The notes beneath the pieces were generated by a model that saw nothing but the letters and a program-made list of their open reading frames with translations, was not told the origin of the DNA and made no database searches. From a virus, in the UHGV virus genome UHGV-0185078: a stretch of DNA of 59,749 nucleotides; one strand, 5' to 3'. The position numbers and the translations under genes were made by a program. Positions 1-59,749 of this stretch are shown here, piece after piece. Numbering within the stretch: the first letter of the stretch is position 1; the number at the start of each line of letters is the position of its first letter.

Positions 1-71
1 GTATGGTTCGTATTAACGTAGCGAAGCTTCCAATGTTGATACGTCAAGCTATAGCAGAAGGAAAACTATAA
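1..71 (+). CDS. 3' end of neck/tail-completion protein (HK97 gp10-like) continuing from 59413 across the window junction
   Basis: If window ends are joined, the frame opened at 59413 continues ...SQQAPN|GMVRINVAKLPMLIRQAIAEGKL to TAA at 69-71, which overlaps ATG 71 (TAATG). Confidence 0.45.
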   Translation, partial: MVRINVAKLPMLIRQAIAEGKL

Positions 72-520
72 TGCTTGGATACGATTTCATTAATGATGCA
101 TTTAATAAGATGCTACGCGAAGCAGTTGGACCGGATATTGGTATAGCGTGGAAGAATAAGAAGTTTACACCTAAAGCCAACCAGATGTGGTTAAAGGCAA
201 TTAATGCTCCCGCTTCCACTTACGCAGCAACGCTAGGCGATAACGGTCTGAATGAAATTCCAGGCTTCTACCAAATCACAGTATATAGCCCTTTAAACAC
301 TGGAACGTCTAAGCAGAATCAAATCTTGGATTCTATTCGGAAAAAGTTTAAACTGGGCTTGCGTATCCCGTGCCCGGATGACCACACGTTACGGATTGTC
401 AGTTTAGACTTTTCGCAAGGTGGACAAACTTCGCTGAATGATTTTACCAAAGGCGGGGTTGAAGATAACTGGGACGTTAACTTTATCACAATCTATTGGT
501 CGGCTCGTGAGCCGAGGTAA
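71..520 (+). CDS. putative tail terminator / tail completion protein
   Basis: 149 aa ORF, start overlaps upstream stop; sits between neck genes and major tail protein gene. Confidence 0.45.
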   Translation: MLGYDFINDAFNKMLREAVGPDIGIAWKNKKFTPKANQMWLKAINAPASTYAATLGDNGLNEIPGFYQITVYSPLNTGTSKQNQILDSIRKKFKLGLRIPCPDDHTLRIVSLDFSQGGQTSLNDFTKGGVEDNWDVNFITIYWSAREPR

Positions 521-534
521 GAGAGGATCTAAAT

Positions 535-1458
535 ATGGCTACAGGTTCACGTTATTCGTGTTACTACGTCAAAGAAGATGTAAGCAACACTACGCCAGCG
601 AGCGCGAAGTTTACCCCGTTCCGTGTGACCAGTTCCGGTCTGGACATTAATATTGCAACGCTGGAATCTGAAGAACTGCGCGATGACGCTGAAACTGCGG
701 ACTTCCGCCTCGGCGCTCGCAGTGTTGAAGGTACAGTAACGGGCGAAATGTCCTTTGGCACCTTCGATGATCTTATTGCTGCTGCACTTCGTGGGGAGTG
801 GCAAGATAACGTCCTTAAAGGCGGTATCATCCGTCAGTCCTTCACTTTCGTAGACTATAACGCAGATCTACCTTCAGGTAAATATACAATTTATCGTGGT
901 TGCGAAGTTAATAGCATGACTTTCTCATTGTCTGCGGAAAACATGACCACAGTGGAATTCGGTATTGTTGGTCGCTCGATGGAGATTGCAGAATCTCTCC
1001 CATCTGGTGCAACTATCAAAGACCGTACAACTACTTCACCGATGGATGGTTTCTCCGGTCGCTTGCTGGAAAACGACGAAGAGATCAGCGTTATTACGGA
1101 AATCGGTCTTACCGTTGAAAACGATATTGCGCCGCGCTTTGTTGTTGGTTCTAAGTTCTCCATTGAACCGTCTGCTGGTCGTCGTGCTGTAACTGGTACA
1201 GCCAACGTGTACTTCCTGGACAACAAGCTTCGTACGAAGTATCTGGATGAAGTCGAAACGTCAATCAAGTTTGACCTGATCGACCCAAGCAATCCGGAAC
1301 AAAAATACACTGTGGAAATCCCTCGCGTGAAATTCACTGAAGCTCCGCGTCCTATTGACGGCGAAGGGGATATCATGCTTAATATGGGCTATCGCGGATT
1401 GCTGGACCCAACAACCGCAAGTTCCATCAAAATTACCCGCGTTCTAGCGGCAGCATAA
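535..1458 (+). CDS. major tail (tube) protein
   Basis: 307 aa; GAGAGGA RBS upstream of ATG; immediately precedes chaperone pair and tape measure gene, the canonical siphovirus order. Confidence 0.6.
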   Translation: MATGSRYSCYYVKEDVSNTTPASAKFTPFRVTSSGLDINIATLESEELRDDAETADFRLGARSVEGTVTGEMSFGTFDDLIAAALRGEWQDNVLKGGIIRQSFTFVDYNADLPSGKYTIYRGCEVNSMTFSLSAENMTTVEFGIVGRSMEIAESLPSGATIKDRTTTSPMDGFSGRLLENDEEISVITEIGLTVENDIAPRFVVGSKFSIEPSAGRRAVTGTANVYFLDNKLRTKYLDEVETSIKFDLIDPSNPEQKYTVEIPRVKFTEAPRPIDGEGDIMLNMGYRGLLDPTTASSIKITRVLAAA

Positions 1459-1467
1459 GGATAAGAA

Positions 1468-1875
1468 ATGACCGACACCAAAAAAGCCAAAGTTGCAGTA
1501 GCTAAAAGCTTTCGTGATTTTAAAACTGTGAGCCGGGCAAACGACCCGGCAAACACTAAGCCAATGAATGTGGTTATTCCTGGTGTAGGCGACACTGGCG
1601 AAAAACTCTACATTCGTAGCCGTTACTGCACAGAGTACCGTGATGCTGAACTGAAAGCACAGCGTCAACTGTTGGCGCTTATGCAGGGTAACGACGGTGA
1701 AGTAACGGATGCTATGAAGGAAGATATCCTTACCCGTTCACTGTGTAACCTTGTAGCAGGTTGGACTTTTGACGAGCCACCAACTGTTGACAACGTGTTT
1801 GAGTTCTTAACGGAGAACCCAACTGTTCGAGAAGATCTTAACGTATTTGCCGCCAAAGATAGTAATTTTTTCTAA
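1468..1875 (+). CDS. tail assembly chaperone (lambda G-like)
   Basis: 135 aa ORF between major tail and tape measure genes; ends ...AAT TTT TTC TAA with a T6C slippery run at 1866-1872. Confidence 0.55.
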   Translation: MTDTKKAKVAVAKSFRDFKTVSRANDPANTKPMNVVIPGVGDTGEKLYIRSRYCTEYRDAELKAQRQLLALMQGNDGEVTDAMKEDILTRSLCNLVAGWTFDEPPTVDNVFEFLTENPTVREDLNVFAAKDSNFF

Positions 1876-2273
1876 AAGCGCGCAGACAGTTAATTGATAA
1901 GAAGATCCTCCAATGGGAACTAAATAGCAAAGTCCCCGGCGGGGGATCTTCTTTATTATCGCAACTGCAAAAGGTTGAGGAACAGTCTGGTAAGACGCCA
2001 CCTAAGCTTAAAGAATATCGGGAAAAGGAAATACCGATTTGCTTTGAATACCTGTCTACTTTATTTGATGACATTTACACTGGAGGGGATTTTAGCTATA
2101 CAGAATTGCACAGCTATCAGGTAACAATGGGCTTACATCTTCAACCGTACGAATGCGAAATACTGCGACAGCTATGGCTTGAAAAGCGCGTGTCTGAAGC
2201 TGAACAAAATGCTAAACTCATGGAAAGTCAAATGCAAAATCAGAATAAAGGTAGAAGGAAAAGGAGAAGGTAA
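1866..2273 (+). CDS. -1 frameshift extension producing GT-like tail assembly chaperone fusion
   Basis: The -1 frame is open from the slippery T_TTT_TTC (1866-1872) to TAA 2271-2273 (about 134 codons, ...LWLEKRVSEAEQNAKLMESQMQNQNKGRRKRRR) with no in-frame ATG or RBS of its own until 2127; stop overlaps tape measure ATG. Confidence 0.45.
   Translation, partial: FFLKARRQLIDKKILQWELNSKVPGGGSSLLSQLQKVEEQSGKTPPKLKEYREKEIPICFEYLSTLFDDIYTGGDFSYTELHSYQVTMGLHLQPYECEILRQLWLEKRVSEAEQNAKLMESQMQNQNKGRRKRRR
1932..1957 (+). terminator. weak hairpin plus U-rich tract inside the GT extension
   Basis: tcccc-ggcg-gggga stem-loop followed by tcttctttatt; may attenuate transcription into the tape measure gene. 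Confidence 0.3.
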
Positions 2274-5200
2274 TGGCCGAAACTGCTTCGCTAGTAATCA
2301 GGGTTGACGCGAAAGGGATTAGCACAGCGGACTCCATGCTGCGTAACCTTGCGCGTACAGGTGACACAGCGGAGCGTTCCGCTCAACGTGTCACATCCAG
2401 CTATAAAACATTGTCTAACACATCTAACGAACTTGCAACTGTCACAAGTCGTTTAGATGCTGCAATTGTAGGAATGATCAGCGTTGACACCATTAACCGT
2501 GTTATTTCGCTATCGGACTCCTGGACTATCCTCACCAACAAACTTGAACTGGCTCGTACGGGTAATGAAACCGTTGCGGATGCACAGCAACGCGTGTTTG
2601 ATATTGCCCAGCGGTCACGTACAAGCTTGGAAGCAACTGCAACTCTATATTCCCGTCTCCAGCGTGCAATGAAGAATACTGGTATGACGGGTATGGAGCT
2701 TGGACGTATCACTGAAACAATCAACAAAGCGATGATTGTTTCCGGTGCAACATCACATGAAGCAAGCGCTGCCCTTATTCAGTTTTCGCAAGCAATGGCA
2801 TCCGGTGTTCTGCGAGGGGATGAATTCCGTTCTGTTGCAGAACAAGCCCCGCGCTTAACGCAAATTATGTCCGATGCGTTAGGTGTTACCATTGGACAAT
2901 TGCGTGAAATGGCCTACAGTGGCAAGTTAACCGCCGATGTGGTTATCAAATCGTTGTCTGGTGCTGCGGATACAATTGATAAAGAATTTAGCCGCACTAT
3001 GCCAACGTTCAACCAGCAATGGACGGTCGCAACAAATAACCTGACTAAGTTTATGGGCGAATCCCAAAAGACTCAGGGTGCGGTTGCTGCATTGGGACAG
3101 ACGTTTGTTGCATTATCCGGAAACTTAGGAACGGTTGTAACGGTTGGTTCAGCTTTAGCCACAGTAATTACCGCCCGTATCATCACCGCAATGCTTGCTA
3201 AGACTAAAGCGTCTATAGCTGCTGCAAAAGCATCTCAGATGGAAGCTGCACAGACTGCGGCAACTACTGCGGTAATGCAAAGCTCTATTGGCGTTACTGC
3301 ACAGAAAGCGGCTGCGGATCGTGCTGCTTCGCTTGCGGCGTTACAGGTTGCTCGCGGGTCATTAGCGGTTGCTAAAGGTACGGCAGCGGAAGCAGGTGCA
3401 CGTCTTGCGCTTATTAACGCTACTCGTGCGCATTCTGCGGCAATTATGGCGGACGTACAAGCGCGGCAAGCGCTCAATGCTGCTCTTAATGCAACTGTAC
3501 CAGCGGCAAGCCGAGCCGCTACAGCAATGAGCGTGCTGCGCGGTGCTATGGGGTTAATTGGCGGTCCTGTTGGTGTAGCAATGCTGGCAGCGGGTGCAAT
3601 TTACTCCTATAAAGCGTCGCTGGAAGCTGGTCGTGCGGAAAACAATCAGTTTGCGGATAGTGTTGATACTGTACGCGATAAACTGATGCAGATGACAGAA
3701 GCTCAGTTAGCTGCTAACGCAGTTAAAGCTCGCGCAATTCTCCCCGAACTTGAAGAGCAAATGAAGCGGGAGCAAACTGCTCTTAAATCTGCAACGGAAA
3801 CGCAGAAGTTCTATGAAGCGCAATTAAAACGTCGTGCTGCGTCCGGTCGTGATACAGCCAGTGCTGAAAAGAATTTACAAATTGCAACGGATAACGTCAA
3901 GCTTGCTGCTGAACGTGCTGAAGAAGCTCAACGTCGTTACAACAATGTCTTAGAAATGACAAGCCCTGCTATCGAGAAGATAATCCCGTTAGCTCGTCAG
4001 CTTGCAGCGGATATGAAAGCAGTGCTTAATATCAAATCCGGTCCGCTTATTGACGAGAAAGTGCTTGATCGTTTTAAAGGTCAGTTAGGTGACGTTAACC
4101 GTGAGATTGACGTCAACACGGTTAAAGGTGCTGGTAACGCTCGCCAGGCTGCAATCCTTAGTGGGCTGTATCAAACTCTGGGCAAAGATGCAGACACCTA
4201 CGGAAGTCTTATTCGCAAAGTAGCTATGGGTCAGGACGTTAGCTCAGAGGCAACAAGCGAATCTGCTAAAGAGCTTGTTAAATATGCTCAAGATTTAGCC
4301 CAAGCTCTTGGCAAAAACTACGATCTTGAAGAAGCAGAGAGAAACCGGACTAAAGCTACAAAAGACGCTATTAAGGCGCATCAACAAAACGCTAAGGTTA
4401 TTGACGATTTACGAAACAAGCTTAACGAAGTAACCACAGGGGTTAAGGAAAACGCCAAAGCGAAAGCGCAAGCGGTGGCACTTAATAAGCTCAATGCGTC
4501 TGCAACGGCTGCGGAAAAAGAGGAAGTTGTTAGACTTGCTGCTGCAATCTACGATGCAGAAGAAGCTCAAAAGAAACTGGACGAGCGTAAGAAGAACCGT
4601 AAGTTTGCTCAGGGTCTGTTAGATGAAGGTATGACAGACTATGAAAAAATCGCGTACGAGCAAAATACAAAGATTGCAGAGCTTAATGCAAAACAGCGAG
4701 CTGATGATTTAGCTTACTATCAGCTTTACGAAGATGCTAAAACCCAAGTCCTGAAGAAAGCAAGCATGGAAAGGGAAAATCTGGATAAAGTTCTTATGAA
4801 CCGAATGATATCCTTTTCTCAGGAATCCTTAGGCATTATAATGGATGGACTGTCACAGGCTGTAAGCCAGCAGAACTTCTTTTATAAAGCTATGTTTGCA
4901 GCACAGAAAGCAATGCAAATCCCGTCAATCCTTGCTAACACGGAAACGGCAGCATCCGCGGCGCTTGCATGGGGTACACAGCAAGGCGGTGCTACAATGG
5001 GCGCAACAATGGCAGCTATAGTGAAAACTATGGGCTATGCGTCAGCAGCTACTGTGGGTGGCTTAGCAATTGCTGGTATGGCTCACGACGGTATTGATAA
5101 CGTTCCGCGTGAAGGTACATGGTTGCTGGATAAGGGCGAACGTGTACTTAATGCTCCGTCTAATGACAAGTTAAATCGCTTCCTGGATAGCCAAGCTTCA

Positions 5201-5389
5201 CAACAAGGTGGCGTGAATATGTCCGGTGGTGTTAGCATTGTTCAGTATATCACGGTGCAAGGAAATGGCGATGCAGCACTCACACAAGCCATGCAAAAAG
5301 CAGCCCGTGATGGCGCTGAGCAGGGATATAATAAAGTTCTTAATGACTTTGCATCCCGAGGAACAATTCGTAGAACTGCAATGGGGTAA
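2273..5389 (+). CDS. tail tape measure protein
   Basis: 1038 aa, Ala/Gln/Lys-rich predicted coiled coil, hydrophobic Gly/Ala segment near C-terminus; follows chaperone pair. Confidence 0.85.
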   Translation: MAETASLVIRVDAKGISTADSMLRNLARTGDTAERSAQRVTSSYKTLSNTSNELATVTSRLDAAIVGMISVDTINRVISLSDSWTILTNKLELARTGNETVADAQQRVFDIAQRSRTSLEATATLYSRLQRAMKNTGMTGMELGRITETINKAMIVSGATSHEASAALIQFSQAMASGVLRGDEFRSVAEQAPRLTQIMSDALGVTIGQLREMAYSGKLTADVVIKSLSGAADTIDKEFSRTMPTFNQQWTVATNNLTKFMGESQKTQGAVAALGQTFVALSGNLGTVVTVGSALATVITARIITAMLAKTKASIAAAKASQMEAAQTAATTAVMQSSIGVTAQKAAADRAASLAALQVARGSLAVAKGTAAEAGARLALINATRAHSAAIMADVQARQALNAALNATVPAASRAATAMSVLRGAMGLIGGPVGVAMLAAGAIYSYKASLEAGRAENNQFADSVDTVRDKLMQMTEAQLAANAVKARAILPELEEQMKREQTALKSATETQKFYEAQLKRRAASGRDTASAEKNLQIATDNVKLAAERAEEAQRRYNNVLEMTSPAIEKIIPLARQLAADMKAVLNIKSGPLIDEKVLDRFKGQLGDVNREIDVNTVKGAGNARQAAILSGLYQTLGKDADTYGSLIRKVAMGQDVSSEATSESAKELVKYAQDLAQALGKNYDLEEAERNRTKATKDAIKAHQQNAKVIDDLRNKLNEVTTGVKENAKAKAQAVALNKLNASATAAEKEEVVRLAAAIYDAEEAQKKLDERKKNRKFAQGLLDEGMTDYEKIAYEQNTKIAELNAKQRADDLAYYQLYEDAKTQVLKKASMERENLDKVLMNRMISFSQESLGIIMDGLSQAVSQQNFFYKAMFAAQKAMQIPSILANTETAASAALAWGTQQGGATMGATMAAIVKTMGYASAATVGGLAIAGMAHDGIDNVPREGTWLLDKGERVLNAPSNDKLNRFLDSQASQQGGVNMSGGVSIVQYITVQGNGDAALTQAMQKAARDGAEQGYNKVLNDFASRGTIRRTAMG

Positions 5390-5392
5390 TAT

Positions 5393-5977
5393 ATGCTCAC
5401 TTGGCCCGAAGAAATTAGACCTTCCGAGATGGAATGGTATCTTGTTTCAAACTCTGTTGAATTTACAAGCCCCTTTAATGGGGCTTCACAAACTGTGTCC
5501 TATCCTGGGTCACGATGGGAAGCAACATTAACGTTCAGCAATTTAAATGACTGGCAATCCAGAAAGCTTGAATCAACGTTAGCTAAGCTTGACGGTAAAG
5601 CTGGTCGTATTATGCTTCAGGATTTTGGTCGCTGGGGTCGTGCACCGATTGGATCACCTGTGGTTAATGGCGCAAACAATACAGGGACAACTTTATCAAC
5701 CAAAGGTTGGACTCCTAACAGAAAGGTTCTATGGGAAGGGGATTACATCGCAGTAAATAATGAATTAAAATTAATAACCGAAGATGCTTGGAGCGATTCT
5801 TCTGGTAACGTGATTTTAAATATTGCCCCAATGCTGAGGACTATTCCACCAAATGGGGCTAAAATCGAAACTCAAAAACCACAAGGGGCTTTCCGTTTAG
5901 CAGAAAACACTAACGGGGTTAAGCGTCAACCAGCTTTTAATAATTCATTTACTTTAAAATTCTCGGAGGCGTTCTAA
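5393..5977 (+). CDS. minor tail protein (lambda M-like position)
   Basis: 194 aa ORF directly after tape measure; function from synteny only. Confidence 0.45.
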   Translation: MLTWPEEIRPSEMEWYLVSNSVEFTSPFNGASQTVSYPGSRWEATLTFSNLNDWQSRKLESTLAKLDGKAGRIMLQDFGRWGRAPIGSPVVNGANNTGTTLSTKGWTPNRKVLWEGDYIAVNNELKLITEDAWSDSSGNVILNIAPMLRTIPPNGAKIETQKPQGAFRLAENTNGVKRQPAFNNSFTLKFSEAF

Positions 5978-6561
5978 TGCTATTCAGCCCTTTCAGTGAT
6001 ACGCTTCTTAATGCAATGGAGCAGCCAAACGTTAGTTTGGTCCTTGCTGCGGAAATTGACTTTCCTTCTGGTGTAACGCGTGTACATACTGGGACAGGTG
6101 TTGTTGTTATTAACGGTCAAACGTTCCTGGGCGTTGGTACGCTTGGAGACGTAGGATCTGTAACAGAAGAAAACAGCACAAGCTCCAGCACAATGTCCAT
6201 GGCGCTAAGCGGTCTGGATATGAGTCTTGTTGGGGAGACGTTAAACGAAGAAGTTATCGGACGTAATGTTGTTTGCTATATTGCAGTGATGAACGATCAA
6301 GGTAACGTCATTGCTGCTAATATTTTGTTTGAAGGTTTCATTACAGACACCGCATTACAAGCAGGTCAACAGAATGCATTGAGTTATGTTATTTCCAACG
6401 TGTTTGAGCGTTGGTCACAAGGTTTACCAGATCGCTATACAGATGAAAGTCAACAGCGTTTATATCCGGGCGACCGTTTCTTTAGATATATTGCACAAAT
6501 GGCTGAACGTTCAATCTTTTGGGGGAGTAAAAAAGATGCGCCAGGGTTCTCCTATGAGTAA
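5977..6561 (+). CDS. minor tail protein (lambda L-like position)
   Basis: 194 aa ORF, ATG overlaps upstream stop; synteny only. Confidence 0.45.
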   Translation: MLFSPFSDTLLNAMEQPNVSLVLAAEIDFPSGVTRVHTGTGVVVINGQTFLGVGTLGDVGSVTEENSTSSSTMSMALSGLDMSLVGETLNEEVIGRNVVCYIAVMNDQGNVIAANILFEGFITDTALQAGQQNALSYVISNVFERWSQGLPDRYTDESQQRLYPGDRFFRYIAQMAERSIFWGSKKDAPGFSYE

Positions 6562-6970
6562 GTTGCCAGGCTGGCAGACACGTTTATTAACCACAGTAAA
6601 GGAGTTGTCATCGACTCCTTTTTCTTGGGGTGAAAATGATTGCTGCACCTTCGCGGCAAAATGTGTTGATGCGCAATACGGAACAAATATCTACGAACAA
6701 GTCGCTGGAAAATATAGTACAGAGCTTGGAAGTAAAAAGTTCACTATTGAAAGAGTTGGAACCGCTTACCTTCCATTGTTATTGGATACATATCTGAGCG
6801 AACGCGTTAACAAGAACTATGCGCAAAGAGGCGATGTGGTTACATTTGAGGGAGCATTGGGCTTAACTGCTGGCATATTATGGACTGGATATGTATGGGC
6901 TATGGGTCCGAACGGTGTGGAAACATTCCCGCTTAATAAGATCAAAATTACGGATATTTGGAGGGTCTAA
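6536..6970 (+). CDS. tail assembly protein (lambda K-like position), possible NlpC/P60-type Cys motif
   Basis: Start chosen at ATG 6536 preceded by GGGGGAG RBS (track ORF from 6386 would overlap upstream gene by 175 nt); contains ENDCCTF motif; stop overlaps next ATG (TAATG). Confidence 0.4.
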   Translation: MRQGSPMSKLPGWQTRLLTTVKELSSTPFSWGENDCCTFAAKCVDAQYGTNIYEQVAGKYSTELGSKKFTIERVGTAYLPLLLDTYLSERVNKNYAQRGDVVTFEGALGLTAGILWTGYVWAMGPNGVETFPLNKIKITDIWRV

Positions 6971-9900
6971 TGCCACCAGCAATAATTGGAGCAGCGATAG
7001 CTTTAGGTGCGTCGGCTGCTGCTGCGGCTAGTATTATTTCGGCTACTACCGCTCTCGTTATCGGTATTGCTGCAACTGCGGCAGGTGCTCTTTTAACTAA
7101 GACACCAAATATGAACTTTGATGCTTACAAGGGGCAGCAAGAGCGTAAACAGGTTCTGCGTGCGGCTACAGCGTCACGCTCTGTTGTATATGGCACGACC
7201 GTAGCGTCCGGACTATTAGCATTTGCGGAGGAAGAAGCTGGAGAACAAGATGAAGGTGAATGGATGCATCTTGTTGTTGTTCTTGCTAGTCATAAATTGG
7301 AAGGTATTGAAACAATTTGGTTGGGTGATGACGGAATTGATTGGTTTGGTGAAAACGCTACTTGGGAGTTTCATAACGACCGTCAGACTGTTGACCCATT
7401 CATGTTAAGACATTGTCCTTCCTGGAAGGAGGATATGATTGGCAAGGGTATTGCATGGCTACGTTTAAGCTTAAAGTTTGATGCTGAAAAATTCCCATCA
7501 GGTTTGCCAAACGTCAAGGTGTTGAAAAAGGGACGTAGAGTCTATGACCCACGTTCCGGTCAAACTGTCTTTAGCGATAATGCTGCTCTTGTTATTCTTG
7601 ATTATTTCCGCACGTATTTAAAGCGCAAGGACGAGAATATCAACTGGGACCAATTCAAGGAAGCTGCTAACATCTGCGATGAGTTTGTTACTAACGCAGA
7701 TAACACTACGGAAAGACGTTACCGCATTAACGGTGAGTTTGAAGTGGATGAAGCACCTGCCAAAATCCTTGATGCTATGCTTGAAGCTTGCGGCGGGGAG
7801 CTTACCTATATTGGTGGTAAACACGGTCTGTTAGTTGGTGCTTATTACGGTCCAGCTACCATGACTCTGGATGAAAGCTGCATTGCTGGGGACATTAAGA
7901 TTATCCCTGAGACATCTTATAAAGAACGCACCAATACCATTACAGGTACATTTGTTGACCCGAAGCAAACATACGCTGAAGCAGATTTTCCTCCAGTTGT
8001 GGTTAAGGAATGGGTGGAAAAAGATGGCGGCGAAATAACGCAAGACATGGATTTCCGCTTCGTTACAAGTGAATATCAAGCGCAACGGCTCGCTAATATT
8101 ATTTTACGTCGTAAGCGTGTTGGTCGAACAATTGAAGTGCCATGTAACATGAAGGGGTATAAATTCCGCCCGGGCATGTATGTTAACGTAACAATTTCAA
8201 ATATTGGAATGAAAAATGTTGAGATGCGCGTTACTAAATGGTCATTCGATCCTAAAGGTGGGATTAATCTTGTCCTTCGTCAAGACTTCCTGGAAATGTG
8301 GGACGACGCTATTGGTAAACCAATGGAGCGCCCGGATCTGGTAGACCTCCCGTCTGGTGCTATTGCTCAACCGCAAAACCTTCAGTATCAGGCATTGCAG
8401 ATTAGCGATGTTGTGCAGGGTGTTTTAACGTGGAGCAATATTGGACAGGTAGCGTATAACCGCGTAGCCGTGCGACAGGGAGGTACAACGGTTTGGACCG
8501 CACAAGTCCCTGGCCAAAACGTTCGCGTTACTGGGTTGCTGCGGGGCGCGTATACAGCACATGTTCAAGCGGTAGCCTATAGTGGGGCGGTATCACCGGA
8601 AGCGTATCTGGAATTTAATATTCAAGCTCCACCTCCTCCAACGTCTATTGAAGTGCAACAAGGTTACTTTGCAATAAGTCTAATCCCTAAATCCGCGGAT
8701 ATTGCAAACGTTAGCACGCAATATGATTTCTGGACGTCCGGTGAAACAAGATTGTCTTCCGTGTCTACAGATATTGTGGAACGCGAAGCGACTCGTAAAG
8801 GTATGGGTACAACATGGACTTCAGAAGGTTTGAAGAATGGCCACACTTACTACTGGTATGTTCGCACTATTAACGCTTTTGGATCGTCTGCATTTGTAGA
8901 GGTTGCTGCATTGTGTTTCACAACAGCTACAGACTTAATGCCACAGATTGATTCTGAGTTCAAGAAGACGGAGACTTATAAAGAGCTTACTGCTGAAATT
9001 ACAGGTGTTAAAGACGGTGTTACACAACTCAGTCAAACTGTAGTAGACACAGAAAAGCGTTTAAGTCAAAGTGTTAGCAACGTTCAGCAAAGCGTTATTA
9101 CTTTGGACGGCGTTGTTCAAGATCAGGGTGTTACCATCAACGAACAGGGGCAACTCATTGATGCACAGGGTCGATTAATTGATACGCAAGGTAAAACTAT
9201 TCAGCAAGTCAGCGCCACTGTACAGGAAACAAGTAAAGCAGTCGTAGATCTGGAAGGTAATGTTAACGCGCAATGGGGTGCTAAGGTACAGGTTGACAGT
9301 AAAGGGCAAAAATACGTTGCTGGTATCCAGTTGGGTATGGAAGGTTCAGGCGGTGCTGTACAATCTTACTTCATGGTGAGCGCTAACAACTTTGCTATCT
9401 ATAACCCGACAAACAGCGTAGCAGAATTGGCATTTGCTGTTAAGAACGGTCAAGTGTTCATGAAGGCTGCATTTATTGAAAATGGTACAATTGACAGCGC
9501 TAAAATTTCAAACCAGATTCAGTCAACAAACTACGCTAGCAATAGCGCGGGTTGGATGATCAACAAGAACGGTAGCGCTCAGTTTAACAACGTGACGGTA
9601 CGGGGTACGGTATACGCTAACAACGGATCTTTCACAGGAACAGTGAACGCAACAAGCGGTAAATTCAAGGGTACTGTGGAAGCTACCAGTTTTGTGGGTG
9701 ATGTCGCGAATATGTGTGTCATTGCTGAGTCTGCAATACCAAACACACAAACTACAAGTTCAAGAACCTGGACAAAAACTTTCAAAGACTCATCTGGTTC
9801 AACATTATCTAAAGACTTTGTGTTGTTATTAAGTTATAGTTTAACCGCATATACATCAAATCAGGCAAGTCGTATAATTGTGACTGCTAACATAGGTGGA

Positions 9901-10092
9901 ACATCAATAACAAGGAGGATTGAGCGAGCTGCCAATGGGCCTGCTATGGATGTAACCATACCTTTAGCAGTGAAAGGAAAGACAGCGTCGAGGGTAACAA
10001 TAAGCGTTAAGGAGGAATATACGAATGTCTATGGGAGTTACTTGCGTCCGTCTGTAATATTAATGACTCGCGGAACTGGTAGTTGGTCGTAA
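6970..10092 (+). CDS. tail tip / host specificity protein (lambda I+J-like)
   Basis: 1040 aa from ATG 6970 (GGAGGG RBS 4 nt upstream); hydrophobic Ala/Gly-rich N-terminus, large central body; position after M/L/K-like genes. Confidence 0.75.
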   Translation: MPPAIIGAAIALGASAAAAASIISATTALVIGIAATAAGALLTKTPNMNFDAYKGQQERKQVLRAATASRSVVYGTTVASGLLAFAEEEAGEQDEGEWMHLVVVLASHKLEGIETIWLGDDGIDWFGENATWEFHNDRQTVDPFMLRHCPSWKEDMIGKGIAWLRLSLKFDAEKFPSGLPNVKVLKKGRRVYDPRSGQTVFSDNAALVILDYFRTYLKRKDENINWDQFKEAANICDEFVTNADNTTERRYRINGEFEVDEAPAKILDAMLEACGGELTYIGGKHGLLVGAYYGPATMTLDESCIAGDIKIIPETSYKERTNTITGTFVDPKQTYAEADFPPVVVKEWVEKDGGEITQDMDFRFVTSEYQAQRLANIILRRKRVGRTIEVPCNMKGYKFRPGMYVNVTISNIGMKNVEMRVTKWSFDPKGGINLVLRQDFLEMWDDAIGKPMERPDLVDLPSGAIAQPQNLQYQALQISDVVQGVLTWSNIGQVAYNRVAVRQGGTTVWTAQVPGQNVRVTGLLRGAYTAHVQAVAYSGAVSPEAYLEFNIQAPPPPTSIEVQQGYFAISLIPKSADIANVSTQYDFWTSGETRLSSVSTDIVEREATRKGMGTTWTSEGLKNGHTYYWYVRTINAFGSSAFVEVAALCFTTATDLMPQIDSEFKKTETYKELTAEITGVKDGVTQLSQTVVDTEKRLSQSVSNVQQSVITLDGVVQDQGVTINEQGQLIDAQGRLIDTQGKTIQQVSATVQETSKAVVDLEGNVNAQWGAKVQVDSKGQKYVAGIQLGMEGSGGAVQSYFMVSANNFAIYNPTNSVAELAFAVKNGQVFMKAAFIENGTIDSAKISNQIQSTNYASNSAGWMINKNGSAQFNNVTVRGTVYANNGSFTGTVNATSGKFKGTVEATSFVGDVANMCVIAESAIPNTQTTSSRTWTKTFKDSSGSTLSKDFVLLLSYSLTAYTSNQASRIIVTANIGGTSITRRIERAANGPAMDVTIPLAVKGKTASRVTISVKEEYTNVYGSYLRPSVILMTRGTGSWS

Positions 10093-10098
10093 TAAATA

Positions 10099-10127
10099 AT
10101 TAACCCCTCGTTTGAGGGGTTAATTTT
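10099..10127. terminator. bidirectional rho-independent terminator between J-like gene and lipoprotein gene
   Basis: Perfect inverted repeat attaacccctc-gttt-gaggggttaat flanked by A/T runs on both sides. Confidence 0.7.
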
Positions 10128-10360
10128 CAATAATCAATTACACAGTTTGAAGGTGAACCAATTCGTCGGTATTCATGATCAATCTCATGGCACCATTGTC
10201 CAGTCATTGGAAGCTTTTCGGTATCATAAATTAAAGAACCGTTACCATCACGATCTAACGGTTTTGGAATTACGCCGGAATTAGGTTTACCAGTATTTAA
10301 ACCGTTACCACATGCAGTGAGGGATAAAGTTAATGCCAGCATAATTAAAGCGCGTTTCAT
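10127..10360 (-). CDS. small lipoprotein, candidate superinfection-exclusion protein (Cor/Llp-like)
   Basis: 77 aa, MKRALIMLALTLSLTAC signal peptide with lipobox L-T-A-C; GGAG RBS; antisense to flanking tail genes and bracketed by terminator and intergenic promoter region. Confidence 0.6.
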   Translation of the reverse strand: MKRALIMLALTLSLTACGNGLNTGKPNSGVIPKPLDRDGNGSLIYDTEKLPMTGQWCHEIDHEYRRIGSPSNCVIDY

Positions 10361-10442
10361 TGGGACTCCTTTGTGTTGTTGTCAAGGTTCAATTCTAATA
10401 TACTTGTTGTGTTGAGTAAGTCAAATAAATGTGGGAGATATT

Positions 10443-13400
10443 ATGGCAACTCGTTTACGTGGTACTTTAGTTGATGGTTTAAATAAACCAATTGTCAACG
10501 CTACAGTTGCGCTTTTAGCGAAAGGGAATAGCTTATTGGTATTGTCCGGTAGTGAAGCTATCTTTAAAACAAGCGCAACCGGAACATATGATATTACAGT
10601 CCAAACAGGCTATTACAAGGTTATTATCGGTCCGCAAGGTAGCGAGCCTTATAAAGCTGGTGAAATTGCTATTTACGCGGACAGTAAAGAAGGTACGCTG
10701 AATAACTATTTAACTTCCTGGGCACCGGAAGAGTTAACTCCGGAAGTTATTGCACAGGTTAAAGATTTAGTTTCACAAGCTGAGACAGCTAAGAATGCTT
10801 CTGCTGCATCTGCAACTAAATCCGAGCAAGAACGCGTTAAAGCAGAAGCTGCGGCACAGAATGCTGTAAACACCGCTAACGGTATGAAGGCATCTATTGG
10901 TCTGACTACCGCGCCTAGACATGTTGCAGATATTACAGTCAATCCGTCATCATTCTTGGGTTTTATACGGATTTTACGGTCTAGTACAGTAGGTTATCCG
11001 GATATCGCGTCCTCAGAAAACGCATTGGCCGGTTTTGTCTCCGCTATGGATGGAACCCCTGGATTTATAGGTGTTTTTGTTGGAGACATGACCGGGACTA
11101 TATATAGCTATAGATGGATTAAGGACGTTGGTGTTACATGGTGGAAGCAAGTTAACTATTCTACTGTCAACAGATATACCCAGCTAAACGCAGAAACTAA
11201 TTTTACAAACCAATTAGGCAATGCAAAACTCCTCATAGATAATAATAAAGTTTGGGGAGCATATGATAATGAAAATAAACGCTTCATACCTCTAGCAATA
11301 GCTCAAGGTGGTACAGGAGGAACTACTGACGCGGATGCTCGTACAAACTTAAGACTTGGTTCTAACGATACACCTCAATTCAGAAACCTTAATCTTGTTA
11401 CAGTAGCAGACTCCGCACAAGCGCCTTCCGGCATTGTGAGCGGTTATTTAAATAATAGCTCTGGAGTTCAAAGATGCCGCTACCGCATATATTCTGAAAT
11501 AAGAGGTGACAATAAAGCGTGGTTAACCTTACACCTTCAATCAGACACAGCAACAAATAAATATGCTGGTCTAAGCGTTGATGGTAATTTTCAAATCAAT
11601 GGAAATTTTATTGGTAATGCTTTGCAGTTGTCAGACGCTCCAAATTCCAGGATTAATCTACAGTTAGATCGTTTTTATCAAAGTGCTAACGAAACGGTTA
11701 TTTATACTCCGTCTCGTCAAGCATATATGACAATTTCTAATAACAAGACTTGGGGTGCTTATGACGCGGAAGCTCAAAACTTCATCCCTTTACCTATTAA
11801 TAGGGGAGGGACTGGTGCTTTAACAATATCCGACGCTAAGACTAATCTTCAAATTCCGTCTGTAGGTGGGGGTGATTGGTTAACTTATAACGCTCCTCCT
11901 GGCGTGGAAGCTGGAAAGTATTATCCAGTTATCATCGATATGGCATACAGCTCTTTATATGCTTCTGGTGCTTTTATAGATATAAAGACACGTTCTGCCG
12001 CTGGTGACGATCCAATGAACTGTTGCACTTTTAACGGATTTATTAGATGTGGTGGTTGGAGCGACCGAAAAGACGGCGGTTATGGTTACTTTAACAACTA
12101 TGCAAGAAATGAAATTGCTATGAAATGTATTCTTTCTTCATCTAAAGATGCGGAAAGATACGTTGCAATATATGTTGAAGGTCGTGGTTTCCCTCTTCAA
12201 TTGCGTGTCCCTGCATTCTGTGAAGTAACAGTACCAACATCAAACTTTACTTATAAAAATACAACCTATGCGTGGGGTACAGCTAACCCTGCAACGGATT
12301 CTGTAGCTATAAACACCTTATTTGATTTTTCATTAAACCGCGTTGGTTTTTACCAGGCCACGACAGAAGGTAATTATTATATCGGAAATGGGGAACGTAT
12401 TGTTTTATCTAACGGAATGTCTGTGGGTGAAGAGTTAAGTCTAACCACACCTAAAGTGTCTTTCAGTGGAACCATTGCGGCTGGTAACGGTGTCATTGCA
12501 GATGGAACATCTGTATCCAACGCTACTTTTTATAGCCGTTATCGTGTTGGTGACGTAATATATGGCAGCGAGTTTCGCGCAAGTGAAAATGCTGGTCAAA
12601 TTATAGTCCGCGATCCAACGGGTGGGACTGCGCATCAATTCTTTAACTTCAATCTCAACGGGACATTCAGCGCCCCCGCTGGTTTGCTATCTTCTACTGG
12701 AGTAGATTGGAACGGTCAGATTAATACCGTCAATAAATTCTATGGGATTGCTGGACAAGTTAACACACCAGAAAACAATGTGGTTTATGGTGGTATACAT
12801 GTTGGATTCAGCGGCAACTATGCTTTCCAGATATGCGGAAGGAAAGGTAAATCCTTCTTCCGCACATTTGAAGCAGGAGTAGAAGGACAATGGCAACAAT
12901 TAGTAACTAAAGGGAACTACGGAGTTGGTCTAATTGGAACTTTTAAACCGGAAGATGGTTCAAGTGGTTTTTACACTGATTCCGATGGGGCAAATACTTG
13001 GTCGCCCGCTAACGGAGGGGGTTTTCAATCTTCGTATACTCAGCAGCGAATATTCCAATTTTGGATGACATCAAGCTCGCAGGGGTTTATTCGTTTTAAC
13101 AATAGCGGTAACGCGCAAGCGTCTAAGACAGATAGACCTTGGACAACGCTTCAAGCTGCTGGTACATCTGATATTAACTTCAAACGTGTTCACGGTGAAA
13201 TGGACACAGATGTTGCGTTAGATAATATTAGCAAGCTTGAATTTGTTTATTTCAACTACTTGTCCGACGGTCCGGAGCGTGAAATCCGTAGGGGTATTAT
13301 TGCTCAACAGGCCCAGGAAGTTGATCCTGAATATGTACATAGTGCTGAAACATCCGGAAAAATGACTTTGGATTCTAACCCATTGTTATTGGATGCATTA

Positions 13401-13529
13401 GCTGCAATACAATCCCTCAAGAAAAAGGATCAAGATAATAAAGACCGCATTAGCAAGCTTGAAACTGAAGTTGAGGAACTCAAAAAGCTAGTTGCTACGC
13501 TTGTTAATAAAGATCAACCATTACCATAA
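10443..13529 (+). CDS. tail fiber protein with C-terminal intramolecular chaperone (peptidase S74-like) domain
   Basis: ATG 10443 after GGGAGA RBS; repeated GGTG..A.TNL fiber motifs; C-terminus SDINFKRV...GIIAQQAQEVDPEYV...LLLDALAAIQSLKK matches the endosialidase-chaperone pattern. Confidence 0.8.
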   Translation: MATRLRGTLVDGLNKPIVNATVALLAKGNSLLVLSGSEAIFKTSATGTYDITVQTGYYKVIIGPQGSEPYKAGEIAIYADSKEGTLNNYLTSWAPEELTPEVIAQVKDLVSQAETAKNASAASATKSEQERVKAEAAAQNAVNTANGMKASIGLTTAPRHVADITVNPSSFLGFIRILRSSTVGYPDIASSENALAGFVSAMDGTPGFIGVFVGDMTGTIYSYRWIKDVGVTWWKQVNYSTVNRYTQLNAETNFTNQLGNAKLLIDNNKVWGAYDNENKRFIPLAIAQGGTGGTTDADARTNLRLGSNDTPQFRNLNLVTVADSAQAPSGIVSGYLNNSSGVQRCRYRIYSEIRGDNKAWLTLHLQSDTATNKYAGLSVDGNFQINGNFIGNALQLSDAPNSRINLQLDRFYQSANETVIYTPSRQAYMTISNNKTWGAYDAEAQNFIPLPINRGGTGALTISDAKTNLQIPSVGGGDWLTYNAPPGVEAGKYYPVIIDMAYSSLYASGAFIDIKTRSAAGDDPMNCCTFNGFIRCGGWSDRKDGGYGYFNNYARNEIAMKCILSSSKDAERYVAIYVEGRGFPLQLRVPAFCEVTVPTSNFTYKNTTYAWGTANPATDSVAINTLFDFSLNRVGFYQATTEGNYYIGNGERIVLSNGMSVGEELSLTTPKVSFSGTIAAGNGVIADGTSVSNATFYSRYRVGDVIYGSEFRASENAGQIIVRDPTGGTAHQFFNFNLNGTFSAPAGLLSSTGVDWNGQINTVNKFYGIAGQVNTPENNVVYGGIHVGFSGNYAFQICGRKGKSFFRTFEAGVEGQWQQLVTKGNYGVGLIGTFKPEDGSSGFYTDSDGANTWSPANGGGFQSSYTQQRIFQFWMTSSSQGFIRFNNSGNAQASKTDRPWTTLQAAGTSDINFKRVHGEMDTDVALDNISKLEFVYFNYLSDGPEREIRRGIIAQQAQEVDPEYVHSAETSGKMTLDSNPLLLDALAAIQSLKKKDQDNKDRISKLETEVEELKKLVATLVNKDQPLP

Positions 13530-13546
13530 CCACATCTAACTTCAAC

Positions 13547-13571
13547 AGCGCGTCTTCGGGCGCGCTTTTTA
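13547..13571 (+). terminator. rho-independent terminator after tail fiber gene
   Basis: agcgcgtcttcgggcgcgct hairpin followed by ttttt. Confidence 0.7.
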
Positions 13572-13700
13572 TTGGCTGTCAATCCTGATTTACAAAATCT
13601 TTACATATGGATCATTGTAAAAAGCATGTTAAGGGGTATGCTTTACTTCGTAACCAGTTGGTTACATCCGCTTAACAAATCCATATATGGAGATTTTCCT

Positions 13701-14408
13701 ATGTCTGACATGACTCTTTTACCTACTAATCTCGGTGGCGACGGTTTCGGCGGTGAAGCTGGTGCGGCTGGTATCGGTGGCGCGATCGGTGGCTTAATTG
13801 GTTCCTGGATCGGTAATGGTTGGGGTGGCAATGGTGGTTGGGGTGGTCGCGGTAACTTCGCTGGCCCGGTGGAAGTGCAAGCTTCTGTTGACACCAACGC
13901 AATTCTGCAAGCTATCAACAACGGTACTCTTCAGACCATTCAGGGGCAGAACGGTACTAACCTGACTGTTGAGCGCTCCGCTGCTTCTACCTATAACGGC
14001 ATCACTCAGCAGAACACTCAGAACATGCTGGCTTCCGTTCAGGGCTTTGCTGGTCTGAACACGCAAATTCAGGGTGGCACCAGCCAAGTGCTCGCGGCTC
14101 TGTGTAGCAACGAAGCGGCTAACATTACCCGTTCTTTCCAGGCCCAGTTAGCAGCCGAGAAGTGTTGCTGCGAAACCAACCTGAACATCGAGCGTCAAGC
14201 TGAAGCTACCCGTGCGCTAATCCGTGACCAGCACGCACAGGCGCAAGCAGTTCTGATCTGTGACCTGAAATCTCAGTTGCAGGAAGCTCGCTTTGCAAAC
14301 TCTCAGTTGGCACAAACGGCTGGTCTTACTTGTAAGATCAATCAGGTTGAGCAGTTAGTTAACTTTAAACTGCCAACTCCTCCAACTCCTCCGACTGGCT
14401 GCTGCTAA
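13701..14408 (+). CDS. glycine-zipper / Cys-cluster protein of unknown function (possible fiber-associated adhesin)
   Basis: ATG 13701 after GGAGA RBS; N-terminal GGDGFGGEAGAAGIGGAIGGLIGSWIGNGWGGNGGWGG, Gln/Asn/Thr-rich middle, CCC motif and C-terminal PTPPTPPTGCC. Confidence 0.55.
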   Translation: MSDMTLLPTNLGGDGFGGEAGAAGIGGAIGGLIGSWIGNGWGGNGGWGGRGNFAGPVEVQASVDTNAILQAINNGTLQTIQGQNGTNLTVERSAASTYNGITQQNTQNMLASVQGFAGLNTQIQGGTSQVLAALCSNEAANITRSFQAQLAAEKCCCETNLNIERQAEATRALIRDQHAQAQAVLICDLKSQLQEARFANSQLAQTAGLTCKINQVEQLVNFKLPTPPTPPTGCC

Positions 14409-14429
14409 TCGTTGAAGTGTGGTTAAACT

Positions 14430-14464
14430 AAAGCGCCTTTCGCTCCTCCGCTTGGGGCGCTTTT
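14430..14464 (+). terminator. candidate terminator after Gly-rich protein gene
   Basis: aagcgcc...ggcgctt inverted repeat (long loop) followed by ttt. Confidence 0.35.
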
Positions 14465-14479
14465 AACAGAGGTACTATC

Positions 14480-14848
14480 ATGAGCCACATTAAAATCGCA
14501 ACGATGGGAATGCCACGGGTCAAATTGCCTAAGGTTGCTTTACCTCGCATTAGCGTAGGCGAGCACCACCATGAACATGAGAAAGAGGAATATAAACATG
14601 CTCACTCTTATGCTCGAGATCATGAACATATGGCAGCTATGTCAAATGTTCTTGACCGGATGGAAGAACCTCCGCATACGTGGGCGGCGTACCACGACAA
14701 GCCCGGCGGTATGATGTCCATCGTTGAAATGGAATACCGCGAATTAATGGAGTGTAAGAAAGAAGGCGACCGCGCAGGGATCATGAAAGAGTTGACTGAT
14801 CTTGCCGCAGCTTGTACTTGCGCTCTTCAAAAAATGAAAGATATGTAA
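14480..14848 (+). CDS. His-rich protein, possible MazG-like nucleotide pyrophosphohydrolase domain
   Basis: 122 aa; HHHEHEKEEYKHAHSYARDHEH stretch; C-terminal EYRELMEC...KELTDLAAA resembles ExxE...ExxD of all-alpha NTP pyrophosphatases. Confidence 0.35.
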   Translation: MSHIKIATMGMPRVKLPKVALPRISVGEHHHEHEKEEYKHAHSYARDHEHMAAMSNVLDRMEEPPHTWAAYHDKPGGMMSIVEMEYRELMECKKEGDRAGIMKELTDLAAACTCALQKMKDM

Positions 14849-14863
14849 GAATAGGAAGCCGAC

Positions 14864-15394
14864 ATGCAAAACGTAAACGCAGGAATGGGCGTAACCCAGT
14901 TCAACGGGATGAAACCGAAAAACTCCATCAACATGGGCGGTGTTGATTGGACGTTACGTCGGGACGCTACCGATTCAACTACCATGTTCCCACACCAGAA
15001 GGTGAGCTGGCTTAATGCAGGCTGTGAACCTATGGGTGATGGAAGGGTTCATTACTGTTGGATTATGGGGGTGATACCGCCTACGCCGGGCACTATCGAA
15101 CGACCCGTGAATGTGATGTATGTCGGCTTCCACCAGTTTAAAATCACGATCGCTCCAAACTCCATTAGTCAGTCTGATCTTGATCGTATGCACGTTTACG
15201 TCAGCGATGGTACAGACTTTGCAGGGGATTTTATTAATAAGTTTCTTGGTATGCAACCTGAGCAGCCTGTAGAAGCACGCGAGCATATTAGCCCGTGGCC
15301 ACCCATGATTGATCAGGAAGTGCTGCAACCAAAGACCGCTCAAACGGTCCCTCAGAAACCGGAGCAGAAGGTGAAACCAAATGACGAAGAATGA
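14864..15394 (+). CDS. hypothetical protein
   Basis: 176 aa ORF with AGGAAG RBS. Confidence 0.45.
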   Translation: MQNVNAGMGVTQFNGMKPKNSINMGGVDWTLRRDATDSTTMFPHQKVSWLNAGCEPMGDGRVHYCWIMGVIPPTPGTIERPVNVMYVGFHQFKITIAPNSISQSDLDRMHVYVSDGTDFAGDFINKFLGMQPEQPVEAREHISPWPPMIDQEVLQPKTAQTVPQKPEQKVKPNDEE

Positions 15395-15665
15395 AGGTAT
15401 TGATAAAGTTGTTGAAGGACTTTCTATTCGTGCTCATGTTATAGCCGATGAAGGTCATGATCAACTTACTATTATGAAATCCGCATTCAGCGATTTCAAG
15501 TCGCTTGGAAACTTAAGCGGGTTAATGACAGTAGTGTCGACCGGAAAATTAACGCAGCAGCAAATCAGTCTAGCTCAACGTATTGCTGTTAAAGTTATTG
15601 CGGTACTTGGGATGATTGAAGCTGAAAAGCCCAGTTCCAAGCAGGATAACGAAAGCGACCTTTAA
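15381..15665 (+). CDS. hypothetical protein
   Basis: 94 aa ORF, GGTGA RBS, overlaps upstream gene end. Confidence 0.45.
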   Translation: MTKNEGIDKVVEGLSIRAHVIADEGHDQLTIMKSAFSDFKSLGNLSGLMTVVSTGKLTQQQISLAQRIAVKVIAVLGMIEAEKPSSKQDNESDL

Positions 15666-15676
15666 GGAGGTCTACG

Positions 15677-15880
15677 ATGTGTGGTAATACTAACCGTTGC
15701 TGTCTAGGCAGTCCTGCAACACAAGCAGGTATACTTCAGGGGCAATTGGCTCAAGCGGCGTGTAATTGCAAAACTTTTCAACCAGTAGCCCCAACTCCTG
15801 TTTTTGTGAATGCTTTTGCACCGCCTGTTTTCAATACTTTTGGCGTATACCCATACGGTGCTTTCTTTCGTATATTCTAA
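15677..15880 (+). CDS. small Cys-rich hypothetical protein
   Basis: 67 aa, AGGAGG RBS; MCGNTNRCC...ACNC; last gene of the rightward unit before a bidirectional terminator. Confidence 0.45.
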   Translation: MCGNTNRCCLGSPATQAGILQGQLAQAACNCKTFQPVAPTPVFVNAFAPPVFNTFGVYPYGAFFRIF

Positions 15881-15887
15881 GAAGAGA

Positions 15888-15913
15888 AAAGGGGGCAAAC
15901 GCCCCCTTTCTTT
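15888..15913. terminator. bidirectional terminator at the convergence of rightward and leftward units
   Basis: aaagggggc-aaac-gcccccttt perfect hairpin with A-run upstream and T-run downstream. Confidence 0.65.
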
Positions 15914-16193
15914 AACGCTTATGAAAAGCTGACAGGATTGCAAGTGTTACAGCACCCAATCCAACGACGGTAGCATAAGTGAGTTGATGTTGAACTTTAA
16001 CAAAACCGTAATGGGTGCTAGGGATCTCCACAACCCCAAACGCCATAGCAAAACTTGTCCCAAGCAGTGCAACAGCAAGGGCGCGTAATAACGCCCTGCT
16101 CATTGCTGTAAAGCCCTTCTCATTACTATCTCCGGTCATTATAACAACAATGATTAGAAATAGCGCAACGACAACTAATAGATATTCCATCAT
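15912..16193 (-). CDS. small membrane protein
   Basis: 93 aa with 2-3 predicted hydrophobic helices. Confidence 0.45.
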   Translation of the reverse strand: MMEYLLVVVALFLIIVVIMTGDSNEKGFTAMSRALLRALAVALLGTSFAMAFGVVEIPSTHYGFVKVQHQLTYATVVGLGAVTLAILSAFHKR

Positions 16194-16396
16194 TTGCGTT
16201 TCCTGTACATGTATTGATCATATGCAGTCGCAATAATAGTGACTGGCCAGCAAGCAAGTATACATAGAAGACTCACAAGCTTCTCCCAACGTTTCTTATG
16301 GGCTATCGCATAACCATAGTTATCCCAACAAAAGAAATAAGTCATTGCCGCAATAACTGCGCCGATTACAAAATACATAACTACATATTCATTCAT
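16190..16396 (-). CDS. small membrane protein
   Basis: 68 aa, two hydrophobic segments; ATG overlaps upstream stop (ATGA); GGAG RBS. Confidence 0.45.
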   Translation of the reverse strand: MNEYVVMYFVIGAVIAAMTYFFCWDNYGYAIAHKKRWEKLVSLLCILACWPVTIIATAYDQYMYRKRK

Positions 16397-16584
16397 TTAG
16401 CAAACTCCCAAATTAGATTATAATTATTGCCCACTGGTACATAACGCCCTGGACGTGAGTCGAAGCTTTTCACTGAAAATTCCAGCGTTCCAGCGCTATA
16501 TAATTGCACCTTCTGCCCGTCCCACGGTCCACCTATCAATTTAAAAGTCTGTCGATAACCTTTTGCTGCTCTAGCCATATTCAC
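16393..16584 (-). CDS. hypothetical protein
   Basis: 63 aa ORF with GGAG RBS. Confidence 0.4.
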   Translation of the reverse strand: MNMARAAKGYRQTFKLIGGPWDGQKVQLYSAGTLEFSVKSFDSRPGRYVPVGNNYNLIWEFAK

Positions 16585-16592
16585 TCCTTAAA

Positions 16593-16614
16593 ATACCCGC
16601 GCGAACGCGGGTAT
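16593..16614 (-). terminator. hairpin terminator within the small-protein operon
   Basis: atacccgcg-cgaa-cgcgggtat perfect palindrome; U-rich on the minus-strand 3' side. Confidence 0.5.
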
Positions 16615-16621
16615 TATTTTA

Positions 16622-16828
16622 TTACGCTTCCGGTGATTCCGGAGTTGGCTCATTTGGAACAACAATAACGTCCGCTAAAACTTTTAACGCTTCTTGCTGC
16701 TCCGCGGTCATATTATTCCAGTAATAGACGTGAATGTAAACTACTGGTTTGTCACCATGTTGCCACGGTTCGCGACTTACTACATCCGCAGCTAAATCGC
16801 TTGCTACGCTCTTTTCTTTACCAGCCAT
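16622..16828 (-). CDS. hypothetical acidic protein
   Basis: 68 aa ORF followed by a terminator hairpin. Confidence 0.4.
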   Translation of the reverse strand: MAGKEKSVASDLAADVVSREPWQHGDKPVVYIHVYYWNNMTAEQQEALKVLADVIVVPNEPTPESPEA

Positions 16829-16860
16829 GCTAATATACCCCTTTAAGGTTTTACACGCGG

Positions 16861-17154
16861 CTAGCCCCCAAAAGCACCCCTATGATCAAGGGTTCTAATG
16901 CGCTGCTCCAGCCAACGTGCGTTCTTTTCAAAATGTTTATTGGTACGCGCTGCTTTGCACGCATCAATAATACCTAACTCACATCCAAGCTGCGTTTGTC
17001 CCATCACGTAAGAATGGGTTAACATGCTGGATACAAGATCTTCACATTGTAACTTAATAGGATGGTCTTGGCATAGTTTCTTTGCTGCATCTTTTAAATC
17101 CACAGCTTGGACACCAGGCGCTATCAGCAAAGTTACGAGTAATAAACGTTTCAT
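16861..17154 (-). CDS. small secreted protein (signal peptide, 4 Cys)
   Basis: 97 aa, MKRLLLVTLLIAPGVQA signal-peptide-like N-terminus. Confidence 0.45.
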   Translation of the reverse strand: MKRLLLVTLLIAPGVQAVDLKDAAKKLCQDHPIKLQCEDLVSSMLTHSYVMGQTQLGCELGIIDACKAARTNKHFEKNARWLEQRIRTLDHRGAFGG

Positions 17155-17438
17155 TATGCTTTCCCTTTACGGCATAAGGCTTGAAGTTCCAGAAGCGCAT
17201 CAATGTCTTCCTGTGGAGTTACACCAACGTGAATTGGATATTTAGCACGGCATTCGTAGCCAACGTCAACAGTGTGGTTAATGTAGCCGTAAACACATCC
17301 ACCAATAACAGTGAAGATAAGCGCAACAATCATTGTAAGGTATTTACCTTGTTTGCGTTCTTCATTTTGTTTATTAAGCTGACGGTTAAGTTCCACCGCG
17401 TCAATTTTACCTTTATTGTAATCGTCTACTAAGCTCAT
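17154..17438 (-). CDS. membrane-anchored hypothetical protein
   Basis: Start set to ATG 17438 (AGGAGA RBS 7 nt upstream) rather than the TTG at 17510; one central hydrophobic helix. Confidence 0.45.
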   Translation of the reverse strand: MSLVDDYNKGKIDAVELNRQLNKQNEERKQGKYLTMIVALIFTVIGGCVYGYINHTVDVGYECRAKYPIHVGVTPQEDIDALLELQALCRKGKA

Positions 17439-17502
17439 TTTGCATCTCCTCTTGTTGTATGCATATATTAAAACAGACCAGCGAATGGTCTGCAAGTAGA
17501 AT

Positions 17503-19488
17503 TTAGGCATATCCCATGTCTTCGAGATACTTCTCTGCTTTAGCTATATAAGCATCATAATCTATGTCGTCCGGTATTTTATCCGGTAGCGTCATGATTG
17601 GGACACCTCCCGCGCTACCAGCTACACGGTTGCCCGAGTTAGCATAAATTATTTCGGGAGTTTCTTCATTGGTGCTTAAATACCAGCGTACAACCTTACC
17701 CAAAAATTCGCCATTCCATACCGCGCCACCTTTCACCGCACGTAGGATAATGAATTTTCTAATATCGTTGCAATTGCGTATAGTACGAGAAACAGGCGTA
17801 CCGTGGGCCAGGCATTCGCATACAGCTTCCATGATAATTTCACCAGTACAGTTCTTTTGAAGTCCTGTCTTAGCAAACCAGCCTTTACGTTTAACTTCAA
17901 TGTTACCTTCTGCATCAGGTTCTTTGACAGCTACATAGTTGTTAACGTTCGCACTATATAGCTTGTCATAATAAGTGGATTCCATTTCAAAACCTGTGAC
18001 GGATTCCCACCACTTGATCATGTTATCAACGAAGTCTTGCATGTGGTCAGGATACTTAACCACAATACCATCGGTATTTGCTGAAATTACTTTAACACCG
18101 TTCAGCTCAAATGCTTCAATAAGCATTAACAGTGATAGTTGCCCTGTGATAGTTACCTGTATCAATAATTGCGGCGCGTACAGTACGGACCACATGGACC
18201 CTAACTTACCGAACGATCCGTTGATTACGATCTTCAGCGTGTTGGCTGTGTTCTTGTCCCCTGAGTGCTTAGCTGCAATACGGCGATCTACAATACTTTT
18301 ATAAACACGAAGGAACGCTGGTCCCAACTGCTCAGGGTATAATCCCTGATTAAGAATAATTGAAGGGTAATAGGACGTTACGTCAATGTCCCGCTTCTTA
18401 ATACCGGGCTCTTTACCGTGACCAGCACACTCTTCGGAGCTGTGCAAACCGCCAATACCCATACGGTAGACACCGTCCGCAATCTTGATTTCAAGACCTG
18501 TTAACGCTGGAGGCAGGCTAACGCCACCGTTATCGCTAACAATAAAGCGGCAGTCCCGAACAATATCCAAAACACTGTTCATCAGAGGTGTTTGAAAACG
18601 AATAAAGTCCGGTATGTTATACGCATACTTTGTTCCAGGATAAACTTGTGGACGCTGCGGACGCACACCAGTTAACGCTTGAATTTCGTGTTTAATTACG
18701 TCTTCTGCAATCTGTGCATCAGACCGTGAACGCAGATCCACACCGTATTCTTTCGACATAATTTCACGAAGGTGCAAAGGCTCTTGCAATGCAATAAAAC
18801 ATTCTTCCGTCTGTACAAGGTCGTTAATACAGTACCAGCGTACAATTAACATCTGGTCCTGCGTCAACATTGTATTTGGCTTGAACGGTAAATCCTGCAT
18901 ACGGCGAGTATGTACACGTCCGCCATATTGTTTCAAACCACCGGACCCAGGCAGCACTTCCATGATATCAATGTGGTTAACGTTCTGCATACGCTTGAGA
19001 CGGTAACTCTTCAATACATCAGAAGGACGCCAGTCTTCAACGATTATTTTATCGGTCGCGTCTTTAAGCTGCGCATTAGAACAGCCGTTAAGCGCAAGCG
19101 TAGCAATGGGCATATCGTACCCGTTACCGTTAAAACTCACGATAAGGAAGTTTGTCATTACCCAGTTAAGTAGCAAGCAATTCAAACTACAACCGTGATA
19201 CATTTCGAAGTAGACAACTTTCTTAGTTCGTACTCCGCGAAATGCAATTAAGAAATAGTTTGGATAACATTCGATATCGTATACAAGCGGTTCGCGGTTA
19301 ATCCATGCTTGAATAAGTTCATCCTGCGTATACAGGTTGTATTGGAAGTTCCGCGCTTCCTCAAGGTTAGGTAGATAATCCGGGCGCTCCCAAGTGCGCT
19401 CCGGCGGTAAACGTTTAACCTTTTCTTTCTTCACTTTTGGCTCAGGCGGTAAGTCCTGCCAAAAGAAACCAATAGCATCTGTCCGCAT
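17503..19488 (-). CDS. DNA polymerase, family B (with 3'-5' exonuclease domain)
   Basis: Exo I YDIE, Exo II NGNGYDMP, Exo III YCINDLV; pol motif A DVTSYYPSII, motif B KIVINGSFGKLG, motif C NTDGIVV; ATG 19488 overlaps upstream stop (TAATG). Confidence 0.85.
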   Translation of the reverse strand: MRTDAIGFFWQDLPPEPKVKKEKVKRLPPERTWERPDYLPNLEEARNFQYNLYTQDELIQAWINREPLVYDIECYPNYFLIAFRGVRTKKVVYFEMYHGCSLNCLLLNWVMTNFLIVSFNGNGYDMPIATLALNGCSNAQLKDATDKIIVEDWRPSDVLKSYRLKRMQNVNHIDIMEVLPGSGGLKQYGGRVHTRRMQDLPFKPNTMLTQDQMLIVRWYCINDLVQTEECFIALQEPLHLREIMSKEYGVDLRSRSDAQIAEDVIKHEIQALTGVRPQRPQVYPGTKYAYNIPDFIRFQTPLMNSVLDIVRDCRFIVSDNGGVSLPPALTGLEIKIADGVYRMGIGGLHSSEECAGHGKEPGIKKRDIDVTSYYPSIILNQGLYPEQLGPAFLRVYKSIVDRRIAAKHSGDKNTANTLKIVINGSFGKLGSMWSVLYAPQLLIQVTITGQLSLLMLIEAFELNGVKVISANTDGIVVKYPDHMQDFVDNMIKWWESVTGFEMESTYYDKLYSANVNNYVAVKEPDAEGNIEVKRKGWFAKTGLQKNCTGEIIMEAVCECLAHGTPVSRTIRNCNDIRKFIILRAVKGGAVWNGEFLGKVVRWYLSTNEETPEIIYANSGNRVAGSAGGVPIMTLPDKIPDDIDYDAYIAKAEKYLEDMGYA

Positions 19489-20441
19489 TAGACACGTTCT
19501 CCAATTAATACACCGCGAAGATTTTCCCCAAAGAATGCGCAAGGTTGCGGATACAAACTAAAGTCCGCAGTCTTAACCACATTTTCGAGCAATAGCAGGA
19601 TGTCAATATTGTACACTCCCGTTATTGTACGGTCCTGTAATACAAAGCTTGCACCTTCCGCATCATCATAGTGAGTACGGGCTAGACCGTTTTCAATATA
19701 TACACGCGGTCGGTCTTCTGCGAACGGTTTAATTTTATGCAAGCCTTCAAAAAGACCTGGATCAACAGGATGTGCATTGCATTGAACATTTAAAATACGA
19801 CGTATATCGGGCCACTCTGCATCAATAAGCTGTGTGCGCAACCAGCGACCTTCCGGATAATGAAACGTCACATTATTCTTGCTAACCTGAATATGTGTCG
19901 GGTTAGCCTTAATGCGCAGTATTTCTTTAATTGCAACGGAAGGTATTATGCAATCGATAGGGAACTGATTACCAAACCAGTATTCCGCAATAGTGACGTT
20001 ATTTGTAGCAAACAGGCTACCGTTATTAATCAGGATACCGCAAGCCCACGGACGGGAAGCATCGGAGCCTACAAACGGAGCAACGGACTTTACACCATGC
20101 ACGAAGCGAGCACCGTCTATTTCGTACAAATCACCTTCAGGGAATACGTGCGGCGTTTCTTTATCGATGCAGCGTATAGCAACACGAAACGGACCGGACT
20201 TGATATTAAGTTTACCGTTAGCCATCATTGTTAGCTGCACCGTTTCATCGCAGTTTGAAATAGCTTTAATCATAGGTCCAGCTTCGGGCTTGCAATCAAT
20301 ATCCAGCTCAATAGGGCTACCCAGTGCAATAACACCGTTAAAGCCCTGTACTTGTCCATCACGAATAAGAAAACTGGTAAGCCCTTCTACCAGTTCCTTT
20401 TTAGCGACGGAGCCTTGAACAAATTTAAGAGCGTCTAACAT
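19488..20441 (-). CDS. DNA polymerase sliding clamp (DnaN/beta-clamp-like)
   Basis: 317 aa; RWLRTQLIDAEWPDIRRIL resembles DnaN KLVDGRFPDYRRVLP; translationally coupled to the polymerase gene. Confidence 0.55.
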   Translation of the reverse strand: MLDALKFVQGSVAKKELVEGLTSFLIRDGQVQGFNGVIALGSPIELDIDCKPEAGPMIKAISNCDETVQLTMMANGKLNIKSGPFRVAIRCIDKETPHVFPEGDLYEIDGARFVHGVKSVAPFVGSDASRPWACGILINNGSLFATNNVTIAEYWFGNQFPIDCIIPSVAIKEILRIKANPTHIQVSKNNVTFHYPEGRWLRTQLIDAEWPDIRRILNVQCNAHPVDPGLFEGLHKIKPFAEDRPRVYIENGLARTHYDDAEGASFVLQDRTITGVYNIDILLLLENVVKTADFSLYPQPCAFFGENLRGVLIGERV

Positions 20442-20668
20442 TAGCGATCCTCGATTGCTCTAATTGTGGTTAAATCTAATTCACAGGTTGGAGGTAATCC
20501 ATAAAGCCCCATTTGTCTTCCTTGCGCATTAAACCATGTACCTGACGGATCCTGCCACTGCTTAGGTGTCTTGTGGAGAAATACTACTCTGTTTTCACCG
20601 TAATAATTAATTCTTACACCTGTGTGAGTATATTTACGTTTACCTTTTGGTCTTCTTAAGTTAGCCAT
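20441..20668 (-). CDS. hypothetical basic protein
   Basis: 75 aa ORF, start and stop overlap neighbours. Confidence 0.4.
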   Translation of the reverse strand: MANLRRPKGKRKYTHTGVRINYYGENRVVFLHKTPKQWQDPSGTWFNAQGRQMGLYGLPPTCELDLTTIRAIEDR

Positions 20669-21588
20669 CAGAACAACTCCATTACACGATCACGGAATGT
20701 GCCATCATGGGTAGCGTTAATGTTTGCAGCAATTACACCATACGCCCATAAGTTGAAGGCAGCACGTGATTCATAGATTGTTGATAAACGTTCGTAAGTG
20801 AAACCGTTTTGCTCAAGGTATTTAAGGACAGCGTCTTGTTCAATTTCAGTTAATGTTGAAACATGCTTACCAAAATGATGGCGGTCCGGTGACTTATCTG
20901 ATACGCGCATTGGCCCCCACGGAGGAGTAACCACACTTCCAAACGCTGCCGCTTGAATCCAGGAGGATGAGTCACAACTATACCACGGATAACGTTCCAT
21001 AATGGTTGTTGACGTAATACCAAACGCATGAAGTTTAATCTTAGCACGTCCGCTACCATCGCAAATATATTTGTCCCACATGCGGTCAAGCCAAGTCTTA
21101 AGCGTGTCCGTTGAACGTCCTACCATGCCCCCGATGGTGATATATTCGTAGTTCTTCATGTAGTATTCAAGATAGCGGAAGTCCTCCCCAAAGTGAAAGC
21201 ACGGTAACGGTTTAGCACCGCGTGCTTCCATTTCAAGCTGGTTACGGTAGGTCTGCAACGGATCACCGATACCATCGAGCACTGACGCCATTACAGCACC
21301 ATCTTCTACCCGCAAAATGTCTTTATTGCGCTTGATGTACTCGCAGTATTCAACAATATCAATGTGAGCACCCAAAGAGTGAGCGGAGAATGCACCAGAG
21401 TCGAGAAACACTTTAGCCCCATCCGCACGCATTTGATCAACATACTTCTGACGCCCAACGTAGTGGTACGATTCCAAAATATGGGGCAGGTTGCGAGTGA
21501 TATTTTTCTCATGCTCGGATAGCTTTTCGTAACGCTGCTGTCCAGGCATATATCCGTTAGTATACACAGCCGCCATGAATACATTCAT
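20668..21588 (-). CDS. dpdA: DpdA, tRNA-guanine transglycosylase-like DNA 7-deazaguanine transglycosylase
   Basis: 306 aa; TGT-like VFLDSGAFS motif; clustered with folE, queD, queC, queE. Confidence 0.75.
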   Translation of the reverse strand: MNVFMAAVYTNGYMPGQQRYEKLSEHEKNITRNLPHILESYHYVGRQKYVDQMRADGAKVFLDSGAFSAHSLGAHIDIVEYCEYIKRNKDILRVEDGAVMASVLDGIGDPLQTYRNQLEMEARGAKPLPCFHFGEDFRYLEYYMKNYEYITIGGMVGRSTDTLKTWLDRMWDKYICDGSGRAKIKLHAFGITSTTIMERYPWYSCDSSSWIQAAAFGSVVTPPWGPMRVSDKSPDRHHFGKHVSTLTEIEQDAVLKYLEQNGFTYERLSTIYESRAAFNLWAYGVIAANINATHDGTFRDRVMELF

Positions 21589-21612
21589 ATCTTAAATATA
21601 CCTCCAATGACT

Positions 21613-21648
21613 AAAAAGCCCATACCAGTATTATGACCGATATGGGCT
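21613..21648 (-). terminator. rho-independent terminator between folE and dpdA
   Basis: Minus strand reads agcccata...tatgggct hairpin followed by ttttt. Confidence 0.55.
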
Positions 21649-21667
21649 TGATCTGTAAAGCTATCTA

Positions 21668-22270
21668 TTATTTACAAGCTTCAAGGAACTCCCGGCGCCA
21701 AATTTGCCCCATCTCGGTACATTGATCCGTTTCCCCGCGAAACGCCTTAGTGATGGTAGAGCTTCCGCACACTTGCTTAACGCCGCGCGACTCCATGCAC
21801 ATATGCTTGGCGTCAATATAAACACATACAGCTTTCGGGTTTAAATTCTCTTCAATAGCGTCTGCAATCTGGTTAGTAAGACGTTCCTGAACTTGCAGTC
21901 GACGACTAAAAGCATCCACCACGCGAGACAGCTTACTAAGCCCAACGATCTTCCCATTGGGGACATAACCCACAACAGCATGACCGATAATAGGAGCCAT
22001 GTGATGCTCACAATGGCTGTATACAGGGATATCACGGACAATGACCATTTCATTGGTGTTTTCCGCCCCATCCTCAAAGGTCTTAAACAGCCCAGCAATA
22101 TCTACATCGTAACCGCCGAACCATGTAGCATAGGCTTTAGCGACACGATATGGAGTCTCTTCCAAACCTGGACGTAATTCAGTGCGATTTTCAATTCGAG
22201 TTAGTAAAGCGCGCACCGCGCGAGTAATTTCAAATTGAATACTTTCGTCATTAATAGTAAATTTTGACAT
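21668..22270 (-). CDS. folE: GTP cyclohydrolase I
   Basis: 200 aa; conserved CEHHMAPI...GHAVVGYVPNGKIVGLSKLSRVVD signature. Confidence 0.9.
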   Translation of the reverse strand: MSKFTINDESIQFEITRAVRALLTRIENRTELRPGLEETPYRVAKAYATWFGGYDVDIAGLFKTFEDGAENTNEMVIVRDIPVYSHCEHHMAPIIGHAVVGYVPNGKIVGLSKLSRVVDAFSRRLQVQERLTNQIADAIEENLNPKAVCVYIDAKHMCMESRGVKQVCGSSTITKAFRGETDQCTEMGQIWRREFLEACK

Positions 22271-22305
22271 GGTTTGCAGTTTCCTTGTTTGTTAATGTGG
22301 TCATA

Positions 22306-22839
22306 TTACAGGCTATAGTTTACGTGACATTTCGAAGTTTCTTCGATGGTGCATTCTACAAGTTGAACACCATGTTCGTCAAGCAGTTGCGGCCCAATTA
22401 CGTTTACCATGTATGCAGCTAAGTTTTCCGCAGTAGGGTTGAACGGTAAAGATACCAGCGAGTCAAAGAAATGGTATCCGTCCTCTTGCTCTACCACGTC
22501 ATACCCTATAGCAGCGTCGTGACGTAAAAGAGCATCGAGTCCTTTAATGAGAGGATCATTTTCCCAATGCAGGAATTTATGATCCCAGTTATCTTCCAGC
22601 CATTGGCAGAGCGTAGTTTTAACCACACTAAAATCAATAACGCGCCCAACATCGTCCAGTTTACCTTCAACGGAGAAACCTTTCGCACCCGGGATGTAGT
22701 TTTCGCTTTCTACGCGCTTCGGTGCAACCTTAAAGTGAAACTTATAGTTGTGACCGTGAAGGTGGCGACATTTGCTTTCATGACCCACAACACGATGTCC
22801 GGCGCAAATTTCATGTGAACGAATTACTGTATAGCTCAT
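22306..22839 (-). CDS. queD: 6-carboxy-5,6,7,8-tetrahydropterin synthase
   Basis: 177 aa; CAGHRVVGHESKCRHLHGHNY zinc-binding signature. Confidence 0.85.
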   Translation of the reverse strand: MSYTVIRSHEICAGHRVVGHESKCRHLHGHNYKFHFKVAPKRVESENYIPGAKGFSVEGKLDDVGRVIDFSVVKTTLCQWLEDNWDHKFLHWENDPLIKGLDALLRHDAAIGYDVVEQEDGYHFFDSLVSLPFNPTAENLAAYMVNVIGPQLLDEHGVQLVECTIEETSKCHVNYSL

Positions 22840-23168
22840 TAGAACTTCTCCGCGTGTTTTTCGTATGCTTTATTAATGACAGTGAGAAAGCACTGGTCCC
22901 ACTCACTCCACAGGACTTTACCCATACTTACCGCTTCAATGTAAAAAGTATGAGTGGCATCATCTTGGAACAATTTAATAGTGACGTCCGAACCATTTTG
23001 GATATAACCCATCAACGCGCGTATTTTATCACCTACATCCATGTATGGATTAAACTGAGGAACTGCTTCTTCAACCGCATCAATTAAATCATAAGCTTGC
23101 TGAGGGATGGGATTTCCGAAGGCCTTATGGGCAACACCTATTCTTGCTAGATTGCTCAGCTTATTCAT
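22839..23168 (-). CDS. hypothetical protein inside deazaguanine cluster
   Basis: 109 aa ORF, start/stop overlaps with neighbours imply co-translation in the cluster. Confidence 0.45.
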   Translation of the reverse strand: MNKLSNLARIGVAHKAFGNPIPQQAYDLIDAVEEAVPQFNPYMDVGDKIRALMGYIQNGSDVTIKLFQDDATHTFYIEAVSMGKVLWSEWDQCFLTVINKAYEKHAEKF

Positions 23169-23755
23169 TTTAATACCTCTTTAGATTGTTCGATTTCTAA
23201 CGCACGCTGTGCAGACGCAATAATGTCTTTCAAATCTTCTACCAGACTTTTATGACCGCGTTCGCCCGGCTGCAACGCCTTTTTAATTAAATGTTGTAAA
23301 GCTGGGTTAGTTGTTTTCCAAGCTTCCAAGACATCATACACGTCCACGATGCATTTTACAACATTGCCGTTTTGATCTTTACCATGAATAATTCTCTGAT
23401 ATTTATTCATAGGGATTTTAGACGGTTCGTATTTCGTAAAAACTGCACCATTAAATGTATTACTTATGCTTATTTCACTAGAAGGTTGATGATACACTCC
23501 GGAGCGAGTATTTTCCCGGGCTTGTTTGACGTAATCATCCGCAACGATATATCTCCAGGCTATAATATCTTGAATTTTATAAGGGCTATCCTCATCCATA
23601 GCTGAACGCCCGTCTATAGCCCAATCCCATCCATGTAATAGATTCTTAACGTGTGTGCCGTTGCGCAAACGAACTTCAAACTTTTCATTGCGAAGAAAGA
23701 TTGGCATTCCTTTCCCATCGTGCTGGTGCCAAATTTTATTAAGATTATCTTTCAT
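23165..23755 (-). CDS. hypothetical protein inside deazaguanine cluster
   Basis: Start set to ATG 23755 (track start at 23794 is TTG); 196 aa; no recognised motif. Confidence 0.45.
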   Translation of the reverse strand: MKDNLNKIWHQHDGKGMPIFLRNEKFEVRLRNGTHVKNLLHGWDWAIDGRSAMDEDSPYKIQDIIAWRYIVADDYVKQARENTRSGVYHQPSSEISISNTFNGAVFTKYEPSKIPMNKYQRIIHGKDQNGNVVKCIVDVYDVLEAWKTTNPALQHLIKKALQPGERGHKSLVEDLKDIIASAQRALEIEQSKEVLK

Positions 23756-23756
23756 T

Positions 23757-24239
23757 CTACGCTCTTGCTGTACTTGAATGAACTTCGTAAACAATCCAAA
23801 GGATAGCGGATGCTGTGAACTTACTTAAGCTCATTGCCACCATTGATCCAGGATTAACAATACCTATAATACTTAAGAACACAATGGAGTCAATCGGTAC
23901 AGCTACCAAAGAGCTAATAAATACACGTTGATGAAACGGCTTCTTAGTAATCGTGTATACCGCATAGTCCGCAAACTCACTAAGCGCAAAAGACGCAACG
24001 GATGCAACTACAACAGCAGGATCCCCAAATACCCAGCTAAGGATGCAACCCACAATCATTGCAGGGATAACGCCTTTGCCAGCGTTACGCTGTGCGTAGT
24101 CACGCAACACAAAGATAATACCTACAAAGAAAGCCATCATTGGGACTACACCGAGTGGTGTATTAAGCATTGGAAGGTAGGAAAAGCCCAGGTTTACGAA
24201 TGTAATTGCAGCCAGATAAGCAACGATAAATTTCATACT
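23757..24239 (-). CDS. integral membrane protein, possible YhhQ/QueT-like 7-deazaguanine precursor transporter
   Basis: Start set to ATG 24239 (GGAG RBS 9 nt upstream); 160 aa with 4-5 hydrophobic helices; weak resemblance to the YhhQ family; lies between queD and queC. Confidence 0.4.
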   Translation of the reverse strand, partial: SMKFIVAYLAAITFVNLGFSYLPMLNTPLGVVPMMAFFVGIIFVLRDYAQRNAGKGVIPAMIVGCILSWVFGDPAVVVASVASFALSEFADYAVYTITKKPFHQRVFISSLVAVPIDSIVFLSIIGIVNPGSMVAMSLSKFTASAILWIVYEVHSSTARA

Positions 24240-24356
24240 TTTGTTCTCCAGTTTTAACAGCGTTATTCGCTGGTTGTTGGGTTTAAAAGCTTTAGTAGTA
24301 TAGTTGGGTTCCCGCACCCTAAACAATGCGCTAGCGGTGCGGTTTTCGCGGTAAGA

Positions 24357-25064
24357 TCAAGCTTTGCTAATAAATTCGCTGTACCCTTTAGCACGCAGTT
24401 TGCACGCAGGACATTCACCGCAACCATAGCCCCAGTCATGCAGAGTGCGACGGATACCATTATAGCAGGTATGGGACTGTTCAATTACTGTGGTTAAGAA
24501 ACCAACCTTATCCGCCAGTTCAAACGTTTCCGCTTTGTTTAAACGCATAAGAGGGGTAACAAAATGAATATCTGTTTCATATCCAACGTTTAACGTAGCT
24601 TCAAGGAGATCAACAAACTGCTGGCGACAATCCGGATAACCGCTATAGTCTGTTTCACAAACGCCTGTAACCACATATCGAGCGCCAACTTTCTGTGCGT
24701 AGGCGTGAGCGGTAGTCAGGAAAAGAGCATTACGGTTTGGCACAAAGCTTGCTGGAAGGTTGTTGTGCTGTTCGTGATGTTCGTTAACATCACCTTCGTT
24801 CCCGATTAAAGCGCTATTGCCAATCTGTTTTAAAGCAGGTAATTCAAAGACAACAAATGGGACATCGTGCTCTTTACAAATTTGATTAGCACAAGCCAGC
24901 TCAATGTTATGACGTTGACCGTATGCAAAACCAATAGCGTAGACCTTATCATAGTTATTAAGTGCAAGGCCCAAACAGGTTACGCTGTCCTGGCCGCCAG
25001 ACAGGACGACAACGGCGGAGTTATGATTTTTTACAGGGAATACCAGTTTATCTAATTTATTCAT
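24357..25064 (-). CDS. queC: 7-cyano-7-deazaguanine synthase
   Basis: 235 aa; PP-loop VVVLSGGQDS; C-terminal Zn-Cys cluster CYNG...CGECPAC. Confidence 0.9.
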   Translation of the reverse strand: MNKLDKLVFPVKNHNSAVVVLSGGQDSVTCLGLALNNYDKVYAIGFAYGQRHNIELACANQICKEHDVPFVVFELPALKQIGNSALIGNEGDVNEHHEQHNNLPASFVPNRNALFLTTAHAYAQKVGARYVVTGVCETDYSGYPDCRQQFVDLLEATLNVGYETDIHFVTPLMRLNKAETFELADKVGFLTTVIEQSHTCYNGIRRTLHDWGYGCGECPACKLRAKGYSEFISKA

Positions 25065-25269
25065 TTACTTCACCTTTAATATCACAAGGATTGATTGTTA
25101 CGTTTGACATCACAATTGGATGATTGCGTGCCCCAATTGTACTAACGTAATTAATATCTAATTCTACATGCACGCCCTGCATAGTAGCGTGAGCAATTGC
25201 AGAATTAAGTTTTTCCACCAGCTCAGTGATCATTTCCTGATGCTGTTTCGCTTCTTCCAAAGTGATCAT
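25057..25269 (-). CDS. hypothetical protein inside deazaguanine cluster
   Basis: 70 aa; ATG 25269 with GAAGGTGA RBS; overlaps the upstream ORF. Confidence 0.4.
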   Translation of the reverse strand: MITLEEAKQHQEMITELVEKLNSAIAHATMQGVHVELDINYVSTIGARNHPIVMSNVTINPCDIKGEVNE

Positions 25270-25522
25270 TTCTTTTCACCTTCACTAATGTTTGTTTATA
25301 ATCCATACCTTCAAGGTCAACTTCTGCCATTTCACAAAAGTTATTATCTTCCCAGTATGGTGTCCATTCAGTTTCACCATCCCTCAATGTTGGCTCATAC
25401 TCGAATCCGTAAACTGTACCGTCTTGATCCGTAGCCATCCACCGTACCCATTCAGGGACATCAATCTTATTGCCAAAGTATTCAACTTCTTTAGTATGCA
25501 CAACCTGACTTAACACACGCAT
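25223..25522 (-). CDS. hypothetical acidic protein inside deazaguanine cluster
   Basis: 99 aa ORF, start overlaps queE stop. Confidence 0.4.
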   Translation of the reverse strand: MRVLSQVVHTKEVEYFGNKIDVPEWVRWMATDQDGTVYGFEYEPTLRDGETEWTPYWEDNNFCEMAEVDLEGMDYKQTLVKVKRNDHFGRSETASGNDH

Positions 25523-26229
25523 TATTCCACCCCGATATATTTGTGAACCTGAAGCTGCAACGTGTACCCGTGTTTCATACAGCTTTGGACAACCGCTTGG
25601 ATGTTACTGTGGTTAAGATCTTCATCCTGCTCGTCCATTGGCTGTAAATATATCTTACCCTTGAACCCCTTCGGAGGTCTAGCGATAAATGGCGTAGCTT
25701 GATGATCTAATGCTTGAAGAGGTAAACCATCTTCCACGTTTACACAGCACGCTTTAAGTACATATTTAAATGCATTAGCGCGGTAAAGCACAGAAGGATG
25801 AATCTTTGAGGTCTTGGGACTACATACAATCACAGGCAACTGGGAAAAGTTCTTAGGTAAAGGCATAGACCCATTAGTTTCGATTTGCACCAAATAGCCC
25901 CGCGATAACAGTTGTTCAATAAACGGGTTAATTTGCTGACGGAACGGTTCACCCCCAGTAATAACCACAAGTGAGGTGCTATTGCCTGATTCCAGCTTAC
26001 GGCTTTCGATTAAACGCATGATATCAACAATGTGGTAAAGAGAACGACCAACAGTATAATCCGTGTCGCAGCCCGGGCATTGTAGGTTACATCCAGCAAG
26101 ACGCACAAATACAGCAGGTTGGCCGCAGAATGGCCCTTCACCCTGAATGGTAGAGAATACCGAATGCACGTCTAAATACATATCGTTTTCTTTAGAACGA
26201 GACTCGGGAGCTTGTTGATTAATATTCAT
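25522..26229 (-). CDS. queE: 7-carboxy-7-deazaguanine synthase (radical SAM)
   Basis: 235 aa; radical-SAM Cys triad CNLQCPGCDT; AGAGGA RBS. Confidence 0.9.
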   Translation of the reverse strand: MNINQQAPESRSKENDMYLDVHSVFSTIQGEGPFCGQPAVFVRLAGCNLQCPGCDTDYTVGRSLYHIVDIMRLIESRKLESGNSTSLVVITGGEPFRQQINPFIEQLLSRGYLVQIETNGSMPLPKNFSQLPVIVCSPKTSKIHPSVLYRANAFKYVLKACCVNVEDGLPLQALDHQATPFIARPPKGFKGKIYLQPMDEQDEDLNHSNIQAVVQSCMKHGYTLQLQVHKYIGVE

Positions 26230-26245
26230 CTTAAATCCTCTAGTG

Positions 26246-26274
26246 AAAAAGAAGGCGCCCCATTGGGCGCCTTC
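26246..26274 (-). terminator. rho-independent terminator upstream of queE
   Basis: 10-bp perfect stem gaaggcgccc/gggcgccttc, 4-nt loop, then ttttt on the minus strand. Confidence 0.7.
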
Positions 26275-26298
26275 ATTATAACGTGATATGTTTTGATA

Positions 26299-27102
26299 TT
26301 ACAAGCCGTTCAGGGCTTCCGGTACTGGTACAGGTACGCGACCAGTCACACCATTAAATTTCTTCCAGCGTGCATACTGGGTTTTAACAGTATCTTCGTT
26401 CAGACCGTGACGACCAGCCAGGTTCAGAACATAAGAGATCGGAGCAGGCTGGCCCAGCGTAGCGCTAATCTGGTCCATCAGAGCCCAGGCACGACCGCAG
26501 GAAGTTTCCGGTTGCGGACGGCGAACACCGTTCTGTTCCGGCATACGATTAGCTTCTTTTTCTTTCTCGCGGAGCTCTTTAGCGCGCGCTTTTTCCGCTT
26601 CTTTTTCTGCCTGTTTTGCAGCACGGATCTTGTCTTTGAAGCCTTTAATAGTAGATTCCAGTTCGTCGACCATGCTCTGAGCAGCAGTCACTGCACCGGA
26701 CAGATCTTCACCTTTGGATTTTTTAACAACTGCTTTCAGATCTTTCAGAGCATTCTTTAAATGCTTCAGCTGTTCAGAACCCTTAGATTCTGCTTCCGTA
26801 ATCTGTTCAACAGTGCTTTCATCGGTAATACCGGATAAAGCAAACTTCACGGTTTCAACTGCCTGGGAAAGAGCGGTAAATTTGTTTTCCGCTTCAGCGC
26901 GGATTTCAGCTTGTTTCTTTTCAGCGGCAGCTTTTTTCTCTGCTTCTTTTTTCTCTTTTGCTACGCGTGCAGCTTCAGCAGCAGCGGCTTTCTTAGCTTC
27001 TGCGTCATTCACAGTAGCTTCTTTCTTTGCAGGTTTAGCAGATTTTGCGGCGGCAGCGGCAGCGGCTGCGGCAGCAGCTTTTTTGTCTTCAATGTTGCTC
27101 AT
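26299..27102 (-). CDS. Lys/Ala-rich histone H1-like protein with conserved C-terminal domain
   Basis: ATG 27102 with GGAG RBS; poly-Ala run and KKAAAE repeats; C-terminal WALMDQISATLGQPAP...YARWKKFNG paralogous to C-terminus of ORF 43605-44219. Confidence 0.55.
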   Translation of the reverse strand: MSNIEDKKAAAAAAAAAAAKSAKPAKKEATVNDAEAKKAAAAEAARVAKEKKEAEKKAAAEKKQAEIRAEAENKFTALSQAVETVKFALSGITDESTVEQITEAESKGSEQLKHLKNALKDLKAVVKKSKGEDLSGAVTAAQSMVDELESTIKGFKDKIRAAKQAEKEAEKARAKELREKEKEANRMPEQNGVRRPQPETSCGRAWALMDQISATLGQPAPISYVLNLAGRHGLNEDTVKTQYARWKKFNGVTGRVPVPVPEALNGL

Positions 27103-27229
27103 TCTCTTCACTCCGAATTGTTATGGGTTCGTTTGTTACCAACGGGGTTAAATGTACCAAAGGATTTTGTGACACGCAACCCCTTATCTGAACATTTTTA
27201 AAAATATTTTTGATCAAGCTTAGAACTTA

Positions 27230-27724
27230 CTAGCTCTTTGCCCCTCTGCCCGGCGTCCATGCAGCTTGCAATGCGGGTTGCTCACAAACAACCCTGGCAC
27301 CGGAAATAATACCACCCTCCCGTTCAGCATCGTATTTGACACGGGCAGGTTTCCAAAGTCCTTCATCCATTGACGGAACGTATTGCCCAATTTGAGGTGA
27401 GCAAAAGCCTTGGATATCGTATTCCACACAGAATTCAGCTTGTGCGCTGATTTGGGCGTGATCCAGGATTGTTTCTGGAAGTTGCGTAAAGTAATCAAAC
27501 AAAATGCGCTCAACGATTTCCCGTTCATAAGGTGCAGCTCCTAAATTTTCTGTCAAGTTAATATAAAGCATTTGAAGATCAACATCTTCAAGATCGTGTA
27601 AATCGTCCACTGGTGTTACCAGTGTTGACTCCGGACAACAAATAATTCCAAGTTGGTGTAGTGTCAGCCAATTGGGATGCTTTGCCAAGAGCTCAAATTT
27701 ATCTGTATCAATTAGGACGTACAT
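27230..27724 (-). CDS. hypothetical acidic protein
   Basis: 164 aa; AGGGGA RBS 5 nt upstream of ATG. Confidence 0.45.
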   Translation of the reverse strand: MYVLIDTDKFELLAKHPNWLTLHQLGIICCPESTLVTPVDDLHDLEDVDLQMLYINLTENLGAAPYEREIVERILFDYFTQLPETILDHAQISAQAEFCVEYDIQGFCSPQIGQYVPSMDEGLWKPARVKYDAEREGGIISGARVVCEQPALQAAWTPGRGAKS

Positions 27725-27745
27725 TGCAATCCCCTGTAAATAAGT

Positions 27746-27768
27746 AATGCCCCAATAGTAGGGGCATT
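27746..27768 (-). terminator. candidate terminator after helicase gene
   Basis: aatgcccc-tactatt-ggggcatt hairpin followed by a U-rich stretch on the minus strand. Confidence 0.4.
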
Positions 27769-27783
27769 AGATGTTGAAGTCAA

Positions 27784-29763
27784 TTAGAACGGAACGTAAT
27801 CCGGATCATCTACTTGCACAGGATTAACCACATTGTTCACCGTTATGCCTTGCGTATTCTGTGAAACAATATCATCCCAGCTCACATCATCATTGTTATA
27901 GCTCGGACCTTCTGTTGTTCCATCCTGCCCGTATACTTTAACCTGAATAGCTTCGTCGTCCTGTGGTGCTTCAAACTTACCGAAACACGTACCATCATAA
28001 TCATAGTTCAATATCTCAGGCCATTTCTTATTGGTATGAACTTTGATGTATTTCGGTGTTTTAAGCATTGCAGCAACATCAAGGGCTTCTTCAATAGTTT
28101 GTGGTAAAGGAAGATGCGTCCTTTTCTTCCACCATGCAACCGCTTTACGACCTGCCCAGTCACCATGAAGCAGAGCTACCCATTCGCTGAATATTTTACT
28201 ACCGCAATAATAAGTCACCTTCATTGTTGGAGGTTTGGAGCTGTCATTGCGTTTAGTGTGCTTCGCATAAGTGACATGCGTAACTTTAAAGTCTTCAACT
28301 ACCGGAATGTCTTGCTTGATTAAAGCTTCGGTACTTGCTGCCTTTTTAAGTTTTGTCTGGAACTTAAACTCATGACCGCAAAATCCTTCTTTAACATAAT
28401 CCGTTCCACGTAGTCTGAATCCCTTCAAATACAATTGTTGAACTTGTTCCTGTGTAACGCTGTCCATAGGAATTGGTGCAAAGCCACCGCAATAGCGAGC
28501 AGATGCATGATTATACGACCCGCACACATCGCATTCTTTAACCGGAGCAGTACCAGCACCTTTTTCGCCCGGGCGCTTGGGTTTAACAGGGTCGTTAATA
28601 GGGCCCAAACGACGCGTATTACCGCTGAAATCCAGTACAAGGCAGTTCTGCTTAGGGCTTGCTGCAATAGCTTGCAAGCGACCTTCCTGCGTGGAAAGAT
28701 CAAAGCCCTCCGCATATACCGGACGCGTACCGCGACCCAACATCTGAACCCATAGCACTGCCGAGGCAGTGGGGCGAAGCATAATAATTAGATCAAGCAT
28801 CGGATGGTCGAACCCTGTGGTTAAGACGTTGTTGTTCGTCAGCGCTCGAAACTCTCCACGCTTGAATTTTTCAATAATTTCATCACGCTCTTTTGCATCA
28901 AGCTTTGAGTGAATACATCCGCAACTAATACCCATATCGTTCAGCATATCACACGCATCTTTAGCGTGTTCAATACCAGAACAAAATATAAGCCAGCTTT
29001 GACGGTCTTCACCACATTCAATGGCTTCCTCAAGTGCGCGGAGTGTTGCGTCGTCGCGGTTCACTGCACTTTGCAGCTCACTCTGAATAAACTCACCGCC
29101 GCGTTTACCTACCCCGTTGAGGTCCAGTTCCATCTTTGTACGCTTTGGCACAACCGGAAGCAAATAACCTTGCTCCAGGAACCAGTTAAAGGCTTCAGGA
29201 GTAGTCGCATCAAACGTTACTTTATCAAATAAAGCATCATCGTCTTCGTTTTCCTTAACAATTGAGCCGTAACCCAGTCGATAAGGTGTAGCGGTAAGAC
29301 CGATAATTTTTAAATACGGGTTAACTTCACGCAATGCTGCAAAGAACTTCTTATACATTGTTGCATCACGCGGACTAATAAGGTGCGCTTCATCCACAAA
29401 GATTAGATCAACCTTGCCGAACTTTTTAGGATGCTTAGCAACGGATGCAATCCCCGCAAATGTGATAAGATTATAAACTTCTTTACGCTTCAAACCTGCA
29501 CTGTAAATACCTGCTGGCGCTTCAGGCCAGACTTTCATTAATTTATCATAGTTTTGCGCGATCAACTCTTTGACGTGAGTTAACATCATTACGCGCTGGT
29601 TTGGATACCATTTATAAAGCAGATCGAGGAACCCCGCGATAACGAGCGATTTTCCTGTCCCTGTTGGTAACAGGATCAAAGGGTTCCCCGCGTTACCCTT
29701 TTCAGCATCAAAATAGCGGAATACGCTATAAACTGCTTCCTGTTGATAATCGCGGAGCTGCAT
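27784..29763 (-). CDS. SF2 DEAD/DEAH-box DNA helicase
   Basis: Motif I LLPTGTGKS, motif II FVDEAH, motif III LTATP, motif VI QMLGRGTR; start taken at ATG 29763 (track start is TTG). Confidence 0.85.
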   Translation of the reverse strand: MQLRDYQQEAVYSVFRYFDAEKGNAGNPLILLPTGTGKSLVIAGFLDLLYKWYPNQRVMMLTHVKELIAQNYDKLMKVWPEAPAGIYSAGLKRKEVYNLITFAGIASVAKHPKKFGKVDLIFVDEAHLISPRDATMYKKFFAALREVNPYLKIIGLTATPYRLGYGSIVKENEDDDALFDKVTFDATTPEAFNWFLEQGYLLPVVPKRTKMELDLNGVGKRGGEFIQSELQSAVNRDDATLRALEEAIECGEDRQSWLIFCSGIEHAKDACDMLNDMGISCGCIHSKLDAKERDEIIEKFKRGEFRALTNNNVLTTGFDHPMLDLIIMLRPTASAVLWVQMLGRGTRPVYAEGFDLSTQEGRLQAIAASPKQNCLVLDFSGNTRRLGPINDPVKPKRPGEKGAGTAPVKECDVCGSYNHASARYCGGFAPIPMDSVTQEQVQQLYLKGFRLRGTDYVKEGFCGHEFKFQTKLKKAASTEALIKQDIPVVEDFKVTHVTYAKHTKRNDSSKPPTMKVTYYCGSKIFSEWVALLHGDWAGRKAVAWWKKRTHLPLPQTIEEALDVAAMLKTPKYIKVHTNKKWPEILNYDYDGTCFGKFEAPQDDEAIQVKVYGQDGTTEGPSYNNDDVSWDDIVSQNTQGITVNNVVNPVQVDDPDYVPF

Positions 29764-29765
29764 AA

Positions 29766-30674
29766 TCAATCTTTCCCGTAATAGTTAGCTACTTGATAGT
29801 TTTGACAACCAACTTTTTGACCCTGAGTATCTACTGCAACGGAATGGAAATTGCAATACCATGTTCCATCATCTTTTGGCTCAAGAAATTGACATGTGCG
29901 ACAGTTTACTTCCGGCATAGTTTTACGCCAGCACAATGAGGAGTGGTCGCACCATTTGCATTCGAAGAAGGTAGAGTCTTTGAATGCACGGTCAGGAATA
30001 TCCGTAGCAATAGCAATCTGCACACCACGATCAATATACATGTCCGCAGTGACCGGATCAAATGGAATAATTTCTGCGTAAACTTCATCATCGTTCTTGT
30101 TTACAGCAAGATATAACGCTGCGCCAAGTCCAAGCTTTCGCATGTACACGTTCATTTGCACATAGTGCTCAGGTTTAGCTTCTTTGACACCTTTAGCTTT
30201 CAGCTTCTTGAAAGACTTATCGTTGTGGGTCTTCATTTCAGTAAGCACAGGCATCCCAGGCTGAACGTCCGGACAACCTATAACCACACCATCGCAGGAA
30301 CCTCCAAAGTGTCCACCCGCTTCACTGATACGGAACTGGTGTCCGTTTTCATCCTGCTGGTAGACCTGCATACCTGCCGCAAGAAGCATAGCAATGAAAC
30401 GCGCTTCTTCCAGATGTCCGCGGTTAAATAGGCGGAGCTGGCGTCCATCAAATTCTTTACGAGTAGCCCAGCGATACCCGTAGAACAGCTTGCGAGCACA
30501 TTGTTGTCCAATAAGGGAAGCACCTAAGTGACTGCGATTCCCGCTTTCAGGACGATATGCGTCTTCAATTGTGGGAATAACTACGCCGAGATATTTACGG
30601 TAAGTCCCACCCTGATCTTTTTGCACACCGTCATTGATCGCTTGAAGTGTTTTTTCTGCAATATAAATAGCCAT
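29766..30674 (-). CDS. PD-(D/E)XK exonuclease with C-terminal Cys cluster (RecB/Cas4-like)
   Basis: GSCDGVV...LTEMKT D/ExK core; CKWCDHSSLC...CRTCQF...WYC cysteine cluster. Confidence 0.6.
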   Translation of the reverse strand: MAIYIAEKTLQAINDGVQKDQGGTYRKYLGVVIPTIEDAYRPESGNRSHLGASLIGQQCARKLFYGYRWATRKEFDGRQLRLFNRGHLEEARFIAMLLAAGMQVYQQDENGHQFRISEAGGHFGGSCDGVVIGCPDVQPGMPVLTEMKTHNDKSFKKLKAKGVKEAKPEHYVQMNVYMRKLGLGAALYLAVNKNDDEVYAEIIPFDPVTADMYIDRGVQIAIATDIPDRAFKDSTFFECKWCDHSSLCWRKTMPEVNCRTCQFLEPKDDGTWYCNFHSVAVDTQGQKVGCQNYQVANYYGKD

Positions 30675-30739
30675 TGGAGCACCTTAGAAAAATAAGCCGT
30701 CTTTCGACGGCTTAGGGACACTACAGAGGGAGGGTTAAC

Positions 30740-31624
30740 TTACTGCTGCCACGGCGGGACTGCTGCTTGTGCCGGATGGGGTTCAGCTTGCTGCTGTGGC
30801 TGCGCTTGCTGCTGCGGTGCTGCTGCCTGGCCCGGCTGCGCTACCTGTTGCGCCCACGGTTGCTGAGCTGCTTCCGGCGCTACTGGTTGTTGTACCGGAG
30901 CTTGCTGAACTGGCTGCTGTGGCGCTGCGTTTTGAGCAGGGTTATCCCACGGCTGCGGTGCAGCATTCTGCCACGGTTGAGCTGCTGCGCCCTGCTGCGG
31001 TGCTGGTTGCTGCTGCACAGGCTGCTGAACTGGCTGCTGTTGCTGTACCGGAGCTTGCTGCTGTACAGGCGCTTGCTGTTGCTGAGCAAACGGGTTAGCT
31101 GCTGACTGCTGTGGCGCTGCGCCTGGGAAAGTCGGTTGCTGTGCTGGCGCACCTGCACCAAACGGGTTAGCTACTGCTGGAGCACCCATTGATGGAGCCT
31201 CTGCTGCTTTTTCTGCATATTTAACCGGATCGTTGATGTTAGCGTAACCGTTAGGCTCGTTGCTGTCTTCATAACCTTCCTGAGAACGAACTTTCAGACG
31301 CAGGTTCAGCGGAATGTTATGCAGTTGCGCAGGAGTATCCCAGCGAATTACACCAACTGCATGAGACAGAGCGCCCAGTTGCTCGTAAGCGATACGCACA
31401 GTATCTTCGTTGTCATTGATGACGTTATAACGAGCAAAGATTTTACGCCCTTTAGCAAAACCGTCAATGATGCTAAACGTTGCCTGGATCGCCATACCGC
31501 CATTTTTGGTCGGTTTAAATTCAGATGCTTCAATTACTGCTTTATACCAACCTTTCGGCAATGCGCCGTAAGAAGGTGCTTGATAGCTGCTCGCGTCAAA
31601 GTGGAAATTAGTTGGCATAGTCAT
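30740..31624 (-). CDS. putative ssDNA-binding protein with long Gln/Pro/Ala-rich C-terminal tail
   Basis: 294 aa; N-terminal globular part then about 160 aa of A/P/Q low complexity with PWQ/PWD repeats ending PPWQQ; adjacent to Sak4-like ATPase. Confidence 0.45.
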   Translation of the reverse strand: MTMPTNFHFDASSYQAPSYGALPKGWYKAVIEASEFKPTKNGGMAIQATFSIIDGFAKGRKIFARYNVINDNEDTVRIAYEQLGALSHAVGVIRWDTPAQLHNIPLNLRLKVRSQEGYEDSNEPNGYANINDPVKYAEKAAEAPSMGAPAVANPFGAGAPAQQPTFPGAAPQQSAANPFAQQQQAPVQQQAPVQQQQPVQQPVQQQPAPQQGAAAQPWQNAAPQPWDNPAQNAAPQQPVQQAPVQQPVAPEAAQQPWAQQVAQPGQAAAPQQQAQPQQQAEPHPAQAAVPPWQQ

Positions 31625-32352
31625 TAGTTGATACCTTTCATTTTGTTGATAACAGAACCTAAGTGTGGGACTTCAACCGCATCTAAACGTCCCGAACGAT
31701 CCTTAGCGATTGTATTAAAGTCCGGTTGAGTTTGCAAGTAACGATATGAGTTACCTTGCTGATCCTTATTTACATTCAGACGAAACACTTCGTCGAAGAA
31801 GTAAGGGAGCATTTGCCCCAATTTGGACCCAGGCATAGATGGAGCATACGCGGTAACACCGGAGACTTCATCTTTGTCTTTGCCCATTTTAGCAGACATA
31901 TAAACATGTTTGCCAGGAATATCGCGAAATTTACGGATCAGATCTTGCATCTTTTCAAGCAAAGTACCATAAGCTTGACGAGGATCTTTTGTTCCTTTTT
32001 TCGCATTGTTTAAACATTGTTCAGCAATTTCGCTCAAGCTGTCAAGCGCAATAGAATCGAAATACTGCTGGTTAGCTGGAGTTACACACCACTGATAAGC
32101 AGCTTCAACGTCCTCCAGACATTTAACTTCGATAACAGGAATATCATAAACGATCGGCAATCCCATGTTACCATAAACGCGATTAAGGTTTTCCGCTGCA
32201 ATAGATAACAGACCGGACTCTGCGCTGATCAAAATTGGTTTAGGTAGTGTGGCTACAAGGCTGGTTTTACCCATACCCGCTTCACCGTAAACCAGAATTT
32301 TAACGCCTGTGTCTTGCACTACTTGTGAAGACATTTTAATTTCAATGGCCAT
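31624..32352 (-). CDS. RecA-fold ATPase (Sak4-like)
   Basis: Walker A LVYGEAGMGKTS; hydrophobic-Asp Walker B IALDSLSE; 242 aa. Confidence 0.65.
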   Translation of the reverse strand: MAIEIKMSSQVVQDTGVKILVYGEAGMGKTSLVATLPKPILISAESGLLSIAAENLNRVYGNMGLPIVYDIPVIEVKCLEDVEAAYQWCVTPANQQYFDSIALDSLSEIAEQCLNNAKKGTKDPRQAYGTLLEKMQDLIRKFRDIPGKHVYMSAKMGKDKDEVSGVTAYAPSMPGSKLGQMLPYFFDEVFRLNVNKDQQGNSYRYLQTQPDFNTIAKDRSGRLDAVEVPHLGSVINKMKGIN

Positions 32353-32417
32353 TTAACGCCTCTCTTTTAAGTTCGTGCTCATTGTAACGTAATATACTTT
32401 GAACCCTCAATTACTTT

Positions 32418-33344
32418 TTAATCTAAAGCCTGATCAGTTTCATCGCGGAAATGCATAAAGTTAGCAAAACGCGGTTTATCTTTAACACCATGAGGGAAGT
32501 GTTTATATGAAATAGTCCGACCTTTAATCTTGTCAGGGTTATTCCAATAATAAATCTTATCCTCTTGTGTTAGTTTACCAGGACTAACGTTGATTGTATT
32601 ACCAGTCTTAACGTCTTTACAAACAAGCGTCCCAATCATACCGTTAGGAACTTTATTTTCCTGATGTGAAGATCGTGTAGTCCTTCCCAGCTCGTTAACG
32701 GTAGCTTCATTAAGATTAGTTTCACCCTCAATAATATCGAGGACAATAGCGTCTTCCTGAATAAAGCGTTTAATACGAAGATATCCACCTTCGCGAACTG
32801 TACCTCGCCCATGCTTATAAGGCTTTTCAGGATCGCGGATAATAATACCTTCATAACCCATATCAAGCCAGATGTTTTCCCAGTAGAGCAGCTCTTGCAA
32901 AGACTTAACCACATACATTGGCACAACTTGCAGATCGAGCAATTCGCCTTTAGCGTGCTGTGTGGTTATAAAGTCTTTCATCATGTTGTAGCGTGCTTCA
33001 TAGCCCAGCTCTGCAACACTTTCCGCGCACAGATCAAAGATGTGCCATTTCAGGAATGGTTCACCTTCAATTGTGTTTACCGCACTGGTTGTTTTACGGC
33101 ACAGATCCGGGTCCGTTTCAACTCCTGCCGCAAGCTCACCGTCATAGCCCATGTATTGAGGACCGCTGAAAATTGCGCTTGTATGGCGGTTTTTAAACAG
33201 CTTTAAGCTGCGCCCTACTATTTGCCCATCCGGATTTAAACCGCGCACACCGTCGATTTTAGGCAGTATACAGCACGGAAACTTAATCTTTTCTTCAACA
33301 GCGTCAGTCGCTAAATGTGGTTTGAATGCCATTGTTAACCTCAT
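32418..33344 (-). CDS. ATP-dependent DNA ligase
   Basis: Adenylation motif I KIDGVRG, downstream YDGEL and EGIIIRD motifs; 308 aa. Confidence 0.8.
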   Translation of the reverse strand: MRLTMAFKPHLATDAVEEKIKFPCCILPKIDGVRGLNPDGQIVGRSLKLFKNRHTSAIFSGPQYMGYDGELAAGVETDPDLCRKTTSAVNTIEGEPFLKWHIFDLCAESVAELGYEARYNMMKDFITTQHAKGELLDLQVVPMYVVKSLQELLYWENIWLDMGYEGIIIRDPEKPYKHGRGTVREGGYLRIKRFIQEDAIVLDIIEGETNLNEATVNELGRTTRSSHQENKVPNGMIGTLVCKDVKTGNTINVSPGKLTQEDKIYYWNNPDKIKGRTISYKHFPHGVKDKPRFANFMHFRDETDQALD

Positions 33345-33964
33345 TCATAATAATCATGTTGATGGGAACTGCTGCGTATACCGCAACGTTCTAAAAGTAT
33401 TGCAGCTTTTTGAGCTTTCTCTTTCATACGGGTATTACGGCGTAAATGTCCGCTACCCTTTTTAGGTCTATTTTCCTTTTTCTTTGCTTCGGAAATAAGC
33501 TCTTTGCATTCCTGCAAACGGATCTTGCTTCTTTCCAACCGCATAGCAGAACGCGCACGTTCATCGCAGAATCTTTGAGCTTTGCTACGCTGGTCCTGAT
33601 TACTTGTATGACCTTTAACGTGGCGAAACTCAATAGTAAGGTTATATTTACGAAGTTGATCGTTCAACCATTTGAAAGCTGTACCTTCCTGTTCGCTTTT
33701 CCAGCTTGCCTCTTTATACACTTTAATAGCTGTTGAACAATCTGTTTGCACAATTAAATGATCACCCGATTGAATTAAATTAGCTTTCAATCCTTCCCAA
33801 ATGACATTACAAATTGCCATTGTTTCAGCTGCATTGTTATCCGGAGCGCCGCGTAATGGACCACCATTAGCATTATTTCCACGGTTACAGACTACCCATC
33901 CACCATATCCCGCGGCTTTTGTATTTGGGCAAAAACTTGCATCAGAAATAATTGTTACTCTCAT
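33341..33964 (-). CDS. RNase H-like nuclease
   Basis: 207 aa; IISDASF, AAETMAI, QTDCS, KGHTSNQD arrangement consistent with RNase HI catalytic residues; basic C-terminal tail. Confidence 0.6.
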   Translation of the reverse strand: MRVTIISDASFCPNTKAAGYGGWVVCNRGNNANGGPLRGAPDNNAAETMAICNVIWEGLKANLIQSGDHLIVQTDCSTAIKVYKEASWKSEQEGTAFKWLNDQLRKYNLTIEFRHVKGHTSNQDQRSKAQRFCDERARSAMRLERSKIRLQECKELISEAKKKENRPKKGSGHLRRNTRMKEKAQKAAILLERCGIRSSSHQHDYYE

Positions 33965-34008
33965 TGTTTTTCCTTAATAAAAAGGGGGTCGAAAGACCCC
34001 CTTGTAAG

Positions 34009-34239
34009 TTATGCAGGAATAGATTCTTCCGGTTCTTCAGGGATCACAATTTCAATCTCTTCTTCATTTTGGAAGGTTAGACGGAAACCATCTCCTGGGC
34101 GCCCGAAAGCAAAGGTAAGGGCTATCGTATTATCCTGCTCGTAATGACAGATACTTTCTACTTTCATTTCGTTACCGTAAAAGTCACGGTAAATCATTCC
34201 AGGAAGCGCATCGGTCGCTTTGATCTTTCTTACAGCCAT
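34009..34239 (-). CDS. hypothetical protein
   Basis: 76 aa ORF. Confidence 0.35.
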   Translation of the reverse strand: MAVRKIKATDALPGMIYRDFYGNEMKVESICHYEQDNTIALTFAFGRPGDGFRLTFQNEEEIEIVIPEEPEESIPA

Positions 34240-34250
34240 TATTCCCCCGT

Positions 34251-35042
34251 TTACAGTTTGTCTTTGAACTCTTCGATATATTGCTCGATCGGATACTGCT
34301 TGCGCTTGAAACGATCAAACAAGATTTTAGCAGATTCTACGTCTTCGTCGCTCTCTTTACTTGCGCCCGGTGCCATAAAATCACGCCATGTAAAACCGTT
34401 CAGATTATGCATCTTAGCGATGTGTTTATTGTAACGACTTTCCCAGTCCACACGCGGGCCTTCCATCTTGCGTAAACCGCGCCCAAGCACCTGTACATAT
34501 AAATCTTTCTGACGTTGTACAGCTTCGCCATTATAAGGTCCGGTTTTAAACTCAACAACACTACCGTTAAGATCTGCACCATCCGCAAAGTTGTGTAGCA
34601 TAGTTTCAATAACGTCATTCAATGTTGGAACCGTCACTTTGCCCTGGGCAATACCTGCCAAATAACCAACATTTTCTTCACCGTACAACTCGATCAGTTC
34701 TTTCTTGGTCGCTTCTGCTTCTTTATTTGCAAACAGAGCTAACATCTGTTGTTCGAACATGTGTTCCTGTTCCAGGAAGTGGGCATAGCGTTCTTCGTCC
34801 ACTTTGCACACAATCCATTTATATTCAACATCCTTGCTGAAGTCCGGATACTGATCCACTTCTACTACTTCCGTAGTAAAGAACTTGCCGTTATATTGAA
34901 TAACAACAGTATCGCCCGGTTGTAGTTCGTCGCTTTCCAGGGCACGGTAGGTATAAAGACGACCACCTGCTTCAAACTTAACTTTGACAGTTACAACACC
35001 TTTTAACAGGGCATGATAAGCTTTCTGAAATTCTTTACGCAT
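34251..35042 (-). CDS. hypothetical protein
   Basis: 263 aa ORF in replication module, no recognised motif. Confidence 0.45.
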   Translation of the reverse strand: MRKEFQKAYHALLKGVVTVKVKFEAGGRLYTYRALESDELQPGDTVVIQYNGKFFTTEVVEVDQYPDFSKDVEYKWIVCKVDEERYAHFLEQEHMFEQQMLALFANKEAEATKKELIELYGEENVGYLAGIAQGKVTVPTLNDVIETMLHNFADGADLNGSVVEFKTGPYNGEAVQRQKDLYVQVLGRGLRKMEGPRVDWESRYNKHIAKMHNLNGFTWRDFMAPGASKESDEDVESAKILFDRFKRKQYPIEQYIEEFKDKL

Positions 35043-35083
35043 TTTAGTTTCCTCTTGGGCGGATTGACCGCCCGTTAATGTGG

Positions 35084-35494
35084 TTAAGCTTTATTTGGAA
35101 CGATTTCCAGTGATGCAGATCCAACTTTAGATTCAACACACTGGTTGAAGACTGCGGCTTGCTCCGCTGTAAGTTTACGCCAAGCCGCAACTTTCAATAC
35201 AGGTTTATTTTCCACAAGCTGATCAACGTTAACACCAACTTTAATCAGATCGCCCAGGATTCCGTTAAGACTTGGAAGATCAATCTTACGATCAATCTTG
35301 TGGGTCATTTTCATAACCCCGCCAGTAATTTCAACTTTATTAGTCCCCTCAGACGGCGCTGGGAAATAGGACTTAATAATCTTATCACGGAGTGCTCGCT
35401 CACGAGCTTGCAGCTTCTGCAATTCCGCTTTAGTTTTATACCACTCAATTACATCTGCTTCTGTTGCTTGTACTGCTTTATCTGCGTCGAACAT
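35084..35494 (-). CDS. hypothetical protein
   Basis: Start set to ATG 35494 (GAGGA RBS 7 nt upstream); 136 aa. Confidence 0.45.
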   Translation of the reverse strand: MFDADKAVQATEADVIEWYKTKAELQKLQARERALRDKIIKSYFPAPSEGTNKVEITGGVMKMTHKIDRKIDLPSLNGILGDLIKVGVNVDQLVENKPVLKVAAWRKLTAEQAAVFNQCVESKVGSASLEIVPNKA

Positions 35495-35558
35495 TTTTTC
35501 TGTCCTCTGTTGTGTTTCGATGTATGTATAGTAGCACATCCATGTGCTTAGGCAAGAC

Positions 35559-36152
35559 TTATTTTTTATCTAAATGACGTGAAGTCATGATCGGATGCGT
35601 AGCAGCTTCTTCCTCTGCTGTAACCACATTGGCAGATGTACCAGTGGACCCGAAACCATTAGCACCGCGCTCAGTAATTTTGAGCTCGTCTACTTCTACC
35701 AGTTGCACGCAAGGGACCTTAATAAGCATAGCTTGCGCAATACGATCACCATGACTAACGGTAAAACTACCATCATGATCAATAGTGAGCTTAACCTTAA
35801 CTTCCCCAGTGTAATCGCTGTCAATAACACCCACGCAGTTTGCCAGACGCACGTCATTTTTGAATCCGTGCCCACTACGGGAATAGACCATAAGCGCATA
35901 CCCTTTAGGGATATCAAACGCTAACCCTGTGCGGAATATGTGCTCGTAAGAGAAAATGATTTGTTCACAACCGTCTTCACTTTTGAGATCCGCGTGCAGG
36001 TCAAAGCAAGCTGCCCCGGCAGTAGCGAACGCTGGCAAGATGGCGCTGTCTGTTAAGCGTTTCACACCGACCGGAATTGTGCTTAATGATGCAGCAAGTT
36101 TTTCAACATCAATTGCAAAAGAATTTTTTGTGATATTTAATACGTCAGTCAT
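35559..36152 (-). CDS. dut: dUTP pyrophosphatase (trimeric dUTPase)
   Basis: AGAACFDLHA, YSRSG and GVIDSDYTGEV motifs. Confidence 0.85.
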   Translation of the reverse strand: MTDVLNITKNSFAIDVEKLAASLSTIPVGVKRLTDSAILPAFATAGAACFDLHADLKSEDGCEQIIFSYEHIFRTGLAFDIPKGYALMVYSRSGHGFKNDVRLANCVGVIDSDYTGEVKVKLTIDHDGSFTVSHGDRIAQAMLIKVPCVQLVEVDELKITERGANGFGSTGTSANVVTAEEEAATHPIMTSRHLDKK

Positions 36153-36164
36153 AATTTCACCTTA

Positions 36165-36629
36165 TTAAGAGTATGTACCTGTTTGAACAATGTGATTAAT
36201 AGCATGTGCTCTGAAGATTTCCCTAAAATCTTCAAGTTCTATTGTAGCACGAATTGGTTCCTTTTTAATATAATGATTGAACTCATTAATATCAAAGACG
36301 GAAGGGTTCATACATATAACAACTTTCCAACCTGCTCTAGGAATCTTATACATTAAGACTGGGATTTTATTACATTCCTGTGCAGACTTAACAGTTTGCT
36401 TCCACCATGTGTTAACAGCAAGAGTTGCATGGTTTTTGATCTCTACACAATATTGGCAAGTATTATCAATATCCGCACCACCTACAGCCGATTGATTTTG
36501 TCGCCTTTGTGCAATAGGTTTAGGTGGTAACGGTTTACCAATAAGCTTATGCACTTCCGCATAGATATCGTTGAAAAAATCGCAAGCTTCCCTTTCAGCT
36601 CTCTGACCTTTTTGCCGTATGTTGACCAT
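36165..36629 (-). CDS. PD-(D/E)XK-type nuclease-like protein
   Basis: GGADID...CVEIK motif; start placed at ATG 36629 (AAGGA RBS); 5' end overlaps HNH gene by 35 nt. Confidence 0.45.
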   Translation of the reverse strand: MVNIRQKGQRAEREACDFFNDIYAEVHKLIGKPLPPKPIAQRRQNQSAVGGADIDNTCQYCVEIKNHATLAVNTWWKQTVKSAQECNKIPVLMYKIPRAGWKVVICMNPSVFDINEFNHYIKKEPIRATIELEDFREIFRAHAINHIVQTGTYS

Positions 36630-37107
36630 GATTTGCAAATTCCTTATGTAATTCCAATCTTTTAGTTCTAACCCAAGCTTTAGCAGCTTGTAAACCTTCA
36701 GGTGTAAGTTCAAAATATTTTGATACCAAAACACCTTTTACATGTAAGTTTGCATAATAGACTTGAATGCCATTATGTTTTGTAATAGTTACGCACTTAA
36801 CACCAGTCTTTGAGTCTTTACGAATAACCATATTATAATTGTTCTGTGAACGATCAGCCAGTCTAAGATTTTCTATTCTGTTATCATCTCGAACTCCGTT
36901 AATATGATCAATTATCTTGTCTTCAGGAATATCACCATTGAAGTATTGCCATATTAACCTGTGAGCGAAATAAAATCTCTTATCAATTTTACCTTGAATG
37001 TAACCATCCTGACGTTTTGTACCAAATGGTCTTTTATTATAACCGTTTTTATTTCTTTGAAATAATTTGCCATCTATATAAATAAAGCGATCGTTTACAT
37101 TGATCAT
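36595..37107 (-). CDS. HNH homing endonuclease
   Basis: HRLIWQYFNGDIPEDKIIDHINGVRDDNRIENLRL HNH motif; start taken at ATG 37107. Confidence 0.75.
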   Translation of the reverse strand: MINVNDRFIYIDGKLFQRNKNGYNKRPFGTKRQDGYIQGKIDKRFYFAHRLIWQYFNGDIPEDKIIDHINGVRDDNRIENLRLADRSQNNYNMVIRKDSKTGVKCVTITKHNGIQVYYANLHVKGVLVSKYFELTPEGLQAAKAWVRTKRLELHKEFANHGQHTAKRSES

Positions 37108-37153
37108 GTTTACCTCCTTTATATGTATTTTAATATGAAGTAAAATCAATCTC

Positions 37154-37185
37154 AATAAAAAAGCGCAACGTTTTCACGCTGCGCT
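37154..37185 (-). terminator. rho-independent terminator closing the structured non-coding island
   Basis: Minus strand agcgcagcg-tgaaaa-cgttgcgct hairpin followed by tttttt. Confidence 0.6.
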
Positions 37186-37491
37186 TAGTTTAAATAAGGT
37201 ACTTGACTATTCAGCTTCCCTTATTTCCGGTAAATTGTACAGCCTCGCCAAAGGCTGGTGACGGTTTGGTACATCTGGCGCCGTCGCGTTAAACATCGTT
37301 TACATCGTTCAGTAAGTTGCGGGTTTACCCTGTCCGCTCCAGGAAGCCCAGCGAAAGTAGTTGCTGTAAGGAGGTACAGCTACCGCTTTCAAGGGCTTGA
37401 GTTAAGCATCGTTCACTAAGTTAATGTTGTTAAATTGTTAAACCTCGTTAACTGTGGTTATCTTAAAGGATGCAGTCTTGAATGGCAAGCT
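37186..37491 (-). other. GC-rich structured non-coding island (candidate ncRNA or cis element) between the HNH genes
   Basis: No ORF on either strand; multiple short perfect stems (cagcct-cgccaa-aggctg, gctgta-aggagg-tacagc, gggt-tt-accc); closed by terminator 37154-37185 on the minus strand. Confidence 0.4.
37294..37423. repeat. direct repeats catcgttca(g/c)taagtt within the structured island
   Basis: Copies at 37303-37318 and 37408-37423 (15/16 identical) plus partial copy catcgtt at 37294-37300. Confidence 0.5.
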
Positions 37492-37806
37492 TCAATTTTG
37501 CGCGGTTCCCTTTGCCGCTTTTGGTGCTAAAGTACCATCATTTAACATCAACTCAAAACCTGTTACTTGATCGGTTGGAACAATAGGGTAATTCATAATA
37601 GCCATGTGGATACGATGCCCTCCCTCACACTCGTCGATGTATTCATTACCCCAATAGTATAAATGCCCATCTCTTCGAATATCCATTGCCGTCGGGAAAT
37701 CTACAAGAATTCTTTTAATTTCTTTTCGTCCTTCTTTATGCAGATTAGTTTCAATACGGATAAGCTCCGCATAAATTGCTTCACAGATAGTATTTACAAT
37801 ACTCAT
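37492..37806 (-). CDS. hypothetical protein
   Basis: 104 aa ORF followed by about 300 bp non-coding structured DNA. Confidence 0.4.
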   Translation of the reverse strand: MSIVNTICEAIYAELIRIETNLHKEGRKEIKRILVDFPTAMDIRRDGHLYYWGNEYIDECEGGHRIHMAIMNYPIVPTDQVTGFELMLNDGTLAPKAAKGTAQN

Positions 37807-37831
37807 TTTTCGTTCCTCACAGAATGTACAA

Positions 37832-38386
37832 TTAAGATTCTTTTCCGTGTCTAAGACTATACCCTAATTCATACTCTTTGGCAAATCTTACTTCAATAGC
37901 TTCATCTTTTGTAGGATAACTACCAAGATGCGTCCATTTTCCGTCAATACTTATAGCAGCTTGCCAAAGTCCTGTAGCAGGATTAAATTTTACGCCCGTA
38001 CATCCGGACGTGTTGTTAATGTTCATGCGTCTATTCTTTTGGTTATCTTGTCGTGAACTATTTTTTAAGTTCCATGGACGGTTATTCAACCCATTCCCGT
38101 CATCATGATCAATTTCTTCAGGTTCTTCATTATAGAGCATCTTCCAGATTATACGATGTGCCAGATAATGAAGACCGTCTAGACCAACAAGAATATAAAC
38201 GTTTCGGTCTTTAACAACAGCGCGACCAGCTTCTTTTCCTGCGAACTGAGAGTTGAATTTGGAACAAGCTCTTTGTGTTTTAAAGAACTTTAAAGGCGCT
38301 TTCTTCCATCTTAAAATGCCAGTCTCTTCATTATACTCAAAACGATCATGCAAATAGTCAAATGAAGGTAAAGGTCTAAATCTCAT
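37832..38386 (-). CDS. HNH homing endonuclease with AP2-like C-terminal domain
   Basis: HRIIWKMLYNEEPEEIDHDDGNGLNNRPWNLK HNH motif; C-terminal GVKFNPATGLWQAAISIDGKWTHLGSYPTKDEA AP2-like; start taken at ATG 38386. Confidence 0.75.
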   Translation of the reverse strand: MRFRPLPSFDYLHDRFEYNEETGILRWKKAPLKFFKTQRACSKFNSQFAGKEAGRAVVKDRNVYILVGLDGLHYLAHRIIWKMLYNEEPEEIDHDDGNGLNNRPWNLKNSSRQDNQKNRRMNINNTSGCTGVKFNPATGLWQAAISIDGKWTHLGSYPTKDEAIEVRFAKEYELGYSLRHGKES

Positions 38387-38627
38387 ATTATTACCTATAA
38401 CCAATATGTAAACCAGAAATAACCAGCTACGAAAATAGCACCCGCAAATAATTTTAAAAGCTCGAACATTGTCCCCTCCGTTAACTTTATGCTGTAAGTA
38501 TAGCAGGACTTGCGATGTATGCAACAACTTTAGACTTGAAATGCATCTATAAAATAGCACGATTTGCCTTTACCTCTGATCCGTCTAGCTGTACTATTAA
38601 CCCATAAACAGAGCGGAGGATTACAAA

Positions 38628-38852
38628 ATGGTCATGCTGAATAAAGTATATAGCACAATGGGCGCGGATTATAAAGTTGTACGTCACCCGCGTACTGGTA
38701 AATTTGAAGCATACATCCGTCCAATGGGTGAAGGTTGGATGTATTACGGTACTTATGACGACGCTGAGAAAGCTTATAAAGAAGCGGAAAGTACAGCGGA
38801 AGCATCCGAAATTATGGCAAGGTACGACGTCGATGATTACTACCTTAACTAA
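38628..38852 (+). CDS. small hypothetical protein encoded antisense to the replication module
   Basis: 74 aa; GGAGGA RBS 7 nt upstream of ATG; followed by a perfect hairpin terminator. Confidence 0.5.
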   Translation: MVMLNKVYSTMGADYKVVRHPRTGKFEAYIRPMGEGWMYYGTYDDAEKAYKEAESTAEASEIMARYDVDDYYLN

Positions 38853-38857
38853 CAATA

Positions 38858-38883
38858 AAGGGCCTTTCGGCCCTTTATTTATT
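38858..38883. terminator. bidirectional terminator between small + gene and primase gene
   Basis: aaagggcc-tttc-ggcccttt perfect hairpin flanked by A and T runs. Confidence 0.7.
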
Positions 38884-41221
38884 CCTCTTCACCTAAGTTT
38901 GCCATAATTCCTTCAACATCTTGCGTAATGCGCCAAGCTGCCCCAGTAAATCCCAGTTTAATAGTCTCCTCCCGTGTTACCGGAACAAGGGCCCCCATAG
39001 CAACCATTTCCTTGATCGTAGACTCGATCGCTGCGGACAATCCGTGGTGATAGTTTTTAAACGCGGACTTACTTGCAAGACGCGTAGTAATATCCCCCCG
39101 CGTGATAATACCTTCTTTACGTAGATCTACACGTTTAACTTTCACCCAATCTTTAGTTAGATAATTCACACAAACCTGGCACATAGTACGGATACGAGCT
39201 TCGTCATTAGTACCAATACCCCCGCTATGCCATTCCTTCATAATGATATCCTGTCCATGGCGCACAAAGTCCAAGGCCCATTGAACATGATAGGTCTGCA
39301 CAACTGGATTGATCCAATTTTCTCCCACAGCTAACAGGGCGGATAGACGTAATACCTTCAGGTGTGCACGGTTCCATGGCTGACGGATTGCTTCATCTTT
39401 GGTTGCGTTAATATTACGGTCGCATTCATCGTTAAACTGATCACATAATGCTTCAGCATCCGGACTAAACTGCACTTCAATACTTTGATGCTTTGCCATT
39501 GCGACTAAGGTGTGGTTAACAAGATGGCACACCATATCCCGCAAATGCTGATCCATTGTAGTCTGCTGGTTCTTGTTTAAAGGCGGTCGATCCCCTTCAT
39601 AGCGGACAACATGGAAACGGGATAAGAAACCATCCTCCATCATTTCACGGGTTAATGCTTCAAAGAACGTATCCGGTGTCGTTTCGCCCATGATGCTATA
39701 TGCCACACCTTGTTGAGCTTCCGTATTATTAGCCTTATCAGAATAAGACATACCACCAACAATAGACATCTGACCGGACTTTTGATAAACATCGGTAAGG
39801 TCATTCTTGAAGCTTTGCATTGGTGAACCTGCTGGTGCCGTAGCCATTGCTTTAATAATCTTACCAAACTCACCGTTCAAGTTGATAAAAGATTGTTTGT
39901 CCGCAAAAGATTTACGCAGTGCGGAGCCGGAAGCGCATCGGTCAAAAGATACAAAGCTATGAATCTGCGGGAACGGTTCCTGAAGCTGGCTAACTATATT
40001 AGATAGCCCACTGTTCAACGTTTCTTTACCAACACCAGAACGAGCAATAAGGACGAAATATCCATTAAGACCAGATTGCGGAATCTGCCAGACCTTCCCG
40101 CATACCCCAGCCATAAAGCCTAGCGCTGTCACAATAGAAATTTCTTTCACTGGTCGGACGGATGCTTTGTAGATGTACTTCGCAAGCTCCCCAGCAAGCC
40201 CCGGCGGCCAGTCAATAGCGGTTGCATCAATAGATGTACTTTCTGCAACTACGGTCTGCCCCTGAGTTGTTTCAACAGTTACGGGCATTTCCGCTACCTG
40301 CTGCATTGCACTGTGTGCAGCTTGCATACGGGCAGCATAATCCCGCGCCAGCGCAGCTACGTTTTCCTGGGCAATGCGCTCACGCTCCATGCGTCCGCGA
40401 CACATACGCAAGCAACGGTCAATATGAACATTGTTCTTATTAGCCTTCTCACGTTTGCCCAGTGCACTGTAACGGAACAGACGACGGCATTGCTCATTAC
40501 TTTCCGTGTAAAATGCATACATAGAAATAAGGGCAAGGTCTGCTTCAGACTGGGAAGGGAAACCCATTTCAACCCATTCACCATTGAATAACCGTGAATA
40601 CTTATCGCCGTTATCTGCTTCAAGTGCGCGCTGATGAATAGTTGCATCATCTTCTACCGGATCTTTTTCTACCAGTTCAATTTCATATGTCTTGCGCTGA
40701 AGATCAATTTCATTCACAAGCATAGTAAGGTAATGATCACGTTCGGCAACTGATTTATTGTAGACAGGATTGCCCGTGCAGATAATAAAACGCTCCTGAC
40801 TATAAACCTCGACACCATCACGTCGACGACCTTTACCGATGTTACCTCTTAACCACAGGTGAACACCTAAGCCTGAGCGACTTACTTCGGTGTAAGTATC
40901 GAACGCAGTCATGATCTGTTCGAAGCGGCGCAACTGTTCCGGCGTCGTGTGCTTCTTGGGATCCGGTTCATTGGTTGCGTTCTTCACATCCAGGTCGATG
41001 CAGGTGAACGGGTCTTGTGCAGTAAGCACGAATCCAATATAAGGTTTATTGAAATGAGCGGCGCAACCTTTGGCAGCTTCAAACGTCATAAGCATATCCG
41101 GATCGGTAACGTCCGCCGCCATCAAACGTCCAATATCGCTATCCCATACCAACGGCTTTTTATCCGCATCGGCGACCGCCCATTGTGGGAAAGCTTTAAT
41201 TTCAGCGGGAAACAGTTCCAT
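38879..41221 (-). CDS. DNA primase (AEP/prim-pol-like N-terminus) fused to P-loop helicase domain
   Basis: 780 aa; N-terminal GLGVHLWLRG-type primase signature; Walker A-like ARSGVGKET in the second half. Confidence 0.6.
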   Translation of the reverse strand: MELFPAEIKAFPQWAVADADKKPLVWDSDIGRLMAADVTDPDMLMTFEAAKGCAAHFNKPYIGFVLTAQDPFTCIDLDVKNATNEPDPKKHTTPEQLRRFEQIMTAFDTYTEVSRSGLGVHLWLRGNIGKGRRRDGVEVYSQERFIICTGNPVYNKSVAERDHYLTMLVNEIDLQRKTYEIELVEKDPVEDDATIHQRALEADNGDKYSRLFNGEWVEMGFPSQSEADLALISMYAFYTESNEQCRRLFRYSALGKREKANKNNVHIDRCLRMCRGRMERERIAQENVAALARDYAARMQAAHSAMQQVAEMPVTVETTQGQTVVAESTSIDATAIDWPPGLAGELAKYIYKASVRPVKEISIVTALGFMAGVCGKVWQIPQSGLNGYFVLIARSGVGKETLNSGLSNIVSQLQEPFPQIHSFVSFDRCASGSALRKSFADKQSFINLNGEFGKIIKAMATAPAGSPMQSFKNDLTDVYQKSGQMSIVGGMSYSDKANNTEAQQGVAYSIMGETTPDTFFEALTREMMEDGFLSRFHVVRYEGDRPPLNKNQQTTMDQHLRDMVCHLVNHTLVAMAKHQSIEVQFSPDAEALCDQFNDECDRNINATKDEAIRQPWNRAHLKVLRLSALLAVGENWINPVVQTYHVQWALDFVRHGQDIIMKEWHSGGIGTNDEARIRTMCQVCVNYLTKDWVKVKRVDLRKEGIITRGDITTRLASKSAFKNYHHGLSAAIESTIKEMVAMGALVPVTREETIKLGFTGAAWRITQDVEGIMANLGEEE

Positions 41222-41232
41222 GATTTATCCTT

Positions 41233-41448
41233 TTACTGAGAACTAACCATTGCACAACCGATAGCAGCAAATAAGTGCTTCTTAGTCTCATTGATCACTT
41301 TCTCTGCATCCAGATAGCTCTCATAATGTCCAAGGTAAACAATAGTCCCTACAACCATAATATAAGCTGTGCGGTAATGCATGTAATGACCAATGAACCA
41401 TCCCTGCTCCCGAAGCTTATTTTGTCCAACTTCACTAAGTACCATCAT
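41233..41448 (-). CDS. hypothetical small protein
   Basis: 71 aa ORF with one hydrophobic segment. Confidence 0.35.
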   Translation of the reverse strand: MMVLSEVGQNKLREQGWFIGHYMHYRTAYIMVVGTIVYLGHYESYLDAEKVINETKKHLFAAIGCAMVSSQ

Positions 41449-41648
41449 GACCTCCGACGCTTATCGCCTTGCATCTTTTCCAGGGCGGGTACTGCTAAGG
41501 AACGTTTGTAGATGTACTGGTTAGCAATTCTAATAGCGCCCGGGATGCTGTCACGTATGCGCGACATCTTAAACTTAGATATACCGTAACGGTCTTCAAT
41601 TTCCGCCGCCGTTATGTAGTTCAAATCAAATTCCGATTCGTGATCCAT
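41445..41648 (-). CDS. small DNA-binding protein (helix-turn-helix-like)
   Basis: Start set to ATG 41648 (GGAGG RBS 6 nt upstream); ITAAEIEDRYGISKFKMSRIRDS resembles an HTH. Confidence 0.4.
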   Translation of the reverse strand: MDHESEFDLNYITAAEIEDRYGISKFKMSRIRDSIPGAIRIANQYIYKRSLAVPALEKMQGDKRRRS

Positions 41649-41673
41649 AATACCCTCCGTTACAACCGTCCAC

Positions 41674-41702
41674 ACAATACACAGTAAAGTCTTACTTTGC
41701 AA
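41674..41702 (-). promoter_or_regulatory. candidate sigma70-like promoter upstream of HTH gene, with palindrome in the spacer
   Basis: Minus strand TTGCAA-17-TATTGT; spacer contains agtaagactttact palindrome. Confidence 0.35.
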
Positions 41703-41713
41703 CTATTTTTGCA

Positions 41714-42442
41714 TTATTGCGGAGTTGTGATAATATGGTTACCAACTTCTAACATAACGTCCTGTGGCTCCCTTCCCTGTCTTAAGCTAATGAGCCAATT
41801 ATCAATATTGGGAAGAATATTTTTAGCCTGCTCAGAATCCCTGTATAGTGCAAGGTCTACCCATTGAGCCCCAAGCTTCACACGTATAGCGGTAGCGGTT
41901 TCGTAATGGTGCAGGGAACAGGTAGGCCAGCGACCGCGATTATCCCAATCCTGGATATCGCCGCTCCGGCGCATCCTGTACCAACGATGTGTCAATTTAT
42001 CCGCTTCCTTATCTGTCAGAGGATCCCCTTTAAGCAAAGCTTGGCGCTGTATCCAGGCCTTAAGTTCGGCGTTCTCCTTGCGCCCTGTTTTACCCTTATC
42101 CACTTTTACCTTCAGTGCTTCTTCATATGGGTCGTTACCCTTGCCCATGTGGTAATTGAATTTGCCCGTATAGCTGCGAAGCTCTTTGGCGTCCATCTCA
42201 TGCCCCAGCTTATCGCTAACCCATGCAAGGAAAGCCGCCCGCTCTGCATCCAGCTTACCTGCTTTTTGTCTTACCGCTTTTTTAACTGGTTGCTCCACAT
42301 CTTCGTTGAAGTAATCCTCCACCATAGCAAGCGCCTGAGCCTTAGTGGGCGCGCCCCGTAACCGCGAGCACGCTTGCACGACCCAGGCGGCAAAGCACAA
42401 ATCCTTAACCACAGTTTTAGATGTAATAGTTTCTTCGCTCAT
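41714..42442 (-). CDS. hypothetical protein, first gene downstream of the iteron region (candidate replication initiator or regulator)
   Basis: 242 aa; AGGAGG RBS; transcribed from a promoter that overlaps an iteron. Confidence 0.5.
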   Translation of the reverse strand: MSEETITSKTVVKDLCFAAWVVQACSRLRGAPTKAQALAMVEDYFNEDVEQPVKKAVRQKAGKLDAERAAFLAWVSDKLGHEMDAKELRSYTGKFNYHMGKGNDPYEEALKVKVDKGKTGRKENAELKAWIQRQALLKGDPLTDKEADKLTHRWYRMRRSGDIQDWDNRGRWPTCSLHHYETATAIRVKLGAQWVDLALYRDSEQAKNILPNIDNWLISLRQGREPQDVMLEVGNHIITTPQ

Positions 42443-42463
42443 AAATCCTCCTAGTGAACTGGT

Positions 42464-42740
42464 AATGCCACTATAAAACAGCTATTAGCTATTTGCAAGA
42501 ATTGTTTTAATATAGTGCTTAGTGGCGTACATAGTGGGCAAAACGTGTATAGTACGTCGTTACTGGCTTTGTAAAAGTTTGCCACTATAAACCACTATCC
42601 CACTATCCACTAATTTTTTATTTTTACACAGAGCAAAGTTTATAAGTTTACGGTTTCCCCCTTATTACCCCGTTTTCAAACAAAGAATTAGTAGTAGTAG
42701 TGAAAACGTGTAAATGCCACTATCACTACTATACTATTAA
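42464..42740. repeat. iteron cluster, repeated (G)CCACTAT motif in both orientations
   Basis: gccactataaa (42467), inverted atagtgc/tagtggc/atagtggg (42512-42538), tandem gccactataaa-ccactatcc-cactatcc-actaa (42581-42613), gccactatcactactatactatt (42716-42738). Confidence 0.55.
42470..42498 (-). promoter_or_regulatory. candidate sigma70-like promoter for gene 41714-42442, overlapping an iteron
   Basis: Minus strand TTGCAA-17-TATAGT, then AGGAGG RBS and ATG; the -10 is the reverse complement of the CCACTAT iteron. Confidence 0.45.
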
Positions 42741-42769
42741 TTATCTGAAAAAAGTTGGGAGTATACCCC

Positions 42770-42935
42770 TATAAACTTATAAACTTTCAGTCAACTAACT
42801 AAAATAAACCAAATTAAACTAATATTAATAATAACTATAAATATATATAAAATAAGGATTTATTATTATTGTATATAGTACCTATTGGTATTATGTGATG
42901 AGTTTATAGTCACTAAATAAACTCTATAAATTTTA
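42770..42935. other. strongly AT-rich tract with ATAAAC repeats (candidate DNA unwinding element)
   Basis: About 165 bp of mostly A/T with repeated ataaac/ataaat motifs immediately beside the iteron cluster. Confidence 0.5.
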
Positions 42936-43110
42936 ATAAACCTGAACGGATGCAGATCAAAAACGAGAAGTCAAGTGCTTTTGAGGGAAATTTATTGAAC
43001 TATTGTGATCGAAAGGTATATCAAGCTATAATGCGCTTAATCGCGGAGTATTGGAGGAGGACTTTATTGCGCGGTTAACCGGACCAGTTGGAGGGCTGAC
43101 CCGGTTGGAG

Positions 43111-43440
43111 TTAAAGTTCGGTGATTTGGTAAAGGCTAATAGTGTCGTTGGACATTACGCCGGACAGGATGCCGTTCGTCCAGTTTATGCAGTAAGGCGA
43201 ATGTAACGTGTTATGCATGAAGTAAAGGTCGTTATTGATAATGCTTCGCATCGGCTGTACTGCAATAAGGTTGTCTTCTAAAACGTGCTTTACATAGTCG
43301 TCATTAGGAATAGTAAAGCTGTCTTTAAACTTGCCGAACATTGGCGTTAATTTTACAAGGCGACCTTTTTGTTCAACCTTGTATACGTTCTTGCGGAAGA
43401 ACTGACCGTGTTCAATATAGCTGCGTACGAAACTAGTCAT
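43111..43440 (-). CDS. hypothetical protein
   Basis: 109 aa ORF. Confidence 0.4.
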   Translation of the reverse strand: MTSFVRSYIEHGQFFRKNVYKVEQKGRLVKLTPMFGKFKDSFTIPNDDYVKHVLEDNLIAVQPMRSIINNDLYFMHNTLHSPYCINWTNGILSGVMSNDTISLYQITEL

Positions 43441-43551
43441 TTATTCGTCCTCCATCAAAGCGCGTTTCATGTCACCGTTGCATACAACGGCAATTCCCAT
43501 TTCATAAAGTGCTTCAAGTTGCTCGATAGTAATTGTTTCATAGTAAGACAT
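43441..43551 (-). CDS. small hypothetical protein
   Basis: 36 aa from ATG 43551 (GAGGA RBS); longer track ORF starts at a non-ATG codon and overlaps the upstream gene. Confidence 0.3.
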   Translation of the reverse strand: MSYYETITIEQLEALYEMGIAVVCNGDMKRALMEDE

Positions 43552-43604
43552 GTTTGTATCCTCAGGTTGTTGAGGGCTCCCGCAGAAGCCGATGTGGTTA
43601 TCGA

Positions 43605-44219
43605 TTAAGCGTCCAGGCCGTTGTACTTGCGCCATGCGTAGAACTGGATTGCTACTGTTGTGCCGTTGTAAGAAGGCATTGCAGCTTTCATTTCTTTCAG
43701 CTCAGGTGTACGTCCCAGCTCAGCGAGCAGCTTGTCACCCATTGCCCAAACTTCAGCAGTTTTACCTTTCAGCGGCTTGCGAGCGCCATTTTTAAAATCA
43801 CAGCGAGCAGCTTTTGCATCTTGTTTTGGCGCGGCAGCTTTTGGCTCTTCAATTTTGATTTCAGAAACCTGCGTGGCAGCTTTTGCGTGTTTCATATCTT
43901 TCTCTTCCTCCTGCTCCAGAGCTTCGAGGCAGCTTTTGACGATTTCCGGATTTACCATCGGGCGCAGTACCGAGACGCTAGCAGCAGGCGCGGCGGTCGG
44001 TGCCGGGACTTTCTGCCCCGGCTGTTGCGCTTTTTTATGGTCGCGCAGTACCTGAAGCACTTCCTTCTCGACGATATAAAAACCGATTTCGTCCTGATGG
44101 ATAAGCTGTTCGTGTGCATCGCGTGCAACCTGGCCCCAGCGGGTCTTAAGGGCACGGCGTGCATTCGTTTTCATGGTGTAACGCATTTTGTCCTGTTCGC
44201 GGTGAGTTACTTTAGACAT
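43605..44219 (-). CDS. Lys/Ala/Glu-rich protein with conserved C-terminal domain (paralog of 26299-27102)
   Basis: 204 aa; C-terminal VWAMGDKLLAELGRTPELKEMKAAM...FYAWRKYNG aligns with the C-terminus of ORF 26299-27102. Confidence 0.45.
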   Translation of the reverse strand: MSKVTHREQDKMRYTMKTNARRALKTRWGQVARDAHEQLIHQDEIGFYIVEKEVLQVLRDHKKAQQPGQKVPAPTAAPAASVSVLRPMVNPEIVKSCLEALEQEEEKDMKHAKAATQVSEIKIEEPKAAAPKQDAKAARCDFKNGARKPLKGKTAEVWAMGDKLLAELGRTPELKEMKAAMPSYNGTTVAIQFYAWRKYNGLDA

Positions 44220-44308
44220 GGTATGTTCCTTCTGTTAGATTGTTTAGTTGTCTTGCTAAGTTGACTTATTATTGCCCACCGTGTTGAAATGGGCAAGATA
44301 TAAATCAC

Positions 44309-44458
44309 TTAATTTGTAATTTTATCTACACAGTAGTCAGCATCAAATTCCGCCGGGCTAATACCCAATTGGGCAATTGCAGCCGCTTCAGCTTCAACGA
44401 AATTGTTGGCTTCAATGAACGCGACGATAACACCGTATTTATTAATGACTTCGTACAT
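44309..44458 (-). CDS. small hypothetical protein (first leftward gene)
   Basis: 49 aa ORF MYEVINKYGVIVAFIEANNFVEAEAAAIAQLGISPAEFDADYCVDKITN, translated by hand; below the track size cutoff. Confidence 0.3.
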   Translation of the reverse strand: MYEVINKYGVIVAFIEANNFVEAEAAAIAQLGISPAEFDADYCVDKITN

Positions 44459-44795
44459 GGTCTAACCCTTAATGTGGTTAAGCAGTATTGCTTTGTTGAA
44501 GTAATAATAGCCTTGCATCGTGATATTGAATAGGCCAAAAGTGCTATTTTAGATCACTATTACATCTACAGCTTTGCAGTAACGCTACGCTAAAAATGCA
44601 AAGTTTTACGTTTGCTAAACATGTAGATTTTGTGCTCATCCCTCTTAGTACGTATAACGTCTATTATGTTAAATAGCTAAGTTATTGATTTATGGTAAAT
44701 CTTGTATCAATTTGGACGTTATAGGCGTCTAACGTATTGATTTATAAGGGTGTAAAATTTTGCTGTTTGTAGCGCATAAAAAGGAACAAACCGGG

Positions 44796-44824
44796 ATGTC
44801 ATAAAATGACATGTGTTTTGTCAT
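44796..44824. promoter_or_regulatory. operator-like overlapping inverted repeats in the divergent control region
   Basis: atgtcat-aaa-atgacat perfect palindrome overlapping atgaca-N7-tgtcat; three TGTCAT-type half sites just upstream of the putative rightward promoter. Confidence 0.4.
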
Positions 44825-44844
44825 TATAAATGCCACGTTTGGCC

Positions 44845-44873
44845 TAGACATAGATCAAGTCATGGCGTACTAT
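44845..44873 (+). promoter_or_regulatory. candidate rightward early promoter
   Basis: TAGACA-17-TACTAT about 45 nt upstream of the first rightward ORF and its GGAGG RBS. Confidence 0.35.
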
Positions 44874-44916
44874 ATAGTCAAAGGAAAGATAAAGCCGAAA
44901 GGCGGAGGAAAATAAA

Positions 44917-45066
44917 ATGAGAAAGTTTAAAGTCATGTACTACGGTAACTACATTGGAGACGTTAAAGCTCCGAATCGTGCAGATGCAGAAGGTTTCGTT
45001 CGCGCAGAGATGCAGATTGGAATCGCCGATTTTGCAGCCATTATCGAACTGGTAGAGGTATTTTAA
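44917..45066 (+). CDS. small hypothetical early protein
   Basis: 49 aa ORF, GGAGG RBS 9 nt upstream of ATG, directly downstream of the putative rightward promoter; hand-translated. Confidence 0.4.
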   Translation: MRKFKVMYYGNYIGDVKAPNRADAEGFVRAEMQIGIADFAAIIELVEVF

Positions 45067-45067
45067 T

Positions 45068-45208
45068 ATGTCACGCAAATACACGCTTACACGCGCACAG
45101 CACGCGTTATTAATTGCAGCAATGCACGCAGAATATGCAGTTCATGGCTGGCATAGTGCCATGATGCGCGGTAAAAGCATATATGCGGACATGCGCTCGC
45201 AAGGATAA
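45068..45208 (+). CDS. small hypothetical early protein
   Basis: 46 aa ORF starting 1 nt after the previous stop; hand-translated. Confidence 0.3.
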   Translation: MSRKYTLTRAQHALLIAAMHAEYAVHGWHSAMMRGKSIYADMRSQG

Positions 45209-45244
45209 CGCACACAGCGCCACGCTAGCGAGCTAATGTACATA

Positions 45245-45264
45245 GGTAATGGTAATGCATTACC
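45245..45264. repeat. ggtaat direct repeat followed by 14-bp perfect palindrome ggtaatgcattacc
   Basis: Read directly from the sequence in the 45209-45774 non-coding region. Confidence 0.5.
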
Positions 45265-45475
45265 AACACACAACGAGCGCGCTGTACCCCACAAAGCGGC
45301 GCTAATTTCAATACTCACAGGCTGTACGTTAACGCGTACGGCCTGCTCTTCTATATGCACGCCATGTATATAGCCAGCTCACGATGCACATCAATATAAT
45401 TACGAATGAAATGGATTCGTTTTGGAAGAATAACGATTCTTACCGTCGCAGACCGGTCCGATGAGCCAACTCATA

Positions 45476-45600
45476 GACCCCACCTAGGATCATCAGGGTA
45501 CTAATAATCACCCAAGGGCGCCTTATCCATCCTGATAGTAAGTGCTTGTCTAAATCTCACCCATCACATAGCCTATCCACCTACATCCATGACCCCACCT
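45476..45600. repeat. direct repeats gaccccacct (45476-45485 and 45591-45600) with tatccac-like motifs between
   Basis: Two 10-bp identical copies 115 bp apart; intervening ccatcc / ctatccacc motifs. Confidence 0.45.
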
Positions 45601-45774
45601 ACCTTCTTTTTGAATATATTGCGCTCATCCTTTCTAAATATATGGATTTTGGTAGTAAATTCTAAGTCGTCAACGTATAATTCGTCTTGTAGCTGCTCCA
45701 TAGCTACCATCTTTAAGCGGATGCAACCAATTTCTATCAATTCACACCTGTTTTTAGAGCATCAAGGAGGTATT

Positions 45775-46026
45775 ATGTGCGACTCCAGTGCAAGCGCTAC
45801 ACCCAGCACCTCCAGCAATGTGGTTACAGAGGTAAATGCAATGCGATTAGGTCCATATCGCGGCTATTATGGTCGTGCTGCATGGAATGACGCTACTCAA
45901 CGTTTTGAAGGCTGGATTATCTGCCCGGAACGTGTTAAATTTCACTCCGTAAAAGAGAAAAATATCGTTCTTAATTTTCAAAAATGTGTCACTAAATATG
46001 TAGAGGAGCAAGAAGAATGCGTGTAG
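45775..46026 (+). CDS. hypothetical protein
   Basis: 83 aa from ATG 45775 with AGGAGG RBS. Confidence 0.45.
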   Translation: MCDSSASATPSTSSNVVTEVNAMRLGPYRGYYGRAAWNDATQRFEGWIICPERVKFHSVKEKNIVLNFQKCVTKYVEEQEECV

Positions 46027-46307
46027 AAGAGATTGTTGAAGGTAAAGAGTATCGTTTACTGACCGATATTGGCGGTGTTGGGTATACTCCGGATGGTGCA
46101 GCTTGTTTTAACGTCCTTCCGCAAGCTGCTATCGTGACAGTTAACAAGGTTGTTACAGATTTATACAGCGTTCATGACGGCAACTGGCCACATGCAGTTA
46201 TTGTCACCTTCGGTAAAGATGGGTATGTGGATCTTGACGGTGAAGATGACACTTACGAAGTTGCTTATACAGGTCTTGTAAGCCCCAATTTCCTGGAAGA
46301 AGTATAA
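46017..46307 (+). CDS. hypothetical protein
   Basis: 96 aa, GAGGAG RBS, start overlaps upstream stop. Confidence 0.45.
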   Translation: MRVEEIVEGKEYRLLTDIGGVGYTPDGAACFNVLPQAAIVTVNKVVTDLYSVHDGNWPHAVIVTFGKDGYVDLDGEDDTYEVAYTGLVSPNFLEEV

Positions 46308-46358
46308 TTATCATTCTATAATGGGCTCTACGGAGCCCTTAATTATCTGGAGGTTGTT

Positions 46359-46661
46359 ATGCTGTATTTAGGAATGGACGAAACTGGACACGCAATTCCT
46401 TCTGTCAACAAGAAGACGCAAGTATTTACAGACTATTACGGGTCTGCTATCCCTGTAGAGGCTTGGGCTAACTTTATCGCTGTAGATGCAGACGGTAAAG
46501 TTCATTGTTATGACGCCAAACCTTCTTGCTATGAATCTGGTAAGCAATGGATGCTTGGCGTATACGGTTTGCATGTTCGCTACTGCGGCGAAGTTGACAT
46601 TGAAGGTGTGGACTGGCGCGATACGCTAATGGAAATTAAAGAATATAGGCTTAACCAATGA
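46359..46661 (+). CDS. hypothetical protein
   Basis: 100 aa, GGAGG RBS. Confidence 0.45.
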   Translation: MLYLGMDETGHAIPSVNKKTQVFTDYYGSAIPVEAWANFIAVDADGKVHCYDAKPSCYESGKQWMLGVYGLHVRYCGEVDIEGVDWRDTLMEIKEYRLNQ

Positions 46662-46882
46662 AAATATTCATGATACTAGGCGTTATAATTGCCGCTTTCG
46701 TTGTATTTGCAATTGTAGACTCTAAAGAAATGGAGCGGCAAAACTGCCAACGTACTGGTAACAGCCGGGATGATATCATTTGGCAATATATTTATGATGC
46801 AAAAGGTAATGTTATGTCAATGTATCCTCAAGTCATTACTGAGTATGAATATAAATGTGATGACCGTAACAGGTGGAGATAA
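46658..46882 (+). CDS. small membrane protein
   Basis: 74 aa, N-terminal hydrophobic helix. Confidence 0.45.
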   Translation: MKIFMILGVIIAAFVVFAIVDSKEMERQNCQRTGNSRDDIIWQYIYDAKGNVMSMYPQVITEYEYKCDDRNRWR

Positions 46883-46884
46883 TA

Positions 46885-47424
46885 ATGAGCTGTCAAAAAT
46901 GTAACGGAACGGGAATGGTTGATAGTGGTGGAGTTCAACCGTGGGGTGAGTCTATTCTGGTGGAGTGTGATTGTTTATATCGTGATCGCGACGCTTGGGA
47001 ACTGGATCAAGCTGGAGGTTATTACTCCCGTCATGTTATGGCAATGACATCCGAAGGTTTGCACAGCAAAGGTGATATTGCTGCGGAGCTGGGCTATCGT
47101 GATATGCGGATTGACCAGTTAGAAGCAGAATGGCGTGCTCAGGAAGAACGTGCCGAAAATGCTGAAACTAACCTTGTCGACATGCGTGCTGCTGAGCACG
47201 CTCTATCCGATTCTTATATTCGTTTGCGTCAAATTGTTGGTGCAATGAATCCGCCGGGTGTGACCAGCGAAGAGGTGTGGGCGCATACCGAGAAGAAGGC
47301 TCAAGAGTTGCGTGATCGCTGCGAAGCTCTGGAAGCTGTAGCAAAGGACTTCCTGCGTCGTAACGCTAACGGTCCTTTGTTCTATCGTGATCTGTATAAC
47401 CGTTTTAAGGAGATTGTAAAATGA
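46885..47424 (+). CDS. zinc-ribbon protein (DnaJ-type CxxCxGxG motif) with coiled-coil C-terminus
   Basis: ATG 46885 after GGTGGAG RBS; N-terminal CQKCNGTGMV...CDC. Confidence 0.45.
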   Translation: MSCQKCNGTGMVDSGGVQPWGESILVECDCLYRDRDAWELDQAGGYYSRHVMAMTSEGLHSKGDIAAELGYRDMRIDQLEAEWRAQEERAENAETNLVDMRAAEHALSDSYIRLRQIVGAMNPPGVTSEEVWAHTEKKAQELRDRCEALEAVAKDFLRRNANGPLFYRDLYNRFKEIVK

Positions 47425-47690
47425 TTACTGCTCAAGAAGCTCGTGAATTAAGCGATAAGCTGGATATTAGCGAAGATATTGAATTTATCAGTGACAGCAT
47501 TCGCGTAGCTGCTACAAAGGGATACAATAAAGTATCACTGGTAACCAAATACGGAGCTGTTGGCAATCCTGACACTCAAGACCCGACCACTATGAAGATT
47601 GCTAAATGGTTAGCCGATTCTGGTTTTACGGTGCTATATTATCCTTCCATGGACCAACGTGATAACGAGCGTACTGAGGTGGCATGGTGA
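47421..47690 (+). CDS. hypothetical protein
   Basis: 89 aa, GGAG RBS. Confidence 0.45.
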   Translation: MITAQEARELSDKLDISEDIEFISDSIRVAATKGYNKVSLVTKYGAVGNPDTQDPTTMKIAKWLADSGFTVLYYPSMDQRDNERTEVAW

Positions 47691-47757
47691 TTGAAGAAAA
47701 TATCAAATATTGGAAAGGCTTTATTGACGAAATGTTGAAACCATTGGAGAAGAAATA

Positions 47758-48150
47758 ATGCTATTAGTCGTCACCGGAGGTCGAGATTTTAAGCATGTGG
47801 AGTATATTTACGCTCAATTGGATAAGCTGCATATGCAAAGAAGGATAACCACACTTCGCCACGGTGACGCTGACGGTGTTGACCGGATTTGCGCACATTG
47901 GTCAGAGCGCAACGGTATTAAGACAGAAGCGTTCCCTGCCCCGTGGGACAATCTTTCGCTTCCAAATACTAAGATACGGTATAACGCCAGAGGTGCTTAT
48001 AATGCCCAAGCGGGCGCTTACCGTAATCAATTAATGCTGGATACTGATCCTAAACCAGATCACGCTATTGTGTTTCCGGGCGGAGCTGGTACTATGGACA
48101 TGTACAGACGGATTAAAGCATCCGGTATTCCTTACACATTAGCGGAGTAA
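47758..48150 (+). CDS. SLOG/DUF2493-like Rossmann-fold protein
   Basis: LLVVTGGRDF...RHGDADGVDRICAHW...FPAPWD...GAYRNQLML...AIVFPGGAGTMDMY pattern typical of the SMF/DprA-LOG superfamily. Confidence 0.4.
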   Translation: MLLVVTGGRDFKHVEYIYAQLDKLHMQRRITTLRHGDADGVDRICAHWSERNGIKTEAFPAPWDNLSLPNTKIRYNARGAYNAQAGAYRNQLMLDTDPKPDHAIVFPGGAGTMDMYRRIKASGIPYTLAE

Positions 48151-48153
48151 ATA

Positions 48154-48624
48154 ATGGCTGACGTTAAAACTATTGTTGATGCAATGGACGAATCCAAAGA
48201 CTGCCAACTGAAGAAGTCGTTTGAAGTAAAACAGGTTACAGAGACTCAGTTAATAGCAAGATTCGCACGTCGTTGCGGCTTGGGGCGCGGGAAAGACTGG
48301 AACGGGCTTATTGTTATGCCCACATCACAGATCCTTGTCTATGTCCGTAATGTTGTAGAAGATCTTTTACGTCTTCAAATAGATATTGGTGACGTAGAAA
48401 TTAACATGACCGCGAGCACTACTATTGTGGTTAAATGGCAGTCGGGCGAGACACTGCGTTTGGAAGCGTGCCATTGTGCTAAAAGCTTGCACCACCTGCG
48501 CGGTTGTTACTACCAGTTTGTTGGGTTTGTGCATCCGCAAGGGTTAAGCGAGCGTACGGCGCTGGTAGCGCGTTTGCTGCTGCGTCCTTATAATAACGAG
48601 CCGGAAGTCATATACGAGGCATAA
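48154..48624 (+). CDS. hypothetical protein
   Basis: 156 aa, GGAG RBS. Confidence 0.45.
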   Translation: MADVKTIVDAMDESKDCQLKKSFEVKQVTETQLIARFARRCGLGRGKDWNGLIVMPTSQILVYVRNVVEDLLRLQIDIGDVEINMTASTTIVVKWQSGETLRLEACHCAKSLHHLRGCYYQFVGFVHPQGLSERTALVARLLLRPYNNEPEVIYEA

Positions 48625-48626
48625 AA

Positions 48627-49052
48627 ATGTCAGTAAATTTTGTCAAACAGCCAACTTTAAATACATGCGTTTCTGCGTGTTTGGCAATGATCCTTAATAA
48701 ACCTGTTGAGAAGGTGATTGAGGAATTTCATAGTCGTTATTATAACAACTGGGAAATCACTATCAGCGAATATTTGACTAAAAACGGCGTCCAGCATCAT
48801 TGTTCAGAAGGTGGTGGGCGCGAAACTTTGCATATGGGGGGTTTGTTCCTGTGCACGGTGCCAAGTCTTAATATTCCGGGCGCATTGCACCAGATTGTGA
48901 TTGATATGACAGATCACAAGTTTATTGTGCATGATCCAATTAAAGGATGGGAAGGTAAAAAGTTCTATGTTGGTCCGGATCAAGATCCTGAAGAGCCAGG
49001 AGCTTTTATCATTCATACTTGGGTCAAAGACGTTGAAATCCTGCCTTATTAA
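48627..49052 (+). CDS. papain-like cysteine peptidase (C39-like)
   Basis: N-terminal QPTLNTCVSACLAMILNK resembles the C39 catalytic Cys region; later HQIVIDMTDHKFIVHD supplies candidate His/Asp. Confidence 0.45.
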   Translation: MSVNFVKQPTLNTCVSACLAMILNKPVEKVIEEFHSRYYNNWEITISEYLTKNGVQHHCSEGGGRETLHMGGLFLCTVPSLNIPGALHQIVIDMTDHKFIVHDPIKGWEGKKFYVGPDQDPEEPGAFIIHTWVKDVEILPY

Positions 49053-49114
49053 TTTTCTTGCTATCACATAACCCTTCATTGTATTGTGTACCCATCGAAT
49101 AAGAGGGGTACACA

Positions 49115-49300
49115 ATGACCAAACTATACGCCGGATTGTTTTTATTTGCGACGTTAATGTTCGCTGGGCTTTATACCTATACAGTAGTCGAACAACCTTC
49201 CACGGTTATCCGAATCTTTGCAAGTACAGGGCTTTGTATCTGTCTTATTCTATTTGTTTTATGCATTGTTATTATCCAAGACCAAAGGAAAATTAAATGA
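49115..49300 (+). CDS. small two-helix membrane protein
   Basis: 61 aa, AGAGGGG RBS, two hydrophobic helices. Confidence 0.4.
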   Translation: MTKLYAGLFLFATLMFAGLYTYTVVEQPSTVIRIFASTGLCICLILFVLCIVIIQDQRKIK

Positions 49301-49761
49301 CCACAATTGCGTTTGATGGAAAAGTATTAGCTGCGGACCGTGGAGTTATGCGCGGGGAAGCTGTGACTGCTTATAAGAAAGTTCATAGCGTAAATGGACA
49401 TCGTGGACGGTTTTTACTGGGCTTGTGCGGCCTTACAGCATTTACCGATCAGGTGTTGCGTTATTTTAATAGCGCGGAACCTGTTAAGTTCCCTGATATT
49501 AAACTTTACAGCAAAGATGATGATTACGGGCAAACTTGCGGTCTTGCGGTTACTCCGGAAGGTACTTGCCATTTTATTTATAATGATGGTACTTTGAGCG
49601 AACCCATGCTGGATGGATGGGGATCTGAGGGTAGCGGTTGTGTGTTTGCTGCTGGCGCGTTAGCTGCTGGTGCAAGTGCGAGCGAAGCTATTGAGTTAGC
49701 AATTAAACACACCACATGCGCATTCCTGGGAGTTGATACAATATCATTTGAGGGTTTTTAA
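49297..49761 (+). CDS. HslV/proteasome beta-subunit-like Ntn hydrolase
   Basis: N-terminus MTTIAFDGKVLAADR parallels HslV MTTIVSV...IAGDG (Thr nucleophile after Met); GSEGSGCVFAAGALAAG parallels the HslV GSGG...A motif. Confidence 0.55.
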   Translation: MTTIAFDGKVLAADRGVMRGEAVTAYKKVHSVNGHRGRFLLGLCGLTAFTDQVLRYFNSAEPVKFPDIKLYSKDDDYGQTCGLAVTPEGTCHFIYNDGTLSEPMLDGWGSEGSGCVFAAGALAAGASASEAIELAIKHTTCAFLGVDTISFEGF

Positions 49762-50022
49762 ATGACTACATTCAGTCACCTGATCCCACCTGCTTATCAT
49801 AGTAAGGTAGTTGACCACGGGACGCATGTTGTAATTGGTGGCGAAATCTTTATCACAGATAACGAGGAAATCGCCATTGCAATTATTGACAGCACTCAGC
49901 ATGACTTTATGGTTATCCTGCAACACGAACCAGATAACTTCACTTTTTACTCCAACTACGGGGTCGATAAAGGTGGAAAAGGTCTTGTTAGCTGGTACAT
50001 TAACGACTGGTTTGACGGGTAA
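49762..50022 (+). CDS. hypothetical protein
   Basis: 86 aa, GAGGG RBS. Confidence 0.4.
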   Translation: MTTFSHLIPPAYHSKVVDHGTHVVIGGEIFITDNEEIAIAIIDSTQHDFMVILQHEPDNFTFYSNYGVDKGGKGLVSWYINDWFDG

Positions 50023-50104
50023 TCTCCTTAGATCAATTCTCCTTGCGCCGTATCAAGTTTCTCTGTTACCCTTGAGTGGTTCATGTCAAGCGGAGGAACT
50101 CGAT

Positions 50105-50542
50105 ATGGCACTTCAACCTCGTGGTATTCGTAATAACAATCCAGGTAATATTCGCTGGGGTGACAATTGGCAGGGCTTAGTTCCTGCTGATAAGCGAACC
50201 GATAAATCTTTTGCTCAATTCACGCAACCGATTTACGGCATTCGTGCACTAGCGAAAATCCTGACAAACTACACCAAACGTGAAGGCTTACCCAATGTGG
50301 GTAAGAAAAACATCGACACTGTACGTGAAATCATCACTCGCTGGGCACCGCCTAACGAAAACGATACGGAAGCGTATATTCGCTCTGTTGCCAAAGCAAT
50401 TGGTGTTCAACCTAACGATCCAATTAATGTCTTTGACAAGGCAATTATGTCAGGATTGGTGAAAGCAATCATTCGTCATGAAAATGGCATGATGCCCTAT
50501 ACCGACGACGTAATTAACCGCGCTATTGCAATGGTAATTTAA
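50105..50542 (+). CDS. putative endolysin (peptidoglycan hydrolase)
   Basis: ATG 50105 with GGAGG RBS; 145 aa soluble protein immediately upstream of holin and spanin genes; fold class not assigned. Confidence 0.5.
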   Translation: MALQPRGIRNNNPGNIRWGDNWQGLVPADKRTDKSFAQFTQPIYGIRALAKILTNYTKREGLPNVGKKNIDTVREIITRWAPPNENDTEAYIRSVAKAIGVQPNDPINVFDKAIMSGLVKAIIRHENGMMPYTDDVINRAIAMVI

Positions 50543-50547
50543 CTGAC

Positions 50548-50569
50548 GGGGCGTTAGCCCCTTTTATTT
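50548..50569 (+). terminator. candidate attenuator/terminator between endolysin and holin
   Basis: ggggc-gtta-gcccc hairpin followed by ttttattt. Confidence 0.4.
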
Positions 50570-50578
50570 GGAGGGAAC

Positions 50579-50923
50579 ATGTTCAATTCACCCAACGAAC
50601 ATTGGGCAGTTCTAGCGGGGTTTGCGTTTATCTCCCTTATTGGGGGAGCTCTCGGTTATGTTATGCGTACAATAGACGCTGGTAAGAAAGTACGGGCAAG
50701 CATTGCATTTCTTGAAGGCTTATCCGCCGCTTTCTTTGGCGTTATAATGTATGCGATCTACAGGGAGTTTAACATCAGCCTTTGGTTCGCTTTTGGCCTT
50801 GCTGGCCTATTTGCTTGGGCAGGTTCACGTGCTACGCTAAAAGCCCTAACGTCGCTTATAGCTTCACGGACAGGGATCAAACTCGATTCAGGGGACTGCA
50901 AACATGAAAACGATTCTAAATAA
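50579..50923 (+). CDS. holin (three transmembrane helices)
   Basis: 114 aa, three hydrophobic helices, charged C-terminus; GGAGGG RBS. Confidence 0.6.
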   Translation: MFNSPNEHWAVLAGFAFISLIGGALGYVMRTIDAGKKVRASIAFLEGLSAAFFGVIMYAIYREFNISLWFAFGLAGLFAWAGSRATLKALTSLIASRTGIKLDSGDCKHENDSK

Positions 50924-51380
50924 CTTCTTCGGTTTTATAAAAACTAAACCGCGTCTGTTTATCGAGTATTTGATGATCGGCGCGGTTGTGTTTTTATGCG
51001 GGGTGGCTGCTTACTTGTGGTCACAGAACGAGCTCAGCAAAACTAATTTAAATCATGCTGAGCAAAGACTAACCGTTGTAGAACGGGACAATGCAAAGCT
51101 GGGCGAAGCTGTTGTATTTCTTGCATCCCAACGGGAGAAGGATACTGAATCCTATCGAAAATTGGCTTCAGCAATTGAAAGTGAGCAACATAACCACAGG
51201 TTGCTTCAGGACAAATTAAAAGCACTGGAGAAAAGCAATGCCGACGTCAAAGCTTATCTTAATGAGCGTGTTCCTGATGATTTGCGCAGGCTGCTCGACG
51301 GAGATACAACCTCCACCACCGCCACAGATAGTGAAGATAAAACTTCCGGCTCATCTGTTGGTAGAATGTCGGGAAGTTGA
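50904..51380 (+). CDS. i-spanin (Rz-like)
   Basis: N-terminal transmembrane helix, coiled-coil periplasmic domain; contains the o-spanin gene in another frame. Confidence 0.55.
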   Translation: MKTILNNFFGFIKTKPRLFIEYLMIGAVVFLCGVAAYLWSQNELSKTNLNHAEQRLTVVERDNAKLGEAVVFLASQREKDTESYRKLASAIESEQHNHRLLQDKLKALEKSNADVKAYLNERVPDDLRRLLDGDTTSTTATDSEDKTSGSSVGRMSGS

Positions 51381-51543
51381 TAAATATCCTTTGGTTTATA
51401 CAAGGGACATTATCCAACGTTTGCAGGATACAGAAACAGCTCTGACTGAATGTAAACTGAGGGTTAAGGAAATCATACGCTATGAAGCTGAAAATGTTTC
51501 GCTTGATTTTGTAGGATCAAGCAATTATATTCAGCCTAAATAG
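51238..51543 (+). CDS. o-spanin (Rz1-like lipoprotein)
   Basis: LMICAGCS lipobox then PPPPP tract; starts inside the i-spanin gene and extends past it. Confidence 0.55.
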   Translation: MPTSKLILMSVFLMICAGCSTEIQPPPPPQIVKIKLPAHLLVECREVDKYPLVYTRDIIQRLQDTETALTECKLRVKEIIRYEAENVSLDFVGSSNYIQPK

Positions 51544-51566
51544 CAATAAGAAAAGGGGGGGCTTCC

Positions 51567-52124
51567 ATGAACGGGGCAAGTCAAGAGCAATATGATCGTG
51601 ACTGGACGAATTACATCCAGTATGCAAATAGCTTGTCCGCTGAAGAGATGGCAATACGTGACAAAGTTGTTGCTGAGTACATGTTCGACTACAATTGGAC
51701 TAACGCTTGCATGAGATGCGGGTTCAATGCTATGTTTGCACAGGAGCTTGGCCAACGCTTTGCCACGGACTGTTATGTTCGATGGAAGCTCAAGGAGATT
51801 GAAAGATCCCGTGTTCAACGTACTTCTGAGCAAGCTAACATTGAAGCAGACCTTGAGCGTCAGCATATCATTGAAGCATTAAAACGTGAAGCTCATTATA
51901 CAGGACCGGGGTCTTCTCAAGCTGCTAGAGTCGCTGCATTGGGCAAGCTTGCACAAATTTATGATTTGGATGCTCCCAAGAAGGCTAAGATTGATGTTAC
52001 TAACAGAGGCGGCGTAATGATAGTCCCTGCTGTAGCAAATATTGACGAATGGGAAAAAACTGCATCCGAGTCTCAACAACGACTAGTTAAAGAGACTGAA
52101 GATGGAGCTAAACCGACAACCTGA
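51567..52124 (+). CDS. terminase small subunit
   Basis: 185 aa ORF directly upstream of, and overlapping, the large terminase gene. Confidence 0.55.
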   Translation: MNGASQEQYDRDWTNYIQYANSLSAEEMAIRDKVVAEYMFDYNWTNACMRCGFNAMFAQELGQRFATDCYVRWKLKEIERSRVQRTSEQANIEADLERQHIIEALKREAHYTGPGSSQAARVAALGKLAQIYDLDAPKKAKIDVTNRGGVMIVPAVANIDEWEKTASESQQRLVKETEDGAKPTT

Positions 52125-53661
52125 TAACATGCCGCGAGTAGTCTGGAAGCCACATCCAGGTTCACAGACGCTCGCTTTATCCTGTCCTGCTGATATCATT
52201 TTATACCACGGTACTCGCGGTCCTGGAAAGACGGACTGTCAGCTTATGCGTTTCCGTAAGAATGTTGGCGTAGGGTACGGTAAATTCTGGAAGGGTATTA
52301 TATTCGACCGTGAATATAAAAACCTTGATGACCTTGTAACTAAGTCACAGCGTTGGTTTCCTGAATTTAAAGACGGTGCTAAATTCCTTAGTTCCAAGTC
52401 TGATTATAAATGGGTTTGGCCTACTGGGGAAGAATTGCTGTTCCGTGTTGCTTGCAAAGAAAAGGATTATTGGTCTTATCATGGTCACGAATACCCGTTT
52501 ATCGGATGGAACGAATTAACAAAGTATCCGGACGGGCGTTTGTTTGAAGCAATGATGTCCTGTAACCGTTCATCATTCCTACCCGAAGATAATCCAATCA
52601 TCAATCCGGACGGTACTGTCACATATTTACCAGACATTCCTCTGGAAGTGTTTGCCACCAGTAACCCGTTTGGCGCGGGGCATAACTGGGTTAAGAAACG
52701 CTTCATTGACGCTGCACCGATGGGTAAAATACTCAGGAAAACTACGCGAGTGTTTAACCCGCGGACGCAGAAAGAGGAAGATGTGGTTACGACGCAATGC
52801 CATATCTTCGGATCTTACCGTGAGAACAAAAACCTGAGCCCGAAATATATTGCAGAGCTTATGTCCATCACAGACCCGAACAAACGAGCTGCATGGTTAG
52901 GCGGTAGCTGGGATATCACCTCCGGCGGTATGTTCGATGATCTGTGGCGTAGCACTGTTCATAAAATACGCCCATTCCCAATCCCATCAAGCTGGAAGAT
53001 TACACGTTCTTTCGACTGGGGTTCTTCAAAACCATTCTCCGTTGGCTGGTGGGCTATTAGTGACGGTTCGGATGTTATACGTGAAGATGGTACTACATTC
53101 TCTACTGTTCGCGGTGACTTATTCCGTATTAACGAGTGGTACGGCACTAATGGTAAAACAAACGAAGGTCTACATTTGCTGGACTCAGAGATTGCAAGCG
53201 GTATACTGGAGCGGGAATTGGCCTGGGGTATACACGACCGTGTAGTTCCCGGACCTGCGGATAACTCTATTTGGGATCTGGAGAACAATAACTCTACCGC
53301 CGCAACAATGGCGAAGAAAATCCGTCTTAACGGCAAGCTGTATAACGGTATTCATTGGAAGAGAAGTGATAAATCTGCTGGGTCGCGTAAACGCGGATGG
53401 CAGAAAATGCGTGAGTTTCTTAAAGCTGCATTGCGGGAAGATGCAAACGGTAAACCTTTGCCGGGACCACGTGAAAATCCAGCAATGTATGTTTTTGATA
53501 ACTGCAATTATTTCTTTGAACTTGTTCCAAGTCTTCCGCGCGATGAAGTAGATCAGGACGACGTTGATACGGAATGTGAAGACCATATGGGCGATGAAGT
53601 ACGTTATATGGTTCTGGATCAAGCTGTTTATACAGGTGTCGGTAAAACTATCGGTATTTAA
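52102..53661 (+). CDS. terminase large subunit
   Basis: 519 aa; P-loop YHGTRGPGKTD; acidic nuclease-domain motifs in C-terminal half; followed by portal gene. Confidence 0.85.
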   Translation: MELNRQPDNMPRVVWKPHPGSQTLALSCPADIILYHGTRGPGKTDCQLMRFRKNVGVGYGKFWKGIIFDREYKNLDDLVTKSQRWFPEFKDGAKFLSSKSDYKWVWPTGEELLFRVACKEKDYWSYHGHEYPFIGWNELTKYPDGRLFEAMMSCNRSSFLPEDNPIINPDGTVTYLPDIPLEVFATSNPFGAGHNWVKKRFIDAAPMGKILRKTTRVFNPRTQKEEDVVTTQCHIFGSYRENKNLSPKYIAELMSITDPNKRAAWLGGSWDITSGGMFDDLWRSTVHKIRPFPIPSSWKITRSFDWGSSKPFSVGWWAISDGSDVIREDGTTFSTVRGDLFRINEWYGTNGKTNEGLHLLDSEIASGILERELAWGIHDRVVPGPADNSIWDLENNNSTAATMAKKIRLNGKLYNGIHWKRSDKSAGSRKRGWQKMREFLKAALREDANGKPLPGPRENPAMYVFDNCNYFFELVPSLPRDEVDQDDVDTECEDHMGDEVRYMVLDQAVYTGVGKTIGI

Positions 53662-53672
53662 CTGGAGGGTAT

Positions 53673-55169
53673 ATGGGTATTGATGCAACTCACCCGCTAT
53701 ATGACAAGTGGAAGGATGCATGGGTTAAGTGCAACGACTGCTATGAGGGTGAAGATAAAATTAAGGAAGAAGGTGTTAAATATCTGCCACCTTTAGCTTC
53801 CATGCTTATTGATGGGATGAATAATCCTAATGATTTGGGCTTTCAACGTTGGCTCGCTTATCGTCTGCGTGCTAACTTCCCTGACGATTATTCAAGTGCT
53901 GTCACAAACAATTTAGGTCTGTTGCACCAGAAGCCTCCTACAATCCAGCTTCCTCCTGAAATGGAGTACATGCGGGAGCTGTGTACTGCGGACGGTGAAG
54001 ACATTATTGCTCTGCTACGTCGCATCAACGAAATGCAGTTAAAAAATGGACGTTTGGGCCTGCTGCTGGACTTGCCGAAAGGTGAGGATGTAAATAACAG
54101 ACCTTATATTAGCGTTTATGATGCTTTATCCATTATCAACTGGGATGATGGTAAAGATGAACTGGGTAATATCAACTTGAACATGGTTGTACTGGATGAA
54201 AGCGGTCCTGTACGTGTCAATCAGTTTGACTGGAAAGAAGAGAAGCGTTATCGCGTTCTGCAATTAGGTCCAATGGACACAGATGAAGTTGCAGGTGGGG
54301 CAGTTTACTCCCAGCATTTATTTATTAACAATACCAATTATGATGAAGGGCAAATGATTGCTCCTTATTATAAAGGTAACACGCTGGACGAAATACCTTT
54401 CCAGTTTGTCAATACAACAGATATTACCCCAGCACCGGAAGCGCCTCCATTGTTAGGTCTTGCTAACATTTGTCTAAGCATGTACCGAAGTGACGCGGAT
54501 TACCGCCAAAGCTTGCATATGCAGGGGCAGGACACTTTAGTCGTTGTTGGCGGTACTGGGGAGAATGGAGATAAAGCCCCTCAGCGCATCGGTCCTGGAG
54601 CGGTCATTAACGTTGCTATTGGTGGTGACGCTAAATATGTAGGCGTTAGCGGTGACGGTTTGTCCGAGCAACGCCTCGCATTAGCAGCGGATAAGCAAGA
54701 AGCTCAGATTAAAGCCGGGCAGATGGTAAACAACACCAAGAGCACGCAGGAATCGGGCGAAGCTATGAAAACGCGTATTGCTGCGCGTACCGCTAGCCTG
54801 ATTCGAATTGCGTATACTGGTGCGGCAGGTTTGGAAAACTTGCTGAAGGTTTGTGCTAAATGGATGGGTGCTGATCCAGAGAAGGTTGTGGTTAAGCCTA
54901 ATCTTGAATTTACCAAGAGTATGTTTAACGGTCAGGACTTTGTTCAAATTATTACTGCACGCAACCTTAAGGCTCCGATCAGCTTGCAGTCTATTCATGG
55001 CTGGCTTGTTGATCAGGGCTTAACCACACTAAGCTTTGAAGAAGAAATGGCAATTCTTGAAGAAGAGCTTAAGAAGTGGCCTCTGCCCGATGATGCTAAA
55101 GCTGATTTAAACGCAGAGCAGCAAGTAAACAAAGATCCTAAGGAAGACGACGCTTCCGATAAAGAATAG
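53673..55169 (+). CDS. portal protein
   Basis: 498 aa with acidic C-terminus, between terminase and scaffold/capsid genes. Confidence 0.7.
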   Translation: MGIDATHPLYDKWKDAWVKCNDCYEGEDKIKEEGVKYLPPLASMLIDGMNNPNDLGFQRWLAYRLRANFPDDYSSAVTNNLGLLHQKPPTIQLPPEMEYMRELCTADGEDIIALLRRINEMQLKNGRLGLLLDLPKGEDVNNRPYISVYDALSIINWDDGKDELGNINLNMVVLDESGPVRVNQFDWKEEKRYRVLQLGPMDTDEVAGGAVYSQHLFINNTNYDEGQMIAPYYKGNTLDEIPFQFVNTTDITPAPEAPPLLGLANICLSMYRSDADYRQSLHMQGQDTLVVVGGTGENGDKAPQRIGPGAVINVAIGGDAKYVGVSGDGLSEQRLALAADKQEAQIKAGQMVNNTKSTQESGEAMKTRIAARTASLIRIAYTGAAGLENLLKVCAKWMGADPEKVVVKPNLEFTKSMFNGQDFVQIITARNLKAPISLQSIHGWLVDQGLTTLSFEEEMAILEEELKKWPLPDDAKADLNAEQQVNKDPKEDDASDKE

Positions 55170-55264
55170 TTGCAACTTCCAAATTGATTGGTTTATATTA
55201 ACGAACACGGGGCTGGGACGGCTCAGCCCCAAAAACGTCACACGGGTGACAACGGAGATAAGAA

Positions 55265-56137
55265 ATGAAAAAGAGTTCTGTAGCTATTAATGTTGGTATG
55301 GCTTTAATTAATCCACGCGCTCGCGGTGAAGGTGATGTGGAACTGGAATACGAATATGCATCTGCGGAAGAGATTCCGGCAGAGTTTGCTGCTCTTTACG
55401 CAGAGCAGGGCGGTAAATACGTTCTTGCAAAAGTTAAAGGTGTAGCCCCTGCTGATAGCGTTCGTCGTCTGGAAAGTGCGTTAGCTAAAGAACGTAACGA
55501 CCATCGTCAGGTGAAGCAACAGATTAGCGCACTTGGGCGTCCGGTTGAAGAAGTCCTTGCGGACCTTGATCGTATCCCTCAACTGGAAGCTGCCGCTAAC
55601 GGTAAAGGTACTCCGGAAGACATCGAAAAGATGGTTAAAGCCCGTCTTGCTCCACTCGAGCGTCAATTGCAAACTGTAGCAGCTGAACGCGATTCCGTTA
55701 AACAGGAAATTGAAGGCTACCGCACTCGCGAAACTAAAGCGAAGATTAAAGATGCAGTTATTGCCGCTGCTTCTGGTGCTAAATTGCGTCCATCCGCTAT
55801 CGAAGACGCTGTAACTTATGCACAGTTGCAGATGACCGTCGACGAGAACGGCAATGTGGTTACGAAAGATGGGGCTGGTGTAACTCCTTACCTGACTCCG
55901 GCTGACTGGCTGAACGAAATCCTTCCGAAACGTCCGCACTGGGTTGAAGGATCTGCTGGTGGTGGTGCATCTGGTCCGGGCGCTGGTGGCCATCACGGTG
56001 AAGATCCATACAGTCACGACGGTTGGAACATCTCTAAGCAGATGAACCTCTGGAAAACTAACCAATCTTTAGCTAAACGTTTAGCTGAAAAGAATGGCGT
56101 AGACCCGCTGAAGCCTGTACGTCCTGCTAAGAAATAA
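55265..56137 (+). CDS. scaffolding protein
   Basis: 290 aa, Ala/Glu/Lys-rich predicted coiled coil, directly upstream of the major capsid gene. Confidence 0.5.
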   Translation: MKKSSVAINVGMALINPRARGEGDVELEYEYASAEEIPAEFAALYAEQGGKYVLAKVKGVAPADSVRRLESALAKERNDHRQVKQQISALGRPVEEVLADLDRIPQLEAAANGKGTPEDIEKMVKARLAPLERQLQTVAAERDSVKQEIEGYRTRETKAKIKDAVIAAASGAKLRPSAIEDAVTYAQLQMTVDENGNVVTKDGAGVTPYLTPADWLNEILPKRPHWVEGSAGGGASGPGAGGHHGEDPYSHDGWNISKQMNLWKTNQSLAKRLAEKNGVDPLKPVRPAKK

Positions 56138-56138
56138 G

Positions 56139-56184
56139 TTGACATCCCGACGTCCCTGATGTTAAGTTTCAACACATCAGGGAC
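56139..56184 (+). promoter_or_regulatory. candidate promoter with overlapping 11-bp inverted repeat upstream of capsid gene
   Basis: TTGACA-18-TAAGTT; inverted repeat gtccctgatgt...acatcagggac spans the -10 region. Confidence 0.3.
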
Positions 56185-56259
56185 ACGGGTTCCTAAACAG
56201 CCTTCCACGGGGAAAGGCTACCAACAGTAAACAAATCAATCCTTTTCCTGGAGACAAGT

Positions 56260-57321
56260 ATGTCTAAATCTAAAATTATTCTACCATTTGGTCGTGGTGA
56301 AACTGACCTGACTCGTTTGAAGGATGTCATTGTCCCTGAAATCTTCACTGGTTATGTGCAGACGCAGACCGCTGAACTTTCTGCTCTGATTCAATCCGGT
56401 GCAGTTGTAATGGACGAGCGTTTATCTGCTAACCTTGCTGGTGCAGGTTTGACTTTTAACGAGCCGTTCTATAACGACCTGAAAGATGAAGACGAAGATA
56501 TCGCGGTTGATAAAGGTAATCCGTCCAAACCGTCAAACATCACTACCGGATCTGAAGTTCAGGTTCGTATGAGTCGTTCAAAATCCTGGGGTTCTGCGGA
56601 TCTGGTATCTGCTTTGATTGGTAACGACCCAATGACCGCTATCGGCAACCGCGTGTCTGCGTGGTGGGTTCGCCGTCTGCAAGCTGCATACATCGCAACC
56701 TGGAAAGGTGTATTTGCTAATGCGAAGAAATCCCATAACGACGATTTGACTTTCGATATTTCCGGTTCTTCGTTTGTAAACAACCAGACCAACTTTACCG
56801 CGTCTAACTTCATCAACGCAACTGCAACGATGGGTGATGCTGCTCGCGGTCTGACCATGATTATGGTACACTCTACCGTTCGTAACCGTATGCGTCAGTT
56901 GAACCTGATCGACTTCATTCCAGATGCTCGCGGTGAAACTCAGTTTGAGTATTATCAGGGTCTGCGTATTATTGAAGACGACTCCATGCCGCACGATCCG
57001 TCTACTGGTGTCTTCGAAAGCTGGCTGTTCGGTCCGGGCGCCACTGCAATGGGTGCTGGTTCACCAAAAGTTCCGACCGCTGTGGTTCGTGACGAAGCTG
57101 CTAACAATGGCGCTGGTGAAGAAGTTCTTCACAACCGTGTTGAATGGATTCTGCATCCGGTCGGTCATGCTTGGGCCGCTGCCCAAACTGCTAAAGGTGG
57201 TCCGTCTAACGCTGCTACCACTAACAACCTGGCCCATGAAGATTCCTGGCGTCGTGCGTTCCCTGAGCGCAAGCAGCTTAAAGTCGCACGCCTGATCACT
57301 CGTGAGTATCAGGGTTCCTAA
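56260..57321 (+). CDS. major capsid protein
   Basis: 353 aa; GGAG RBS; followed by a strong terminator; position after portal and scaffold. Confidence 0.7.
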   Translation: MSKSKIILPFGRGETDLTRLKDVIVPEIFTGYVQTQTAELSALIQSGAVVMDERLSANLAGAGLTFNEPFYNDLKDEDEDIAVDKGNPSKPSNITTGSEVQVRMSRSKSWGSADLVSALIGNDPMTAIGNRVSAWWVRRLQAAYIATWKGVFANAKKSHNDDLTFDISGSSFVNNQTNFTASNFINATATMGDAARGLTMIMVHSTVRNRMRQLNLIDFIPDARGETQFEYYQGLRIIEDDSMPHDPSTGVFESWLFGPGATAMGAGSPKVPTAVVRDEAANNGAGEEVLHNRVEWILHPVGHAWAAAQTAKGGPSNAATTNNLAHEDSWRRAFPERKQLKVARLITREYQGS

Positions 57322-57352
57322 GGCTTCACTCAACGCCGCGCTGTAGTATTTT

Positions 57353-57378
57353 GGGGACATTTATGTCCCCTCTTTTTT
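57353..57378 (+). terminator. rho-independent terminator after major capsid gene
   Basis: ggggacat-tt-atgtcccc hairpin followed by tctttttt. Confidence 0.75.
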
Positions 57379-57390
57379 AGGAGAACAACC

Positions 57391-57714
57391 ATGCGTTATC
57401 AACGTTATGAACGACATGACTTGATGGAAAAATCGTTGCAGGTGGAGCCAATTTCGATTACTCTTGATCCTGCTAAGATTGACACCACAACTTCAGAAGT
57501 AAAGACGGTTACTGTTAAAATAAACTTTGTCCCAGGCGGAACTACAAACAAAGCGTATAGCGCGTCAGTTGACGGTTCCTCTGCTACAATTAAAGACAAC
57601 GGGGACGGTACAATTACCGTGACCACAACCGCAAGCAGTGGTACTTCAAACTTGACAGTAACGTCCAAGGCAAAGGATAGTGTTACTGGTACATGTGTTA
57701 TTAATGTGACCTAA
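57391..57714 (+). CDS. Ig-like (Big_2-type) domain protein, possible capsid decoration protein
   Basis: 107 aa, Thr/Ser/Val-rich beta-strand pattern typical of bacterial Ig-like domains. Confidence 0.55.
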   Translation: MRYQRYERHDLMEKSLQVEPISITLDPAKIDTTTSEVKTVTVKINFVPGGTTNKAYSASVDGSSATIKDNGDGTITVTTTASSGTSNLTVTSKAKDSVTGTCVINVT

Positions 57715-57730
57715 AAATAAGGATTAAACA

Positions 57731-58384
57731 ATGAAGACATTAATTGAAGCATTGTTAGAACTTGATCCGGATAACCCGAATCATTGGACTAGCGACGGTC
57801 TACCTAAAGTTGACGCTCTGCGTTTCGCTACTGCTAACCCGTCTTTAACCCGCGACGATATTACAACTGCTGCTCCGCTGTTTACTCGCGATAACCGCGT
57901 GCTGGAAGAGCCAGAGCCAGTGGAACCTGTTAAATCTGCTGATCCAGTTTTACATGAAGCTGTCAAACAGGAGAAAGCTCATGAAGAACAAAAGAAAGTC
58001 GCGGTTGCAACGATGCAAATCGAAGTTAAGATTAGCGAAGCACTGCGTGCTCTTCTGGAGCCGGAAAAAATCGGTGACACTTCCAGCCTAAGCGATGAAG
58101 AGCTAAAAGCGAAGCGTGAAAAGCTTAGCAATGTGGTTAAAGAGATTGCCCACACTAAGCACGCGCTGGAGCTTGCTATTACCGACGTTCAAGCGGATCT
58201 GGATAAGATTATCGTTGAGCAGGAAAGTCGTCGTCCTAAGTCCGGTCTTACTGCAACTCAGATGTATCTCGAGGCGCAGAAAAAACGTAAACCTGAAGAC
58301 ATGCTTTCTGACCATCGCTTCCAGAACCCTATTGACGATCCGGTTGCCCGTATGGTTGCACGTAATATGATGCGTCGAGGTTAA
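57731..58384 (+). CDS. hypothetical structural-module protein
   Basis: 217 aa, acidic coiled-coil-rich. Confidence 0.4.
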   Translation: MKTLIEALLELDPDNPNHWTSDGLPKVDALRFATANPSLTRDDITTAAPLFTRDNRVLEEPEPVEPVKSADPVLHEAVKQEKAHEEQKKVAVATMQIEVKISEALRALLEPEKIGDTSSLSDEELKAKREKLSNVVKEIAHTKHALELAITDVQADLDKIIVEQESRRPKSGLTATQMYLEAQKKRKPEDMLSDHRFQNPIDDPVARMVARNMMRRG

Positions 58385-58522
58385 TCATGGAAATGAGCCA
58401 TAGACAATATGTGTTGTGGCTCCTCCGACGTAATAGAAAACGGCGTCAAGAAGACGCCGTTTCTGTTCCTGAAGAAGAGCTCCCGCCACTTATCCCTACA
58501 ACCATCGCAATGAGGAAGAAAG

Positions 58523-59029
58523 ATGGAGATTCCACTGATAGTTGAAGATGGTACTGGTGTACCGGACGCCAACAGTTATGTGACCATTGAACAAGTCCGC
58601 ATGTATGCAGCAATGCGAGGTATTGTACTTCCAAGTGAAGATGAAGATCTAAAGACAAAGATCTTTGACGCTATGGATTTTGTGGAAGGGTACAGCCAAC
58701 GCTTTAAAGGTTATAAAATTGACCCACAGCAACCGCTAAATTGGCCACGCTACGGGGTGTTTGTGGACGGGTTCGAGCTACCCCAAAGCCCCTTACCAAA
58801 GGCGCTTATAAACGCTGTTTGCCAGCTTACAGCGGACTCATCTACTGGCGGTCCTCTTAATGGGAAAACTACTGCATACGCAGTCAAAAGAACTAAAGTA
58901 GAAGGTCTTGAGATTGAATATGCAACTGGTAGCACCGCACAGTCCGGTCCAGCAAAAACATATGATAAAGCTATGACGTTTTTATCACCTTTGCTGGGTT
59001 ATCAAATGGGTAATAGATTGATACGGTGA
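58523..59029 (+). CDS. head-tail connector protein (gp6-like)
   Basis: 168 aa; position between capsid and tail genes. Confidence 0.45.
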   Translation: MEIPLIVEDGTGVPDANSYVTIEQVRMYAAMRGIVLPSEDEDLKTKIFDAMDFVEGYSQRFKGYKIDPQQPLNWPRYGVFVDGFELPQSPLPKALINAVCQLTADSSTGGPLNGKTTAYAVKRTKVEGLEIEYATGSTAQSGPAKTYDKAMTFLSPLLGYQMGNRLIR

Positions 59030-59032
59030 TTT

Positions 59033-59413
59033 ATGAGCTTTCCTTACGAGCAGCTAGTTGAAGCCGCAAAGCAAATGATCAACGATGCTGGTGTTAACTG
59101 TACCCTTGTGGTTATGGAGCAAGGGGAAGGTCAAGATGAATGGGACGATCCAAGCGTTGAAAAACGATACCCATTCATTGGAGCTTTCCTTTCACCAAAG
59201 GAAAAGATGATTGGTGGCAGCCTTGTTTCTGCTGGTGAACTGAAAGTGTTAACTTACCCAATGACACCTCCATTGACTCGCGATAAAGCAATGACTGCAC
59301 GCATTGAGCGTATGTCGCCGGATGGGGAGCTGGAAGTGTGGACCATAAATGAGTTTGTTGATACACGACCAGCTAACGTTTCTGTTCTTTACACTTTTAA
59401 GGTGACGCGATAA
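59033..59413 (+). CDS. head-tail joining (head closure) protein
   Basis: 126 aa; position in neck module. Confidence 0.45.
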   Translation: MSFPYEQLVEAAKQMINDAGVNCTLVVMEQGEGQDEWDDPSVEKRYPFIGAFLSPKEKMIGGSLVSAGELKVLTYPMTPPLTRDKAMTARIERMSPDGELEVWTINEFVDTRPANVSVLYTFKVTR

Positions 59414-59749
59414 TGGGATTCGGGGCGGATATTCGACGTGCGAGCCAGAAGGTACTTGTTCAGACAAGCGAGCAAGCCAAAAAAGTCGTTGTCAAGTTCA
59501 CAGAGAACGTGATACAGGATACTCCTGTTAAGACCGGACGTACAAAAGGTGGTTGGCGGTCATCCATTGGCGCGCCGTATGCAACGGAAACTATCCGCCT
59601 CGATCCTACTGGAGAGATGGCTAAAGCTGAAGCCCGAGTTGTTGCACGTCAACTACCTAATGATAAAGACTGGACTTTCTATTTTAGCAACCTGACACCA
59701 TATGCTGGCAAACTGGAGTTCTTAGGTTGGTCACAGCAAGCTCCGAACG
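59413..59749 (+). CDS. neck/tail-completion protein (HK97 gp10-like), 5' part, runs off window end
   Basis: ATG 59413 (GGTGA RBS) overlapping upstream stop; open to the last base of the window. Confidence 0.5.
   Translation, partial: MGFGADIRRASQKVLVQTSEQAKKVVVKFTENVIQDTPVKTGRTKGGWRSSIGAPYATETIRLDPTGEMAKAEARVVARQLPNDKDWTFYFSNLTPYAGKLEFLGWSQQAPN

Follow-up and report, generated by a model that had tools for sequence, protein, structure and literature searches.

A divergent phage clamp of the bacterial beta (DnaN) superfamily whose gene overlaps that of a family-B DNA polymerase

Clamps and family-B polymerases in described systems

The beta clamp of E. coli is used by Pol II, itself a family-B polymerase (PMC11139829), and its pocket binds the QLGLF peptide of that enzyme. 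In phages T4 and RB69, the clamp gp45 works with the family-B replicase gp43, a terminal peptide of which sits in a hydrophobic pocket (PMC3201878, PMC7544198). Clamp-derived factors that act with family-B polymerases without any loader have also been described, namely Rhc, the RNase H-clamp of PhiKZ, and UL42 and UL44 of herpesviruses (PMC13648687, PMC3201878).

The closest relatives of the locus described here are found in Queuovirinae. Orthologs with 53-100% identity, already annotated, occur in 9g, CAjan, the Seuratvirus phages of BASEL and Pantoea phage Vid5 (ORF30/ORF29). In these relatives the order of dpdA, clamp and polB and the overlap are identical, and orf75 represents a genus-level insertion in Seuratvirus. 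Vid5 ORF30, the 53%-identical ortholog, was published as a homolog of the Pol III beta subunit with an HHpred probability of 100% (PMC6266253). The pairing of this clamp with PolB is thus already known, its relatives being annotated as 'DNA polymerase beta subunit / processivity factor', and our analyses confirm an existing annotation, which makes the finding of modest value. We found no experimental work on the clamp family in the searchable literature.

The window, i.e. the whole stretch of 59,749 nucleotides that was analysed (UHGV-0185078), belongs to a Seuratvirus-like (Queuovirinae) coliphage. It contains the following run of genes:

20668..21588, minus strand: dpdA, 7-deazaguanine DNA transglycosylase, 306 aa, first gene of the run (PHROG 887, E 8e-96)
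20441..20668, minus strand: orf75, 75 aa, function unassigned, between dpdA and the clamp gene with 1-nt overlaps on both sides (PHROG 38388)
19488..20441, minus strand: sliding-clamp gene, 317 aa, ATG start, stop codon at 19488-19490, three DnaN-type domains (PHROG 947)
17503..19488, minus strand: polB, family-B DNA polymerase of the NTDG subgroup, 661 aa, with a 3'-5' exonuclease domain (PHROG 1252, E 6e-229)

Based on the window ORFs, the four genes are joined throughout by 1-nt overlaps, and polB overlaps orf118 as well. Given this tight same-strand packing, dpdA, orf75, the clamp gene and polB are probably co-transcribed. Operon boundaries were not obtained, because promoter and terminator scans between 15.8 and 24.5 kb yielded counts no higher than those of shuffled controls. 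The mechanically called polB ORF starts from a TTG (17503..19542, minus strand); we took the ATG at 19488, conserved in all relatives, as the start. The counterpart of the first gene in VogelGryff, a 95%-identical phage, is annotated as DpdA. As for orf75, it is present only in the three closest IMG/VR loci and in VogelGryff among the loci examined, and a Pfam scan gave no match. We rejected it as a conserved part of the replisome, as it is restricted to Seuratvirus and has no Pfam match.

Identity of the clamp and of the polymerase

The sequence-only reading of this DNA had described the ORF upstream of the polymerase gene as DnaN-like. AlphaFold2 (AF2) modelling, Foldseek, hmmsearch and hhalign all identify it as a three-domain homolog of the beta clamp. 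The AF2 model (pLDDT 91.7, pTM 0.86) superposes on full-length DnaN with a TM of 0.82, which bears out the three-domain clamp fold. The best 50 Foldseek matches in the PDB are all full-length bacterial DnaN proteins (E 6e-21), with TMq values of 0.77-0.82 over 355-371 aligned columns at an identity of only 14-17%. The clamp matches PHROG 947, 'DNA polymerase processivity factor', with an E value of 5.4e-82, its residues 1-317 covering profile positions 12-365 of 368. An hmmsearch of the PDB with the clamp family profile detected DnaN of D. radiodurans and Rickettsia (E 4.7e-5 to 4.8e-4). In hhalign, columns 1-317 aligned with columns 10-366 of E. coli DnaN (probability 86.8%, E 4.9e-7), and single-sequence phmmer against E. 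coli beta gave an E value of 0.01.

The protein falls below the Pfam thresholds for DnaN, with 22.3 bits for the central domain (PF02767) against a cutoff of 27 and no match to the N- and C-terminal DNA_pol3_beta models. With 317 aa and three domains, it does not have the two-domain, ~230-260-aa format of T4 gp45 and PCNA-type clamps. The clamp belongs to a phage lineage that has diverged within the bacterial beta (DnaN) superfamily and is no canonical DnaN. These data provide structure-level confirmation for a clamp family that Pfam misses and that is widespread in phages of Proteobacteria.

The stretches equivalent to the peptide-binding pocket of E. coli beta are the most conserved parts of the clamp family:

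19995..20009, minus strand: clamp residues 145-149, ATNNV, equivalent to E. coli beta A171-T172-D173-G174-H175, the strand of pocket subsite I
19791..19829, minus strand: clamp residues 205-217, LIDAEWPDIRRIL, DnaN signature stretch (phmmer, hhalign), equivalent to E. coli beta 236-248
19491..19511, minus strand: clamp C-terminus, residues 311-317, VLIGERV, equivalent to E. coli beta V360-L366 (VVMPMRL)

The second of these stretches had been quoted as a DnaN-like motif from the letters alone, rightly so: it is identical at 8 of 13 positions to E. coli beta 236-248, LVDGRFPDYRRVL, which holds the pocket residues P242, R246 and V247. The family alignment shows W210 and P211 to be invariant, as are A145, N147 and N148, while T146 is at least 90% conserved. 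At the C-terminus, where the family consensus is AIIGMRx, R309, G310 and G314 are invariant, and hhalign places the clamp in one register with beta, the C-terminus of which closes the pocket. Using the list of beta pocket residues from PMC11139829, eight clamp/beta pairs could be aligned in all: R130/R152, T146/T172, P211/P242, R215/R246, I216/V247, V311/V360, I313/M362 and R316/R365. L155, G174, H175 and R176 of beta differ in the clamp (hhalign). The two proteins have the three-domain fold in common, and several conserved stretches resemble each other (clamp/beta: DASRPW/DVRYYL, ATNN/ATDG, WPDIRRIL/FPDYRRVL, and IGERV or IGMR/MPMRL), but beta is longer, with 366 aa against 317, and identity is only the 14-17% given above.

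The downstream gene does code for a family-B polymerase, as had been proposed, on the evidence of PHROG 1252, sequence matches in the PDB, the AF2 fold and Foldseek. The PDB sequence matches are S. solfataricus PolB1 and E. coli Pol II, and the AF2 model (pLDDT 91.2) retrieved archaeal PolB, Pol alpha and E. coli Pol II with E values of 1e-16 to 1e-13. The exonuclease and polymerase motifs are conserved, i.e. DIECY (D71/E73), NGNGYD, YCINDL, DVTSYYPSI, KIVINGSFGK and SANTDG; D71/E73, D367/D369 and N471-T472-D473-G474 are invariant in the alignment of homologs. The last of these is a marker of the 'PolIIphages' subgroup of family B (PMC3201878):

18067..18078, minus strand: PolB active-site motif C, N471-T472-D473-G474, NTDG replacing the usual DTDS, invariant in the alignment

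None of the Pfam polymerase-domain models matched PolB, and a Pfam scan left DpdA unmatched. With the clamp sub-threshold and these two proteins unmatched in Pfam, the family assignments rest on PHROGs, profiles and fold.

A bacterial-type clamp encoded next to a family-B polymerase had been considered an uncommon combination, a view that the distribution of the family does not support. Members were collected from 362 of 50,697 phage records, from many genera, most often annotated as clamp, beta subunit or processivity factor, and grouping the family at 50% identity yields about 2,950 clusters. In 74 of 80 loci with 45-53% clamp identity, polB is immediately downstream of the clamp gene and is its most constant neighbour. 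The two genes are also adjacent in Lokivirus, Septimatrevirus and Rosemountvirus, at 20-27% clamp identity. Conservation in hundreds of phages indicates that both genes are real.

The clamp/polB junction

19486..19502, minus strand: clamp/polB junction, with GGAGA at 19498-19502, a 9-nt spacer and TAATG at 19486-19490; 1-nt stop/start overlap

The junction reads ...GGAGAACGTGTCTAATGCGG..., and the clamp TAA (19490-19488) and the polymerase ATG (19488-19486) share the base at 19488. The overlap noted from the sequence alone is therefore present, and VogelGryff is annotated with an identical one. Functional translational coupling of the two genes is plausible from this arrangement: ribosomes finishing the clamp would reinitiate on polB, and both proteins would be made together. 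Nevertheless, overlapping junctions are common in the source genome, so an overlap by itself is no proof of regulated coupling.

Among 74 related loci, the clamp gene and polB overlap by 1, 4 or 11 nt in 44 cases and are separated by 0-1 nt in 5 more (49/74 altogether). Overlaps are also found in Loki, Halfdan and PA13076. Inserts of 50-1224 nt separate the two genes in 25 of the 74 loci, which shows that direct adjacency is dispensable; one codes for a GIY-YIG endonuclease, one has a weak, sub-threshold HNH match, and others code for SLOG-family proteins. The clamp-to-polB junction stands out by its retention across distant relatives and not by overlapping as such.

The overlap might reflect ordinary compact phage packing with no specific regulatory role, the proteins being merely co-transcribed. 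Consistent with this, ~10 of 25 same-strand junctions (about 40%) overlap in the replication module of VogelGryff, as do dpdA/orf75, orf75/clamp and polB/orf118 here; the 25 loci with inserts do without contact between the genes, and the GGAGA before the polB ATG could allow independent initiation. However, 49 of the 74 loci retain an overlap or a gap of 0-1 nt at ~50% protein identity, and overlaps persist in Lokivirus and Rosemountvirus at 20-27% identity, which exceeds the expectation for neutral packing. We consider packing as the sole explanation rather unlikely.

Candidate clients and the form of the clamp

The polymerase C-terminus had been suggested as the place of a clamp-binding motif. 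None is present there: the protein ends with ...AEKYLEDMGYA, a conserved, confidently modelled helix. C-terminal tails of the clamp-binding kind are found only in distant relatives, in Samson (...GELAFF) and near the C-terminus in Halfdan (...PDLFEDL...). A candidate motif is located at the opposite end of PolB:

19453..19479, minus strand: PolB residues 4-12, DAIGFFWQD, candidate clamp-binding motif, invariant, on a disordered N-terminal tail

This R-x-D-x-x-G-hydrophobic-F-W-x-D motif was found in 74/74 loci. Across 45 homologs with 53-92% identity, G7, F9, W10 and D12 do not vary, and the Pro/Lys-rich linker behind them is variable; residues 1-20 have pLDDT values of 50-55 in the AF2 model. 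Motifs that bind beta clamps follow the consensus Q-aliphatic-x-[L/M]-[F/L] in a disordered terminus or loop. The AIGFF of PolB (family [A/S]-[I/L/A]-G-[F/L/M]-F) fits positions 2-5, and the Gln of position 1 is absent, as it is from the AMSLF motif of the delta subunit (PMC11139829). Furthermore, four NTDG polymerases whose genes have no clamp gene next to them do not have the tail, and whole-genome HMM searches of two of those four genomes detected no clamp. Judging from these sequence features, the tether of PolB is probably the invariant N-terminal motif rather than a C-terminal one, although the motif could instead bind another partner, for example helicase, primase or SSB. PolB would resemble E. 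coli Pol II, a family-B client with a terminal aliphatic-G-hydrophobic-F peptide (QLGLF in Pol II, AIGFF/ALGLF in the phage family). It differs in that its motif is N-terminal, has no Gln and precedes an invariant Trp. Pol II is also a repair enzyme, whereas PolB is a replicase, with no cognate loader detected in the phage.

A second candidate is found at the end of DpdA:

20671..20685, minus strand: DpdA residues 302-306, VMELF-COOH, candidate second clamp-binding motif with conserved terminal L and F

The dpdA gene precedes the clamp gene on the same strand in every one of the 78 IMG/VR loci examined. DpdA has an L[F/Y] end within its last six residues in 78/78 cases of the Proteobacteria-phage set. 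In a set of Firmicutes-type phages with canonical DnaN, the clamp gene is downstream in 65/65 loci and DpdA ends with L[F/I/W] in 63/65. Of the 53 DpdAs without a nearby clamp in a third, diverse set, 51 have no such tail. The terminal L and F are invariant between DpdAs of Proteobacteria and Firmicutes phages that share 28-40% identity. Relatives harbour the canonical tails QMELF, QNRLF, QGKLF, QPGLF and QQGLF, and many have [I/V]QELF. The tail is at the extreme C-terminus, like the clamp-binding motifs of Pol II and Pol IV. A DpdA profile matched no PDB sequence, and no paper on a link between DpdA and a clamp was found in the searchable literature. Gene order and tail conservation suggest such a link, and DpdA, seemingly built to dock on the neighbouring clamp, provides a new lead.

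Eukaryotic DNMT1 binds PCNA through a PIP box. The logic that we infer for DpdA would be the same, with a short clamp-binding peptide on a post-replicative enzyme and modification following the fork, but the clamp, the motif and the chemistry (methylation versus base exchange) are different.

Taken together, the best explanation, which we hold with good confidence, is a DnaN-type phage clamp, its gene overlapping polB, that would form a ring tethering PolB via its N-terminal motif, and perhaps also DpdA. Like beta, the clamp would dimerise head to tail into a closed ring; the completeness of its three-domain fold and its acidic pI point to this, an acidic pI being associated with ring clamps and the known non-ring factors being basic (PMC3201878). 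The ring would tether PolB to DNA, with the motif [A/S]-aliphatic-G-[F/L/M]-F-W (here AIGFFW) docked in the hydrophobic pocket between clamp domains II and III, the equivalent of the pocket that binds Pol II in beta. The second pocket of the ring may hold DpdA via ...VMELF, which would place the deazaguanine-inserting enzyme on freshly made duplex DNA. Chances are about even that the clamp is such a two-client hub, with the N-terminal GFFW of PolB in one pocket and the C-terminal tail of DpdA in the other. With both enzymes on one clamp, hypermodification of the DNA would be linked physically to the replication fork.

When 20 ORFs of the replication module, each 100 aa or longer and several with no assigned function, were compared with PHROGs, no clamp loader was detected; the matches were helicase, primase, Cas4 exonuclease, SSB, Sak4, ligase, RNase H, RusA and HNH. 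The ring could be loaded by the host DnaX complex or be assembled around DNA together with the polymerase. The negative result for a loader in these scans fits awkwardly with a closed ring.

A loader would be unnecessary if the clamp did not encircle DNA but served as a stoichiometric accessory subunit in direct contact with both the polymerase and duplex DNA, like UL42/UL44 or PhiKZ Rhc. The lack of a detectable loader in the window and the tight stop/start overlap, which suits joint production of both proteins, are in line with such a subunit, and precedents exist: the family-B polymerase of PhiKZ uses a single clamp-derived subunit (PMC13648687), and it has been argued that loader-less viral clamps may be non-ring (PMC3201878). 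Nevertheless, the known non-ring factors are basic (PMC3201878), whereas the pI of the clamp is 5.56 (family median 5.6); all three domains are kept over the full DnaN length, as a head-to-tail dimer needs, and there is no extra DNA-binding extension. Rhc and UL42/UL44 work as single or open subunits in direct contact with DNA. Rhc is fused to an RNase H domain and the herpesvirus factors are basic, unlike the full-length, acidic, DnaN-like chain of the phage. A non-encircling subunit appears quite improbable here. The ring that we favour also differs from the T4/RB69 system, in which the clamp, gp45, is a PCNA-like trimer of two-domain subunits with a dedicated loader (gp44/62) and the polymerase carries its motif at the C-terminus.

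The clamp might alternatively serve mainly DNA modification or host takeover, as a platform for DpdA only or as a decoy for beta-binding host proteins. The linkage of dpdA to the clamp gene, the clamp-binding-like tail of DpdA and the resemblance of the clamp pocket to that of host beta are compatible with such a role. However, the Lokivirus, Septimatrevirus and Rosemountvirus loci examined keep the clamp gene and polB with no dpdA beside the clamp, polB is the most constant neighbour, and the family-wide terminal motif of the polymerase tracks the presence of the clamp (two clamp-less genomes fully checked). We regard a role of this kind as very improbable.

If true, DpdA riding the clamp would explain how a post-replicative base-exchange enzyme reaches a large proportion of its target sites while the phage replicates rapidly. 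The terminal LF of DpdA would then be a handle for tuning anti-restriction DNA modification in engineered phages.

The primase encoded in the window starts with MELF, the last four residues of DpdA, and was considered as a third client. We rejected this resemblance as a coincidence, since the N-terminus is not conserved in 120 primase homologs, the conserved part being [F/L/I]-P-x-E.

A beta-type clamp overlapping a family-B polymerase gene

The ORF preceding the family-B polymerase gene codes for a three-domain homolog of the bacterial sliding clamp (beta, or DnaN), and its stop codon overlaps the polymerase start. Both genes belong to the following array.

17154-21588 (-), genes overlapping without interruption: 1 nt each at dpdA/orf75, orf75/clamp and clamp/polB, 8 nt at polB/orf118
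17503-19488 (-), polB, family-B DNA polymerase
19488-20441 (-), clamp ORF, ATG start, 317 aa
20441-20668 (-), orf75, 75 aa, basic N-terminus, PHROG 38388 (function unknown), Seuratvirus-specific
20668-21588 (-), dpdA, 7-deazaguanine DNA transglycosylase; C-terminal codons 20671-20685, protein end ...RVMELF

The sequence-only reading had proposed a beta-clamp homolog at this place, which fold, profile and PHROG matches uphold. The motif that it quoted, LIDAEWPDIRRIL, corresponds to clamp residues 205-217 and is identical to LVDGRFPDYRRVL of Escherichia coli beta at 8 of 13 positions. The predicted structure (pLDDT 91.7, pTM 0.86) has the clamp fold on which that reading had proposed to be judged: the top 50 Foldseek matches in the PDB are all bacterial DnaN chains, the best with an E value of 6e-21 and a TM score of 0.82, and the top matches span 355-371 aligned columns at 14-17% identity. 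By sequence, the family profile finds DnaN structures (E 4.7e-5), and hhalign aligns residues 1-317 with residues 10-366 of E. coli DnaN (probability 86.8%, E 4.9e-7). PHROG 947, 'DNA polymerase processivity factor', matches over the full length (E 5e-82). In Pfam the central DnaN domain alone matches, at 22.3 bits vs a cutoff of 27, and the call is not obtainable from Pfam alone.

Our clamp alignment comprised 48 homologs with 46-88% identity. Residues R130, T146, P211 and R215 align with R152, T172, P242 and R246 of the E. coli beta pocket, and I216, V311, I313 and R316 with V247, V360, M362 and R365. The stretches matching the pocket are the most conserved parts of the family; pocket residues H175, R176 and L155 of E. 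coli beta are not conserved in the alignment. That the protein might instead be a non-ring accessory subunit, similar to Rhc of PhiKZ, has a low probability. Ring clamps are acidic and non-ring factors basic according to a published criterion (PMC3201878), and the pI of 5.56, close to the family median of 5.6, matches the ring clamps rather than the basic factors. PHROG scans of 20 replication-module ORFs detected no clamp loader. The beta-type clamp might be loaded by the host DnaX complex or be assembled jointly with the polymerase.

The identity of the downstream gene as a family-B polymerase is borne out by several lines of evidence. Read mechanically, the ORF extends to a TTG at 19542, but all relatives share the ATG at 19488 as their start, and the protein is then 661 aa long. 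It matches PHROG 1252 (E 6e-229) and, by sequence in the PDB, S. solfataricus PolB1 and E. coli Pol II. Exo I-III and polymerase motifs A, B and C are conserved in the alignment, and the AF2 model (pLDDT 91.2) retrieves archaeal PolB, Pol alpha and Pol II with Foldseek. Motif C reads NTDG, which defines the 'PolIIphages' subgroup of family-B polymerases (Kazlauskas and Venclovas 2011, PMC3201878).

The junction between the two genes reads GGAGAACGTGTCTAATG; the clamp TAA and the polB ATG have one base in common, as had been noticed from the sequence, and GGAGA stands 9 nt upstream of the polB ATG. The clamp profile retrieved 80 IMG/VR loci, and in 74 of them polB lies directly downstream of the clamp gene on the same strand.

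Clamp/polB junctions in these 74 loci
1-nt overlap (TAATG): 24 loci
4-nt overlap (ATGA): 18 loci
11-nt overlap: 2 loci
0-1 nt gap: 5 loci
50-1224 nt insert: 25 loci

Adjacency is also kept at 20-27% clamp identity, with a 4-nt overlap in Loki, 1-nt overlaps in Halfdan and Rosemountvirus PA13076, and an 11-nt gap in Samson. The junction is thus kept across relatives, yet about 40% of same-strand junctions in the replication module overlap regardless, and dpdA/orf75, orf75/clamp and polB/orf118 are further such pairs in the window. Translational coupling of clamp and polymerase is therefore only plausible, if evolutionarily persistent.

The junction seems to be an insertion hotspot. Five of the 25 inserts were scanned with Pfam; they code for a GIY-YIG homing endonuclease (locus L018), a small SLOG-family (YspA-like) protein (L052), a protein with a transposase-type zinc ribbon (L053) and a product with a weak, sub-threshold HNH match (L008), and the insert of L058 gave no Pfam match. 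By eye, three more inserts (L028, L069 and L077) look like the L052 protein.

The pairing of such a clamp with a family-B polymerase had been called uncommon, which our searches did not confirm. Tblastn found the clamp in 362 phage records, from phages of Pseudomonas, Escherichia, Salmonella, Stenotrophomonas, Vibrio, Xanthomonas, Rhizobium, Acinetobacter and other hosts. An exhaustive profile search yielded 2,953 representatives at 50% identity, the best 150 of which are mostly 310-335 aa long. Relatives carry the annotations 'DNA polymerase beta subunit', 'replicative clamp' or 'processivity factor' beside 'DNA polymerase', and the Vid5 ortholog (53% identity) was published as a Pol III beta homolog beside PolB, with an HHpred probability of 100% (PMC6266253). 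E. coli Pol II, a family-B enzyme, is itself a beta user (PMC11139829). The finding is ordinary as first worded, because the pair is an already annotated, widespread phage module.

A candidate N-terminal tether in the polymerase

A clamp-binding motif had been suggested for the PolB C-terminus. None was found there; the protein ends in a conserved helix that is predicted with high confidence. The candidate tether, which may be new, is N-terminal. All PolB proteins of the 74 loci begin with the motif M-R-x-D-x-x-G-[F/L/M/I]-F-W-x-D, and a variable Pro/Lys-rich linker comes next. Within the motif, G7, F9, W10 and D12 do not vary among 45 sequences. Residues 1-20 are modelled at pLDDT 50-55. The candidate clamp-binding peptide is MRTDAIGFFWQDL, with F8 and F9; its core, AIGFF here and ALGLF in many relatives, is similar to QLGLF of Pol II and AMSLF of the delta subunit. 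In Hda, the clamp-binding motif similarly sits in a disordered N-terminus (PMC11139829).

At the N-terminus of more distant clamp-linked polymerases, a hydrophobic-acidic motif likewise stands together with a Lys-rich linker (MFFDDLDL..., MSFLFDSF..., MTLFNAESL...). Four NTDG polymerases without an adjacent clamp gene, those of FoX4, RcExplorer, Geezett and Shewanella phage 1/44, have no N-terminal tail, with Exo I beginning 6-45 residues from the start. In full-genome HMM searches of FoX4 and Shewanella 1/44, no clamp was detected, and positive controls were found. Taken together, these sequence comparisons support the N-terminal tail as a putative clamp tether.

Other lineages harbour a clamp-binding-like motif at or near the polymerase C-terminus. 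PolB of Xanthomonas phage Samson (L082, 4550-6622) ends in ...KKAKNGELAFF, and that of Escherichia phage Halfdan (L084, 4448-6583) contains ...KKAKRPDLFEDL... near its C-terminus. The Samson clamp (3375-4538) has a Lys/Arg-rich N-terminal extension and an SSB-tip-like C-terminal end, ...SDDIPF; the tip of E. coli SSB is DDDIPF. In the window, an SF2 helicase (27784-29769, -) has an acidic tail with a final PF (...QVDDPDYVPF), which by analogy with the SSB tip could be another short replisome interaction motif.

DpdA as a potential second clamp client

The gene dpdA lies upstream of the clamp gene on the same strand in 78 of the 78 IMG/VR loci examined for it. In this first set, of Proteobacteria phages, all 78 DpdA proteins have L[F/Y] within their last six residues, mostly as [I/V]QELF. 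Annotated relatives end in QQGLFV, EQRLF, QPGLF or QMELF. An alignment at 28-40% identity that includes Gram-positive phages shows no variation at the terminal L and F; DpdA of Streptococcus phage MS1 ends in KQNRLF and is followed by DnaN, and that of Bacillus phage Flasso ends in QGKLF, with Pol III beta two ORFs downstream. A second set consisted of 65 Firmicutes-type dpdA loci whose downstream sequence is 3 kb or longer. All 65 have a same-strand DnaN-like ORF downstream, and 63 of the DpdA proteins end in L[F/I/W].

The third set gathered diverse DpdAs ranked on an actinophage query. All 13 loci with a downstream clamp show hydrophobic clamp-binding-like tails (IMELF, QIGLF, NRMF, GFGL, GLGL and similar), and such a tail is missing from 51 of the 53 clamp-less DpdAs. 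With a strict tail definition fixed beforehand, Fisher's exact test gave p = 4e-4. The p = 5e-12 obtained with a broad definition is optimistic, because that definition was widened after the tails had been seen while clamp-less tails were still scored under the strict one. In all three sets, the counts include shared ancestry within each set, and flanks extend to at most 6 kb.

The comparative evidence, from sequence and gene order, for a putative docking of DpdA on the clamp is reasonably good. The phage DpdA papers checked make no mention of a clamp, and the clamp-binding-like C-terminus together with the recurrent dpdA-clamp linkage may be new. The loci compared are L002-L081, L094-L101 and L134-L290; the motif-bearing DpdAs encoded just upstream of a clamp gene come from Proteobacteria and Firmicutes phages alike.

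For one DpdA with a canonical QQKLF end (L268, IMGVR_UViG_3300020045_012053), no clamp gene was detected in 6 kb of upstream and ~5.8 kb of downstream flank; host beta may serve this enzyme, or a clamp gene may lie elsewhere in the genome. The primase (38879-41221, -) was considered as a further client, as it starts with MELF, the last four residues of DpdA. This N-terminus is not conserved in 120 homologs, whose conserved part is [F/L/I]-P-x-E, and we regard the match as a coincidence.

Genomic setting

The 4.6 kb around clamp and polB are 94-95% identical to Seuratvirus-type (Queuovirinae) siphophages, such as Aeromonas phage SD04, Cronobacter phage CSP1, the BASEL phages VogelGryff and KurtStettler, and slur01, and in size and layout the window corresponds to a complete genome of this type. 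Virion genes are on the + strand, and a leftward replication and deazaguanine-modification module occupies ~16 to 45 kb. The following feature lies at the end of that leftward block.

15887-15910 (-), strong hairpin, then a T-run

The GC skew is above zero over ~1-16 kb and 46-56 kb and below zero over ~16-46 kb, which fits two opposed transcription blocks. No tRNA genes were found in the window (1-59749). Two paralogous HNH endonuclease ORFs (PHROG 99; 36595-37155, -, and 37832-38560, -), probably homing endonucleases, lie within the replication module, and one of them overlaps a RusA-like ORF. Two ORFs not far from each other are of odd composition: a Gly-rich one (13572-14408, +) with a CCCE stretch and the C-terminal end ...PTPPTPPTGCC, and a Cys-rich one of 67 aa (15677-15880, +) at the end of the tail-fibre region.

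Follow-up and report, generated by a model that had tools for sequence, protein, structure and literature searches.

Does a phage genome carry everything required to make 7-cyano-7-deazaguanine (preQ0) from GTP and to place it in its own DNA, and which modified base would result? CAjan-like (Seuratvirus) coliphages are known for such chemistry, in which preQ0 made from GTP replaces about one quarter of the guanines of their own DNA and host restriction enzymes are thereby blunted. The window considered here, that is the whole stretch of 59,749 nucleotides that was analysed, comprises an entire Seuratvirus (Queuovirinae) genome in circularly permuted form, and the closest whole genomes share only about 95% identity with it across about 85% of 25 kb. 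It contains a cluster that is, with a probability of roughly 0.93, a complete Seuratvirus-type 7-deazaguanine DNA-modification module. The preQ0 gene cluster of CAjan-like coliphages has already been described and is ordinary; in this genome it is real and intact.

Cluster layout and the enzymes of preQ0 synthesis

What the window itself shows is which genes are present, that they are intact, their motifs and fold, and how closely they match characterised proteins. Five intact ORFs, dpdA, folE, queD, queC and queE, lie on the minus strand (as do all features described below), and their outer ends in the ORF table coincide with the interval 20668-26229 that a preliminary description had assigned to five preQ0-to-DNA enzymes; the four motifs quoted there (CEHH, CxxxHGH, CxxxCxxC and SGGQDS) are likewise all present. 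Every ORF of the cluster is intact and has a ribosome-binding site. The order is queE ... queC, yhhQ ... queD, folE, dpdA, flanked by DNA polymerase/clamp genes and a helicase. Gene order, strand and this placement are the same in gp35-gp45 of Escherichia phage CAjan (Seuratvirus cajan, NC_028776). Knockouts, LC-MS/MS and nanopore sequencing applied to the CAjan cluster have found 2'-deoxy-7-cyano-7-deazaguanosine (dPreQ0) as its sole product, at 23-32% of G. Four proteins are near-identical to their CAjan counterparts, namely DpdA (100% over 306 aa), QueE (99.6%), QueC (97.9%) and YhhQ (97.5%), whereas FolE (87.7%) and QueD (77%) are diverged alleles, and the next two ORFs match at 55% or by the N-terminus only. 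CAjan gp36 and gp43 are missing from the window, which has instead a 99-aa ORF inserted after queE that is shared with phage Greed and lacking in CAjan.

The first enzyme, FolE (21668-22270, 200 aa), is a GTP cyclohydrolase I that would convert GTP to dihydroneopterin triphosphate (H2NTP). It matches PF01227 (1e-62, 211 bits), TIGR00063 (190 bits against a cut-off of 181.6) and NF006825 (204 against 174), carries the zinc/catalytic CEHH motif at residue 87, and is 80% identical to FolE of Enterobacteria phage 9g. QueD (22306-22839, 177 aa) is the predicted 6-carboxytetrahydropterin synthase, taking H2NTP to 6-carboxytetrahydropterin (CPH4). It scores 77.8 bits on PF01242 (8.5e-22; cut-off 22.4), and its CRHLHGH at residue 24 fits CxxxHGH, the motif by which QueD is told apart from PTPS; identity to the 9g protein is 76%. 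On TIGR03367 it reaches 62.7 bits (3.2e-17), under the cut-off of 89.25, a shortfall that is probably due to two inserts specific to phage.

QueE (25522-26229, 235 aa) would act as the radical-SAM 7-carboxy-7-deazaguanine synthase that turns CPH4 into 7-carboxy-7-deazaguanine (CDG). Its top five NCBIfam matches are all QueE models (1.2e-27 to 1.8e-20), with 74-97 bits against cut-offs of 200-300; it also matches PHROG 2076 (1.7e-68), and CNLQCPGC at residue 47 supplies the radical-SAM CxxxCxxC motif. Its proposed membership of the QueE family is based on its identity to the QueE proteins of CAjan and of 9g (64%). The 9g FolE, QueD and QueE complement the matching E. coli mutants (PMC6884629). 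QueC (24357-25064, 235 aa), the predicted 7-cyano-7-deazaguanine synthase, would take CDG through its amide (ADG) to preQ0. It matches PF06508 (1.2e-74) and TIGR00364 (243 bits against a cut-off of 150.3), and contains the PP-loop SGGQDS at residue 22 and a C-terminal cluster of cysteines between residues 200 and 221 (Cys200/215/218/221); all of its differences from CAjan QueC lie outside these motifs. The HMM searches that had been proposed as a check give support that greatly exceeds chance; they place FolE and QueC (on TIGR models) and QueD (on PF01242) above cut-off, with QueD on TIGR03367, and QueE and DpdA on NCBIfam models, below it.

The predicted modified base

According to the published rule, FolE, QueD, QueE and QueC together with DpdA yield dPreQ0, and Gat-QueC in place of QueC yields 2'-deoxyarchaeosine (dG+) (PMC6884629; PMC8594841). 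Phage 9g (Nonagvirus) illustrates the second case. It shares with the window the gene order, the transglycosylation chemistry and homologues of FolE, QueD, QueE and DpdA, but makes dG+ with a 471-aa glutamine amidotransferase-QueC fusion, of which only the QueC half (residues 241-457) aligns to the plain QueC of the window, which like that of CAjan has no Gat domain. A tblastn search of the window with the Gat half of the 9g protein (its N-terminal 240 residues) gave no match at E<=0.1. Pfam scans covered 91 of the 92 called ORFs (the 42-aa ORF at 27089-27217 was omitted, and most ORFs other than those of the interval were joined into pseudo-proteins for scanning, at the price of a few bits in sensitivity), and gave no GATase, ArcS/DUF5591, DUF3109 (DpdM) or formyltransferase (DpdN) domain, nor any reductase or methylase domain. 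Among the same 91 ORFs there is only one PTPS-family protein, so that a second, DpdL-like QueD was not found, and the sole match to QueF is a sub-threshold one on FolE (25 bits; 30.6 on TIGR03139 against a cut-off of 86.9), which is due to the shared T-fold. These searches agree with the earlier statement that neither a Gat-QueC/ArcS amidotransferase nor a QueF-like reductase was recognised.

Because Gat, ArcS, QueF, DpdM and formyltransferase were not found, and following the published rule, the predicted base is dPreQ0 and not dG+ or dPreQ1, as had been proposed before; CAjan, with its identical DpdA and dPreQ0 only, points the same way. The window thereby groups with Seuratvirus-type dPreQ0 systems as opposed to dG+, dPreQ1, mdPreQ1, fdPreQ1 or dDG systems. 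CAjan DNA contains 70,628 dPreQ0 per 10^6 nucleotides by LC-MS/MS, against fewer than 6 for every other deazaguanine, and deletion of dpdA leaves none (PMC6884629). Deletion of folE or queC in CAjan brings modification under the nanopore cut-off, and by LC-MS/MS dPreQ0 is 12-fold lower in the queC mutant; when dpdA is deleted, modification is completely lost (PMC7544227). The preliminary description called the exact product inferred, and it is indeed assigned by homology; it is, however, less a matter of inference than was supposed, since experiments have been carried out on near-identical proteins. Our inference is that this phage behaves as CAjan does.

Also within the interval, and not mentioned in the preliminary description, are four small ORFs and an ORF for a YhhQ-like putative transporter. 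The 109-aa ORF (22839-23168), interspersed in the cluster, matches nothing in Pfam, NCBIfam or PHROG; it is 89% identical to an ORF of phage BRET, CAjan gp39 is matched by its N-terminal 45 aa only, and its C-terminal half is also present in phages beyond Queuovirinae, those of Klebsiella and Salmonella among them. It probably lies outside the pathway. The 209-aa ORF (23165-23794), whose true start is probably Met14 near 23755, belongs to PHROG 23361 (3e-100), with 55% identity to CAjan gp40 and 85% to phage Greed; its C-terminus is 45% identical to gene 07 of phage 9g. The C-terminal domain of about 75 aa is found in 680 phage records, mostly outside Queuovirinae and mostly in groups not listed as deazaguanine-encoding, and is therefore not pathway-specific. 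The 70-aa ORF (25057-25269; PHROG 26258), without a Pfam match, is 94% identical to its homologue CAjan gp44, and the 99-aa ORF (25223-25522; PHROG 1972), for which CAjan offers no match, is 93% identical to the Greed ORF.

These four ORFs have no assigned function, the middle of the cluster is 55-88% identical to CAjan, and the 99-aa ORF is an addition relative to it, all of which would suit a final base that is a further derivative (dG+, dADG, dPreQ1 or a new one) formed through the small ORFs or the divergent FolE and QueD alleles. Such an outcome is nevertheless very improbable: no domain of an amidotransferase, reductase, methylase or formylase was found in the scanned ORFs, the conserved parts of the 209- and 109-aa ORFs recur in phages beyond Queuovirinae, and other Seuratvirus genomes contain homologues of the 209-, 70- and 99-aa ORFs as ordinary parts. 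Furthermore QueC, which decides between ADG and preQ0, retains its near-identity to the CAjan protein with its motifs unaffected.

DpdA, target sites and level of modification

The enzyme activities, target motifs and protection, like the product, are taken over from experimental work published for CAjan and 9g, and are predictions for this phage. DpdA (20668-21588, 306 aa) is a predicted DNA-guanine transglycosylase of the phage DpdA1 type. It has the TGT-like (beta/alpha)8 barrel fold and carries all nine catalytic and pocket residues (CAjan numbering: D206 and D63; S64, F67, D105, H132, G153, G154 and F189), and D63, S64, D105, H132 and D206 are invariant across 12 diverse phage DpdAs. By analogy with arcTGT, Asp206 would be the nucleophile and Asp63 the base. 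The enzyme would remove guanine from already replicated phage double-stranded DNA and insert preQ0, an exchange that for the identical CAjan protein is known from genetics only. It is 69% identical to 9g DpdA and matches PHROG 887 (8e-96).

General models respond poorly to this protein. Pfam gives no match, TGT (PF01702) included, even at E<=10, and the protein reaches 16.9 bits on the NCBIfam DpdA model NF041059, whose cut-off is 200, hence its placement as phage DpdA1 type only and not as the bacterial DpdA equivalog. Across the 12 phage DpdAs, none matches Pfam TGT and four match NF041059 weakly; a profile of 12 phage DpdA sequences reaches only E=0.63 against the DpdA structure 7ui4. Failure of HMMs to support DpdA, which had been named as evidence against the assignment, would here be a false negative, since general curated HMMs miss the phage subfamily. 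The bacterial Dpd system (DpdA/DpdB/DpdC; 7ui4) differs also in being part of a restriction-modification-like island and in having a DpdB ATPase partner and DpdC (preQ0 to ADG), neither of which was found in the window. Pseudomonas phage iggy shares the five enzymes and the dPreQ0 product, and its DpdA is 72% identical, but it restricts modification to GA, about 16.5% of G, and has a QueC of unrelated sequence (PMC10484667), whereas the window has the GA+GGC allele of CAjan.

In CAjan the target motifs are GA and GGC (PMC7544227), which account for 23.96% and 4.28% of its G (PMC10484667). In the window 24.3% of G lies in GA and 4.0% in GGC, and the total of 28.2% equals that of CAjan. The genome has 18 EcoRV and 54 HaeIII sites. 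Insertion of preQ0 would be expected at 5'-GA and 5'-GGC, so that about 28% of G could become dPreQ0 and the genome could gain partial protection against restriction of types I and II. These same genes, in the Seuratvirus phages that the BASEL collection contains, are annotated as a dPreQ0 pathway and the phages resist type I and II restriction-modification (PMC8594841), which bears out the earlier remark that this is a known anti-restriction system in some coliphages.

A level or target motif materially different from that of CAjan, for instance because expression is weak or host preQ0 is needed, has slightly less in its favour than a further derivative and is highly unlikely. The folE-dpdA spacer (21616-21659) is unlike that of CAjan, in that a hairpin and promoter-like element (the hexamers TTTACA, 18 nt, CATAAT, which overlap the hairpin, followed by a T-run and a GGAGG ribosome-binding site before the dpdA ATG) stands where CAjan has the small gp36 ORF; E. 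coli itself makes preQ0, and the CAjan queC mutant keeps one twelfth of the wild-type level. On the other side, the DpdA that sets the motif is identical, all ORFs are intact with ribosome-binding sites, and GA/GGC density matches. The spacer upstream of queE (26251-26304) holds a promoter-like TTGTAA, 18 nt and TATAAT, a 10-bp G+C-rich hairpin, TTTTT and a ribosome-binding site, and is possibly a transcriptional boundary of the cluster. The elements in both spacers are consensus matches only, and the region has just as many promoter-like sites as are expected from shuffling. It is just as unlikely that the product or its amount is altered by the cluster's diverged central part (the alleles of FolE and QueD, the 109-, 209- and 99-aa ORFs, and the promoter/hairpin element in place of gp36); this might mean a minor extra 7-deazaguanine or a DpdA whose timing is regulated separately, and no positive pointer to either was found.

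Least likely of all is a cluster serving tRNA, in which a queuine tRNA-ribosyltransferase loads preQ0 or queuosine precursors and tunes translation, as the fold of tRNA-guanine transglycosylases and many deposited annotations of identical or near-identical genes ("queuine/queuosine tRNA-ribosyltransferase") would have it, for this role is already refuted for the identical CAjan protein, which is required for dPreQ0 in DNA, 9g dpdA puts preQ0 into plasmid DNA yet fails to complement E. coli tgt (PMC6884629), and searches of the window found no tRNA genes, QueA, QueG or QueH. DpdA also lacks the C-terminal tRNA-binding domains of TGTs: it has 306 aa against 577 in arcTGT (1iq8), about 200 residues align, and identity to arcTGT and bacterial TGT is about 11-15%.

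A putative preQ0 transporter

The YhhQ-like ORF (23757-24236) encodes 159 aa when read from its ATG (24236); as called mechanically, the ORF reaches back to a TTG at 24326. Its CAjan counterpart, gp41, is annotated as "putative preQ0 transporter", and phage 9g has no yhhQ. Matches to Vut_1 (PF02592; 3.2e-5, 24.8 bits against a cut-off of 27.2) and to the queuosine-precursor-transporter model TIGR00697 (3.8e-4, 20.3 bits against 50.95) are weak, and each falls short of its cut-off. The protein could import preQ0 but would be dispensable; deletion of yhhQ in CAjan leaves modification unchanged (PMC7544227).

The preQ0 gene cluster and its relatives

The enzymes that make 7-cyano-7-deazaguanine (preQ0) from GTP (FolE, QueD, QueE and QueC) and the enzyme that exchanges it for guanine in DNA (DpdA) are encoded between 20668 and 26229, where the ORF table places every sizeable ORF on the minus strand. 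The cluster limits coincide exactly with the stop codon of DpdA (306 aa, 20668-21588) and the start codon of QueE (235 aa, 25522-26229; CNLQCPGC at residue 47). Between them lie FolE (200 aa, 21668-22270; CEHH at residue 87), QueD (177 aa, 22306-22839; CRHLHGH at residue 24) and QueC (235 aa, 24357-25064; SGGQDS at residue 22 and a C-terminal cysteine cluster). The five-enzyme cluster of the preliminary description is correct, and all four motifs quoted there (FolE CEHH, QueD CxxxHGH, QueE CxxxCxxC and QueC SGGQDS) are found in the ORFs.

HMM searches uphold the proposed families for FolE (PF01227, 1e-62; TIGR00063, 190 bits with the cut-off at 181.6) and QueC (PF06508, 1.2e-74; TIGR00364, 243 bits against 150.3), both over curated equivalog thresholds. 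QueD clears the cut-off of the Pfam PTPS family (8.5e-22) and falls short of that of the TIGR QueD model; its sequence carries two inserts that the profile lacks. The best five NCBIfam matches of QueE are all QueE models (1.2e-27 to 1.8e-20), each under its cut-off. QueE also matches PHROG 2076 at 1.7e-68.

The comparison with Escherichia phage CAjan (Seuratvirus), whose DNA carries 2'-deoxy-7-cyano-7-deazaguanosine (dPreQ0), was made protein by protein. DpdA (100%), QueE (99.6%), QueC (97.9%) and a YhhQ-like protein (97.5%) are nearly or fully identical to their CAjan counterparts. Divergence is much greater in FolE (87.7%), whose N-terminus differs, in QueD (77%), where most differences fall in two insert regions, and in ORFs of 109 and 209 aa, so that a sharp mosaic boundary is seen within the cluster at 21668-23794. 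This suggests that the middle of the cluster may have been swapped by recombination among Seuratvirus phages. Identities to the proteins of Enterobacteria phage 9g (Nonagvirus), which makes 2'-deoxyarchaeosine (dG+), are 80% for FolE, 76% for QueD and 64% for QueE. At the nucleotide level 52 phage records match the cluster region, nearly all of them Escherichia Seuratvirus at 90-94% identity, and the highest identity of any record across the cluster is 94.1%. Over a separate 25-kb stretch the nearest deposited genomes by megablast (SHIN8, SeppeHuegi, KS_A3 and Seurat) align over about 83-87% of the length at about 95% identity, and under the 95% rule the phage may be its own Seuratvirus species.

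The system is already known in detail, with a key enzyme, DpdA, identical to the one studied experimentally in CAjan; as judged from sequence, the sole differences are that FolE and QueD are diverged alleles and that small ORFs have been shuffled, and the idea that these change the product or its regulation is very improbable, as nothing found speaks for it. The cluster carries little weight as a discovery, since genetic, chemical and single-site-resolution work has already characterized the Seuratvirus dPreQ0 pathway, which is regarded as a signature feature of the genus.

Recognition and fold of DpdA

The assignment of DpdA was borne out by a phage-specific profile (PHROG 887, 8e-96) and not by the general libraries: there is no Pfam match even at E≤10, and the NCBIfam bacterial DpdA model gives just 16.9 bits against a cut-off of 200. 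A phmmer search of PDB sequences returned nothing at E≤10, and a profile built from 12 phage DpdAs had as its best match 7ui4, a DNA-guanine transglycosylase, at E=0.63; this is the right protein, yet with such an E-value the match is not evidence on its own. When the 12 phage DpdAs were themselves scanned, none matched Pfam TGT and four matched NCBIfam weakly.

Because general HMMs fail on DpdA, its fold was tested directly by a structure model. A single-sequence AlphaFold model was unusable (pLDDT 38.6) and was replaced by one based on an alignment of 70 homologues from the protein database, which reached a pLDDT of 73, with 70-94 for residues 1-208, the core of the barrel. The nine residues that have been named as the active site of CAjan DpdA all occur here; a homology model of that protein on arcTGT 1IQ8 assigns D206 as the nucleophile and D63 as the base (PMC7544227). 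D63, S64, D105, H132 and D206 are invariant across an alignment of the 12 DpdAs, which come from phages of Escherichia, Pseudomonas, Vibrio, Rhizobium, Synechococcus, Bacillus, Mycobacterium, Streptococcus, Cellulophaga, Rhodococcus and Arthrobacter.

In the protein database, DpdA has 2,811 homologues at E≤1e-5, and none of the best 120 carries a precomputed Pfam domain, which points to a gap in the curated HMM libraries for phage DpdA1. In many GenBank entries the gene goes under 'queuine tRNA-ribosyltransferase' or 'hypothetical protein'. Caution in annotation is warranted, as DpdA escapes both Pfam and NCBIfam and is still often mislabelled as a tRNA enzyme.

The predicted DNA base

In published work FolE, QueD, QueE and QueC, together with DpdA, yield dPreQ0, and exchanging QueC for Gat-QueC yields dG+ (PMC6884629). 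The QueC of the window is a stand-alone protein of 235 aa to which 9g Gat-QueC aligns by its QueC half only (residues 241-457), and with the amidotransferase half no part of the window gives a match at E≤0.1. In a Pfam scan the remaining ORFs show replication, recombination, lysis and structural domains, and no GATase, ArcS/DUF5591, QueF, DUF3109 (DpdM), formyltransferase (DpdN) or second PTPS-like protein (DpdL) was found among them; some ORFs were scanned singly and others as concatenated pseudo-proteins, which leaves a small sensitivity gap, and the scans covered 91 of the 92 called ORFs, all but a 42-aa one. QueF matches on FolE are sub-threshold and reflect the shared T-fold, the FolE models scoring about 180 bits higher. 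The absence of an amidotransferase or QueF-like reductase noted in the preliminary description is thereby supported. Since QueC is plain, no further-modifying domain was found in the scanned ORFs and the five differences from CAjan QueC all fall outside motifs (four of them in the last few residues), the predicted base is dPreQ0 rather than dG+ or 2'-deoxy-7-aminomethyl-7-deazaguanosine (dPreQ1), and that earlier interpretation is supported.

Experiments on the related phages are in line with this prediction. CAjan DNA contains 70,628 dPreQ0 per 10^6 nt, with dADG, dG+, dPreQ1 and dQ each below 6, and none of the modification is left once its dpdA is deleted; the folE, queD and queE genes of phage 9g complement the respective E. 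coli mutants, and 9g dpdA does not complement tgt yet puts preQ0 into plasmid DNA (PMC6884629). By nanopore sequencing, Kot et al. found that folE and queC deletions in CAjan bring modification under the cut-off and that dpdA deletion causes complete loss, while LC-MS/MS of the queC mutant showed 12-fold lower dPreQ0 (PMC7544227).

The modified sites in CAjan are GA and GGC, and cleavage of wild-type CAjan DNA by EcoRV and HaeIII is blocked (PMC7544227). This specificity should carry over because the two DpdAs are identical. In the window 24.3% of G lies in GA and 4.0% in GGC, a total of 28.2% or 62.6 per 10^3 nt, practically equal to the 23.96% and 4.28% of CAjan (PMC10484667). Counted over both strands, there are about 6,400 GA and about 1,050 GGC positions. 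In practical terms the phage DNA is expected to resist cleavage at many restriction sites containing GA or GGC and to give lower-quality nanopore reads. The window contains 18 EcoRV and 54 HaeIII sites, which are predicted to be protected, and 39 PsiI/AanI, 18 NsiI, 2 SpeI/BcuI and 2 BstEII sites, which are predicted to stay cleavable. The BASEL study describes the pathway as a hallmark of Seuratvirus (dPreQ0) and Nonagvirus (dG+), phages that resist type I and II restriction-modification systems and are sensitive to type III (PMC8594841). Defences that act against hypermodified DNA, the END nucleases among them, may also target the phage (PMC12191111).

Small ORFs and other features of the genome

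The YhhQ-like membrane-protein ORF (23757-24326, minus strand; homologous start at 24236), overlooked in the preliminary description, is a known and dispensable component, as deletion of yhhQ in CAjan has no effect on modification (PMC7544227). The 209-aa ORF (23165-23794, minus) is a diverged CAjan gp40 (55%) whose C-terminus is shared with 9g gene 07, and it is conserved within the cluster of both phages. An accessory role in the pathway was rejected: its C-terminal ~75 aa (23165-23400) have matches in 680 phage records, most of them belonging to groups other than Queuovirinae, and 9g DpdA and Gat-QueC alone modify plasmid G (≤18%; PMC6884629). This conserved domain (...DVYDVLEAW...ALQHLIKKALQPGERGHKSLVEDLKDII...), which is covered by no Pfam family, occurs in many Salmonella, Escherichia, Klebsiella and Vibrio siphophages; a few records label it 'ATPase' or 'terminase ATPase subunit', probably wrongly. 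The 109-aa ORF (22839-23168, minus) is 89% identical to an ORF of phage BRET; CAjan matches its N-terminal 45 aa only, and its C-terminal half occurs in Klebsiella, Salmonella and other phages outside Queuovirinae. The 70-aa ORF (25057-25269, minus) corresponds to CAjan gp44, and the 99-aa ORF (25223-25522, minus) is present in phage Greed and not in CAjan. These small ORFs look like the usual mosaic ORFs of phages, not pathway components.

Two similar minus-strand elements, at 26304-26251 upstream of queE and 21659-21616 upstream of dpdA, each contain hexamers like those of sigma-70 promoters, spaced by 18 nt, together with a G+C-rich hairpin, a T-run and a Shine-Dalgarno sequence. By consensus match they could be promoter-plus-attenuator elements; promoter and terminator matches in the region are no commoner than in shuffled sequence. 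The element between folE and dpdA is replaced in CAjan and Greed by a small ORF (gp36). A preQ1 or other riboswitch was rejected, as no Rfam family scores up to its gathering threshold in any part of the window, and no tRNA genes were found in it.

No terminal direct repeat is present in the window. An ORF at 59413-59749 is still open at the 3' end, and its reading frame carries on through bases 1-71; the joined ORF has 135 aa, the same length as the CAjan tail-completion protein gp10, and ends where the tail terminator ORF (71-520) begins. Such continuity across the ends indicates that the window spans the complete genome in circularly permuted form, cut open at an arbitrary place and permuted relative to CAjan.

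Directly downstream of the primase gene lies a 242-aa ORF (37832-38560, minus strand) in which Pfam recognizes the homing-endonuclease domain HNH_3; it probably encodes a mobile HNH endonuclease. The annotated HNH gene of CAjan lies at another genome position. The region 42450-45600 holds short or doubtful ORFs only, including a 243-aa ORF (43533-44264, plus strand) with an odd composition rich in Cys, Phe and Leu, which is probably not a gene. The region is located where GC skew and gene orientation switch (~45-46 kb), and is likely a divergent early-promoter or origin region.

Follow-up and report, generated by a model that had tools for sequence, protein, structure and literature searches.

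Predicted intrinsic terminators interlaced with promoter-like elements at two junctions of a phage deazaguanine gene cluster

Introduction

Rho-independent terminators have already been predicted by independent annotators (TransTermHP, WebGeSTer) at two orthologous sites, one after folE and one before queE, in Escherichia phages Seurat (KM236243) and vB_EcoS_SA80RD (OL960575) and in the Nonagvirus vB_EcoS_SP8 (MT682705). In SA80RD, overlapping TTGACA-N15-18-TATAAT-like promoters are annotated as well. The main papers on the deazaguanine pathway that we searched (CAjan, Iggy) do not discuss the transcription units of the cluster, and the literature searched yielded no published mapping of transcript ends, 5' or 3', in Seuratvirus, Nonagvirus, or other Queuovirinae. 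The phage RNA-seq that we encountered in Seuratvirus-mentioning literature concerned only the T5-like phage Bas33.

Leaky internal terminators are known to tune gene dosage in the lytic phages T7 and LUZ7 (10.1101/2022.03.18.484859). There, as we propose here, hairpin-plus-U sites between co-directional genes give rise to overlapping transcription units; the sites of Pseudomonas phage LUZ7 were mapped by ONT-cappable-seq, whereas those described below are known from sequence and seem to have host-type promoters nested within them. A second relevant system is that of Kang et al. (2020, PMC6978380), in which RNA polymerase kept on DNA after RNA release re-initiates nearby with an efficiency that varies with terminator-promoter distance. 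It resembles our locus in placing an intrinsic terminator near a same-sense promoter, but the elements were separated and studied in vitro at the single-molecule level, whereas the putative promoter described here is nested in the terminator, at a distance of about zero. Linking our sites to such post-termination polymerase recycling is speculation by analogy.

Here we analyze a 59,749-nt stretch of viral DNA (UHGV-0185078; hereafter the window), the complete genome of an E. coli phage of the genus Seuratvirus (Queuovirinae). We focus on two minus-strand hairpins, T1 at the folE-dpdA junction and T2 between a Lys/Ala-rich gene and queE. Terminator prediction at these sites is not new and, stated as such, adds little, being a matter of textbook elements already annotated in sister genomes. 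What it can offer is a testable transcription map of a phage DNA-hypermodification cluster, in which queE to folE would form one unit and dpdA another, together with the DNA polymerase genes.

Two intergenic hairpins

A first-pass annotation of this DNA had called minus-strand terminators at both junctions and suggested folding energies as a check. Both hairpins are present exactly where it placed them, both are intergenic and well beyond chance, and the genes on either side were correctly assigned:

20668-21588, minus strand: dpdA, DNA 7-deazaguanine transglycosylase, first gene downstream of T1 (PHROG 887 queuine tRNA-ribosyltransferase, E = 8e-96)
21611-21617, minus strand: U-rich tail of T1, UUUUUAG, whose first two U close the stem (sequence)
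21616-21649, minus strand: T1 terminator hairpin (fold; orthologous terminator annotated in Seurat, SA80RD, and SP8)
21668-22270, minus strand: folE, GTP cyclohydrolase I, last gene upstream of T1 (Pfam PF01227, GTP_cyclohydroI, E = 1e-62)
25522-26229, minus strand: queE, radical SAM 7-carboxy-7-deazaguanine synthase, first gene downstream of T2 (Pfam Radical_SAM/Fer4_12; QueE annotation in relatives)
26246-26250, minus strand: U tract of T2, UUUUU (sequence)
26251-26274, minus strand: T2 terminator hairpin (fold; strict scan)
26299-27111, minus strand: gene for a Lys/Ala-rich protein, predicted to be ended by T2 (PHROG 11298, no assigned function)

Read on the minus strand, the T1 stem (21649-21616) comprises 14 bp, including two G.U pairs, around a 6-nt loop, giving the RNA 5'-AAGCCCAUAUCGGU-CAUAAU-ACUGGUAUGGGCUU-UUUAG; the U-rich tract directly 3' of the stem is UUUUUAGU, with a T run at 21617-21613. 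The hairpin occupies the 79-nt folE-dpdA gap, 18 nt past the folE stop codon and on the same strand as the genes. Its MFE is -20.3 kcal/mol (z = -6.0), which none of 200 shuffles equals. Its two G.U pairs would read as A.C mismatches in the complementary strand, so this fold belongs to the sense RNA alone. T2 (26274-26251) has a shorter stem of 10 bp, eight of them G-C, capped by a tetraloop (5'-GAAGGCGCCC-AAUG-GGGCGCCUUC-UUUUUCAC), and is followed directly by the U-rich tract UUUUUCAC. It sits in a 69-nt gap before queE, 24 nt past the stop codon of the Lys/Ala-rich ORF and co-oriented with it, and folds at -21.5 kcal/mol (z = -5.2; 0/200 shuffles fold equally well). T1 and T2 thus carry every sequence hallmark of an intrinsic terminator, and very probably function as terminators.

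T1 is identical in Seurat and SA80RD, and T2 nearly so. The T2 of the window is stronger than that of its sister phages, with a G-C pair in place of A-U and an extra C-G pair, which yields 10 bp and a tetraloop rather than 9 bp and a 6-nt loop. Like SA80RD, the window has no extra small ORF between T1 and dpdA, and its DpdA is 100% identical to those of slur01 and SA80RD.

We considered other identities for these elements. Like the preQ1 riboswitches found upstream of bacterial queuosine genes, T2 is a small hairpin directly upstream of a que gene, but it consists simply of a G-C stem and a U tract, with nothing suggestive of an aptamer, and the Rfam models preQ1-I, -II, and -III gave no match up to E = 5 in 20000-28500. 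Searching the same interval against Rfam for other RNA families returned only sub-threshold matches (the best scored 27.8 bits, where the gathering score is 50), none of them at T1; those at T2 all belonged to families with a hairpin-plus-U element, mostly small RNAs. The window contains no tRNA genes. A third terminator, annotated between queC and a yhhQ-like gene in SA80RD by WebGeSTer only, was rejected for the window, where the corresponding region shows an unremarkable fold (z = -1.06) and lacks a U tract.

A series of sites along the minus strand

How often would such elements arise by chance? A permissive RNAfold-based scan made hundreds of intragenic calls, and we used filtered and strict scans instead. 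The strict scan, demanding a perfect stem of 8 bp or more that includes four or more G-C pairs, a loop of 3-8 nt, and then a T run, found 11 sites in the whole window, compared with 0.93 +/- 1.08 in 40 dinucleotide shuffles; with the minimum stem raised to 10 bp, the counts were 7 and 0.15. All 11 are intergenic and oriented like their flanking genes, T1 having the longest stem among them and T2 the most G-C pairs.

Roughly ten hairpin-plus-U sites, likewise intergenic and co-oriented, run along a 27-kb minus-strand block (37186, 34003, 30714, 27769, 26274, 21649, 17493, 16613, and 15910). Those other than T1 and T2 are:

15887-15910, 16592-16615, 17473-17493, 33982-34003, and 37161-37186, minus strand: other terminators of the series (scans)
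27745-27769, minus strand: sister site after a helicase gene, a 9-bp stem and the loop UACUAUU, followed by a weak U-rich tail (fold, scans)
30693-30714, minus strand: further terminator, co-oriented and intergenic (scans)

T1 and T2 are therefore members of a block-wide series, and the idea that their placement is special to the deazaguanine cluster does not hold. Even the description of both as lying inside the cluster applies to T1 only, T2 being at its upstream edge.

Promoter-like elements within the terminators

Both hairpins overlap or abut sigma-70-like hexamers on the same strand, each pair matching 10 of 12 consensus positions:

21630-21659, minus strand: putative sigma-70-like promoter in T1, with -35 TTTACA (21659-21654), an 18-nt spacer containing the 5' arm, and -10 CATAAT (21635-21630), which is the hairpin loop (hexamer match; 'promoter' annotation overlapping the terminator in SA80RD)
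26275-26304, minus strand: putative sigma-70-like promoter abutting T2, with -35 TTGTAA (26304-26299), an 18-nt spacer, and -10 TATAAT (26280-26275) (hexamer match; 'promoter' annotation in SA80RD)

At T2, the -35 overlaps the stop codon of the Lys/Ala-rich ORF and the -10 ends 1 nt before the 5' arm. The sister site at 27769 contains a similar nested arrangement, TTGACT-17-TACTAT (27783-27755), again with the -10 in the loop; in relatives this loop hexamer reads TAcTAT, TAtTAT, or TAtAgT, with positions T1, A2, and T6 of the hexamer kept. Only two terminator loops in the window exceed 5 nt, and both carry a -10.

The geometry has a simple consequence for folding. In every case compared, the predicted start (7 nt past the -10) is located inside the 5' arm or past it. 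For the folE-dpdA hairpin it lies at ~21623, within the 3' arm, and RNA from this start has no hairpin (-3 kcal/mol); in folding, terminators do not form in RNAs begun at the predicted starts.

By itself, resemblance to a promoter carries little weight here. Sigma-70-like matches in the window numbered 36, 35, 45, and 39 against shuffle means of 33, 34, 40, and 35, and with no genome-wide excess the promoter calls draw solely on comparative data. A-rich 5' flanks, which are common at terminators, could also mimic TAAAAT-type hexamers. Weighing these points, we lean, by a small step, towards the overlapping promoters being functional.

Conservation across relatives

A search of IMG/VR with DpdA gave seven loci, and diversity was sampled instead from GenBank phage records. 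When 7.4 kb are aligned with STP-SP5 and Hafnia yong3, the entire T1 terminator/promoter module falls within one invariant block:

21610-21667, minus strand: 58-nt block identical in all three phages, spanning the whole T1 module (alignment)

This is the second-longest three-way identical run in an alignment whose three-way identity is 46% overall. Recent recombination could also account for such invariance. Variable ORFs are inserted directly downstream of T1 in relatives, which marks the site as a mosaic junction. Since T1 is invariant within the genus, it provides no covariation signal there; comparison with Pantoea phage Vid5 shows one compensatory pair. At T2, two stem pairs show changes on both sides; one stem pair is A-U in most relatives, G.U in WildeMaa, and G-C in the window, and a second is G-C or U-A. 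This comparison covers six sequences, and its covariation score is reached by 62 of 500 shuffles. In the six-phage alignment of T2, the -35 and -10 hexamers (columns 17-23 and 41-46) are invariant, as is one other column of the spacer, whose length is constant.

Further afield, the hairpin position at the folE-dpdA junction is strongly conserved over 11 Queuovirinae-like lineages, and phages whose DpdA proteins are 58-73% identical have unrelated hairpin sequences there. In 10 of the 11, a TATAAT-like hexamer (at least 5/6; seven exact) lies in the loop of this hairpin or overlaps or abuts its 5' arm; by comparison, an exact TATAAT occurs in only one of the 17 other terminator strands of the window. 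The -35 elements are weak (3/6) in most of the distant lineages. The architecture is kept across phages of Escherichia, Pantoea, Klebsiella, Enterobacter, Providencia, Vibrio, and Pseudomonas despite replacement of the hairpin sequence. A hairpin also precedes queE in the Nonagvirus phages 9g, BRET, and SP8, yet none of these has a -10 placed where transcripts could escape it, so the T2-type promoter is supported within Seuratvirus only.

Proposed stop-and-restart boundaries and their alternatives

Taken together, these data suggest that T1 and T2 are probably stop-and-restart boundaries between transcription units, at which terminators are interlaced with sigma-70-type promoters; the hairpins, U tracts, position, orientation, excess over chance, conservation, and promoter-like hexamers can be read directly from sequence, and termination and initiation at the two sites, with whatever efficiency, are inferred from them. 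Host RNA polymerase travelling along the minus strand would be stopped at either hairpin independently of Rho, T2 ending the transcript of the Lys/Ala-rich gene and T1 that of the queE-to-folE biosynthetic unit, and the series of about ten sites would cut the leftward block of replication and nucleotide-metabolism genes into units. RNA from a nested promoter would begin inside the hairpin and lack its 5' arm, so that no terminator could form and the transcript would continue into dpdA at T1 or into queE at T2. In this way the sites would uncouple expression of the Lys/Ala-rich gene, of queE to folE, and of dpdA with the polymerase genes. The earlier proposal of graded expression with transcriptional insulation survives in part: the sites would indeed separate queE to folE from the genes on either side, but the sigma-70-like promoters overlapping both point to stopping and restarting rather than to a gradient.

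More generally, we see an even chance that the folE-dpdA junction of Queuovirinae-like phages is a conserved nested terminator/promoter cassette, with the dpdA -10 in the loop or against the 5' arm, in which ~45 bp would stop the incoming polymerase and launch a transcript that does not terminate itself; T2 and the 27769 site would be further copies. Such a cassette might exploit polymerase recycling after termination. If real, a promoter nested in a terminator would constitute a compact natural insulator part, and would explain how the expression of dpdA could keep time with replication without depending on preQ0 synthesis.

The main competitor is pure attenuation, in which leaky hairpins without re-initiation leave one polycistronic RNA that steps down from upstream to downstream genes. 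It shares all the terminator evidence (the folds and the excess over shuffles), has documented precedents in T7 and LUZ7 (10.1101/2022.03.18.484859), and probably describes some members of the series, as sites 30714, 34003, and 17493 have no convincing promoter. As an account of T1 and T2 we consider it rather unlikely. No other hairpin on the strand is as strong as these two (about -20 kcal/mol), and with some seven terminators ahead of dpdA and the DNA polymerase genes, serial loss would presumably starve essential replication genes. Nor does attenuation call for -10 hexamers at a fixed geometry in 10 of 11 lineages, or for T2 hexamers that stay invariant while the spacer sequence varies.

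A run of many strong terminators along one strand would also suit temporal antitermination, with an early stop and later read-through by way of a phage antiterminator (lambda N/Q-like) that delays the deazaguanine and replication genes, and time-dependent read-through is known in other phages. We regard this as improbable, because no antiterminator-like gene appears among the 19 ORFs scanned (20441-27724) and the conserved nested promoters would be left unexplained.

Stable 3' stem-loops block 3' exonucleases, and the intergenic position of the sites would fit hairpins that serve chiefly as mRNA 3'-end protection or as RNase processing sites rather than as polymerase stops. The unbroken U tracts right after the stems are instead a signature of termination that stabilization does not need. 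RNase III substrates typically contain ~20 bp of near-continuous double-stranded RNA, and the stems of 14 and 10 bp fall below this, on which ground we rejected an RNase III site; altogether this role is highly improbable for T1 and T2.

Finally, palindromes acting at the DNA level, as operators for dimeric regulators or as recombination or cruciform sites at module junctions, could draw on the mosaic character of the T1 junction and on the overlap of the palindromes with promoter-like hexamers, but are scarcely credible given that the G.U pairs of T1 and of the WildeMaa T2 would be mispaired in DNA and in the opposite strand, that the U tracts are one-sided, and that the hairpin sequence differs wholly between lineages which keep the architecture, an ill fit to a sequence-specific protein site.

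Probable hairpin terminators in the minus-strand gene block

The window, 59,749 bp long, is the whole genome of a siphophage assigned to the genus Seuratvirus (Queuovirinae). Within it, region 21000-27200 matches Escherichia phages RCIP0359, Greed, Seurat, WildeMaa, CAjan and some 30 more at 90-95% identity across over 80% of that region. The minus-strand gene order read off the window agrees with the gene labels of the first-pass annotation:

Gene order on the minus strand
helicase, first in order
164-aa ORF, minus, after the helicase
27111-26299, minus, Lys/Ala-rich 270-aa protein
26229-25522, minus, queE, followed by small ORFs
25064-24357, minus, queC
yhhQ-like transporter and two unknown ORFs, minus, between queC and queD
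22839-22306, minus, queD
22270-21668, minus, folE
21588-20668, minus, dpdA
75-aa ORF, clamp and DNA polymerase, minus, after dpdA

That annotation had placed two intrinsic terminators in this block, and both are present, with stem, U tract, position and strand confirmed:

Terminator hairpins T1 and T2
stem 21649-21616, minus, T1 (between folE and dpdA): 14-bp stem with two G.U pairs, 6-nt loop, then UUUUUAG
stem 26274-26251, minus, T2 (between the Lys/Ala-rich gene and queE): 10-bp stem with 8 G-C pairs, tetraloop, then UUUUUCAC

The folding free-energy calculation it had proposed gave minima of -20.3 kcal/mol for T1 (z = -6.0) and -21.5 kcal/mol for T2 (z = -5.2), and 0 of 200 shuffles were as stable in either case. 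Both hairpins occupy short intergenic gaps on the coding strand, immediately after a stop codon. A strict scan found 11 hairpin-plus-T-run sites in the genome, compared with 0.93 +/- 1.08 in 40 dinucleotide shuffles, and 7 sites with stems of at least 10 bp (0.15 in shuffles); all 11 were intergenic and co-oriented, with T1 and T2 the strongest among them. T1 and T2 are very probably genuine intrinsic terminators.

Comparable sites recur every ~1-5 kb on the same strand (37186, 34003, 30714, 27769, 17493, 16613 and 15910), so terminators of this type are not peculiar to the deazaguanine genes. Both had been described as lying inside the deazaguanine cluster, which holds for T1; T2 sits at its upstream edge. 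The orthologous sites already carry terminator annotations in Seurat (GenBank KM236243), in SA80RD (OL960575, citing WebGeSTer and TransTermHP, with overlapping promoters annotated too) and in Nonagvirus SP8 (MT682705); T1 and T2 are ordinary elements and not new. The literature searched yielded no transcript maps for any Seuratvirus or Nonagvirus, and promoters, terminators and operons go unmentioned in the main papers on modification in CAjan and Iggy.

The window contains no tRNA genes; in Klebsiella phage vB_Ko_K4PH164 (locus L013, 3350-3438) a tRNA-Ser gene lies between the T2-equivalent terminator and queE.

Candidate promoters overlap the hairpins

The first-pass annotation overlooked candidate promoters overlapping these terminators. 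A consensus scan returned candidates at T1, at T2 and at the sister hairpin after the helicase gene (27745-27769, minus; the 27769 site):

Promoter-like hexamers at terminator hairpins
21659-21630, minus, TTTACA-18-CATAAT, -10 exactly the T1 loop
26304-26275, minus, TTGTAA-18-TATAAT, -10 ending one base ahead of the T2 stem
27783-27755, minus, TTGACT-17-TACTAT, -10 within the loop of the 27769 hairpin

Such matches alone carry little weight because they are equally common in shuffles; support for these three candidates comes from comparative data. Six phages share both T2 hexamers unchanged, with constant spacer length and just 1 other invariant spacer position. The 27769 loop hexamer reads TAcTAT, TAtTAT or TAtAgT in relatives, keeping the critical T1, A2 and T6 positions of the hexamer. 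At the folE-dpdA junction a hexamer matching TATAAT in at least 5 of 6 positions occurs in 10 of 11 lineages (7 exact), either within the hairpin loop (window, Vid5, PSTCR7, VhaS-tm) or just upstream of, abutting or overlapping the 5' arm (9g, Kpn2-P2, EC151, NP1, Iggy and locus L005); an exact TATAAT in that position is found on only 1 of the other 17 terminator strands of the window. Only two terminator loops in the genome exceed 5 nt, and both hold a -10. In every case the predicted start, 7 nt past the -10, is inside the 5' arm or lies past it. RNA from the predicted T1 start would form no terminator (-3.0 kcal/mol), and neither would RNA from the predicted T2 start, which retains a residual 4-bp stem apart from the U tract.

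The folE-dpdA junction across lineages

We compared post-folE junctions from phages with 58-73% DpdA identity to the window: Nonagvirus 9g, BRET, ChristophMerian, SP8 and JenP1, Pantoea Vid5, Klebsiella Kpn2-P2, Enterobacter EC151, Providencia PSTCR7, Vibrio VhaS-tm, Pseudomonas NP1 and Iggy, and two IMG/VR contigs. Every phage of this sample carries a G-C hairpin and T tract after folE, and the hairpin sequences are unalignable between lineages. The sole partial exception seen was Klebsiella K4PH164, with a 31-nt gap and a degenerate hairpin. Within Seuratvirus, STP-SP5 and Hafnia yong3 share with the window an unchanged 58-nt block across T1 (21667-21610), the second-longest invariant run of a 7.4-kb three-way alignment with 46% overall identity. 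A promoter-in-terminator cassette conserved at this junction across Queuovirinae is about as likely as not.

The point just downstream of T1 (21589-21610) is a mosaic junction, as comparison of the window with relatives (loci L001, L010, L011, L012, L015, L018, L020 and L025) shows, and homology of relatives to the window ends a few bases past the T1 U tract. No extra ORF separates T1 from dpdA in the window or SA80RD; one directly follows T1 in yong3 (135 nt), in Seurat, CAjan and WildeMaa (207-234 nt), in SP8 and JenP1 (489 nt) and in STP-SP5 (558 nt). NP1 has a homing endonuclease directly after the T1-equivalent site, and slur01 an endonuclease gene directly upstream of T1.

Termination and possible restart

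Because a host-type promoter appears to be nested in each of them, we somewhat favor a reading in which T1 and T2 double as stop-and-restart boundaries. The resulting units would be three: the Lys/Ala-rich gene; queE through folE; and dpdA, clamp and polymerase. Recycling of RNA polymerase after termination onto nearby promoters has been demonstrated in vitro (PMC6978380) and, speculatively, could make a nested promoter/terminator efficient.

The graded expression proposed in the first-pass annotation survives as far as the terminators themselves, which the hairpins and U tracts support. As pure attenuation it is unlikely, given the nested candidate promoters and the ~7 strong terminators preceding dpdA and the polymerase genes, through which serial read-through alone would be expected to leave these genes almost untranscribed; stop-and-restart would remove this starvation problem. 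Pure attenuation has precedents in T7 and LUZ7 (10.1101/2022.03.18.484859) and is plausible for the promoter-less members of the series at 30714, 34003 and 17493. Timing by antitermination is doubtful, as no antiterminator-like gene surfaced among 19 ORFs scanned across 20441-27724. Still less probable is a 3'-end stabilizer or RNase site, which would leave the U tracts unexplained, and whose stems (14 and 10 bp) are too short for RNase III. A DNA-level palindrome or operator, the least credible reading, is countered by the G.U pairs, by U tracts on one side only and by hairpin sequences that turn over between lineages.

Sequence evidence favors hairpins that act as RNA. On the opposite strand the two G.U pairs of T1 would be A.C mismatches. 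At one position of the T2 stem most relatives pair A-U, WildeMaa G.U and the window G-C, and a second pair is G-C or U-A; the covariation score, from a small sample of 6 sequences, was reached by 62 of 500 shuffles. An extra C-G pair makes the window's T2 the strongest variant seen. An Rfam search returned no preQ1 riboswitch; its matches, all sub-threshold, were to generic hairpin-plus-U elements, most of them from small RNAs.

Other promoter-like sites and hairpins

The longest invariant run of the three-way alignment, 64 nt (22322-22385, minus), lies within the queD 3' end and holds TTGACG-18-TAGAAT (22382-22353) and a 6-bp palindrome, TCGAAG-AAA-CTTCGA. This element, annotated 'promoter' in SA80RD, may be an internal folE promoter embedded in coding sequence; its hexamers are kept in Nonagvirus (TTGACC/TTGACG-18-TAGAAT), yet coincide partly with conserved QueD codons.

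A further match, TTGCGT-17-TACATT (within 27144-27179, minus), lies in the 118-nt gap ahead of the Lys/Ala-rich ORF, and the corresponding position in Nonagviruses reads TTGCAT-17-TATAGT. With this promoter-like site upstream and T2 at its end, the gene resembles a one-gene transcription unit, perhaps a sign of high expression. Its product carries a poly-Ala/Lys tract (KKAAAAAAAAAAAKSAKPAKK) at the N terminus and falls in PHROG 11298, a family of unknown function. A further nested promoter/terminator may lie in the plus-strand gene block, where an exact TATAAT directly adjoins the 5' arm of a short G-C hairpin (46323-46338, plus; GGGCUC-UACG-GAGCCC).

The terminator annotated between queC and the yhhQ-like gene in SA80RD (WebGeSTer alone) has no significant structure in the window (z = -1.06), where ~120 nt (24237-24356, minus) separate queC from the probable true start of the yhhQ-like gene; it looks like an over-call. 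Perfect palindromic intergenic hairpins at 10098-10125, 16592-16615, 38854-38879 and 58437-58463, equally stable on both strands, are candidate bidirectional terminators. By the strict T-run criterion, 16592-16615 alone passes on both strands, 10098-10125 on the plus strand only, and 38854-38879 and 58437-58463 on neither.

Follow-up and report, generated by a model that had tools for sequence, protein, structure and literature searches.

The closest described counterpart of the locus is the dPreQ0 cluster of the Seuratvirus CAjan, which consists of 12 genes, six of them assigned (folE, queD, queE, queC, yhhQ, and dpdA; Kot et al. 2020, PMC7544227). Synthesis of preQ0 and its exchange into DNA by DpdA are established in the literature for this phage (PMC6884629, PMC7544227). 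Mass spectrometry of CAjan DNA detected dPreQ0 (Hutinet et al. 2019, PMC6884629); the assay covered five known deazaguanine derivatives, including dPreQ0, and the levels of dADG, dG+, dPreQ1, and dQ were each <6 per 10^6 nt, below detection (PMC6884629). Deletion of yhhQ left the CAjan DNA modification at wild-type levels (Kot et al. 2020, PMC7544227).

The window, that is, the whole 59,749-nt stretch analysed here (UHGV virus genome UHGV-0185078), shows ~93% nucleotide identity to the phages CSP1, Greed, and WildeMaa, and the genome is a Seuratvirus (Queuovirinae). The same annotated genes are present in Seuratviruses ~93% identical to it at the nucleotide level. The region is most probably the already described dPreQ0 DNA-modification cluster of the Seuratvirus coliphages, and its arrangement is known from CAjan (PMC7544227). 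The features are as follows, in the direction of the minus strand:

26251..26274, minus strand: strong terminator-like hairpin (10 bp, 8 of them G-C, then a T run), a short distance upstream of queE
25522..26229, minus strand: queE (7-carboxy-7-deazaguanine synthase), first gene in the block; Pfam Radical_SAM and Fer4_12
25223..25522, minus strand: ORF E, 99 aa; phrog_1972
25057..25269, minus strand: ORF D, 70 aa, helix-plus-strand; homologues in other phages
24357..25064, minus strand: queC (preQ0 synthase); Pfam QueC, E 1.2e-74
24237..24356, minus strand: conserved 120-nt leader 5′ of the transporter gene; from alignment and RNAalifold
23757..24236, minus strand: YhhQ/VUT-family membrane protein, 159 aa; Pfam Vut_1
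23165..23755, minus strand: ORF B, 196 aa from the ATG; phrog_23361
22839..23168, minus strand: ORF A, 109 aa; homology to a BRET ORF
22306..22839, minus strand: queD; Pfam PTPS, E 8.5e-22
21668..22270, minus strand: folE (GTP cyclohydrolase I); Pfam GTP_cyclohydroI, E 1e-62
20668..21588, minus strand: dpdA (DNA deazaguanine transglycosylase); 99-100% identity to the annotated DpdA of WildeMaa and CAjan
46359..46661, plus strand: ORF E paralogue beyond the cluster, 100 aa; 32% identity by tblastn (E 2e-10)

The five ORFs that a preliminary description had placed between queD and queE were all found, on the minus strand, with ATG starts and under purifying selection. A plausible Shine-Dalgarno site accompanies the ATG of each, and dN/dS values against relatives were below 1 for all five (0.013-0.035 for the YhhQ-like protein, 0.05-0.12 for D, 0.07 for A, measured against BRET, 0.09-0.30 for B, and 0.29-0.70 for E). 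With homologues in other phages and dN/dS <1, these ORFs are genuine genes rather than chance frames. The start of the membrane gene had been set one codon too far upstream, at 24239; the ATG lies at 24236. The product of queE shows 99% identity to the proteins annotated as QueE in WildeMaa, Greed, and CAjan (dN/dS 0.02-0.03).

The junctions to the upstream gene measure -1, -47, -8, +1, -4, and -1 nt, and therefore the majority of the genes overlap or abut. The membrane gene is the exception to the tight packing, being separated from queC by the 120-nt leader. The earlier view that the ORFs and the deazaguanine genes form a single, densely packed transcription unit was borne out. The order is queE-E-D-queC-(leader)-yhhQ-B-A-queD-folE-dpdA, probably transcribed leftward as a single operon, with the hairpin at 26251..26274 as its upstream boundary. 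All weak Rfam sRNA matches stem from this hairpin. In the pathway, as established for CAjan, preQ0 is made from GTP by FolE, QueD, QueE, and QueC, and DpdA exchanges guanine in the phage DNA for preQ0.

The membrane protein had been described as weakly YhhQ-like, and profile comparisons uphold this. It matches Pfam Vut_1 (PF02592) with 25.6 bits (E 1.8e-5), 1.6 bits short of the gathering cut-off of 27.2. Phage relatives with 47-78% identity exceed this cut-off; the scores of the relatives are 38.1, 38.0, and 27.7 bits, and a fourth reaches 27.0. Alignment of a seven-sequence phage profile with E. coli YhhQ by hhalign was collinear over 107 columns (P 4e-5, probability 70%), whereas pairwise BLAST of the membrane protein against E. 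coli YhhQ was not significant. A Kyte-Doolittle scan revealed hydrophobic stretches along the whole protein, with about six candidate helices readable from the sequence, as in a multi-pass integral membrane protein. Its homologues (77 phage records, mainly Escherichia, Vibrio, and Rhizobium phages) occur in groups that also carry DpdA, and its constraint is on par with that of the pathway enzymes. It is a compact VUT/YhhQ-family homologue, already known from these phages. Its relatives carry a “preQ0 transporter” label in GenBank, and the CAjan homologue has been published (PMC7544227).

The equivalog cut-off of TIGR00697 (NCBIfam; 50.95 bits) was missed by the membrane protein (21.2 bits, E 2e-4), and we therefore infer, rather than assign, its specificity for preQ0. 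Given its family and the fact that it is found in phage groups that also have DpdA, the likeliest substrate of the putative YhhQ-type transporter is preQ0 or another 7-deazaguanine base, taken up from outside, and the imported precursor would let the phage supplement or replace de novo synthesis. In rich medium, modification does not depend on the YhhQ-type transporter: among the deletions that had been suggested as a test of the five ORFs, the one published concerns yhhQ, and the modification in CAjan was unchanged (PMC7544227).

The leader at 24237..24356 was aligned among seven Seuratviruses, and RNAalifold predicted a hairpin and a fold covering the Shine-Dalgarno site. The 3′ half is near-invariant, even in Hafnia phage yong3; covariation was absent from this half in the seven-Seuratvirus alignment, and an Rfam search of the leader gave no match. 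That the near-invariant yhhQ leader is a regulatory RNA sensing a deazaguanine precursor is a possibility more remote than the salvage loop considered below for ORF B.

The four soluble ORFs have a different standing. On present sequence comparisons they are likely to be accessory phage genes from promiscuous families, rather than pathway steps. They would share an operon with the que genes, and therefore an early or middle expression time, and their likeliest roles would be host takeover, anti-defence, or general nucleotide/DNA metabolism, not deazaguanine-base chemistry. Searches with A, B, D, and E returned no match beyond noise in Pfam or NCBIfam, no match to any enzyme family or solved fold, and no family match to the tailoring enzymes QueF, QueF-L, Gat-QueC/ArcS, DpdL, DpdM, and DpdN. 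The sole QueF-like match was sub-threshold and lies inside FolE. The earlier verdict of “no recognisable motifs” is accurate for Pfam and NCBIfam; B, D, and E fall into PHROG families, none of which carries a credible functional label. The B, D, and E families are found mainly, or additionally, in phages that lack DpdA or que genes. The related loci L009 and L010, with QueC 60-69% identical, retain YhhQ and have none of ORFs A, B, D, and E. Two observations count against an accessory-only view: B-type proteins are retained in three Queuovirinae que clusters, and the site of ORF D between queE and queC is kept even in the divergent yong3. The persistence of B and D could reflect a functional tie, rather than mere inheritance.

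ORFs A and E come and go even where DpdA, QueC, and QueE are 97-100% identical from phage to phage, and would be sporadic insertions with rapid turnover. ORF A has nothing in Pfam, PHROG, or NCBIfam, and a full-length homologue was found only in Nonagvirus BRET (89% identity, the same place upstream of queD). Its N-terminal 45 aa are common to CAjan gp39, its C-terminal half is common to small Klebsiella phage ORFs and 9NA gp79, and it is missing from WildeMaa, Greed, slur01, and the related locus L008, a distribution that suggests a sporadic, mosaic accessory ORF. The gene for 9NA gp79 adjoins a DNA methyltransferase gene. ORF E matches phrog_1972 (E 1.7e-22), plus six further PHROGs, and its family comprises 237 phage records, some of them from jumbo phages and Phapecoctavirus. 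It is missing from CAjan and L008, and is just 46-55% identical in WildeMaa and slur01; in P0075, P0080, and P0091, the ORF E domain is fused to a B-type module. ORF E thus appears to be a variable accessory gene that carries, unfused, a small domain widespread in phages.

ORF D is a small protein conserved at the genus level, between queE and queC in Seuratvirus. Its homologues number 39 phage records, with 94-99% identity in most Seuratvirus records, 69% in STP-SP5, and 46% in Hafnia phage yong3, where the position is the same. The family is tiny (6 clusters among 1.84 billion representatives), and relatives beyond Seuratvirus lie in small-ORF arrays without nearby que genes, one lineage just upstream of rdgC. 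The family carries a “radical SAM” label (RefSeq CAjan gp44, phrog_26258). This assignment was rejected: the protein has 70 aa, one cysteine, no CxxxCxxC motif, and no Pfam match, and the label is, by its sequence, an annotation error.

ORF B begins with a variable small beta domain (23546-23755), which a disordered linker connects to a C-terminal module of high conservation (23168-23404). The protein belongs to phrog_23361, and the C-terminal module also matches phrog_2452, 35158, 18443, 13223, and 17613. In an AlphaFold2 model the module (pLDDT 76-93) forms a beta-hairpin and three helices, and 13 residues are invariant over 121 sequences. The module occurs in 754 phage records, 369 of them from Salmonella phages and most without DpdA, whereas just 3 of the 237 phage records of DpdA are from Salmonella phages. 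In Jerseyvirus, PEi21, phage C1, and Acinetobacter phages it lies in small-ORF islands, and no que genes were found near it within the 6-kb stretches examined. Within que clusters, B-type proteins occupy differing positions in three Queuovirinae lineages: yhhQ/B/queD in Seuratvirus, queE/B/gat-queC in Nonagvirus BRET, and queC/B/yhhQ in EC151. In ORF B, a changeable N-terminal part is joined to a module that is strongly conserved across hundreds of unrelated phages.

The alternative that fares best is a distant kinship of ORF B with the DUF3310 domain in T7 gp1.7, a nucleotide kinase that converts dGMP and dTMP to dGDP and dTDP; we consider this unlikely. T7 gp1.7 is also 196 aa long, with a variable N-terminus and DUF3310 at residues 122-184, and many T7-like “nucleotide kinase” proteins scarcely exceed this domain (79-130 aa). 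The ORF B module and DUF3310 have an identical order of elements (two short strands, a short helix, and two longer helices), and hhalign and hmmsearch consistently pair the same segments, ALQHLIKKALQPGERGHK..EDL with GNILKYRLRAGKK..EDL. The same profile region of phrog_25460 is matched by T7 gp1.7 (E 1e-3) and the B-family protein PEi21 gp10 (E 3e-4), and phrog_23238 combines an N-terminal region, also found in the Acinetobacter B-type protein, with a DUF3310 C-terminus. One GenBank record calls a 76-aa B-type protein “DUF3310”, and in Jerseyviruses the gene of an SbcD-like nuclease ends, with its stop codon, inside the B module. Foldseek with the ORF B model retrieved a “nucleotide kinase” (E 6e-3, probability 0.96) and a polynucleotide kinase (E 0.011), but the relation was one-way only (E 6e-3 to 0.13 for the “nucleotide kinase” proteins): the top 50 matches of the reciprocal search, with a T7-like DUF3310 model, were DUF3310, SaV, and kinase proteins, with no B-family protein among them.

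Pfam DUF3310 (PF11753), which recovers T7 gp1.7 itself at E 4.5e-23, matched 0 of 16 B-family proteins (searched to E 0.1 for ORF B and to 1-5 for the others), and hmmsearch gave p 0.02-0.08. Comparison of the ORF B module with DUF3310 by hhalign gave P in the range 0.04-0.27, falling from 0.27 to 0.12, 0.086, and 0.039 as alignment diversity rose, a weak negative because the alignments are low in diversity (Neff 2-3). No solved structure was found for either the ORF B family or DUF3310. Acinetobacter phages carry both the B type and the DUF3310 type, which are therefore at least distinct families. Proven kinase activity among DUF3310 proteins is limited to T7 gp1.7, others, such as SaV, being known as toxic early proteins (PMC8306868), and most phages carrying the B module lack the deazaguanine pathway.

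A DUF3310-like ORF B would help maintain guanine nucleotide availability, which is similarly improbable; if true, guanine-nucleotide supply would matter here, since each preQ0 costs the phage one GTP and guanine is freed from its DNA. It is quite unlikely that B is kept in three que clusters because its module has the role of a gp1.7/DUF3310-like nucleotide kinase that has diverged strongly. ORF B would then re-phosphorylate (d)GMP, the guanine released by DpdA passing through GMP, GDP, and GTP back into preQ0 synthesis, and nucleotide supply, via this salvage loop, would be a hidden seventh function of the cluster.

It is very unlikely that some of the small ORFs, chiefly E, are anti-defence proteins (e.g., anti-CRISPR-like) in an early operon. 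ORF E evolves fast (dN/dS 0.3-0.7), with turnover between close relatives, and its family is multi-copy and widespread among virulent phages. In searches of the Protein Data Bank, AcrIC9 took the second (8g9t) and third (8hjj) ranks when ORF E was the query and was the sole match of the family profile, but these matches are below significance (E 0.42, 0.77, and 0.7), and no defence-related context was found for ORF E.

The proposal of the preliminary description, that the soluble ORFs add modifications to the deazaguanine base or else protect the tRNA/queuosine pool of the host, draws on their translational coupling to pathway genes, on the cluster position that B and D hold across divergent Seuratviruses, and on like reasoning that led to DpdL, DpdM, and DpdN in other phages (PMC10516641), but it is highly improbable, as A and E are naturally dispensable among relatives, the families of B, D, and E are widespread in phages without DpdA, ORF D has relatives not adjoining que genes and is small, no methyltransferase, amidotransferase, reductase, formyltransferase, or other enzyme signatures were found, and CAjan, which encodes homologues of B and D, has dPreQ0 as the only one of the five derivatives assayed (PMC6884629).

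DpdL, DpdM, and DpdN, additional enzymes that tailor deazaguanine, came to light when uncharacterised genes of phage clusters were mined (Cui et al. 2023, PMC10516641), a logic that the preliminary description shares, since the ORFs of the window likewise lie within such a cluster. They are enzyme-sized, confined to pathway phages, and match a detected new base (PMC10516641), whereas the soluble ORFs of the window are small and not pathway-specific; ~60-aa non-conserved proteins were dropped by Cui et al. 2023 (PMC10516641). T7 gp1.7 and SaV-like early proteins resemble ORF B in size, two-part layout, and motif pattern, with a PHROG bridge between DUF3310 and ORF B, but with no Pfam match and a negative reciprocal fold search.

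E. coli YhhQ (Vut_1/DUF165, COG1738) is, like the window protein, a multi-pass membrane protein, and the two have in common the motifs AS..(F/Y)AL.(E/Q)..D..V(F/Y) and D(S/T).(V/A)F. The E. coli protein has 221 aa and that of the window 159 aa, with shorter ends and loops. E. coli YhhQ is a queuosine-precursor (preQ0) transporter, and the window protein is a putative one.

The CAjan cluster lacks ORF E, and the window lacks the small CAjan ORFs gp36 and gp43; CAjan gp39 has only the first 45 aa of ORF A, whereas the window has ORF A in full length. Identity is just 55% between B and gp40 and 77-88% for FolE and QueD, and reaches 97-100% for DpdA, QueC, QueE, and YhhQ. The CAjan order is dpdA, folE, queD, a small ORF, gp40 (B), yhhQ gp41, queC, gp44 (D), and queE, and it is this dPreQ0 cluster of CAjan and the Seuratviruses (PMC6884629, PMC7544227) whose gene set and order the window matches.

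The region 22300-26300 was found to be similar to 46 phage records, with at least 80% of its length covered in 28 of them. Seuratviruses (subfamily Queuovirinae) are the closest, with identities of about 93%; they include CSP1, Greed, WildeMaa, and Seurat. The minus-strand gene order of the window is the one annotated in its Seuratvirus relatives. The cluster and its associated features are as follows.

20668-21588, minus strand, dpdA (from the annotation of relatives)
21668-22270, minus strand, folE (Pfam confirmed)
22306-22839, minus strand, queD (Pfam confirmed)
22839-23168, minus strand, ORF A
23165-23755, minus strand, ORF B
23757-24236, minus strand, membrane protein
24237-24356, minus strand, 120-nt leader between queC and yhhQ
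24357-25064, minus strand, queC (Pfam confirmed)
25057-25269, minus strand, ORF D
25223-25522, minus strand, ORF E
25522-26229, minus strand, queE (Pfam confirmed)
26251-26274, minus strand, terminator-like hairpin (hairpin scan)
46359-46661, plus strand, ORF E paralogue of 100 aa (32% identity, E 2e-10)

All five ORFs that the preliminary description had placed among the deazaguanine genes are present, each with an ATG start and a Shine-Dalgarno-like site. Their coordinates stand except for the start of the membrane protein gene, which lies at 24236; the position first assigned was upstream of it by one codon. The genes had also been described as overlapping or abutting throughout; this holds for junctions of -1, -47, -8, +1, -4, and -1 nt, but the leader separates queC from the membrane protein gene. 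Homologues were found for each of the five, and dN/dS against relatives is below 1 in every case (YhhQ-like membrane protein, 0.013-0.035; ORF D, 0.05-0.12; ORF A, 0.07; ORF B, 0.09-0.30; ORF E, 0.29-0.70); the ORFs are therefore real genes, and a spurious-ORF reading is ruled out. The values for the enzymes DpdA, QueC, and QueE are 0.005-0.034, and the selective constraint on the YhhQ-like protein is equal to theirs.

Just upstream of queE lies a strong hairpin (26251-26274; GAAGGCGCCC-AATG-GGGCGCCTTC, followed by a T run), to which every weak Rfam sRNA match was traced. The hairpin scan revealed nothing comparable inside the block, which fits a single transcript from queE to dpdA, although the counts of the scan are not above the shuffled expectation. 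A promoter-like site (10/12 matches) overlaps the hairpin, within 26251-26304 on the minus strand, and both lie between a 270-aa Ala/Lys/Glu-rich gene and queE. Comparison with related phage stretches (L001-L008, L005) revealed mosaicism at 21668-23755. DpdA, QueC, QueE, and YhhQ are 97-100% identical to those of the nearest relatives, against which the identities of FolE (83-88%), QueD (74-77%), and ORF B (55-97%) are lower; ORF A is 89% identical to BRET_32 of Nonagvirus BRET, yet the BRET QueD is only 75% identical. These uneven identities suggest cross-genus recombination in this segment.

The resemblance of the membrane protein to YhhQ-type queuosine-precursor transporters, initially noted as weak, was borne out by a match to Pfam Vut_1 (E 1.8e-5; 25.6 bits, cut-off 27.2) and by the match of E. 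coli YhhQ to an alignment of seven phage sequences (P 4e-5, 107 collinear columns). TIGR00697 gave a lower score (E 2e-4; 21.2 bits, cut-off 51), and pairwise BLAST against E. coli YhhQ was not significant. Four phage relatives (47-78% identity) obtained Vut_1 scores of 27.0-38.1 bits, above the cut-off in three cases. The protein is hydrophobic along its whole length, with about six candidate helices in 159 residues, compared with 221 residues in E. coli YhhQ; no match was found among PDB sequences. It is concluded to be a compact VUT/YhhQ-family protein, with preQ0 as the presumed substrate. Homologues occur in 77 phage records (tblastn), mainly of Escherichia, Vibrio, and Rhizobium phages. 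These phage groups also have DpdA, and both proteins are present in Vibrio phage 1.207.B, the one checked.

The yhhQ leader is highly conserved. Its 3′ half (TTTTAAACCCAACAACCAGCG..CGCTGTTAAAACTGGAGAACAAAAG-ATG) hardly varies among seven Seuratviruses, one of which, Hafnia phage yong3, has an ORF D of only 46% identity. RNAalifold predicted pairing across the Shine-Dalgarno site. The leader bears a superficial likeness to preQ1-I riboswitches (a hairpin, then an A-rich tail with ACUAA). A preQ1 riboswitch was rejected because no Rfam match was obtained for the leader at E up to 10 (8-kb and 146-nt stretches) or at gathering scores (whole window), the leader alignment contains no covariation, and the hairpin loop is not kept in yong3. 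Two more distant relatives (L009 and L010) have a G+C-rich hairpin in the equivalent gap.

ORF A matched no family in Pfam, PHROGs, or NCBIfam, and no PDB sequence. Its only full-length homologue is that of BRET, likewise directly upstream of queD; phage Skure and CAjan, the Seuratvirus with a published dPreQ0 cluster, have only the first 45 residues in common with it. Similarity to the C-terminal half was seen in small ORFs of Klebsiella phages and in 9NA gp79, located after a DNA methyltransferase. WildeMaa, Greed, slur01, and the relative L008 are without ORF A, and their DpdA, QueC, and QueE are 97-100% identical to those of the window. ORF A is an inserted gene, mosaic and dispensable.

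ORF E is also a dispensable accessory insertion. It is absent from CAjan and L008, the gene at the same position in WildeMaa and slur01 is just 46-55% identical, and its dN/dS range marks it as fast-evolving. ORF E matches phrog_1972 (E 1.7e-22) and six further PHROGs without a function label, and tblastn found relatives in 237 phage records, jumbo phages and Phapecoctavirus among them, often with several per genome; the word-index homologue search gave three matches only, the wider family being visible solely through PHROGs and tblastn. The paralogue sits among small ORFs elsewhere in the window. AcrIC9 was among the best PDB matches, yet the match was not significant and an AcrIC9-like identity was rejected. 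Three metagenomic proteins (P0075, P0080, and P0091) carry an ORF E-type domain fused to an ORF B-type C-terminal module, which connects two otherwise separate small-protein families of the cluster. The N-terminal domain of ORF B itself showed no relation to the ORF E-type domain (P 0.57).

Homologues of ORF D were found in 39 phage records. Almost all of these are Seuratviruses, with 94-99% identity, and the divergent yong3 homologue occupies the same site between queE and queC. Among 1.84 billion representative proteins searched exhaustively with HMMER, only six clusters were recovered. The three relatives outside Seuratvirus with visible context belong to arrays of small early ORFs and have no que gene close by; two more are on contigs of <1.4 kb that show no context. 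In the Nonanavirus lineage, the relative is located just upstream of rdgC. Members have about 65 residues, with an N-terminal helix followed by strands, and ORF D matched no PDB sequence. The label “radical SAM domain-containing protein”, attached to CAjan gp44 in RefSeq and to phrog_26258, is wrong for a protein of 70 aa with one cysteine and no such domain; this annotation error has propagated to both resources.

The homologue search with ORF B returned 410 proteins. The full-length relatives are Seuratvirus proteins, and the others have only the last 55-80 residues in common, at up to 79% identity, with unrelated N-termini. Thirteen residues (Y119, D138, Y140, D141, A145, H155, K158, K159, L161, G164, R166, H168, and K169) are invariant in 121 sequences, and in the AlphaFold2 model a disordered linker connects a small N-terminal beta domain to a C-terminal module (hairpin plus three helices) predicted with confidence. 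The module was detected in 754 phage records, of which 369 are of Salmonella, 192 of Escherichia, and 44 of Acinetobacter phages. DpdA was detected in 237 records, only 3 of them of Salmonella phages; most module carriers therefore lack the deazaguanine pathway. Jerseyviruses encode the module as a 76-aa protein, its gene overlapping the stop codon of an SbcD/Mre11-like phosphoesterase gene. With a superinfection-immunity gene, this pair forms a three-gene island in Jerseyvirus-type phages (Salmonella phage SETP7, L025 1868-3225; L003 1820-3177), on the opposite strand and inside the tail module. In PEi21, phage C1, and Acinetobacter phages, the neighbours of the module are small ORFs.

A relationship of the ORF B module to DUF3310, the domain of T7 gp1.7, is possible but unproven. 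T7 gp1.7, a nucleotide kinase, likewise has 196 aa, with Pfam DUF3310 at residues 122-184. One GenBank record labels a B-type protein as DUF3310, but the Pfam model matches no B-family protein. The two modules have similar motif patterns and the same predicted order of secondary-structure elements, and both families match phrog_25460 over the same profile region; however, neither hmmsearch (p 0.02-0.08) nor hhalign in four rounds of growing diversity (P 0.04-0.27, even with six diverse DUF3310 proteins added) reached significance. Foldseek with the ORF B model retrieved “nucleotide kinase” proteins (E 6e-3), whereas the reciprocal search with an AlphaFold2 T7-like DUF3310 model (pLDDT 82) placed no B-family protein in the top 50. 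Toxic early proteins are likewise known among DUF3310 members, for example SaV and mycobacteriophage growth inhibitors (PMC8306868, PMC10700055), and T7 gp1.7 also triggers Avs5 (EfAvs5; PMC11897194), so homology alone would not fix the function of ORF B. Many T7-like “nucleotide kinase” proteins have only 79-130 aa, with little beyond DUF3310; if their annotation holds, this domain would carry the kinase activity. An N-terminal GL.DG.AWEK motif is common to T7 gp1.7 and Vibrio phage VBP47 (L031 667-1257).

In the most likely picture, the cluster makes preQ0 from GTP for insertion into DNA by DpdA, as shown for CAjan, with the YhhQ-like protein as the putative precursor importer. The preliminary suggestion that the soluble ORFs supply extra modification steps was not supported: ORFs A and E are dispensable insertions, the families of B and D are not pathway-specific, none has an enzyme signature, and the DNA of CAjan, which encodes counterparts of B (gp40) and D (gp44), contains 70,628 dPreQ0 per 10^6 nt, with dADG, dG+, dPreQ1, and dQ each <6 per 10^6 nt (Hutinet et al. 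2019, PMC6884629). The normal dPreQ0 level corresponds to about 30% of G. Taken with the distribution and size of B and D, these points suggest that the two are conserved passengers that probably act in host takeover, anti-defence, or general nucleotide metabolism. That they are more than pure passengers is argued chiefly by their persistent retention inside the cluster. B-type proteins occur within que clusters in three Queuovirinae lineages, at differing positions (Seuratvirus, where yong3 has the module alone, Nonagvirus BRET, and EC151); L009 and L010 have none within 6 kb.

Deazaguanine modification allows these phages to escape many restriction enzymes, and is relevant to phage therapy and DNA chemistry. 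Unassigned genes in such clusters have previously yielded the new enzymes DpdL, DpdM, and DpdN (PMC10516641), which makes checking them sensible. For the five ORFs, the question of an extra function is mostly closed, since the transporter is known, two ORFs are dispensable insertions, and two belong to families not tied to the pathway. The CAjan cluster comprises twelve genes, six of them assigned (folE, queD, queE, queC, yhhQ, and dpdA), with yhhQ as a putative preQ0 transporter, while “the rest ... remain without an assigned function” (Kot et al. 2020, PMC7544227). Deletion of folE, queC, or dpdA abolished the modification signal in CAjan; gene deletion had been proposed for the window's ORFs, and for the membrane gene the corresponding CAjan yhhQ deletion left the fraction of modified positions about that of wild type (G, 36.0% vs 34.9%; PMC7544227), which already supplies half of the refuting condition set in the preliminary description. 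A residual modification, about 12-fold lower, has been seen in the queC deletion and ascribed to host-made preQ0. The presence of unassigned genes within the operon is confirmed here, but it was already published, as were the arrangement and the transporter assignment, and the result is not surprising to a specialist. The window contributes one further Seuratvirus, slightly different in its complement of small ORFs.
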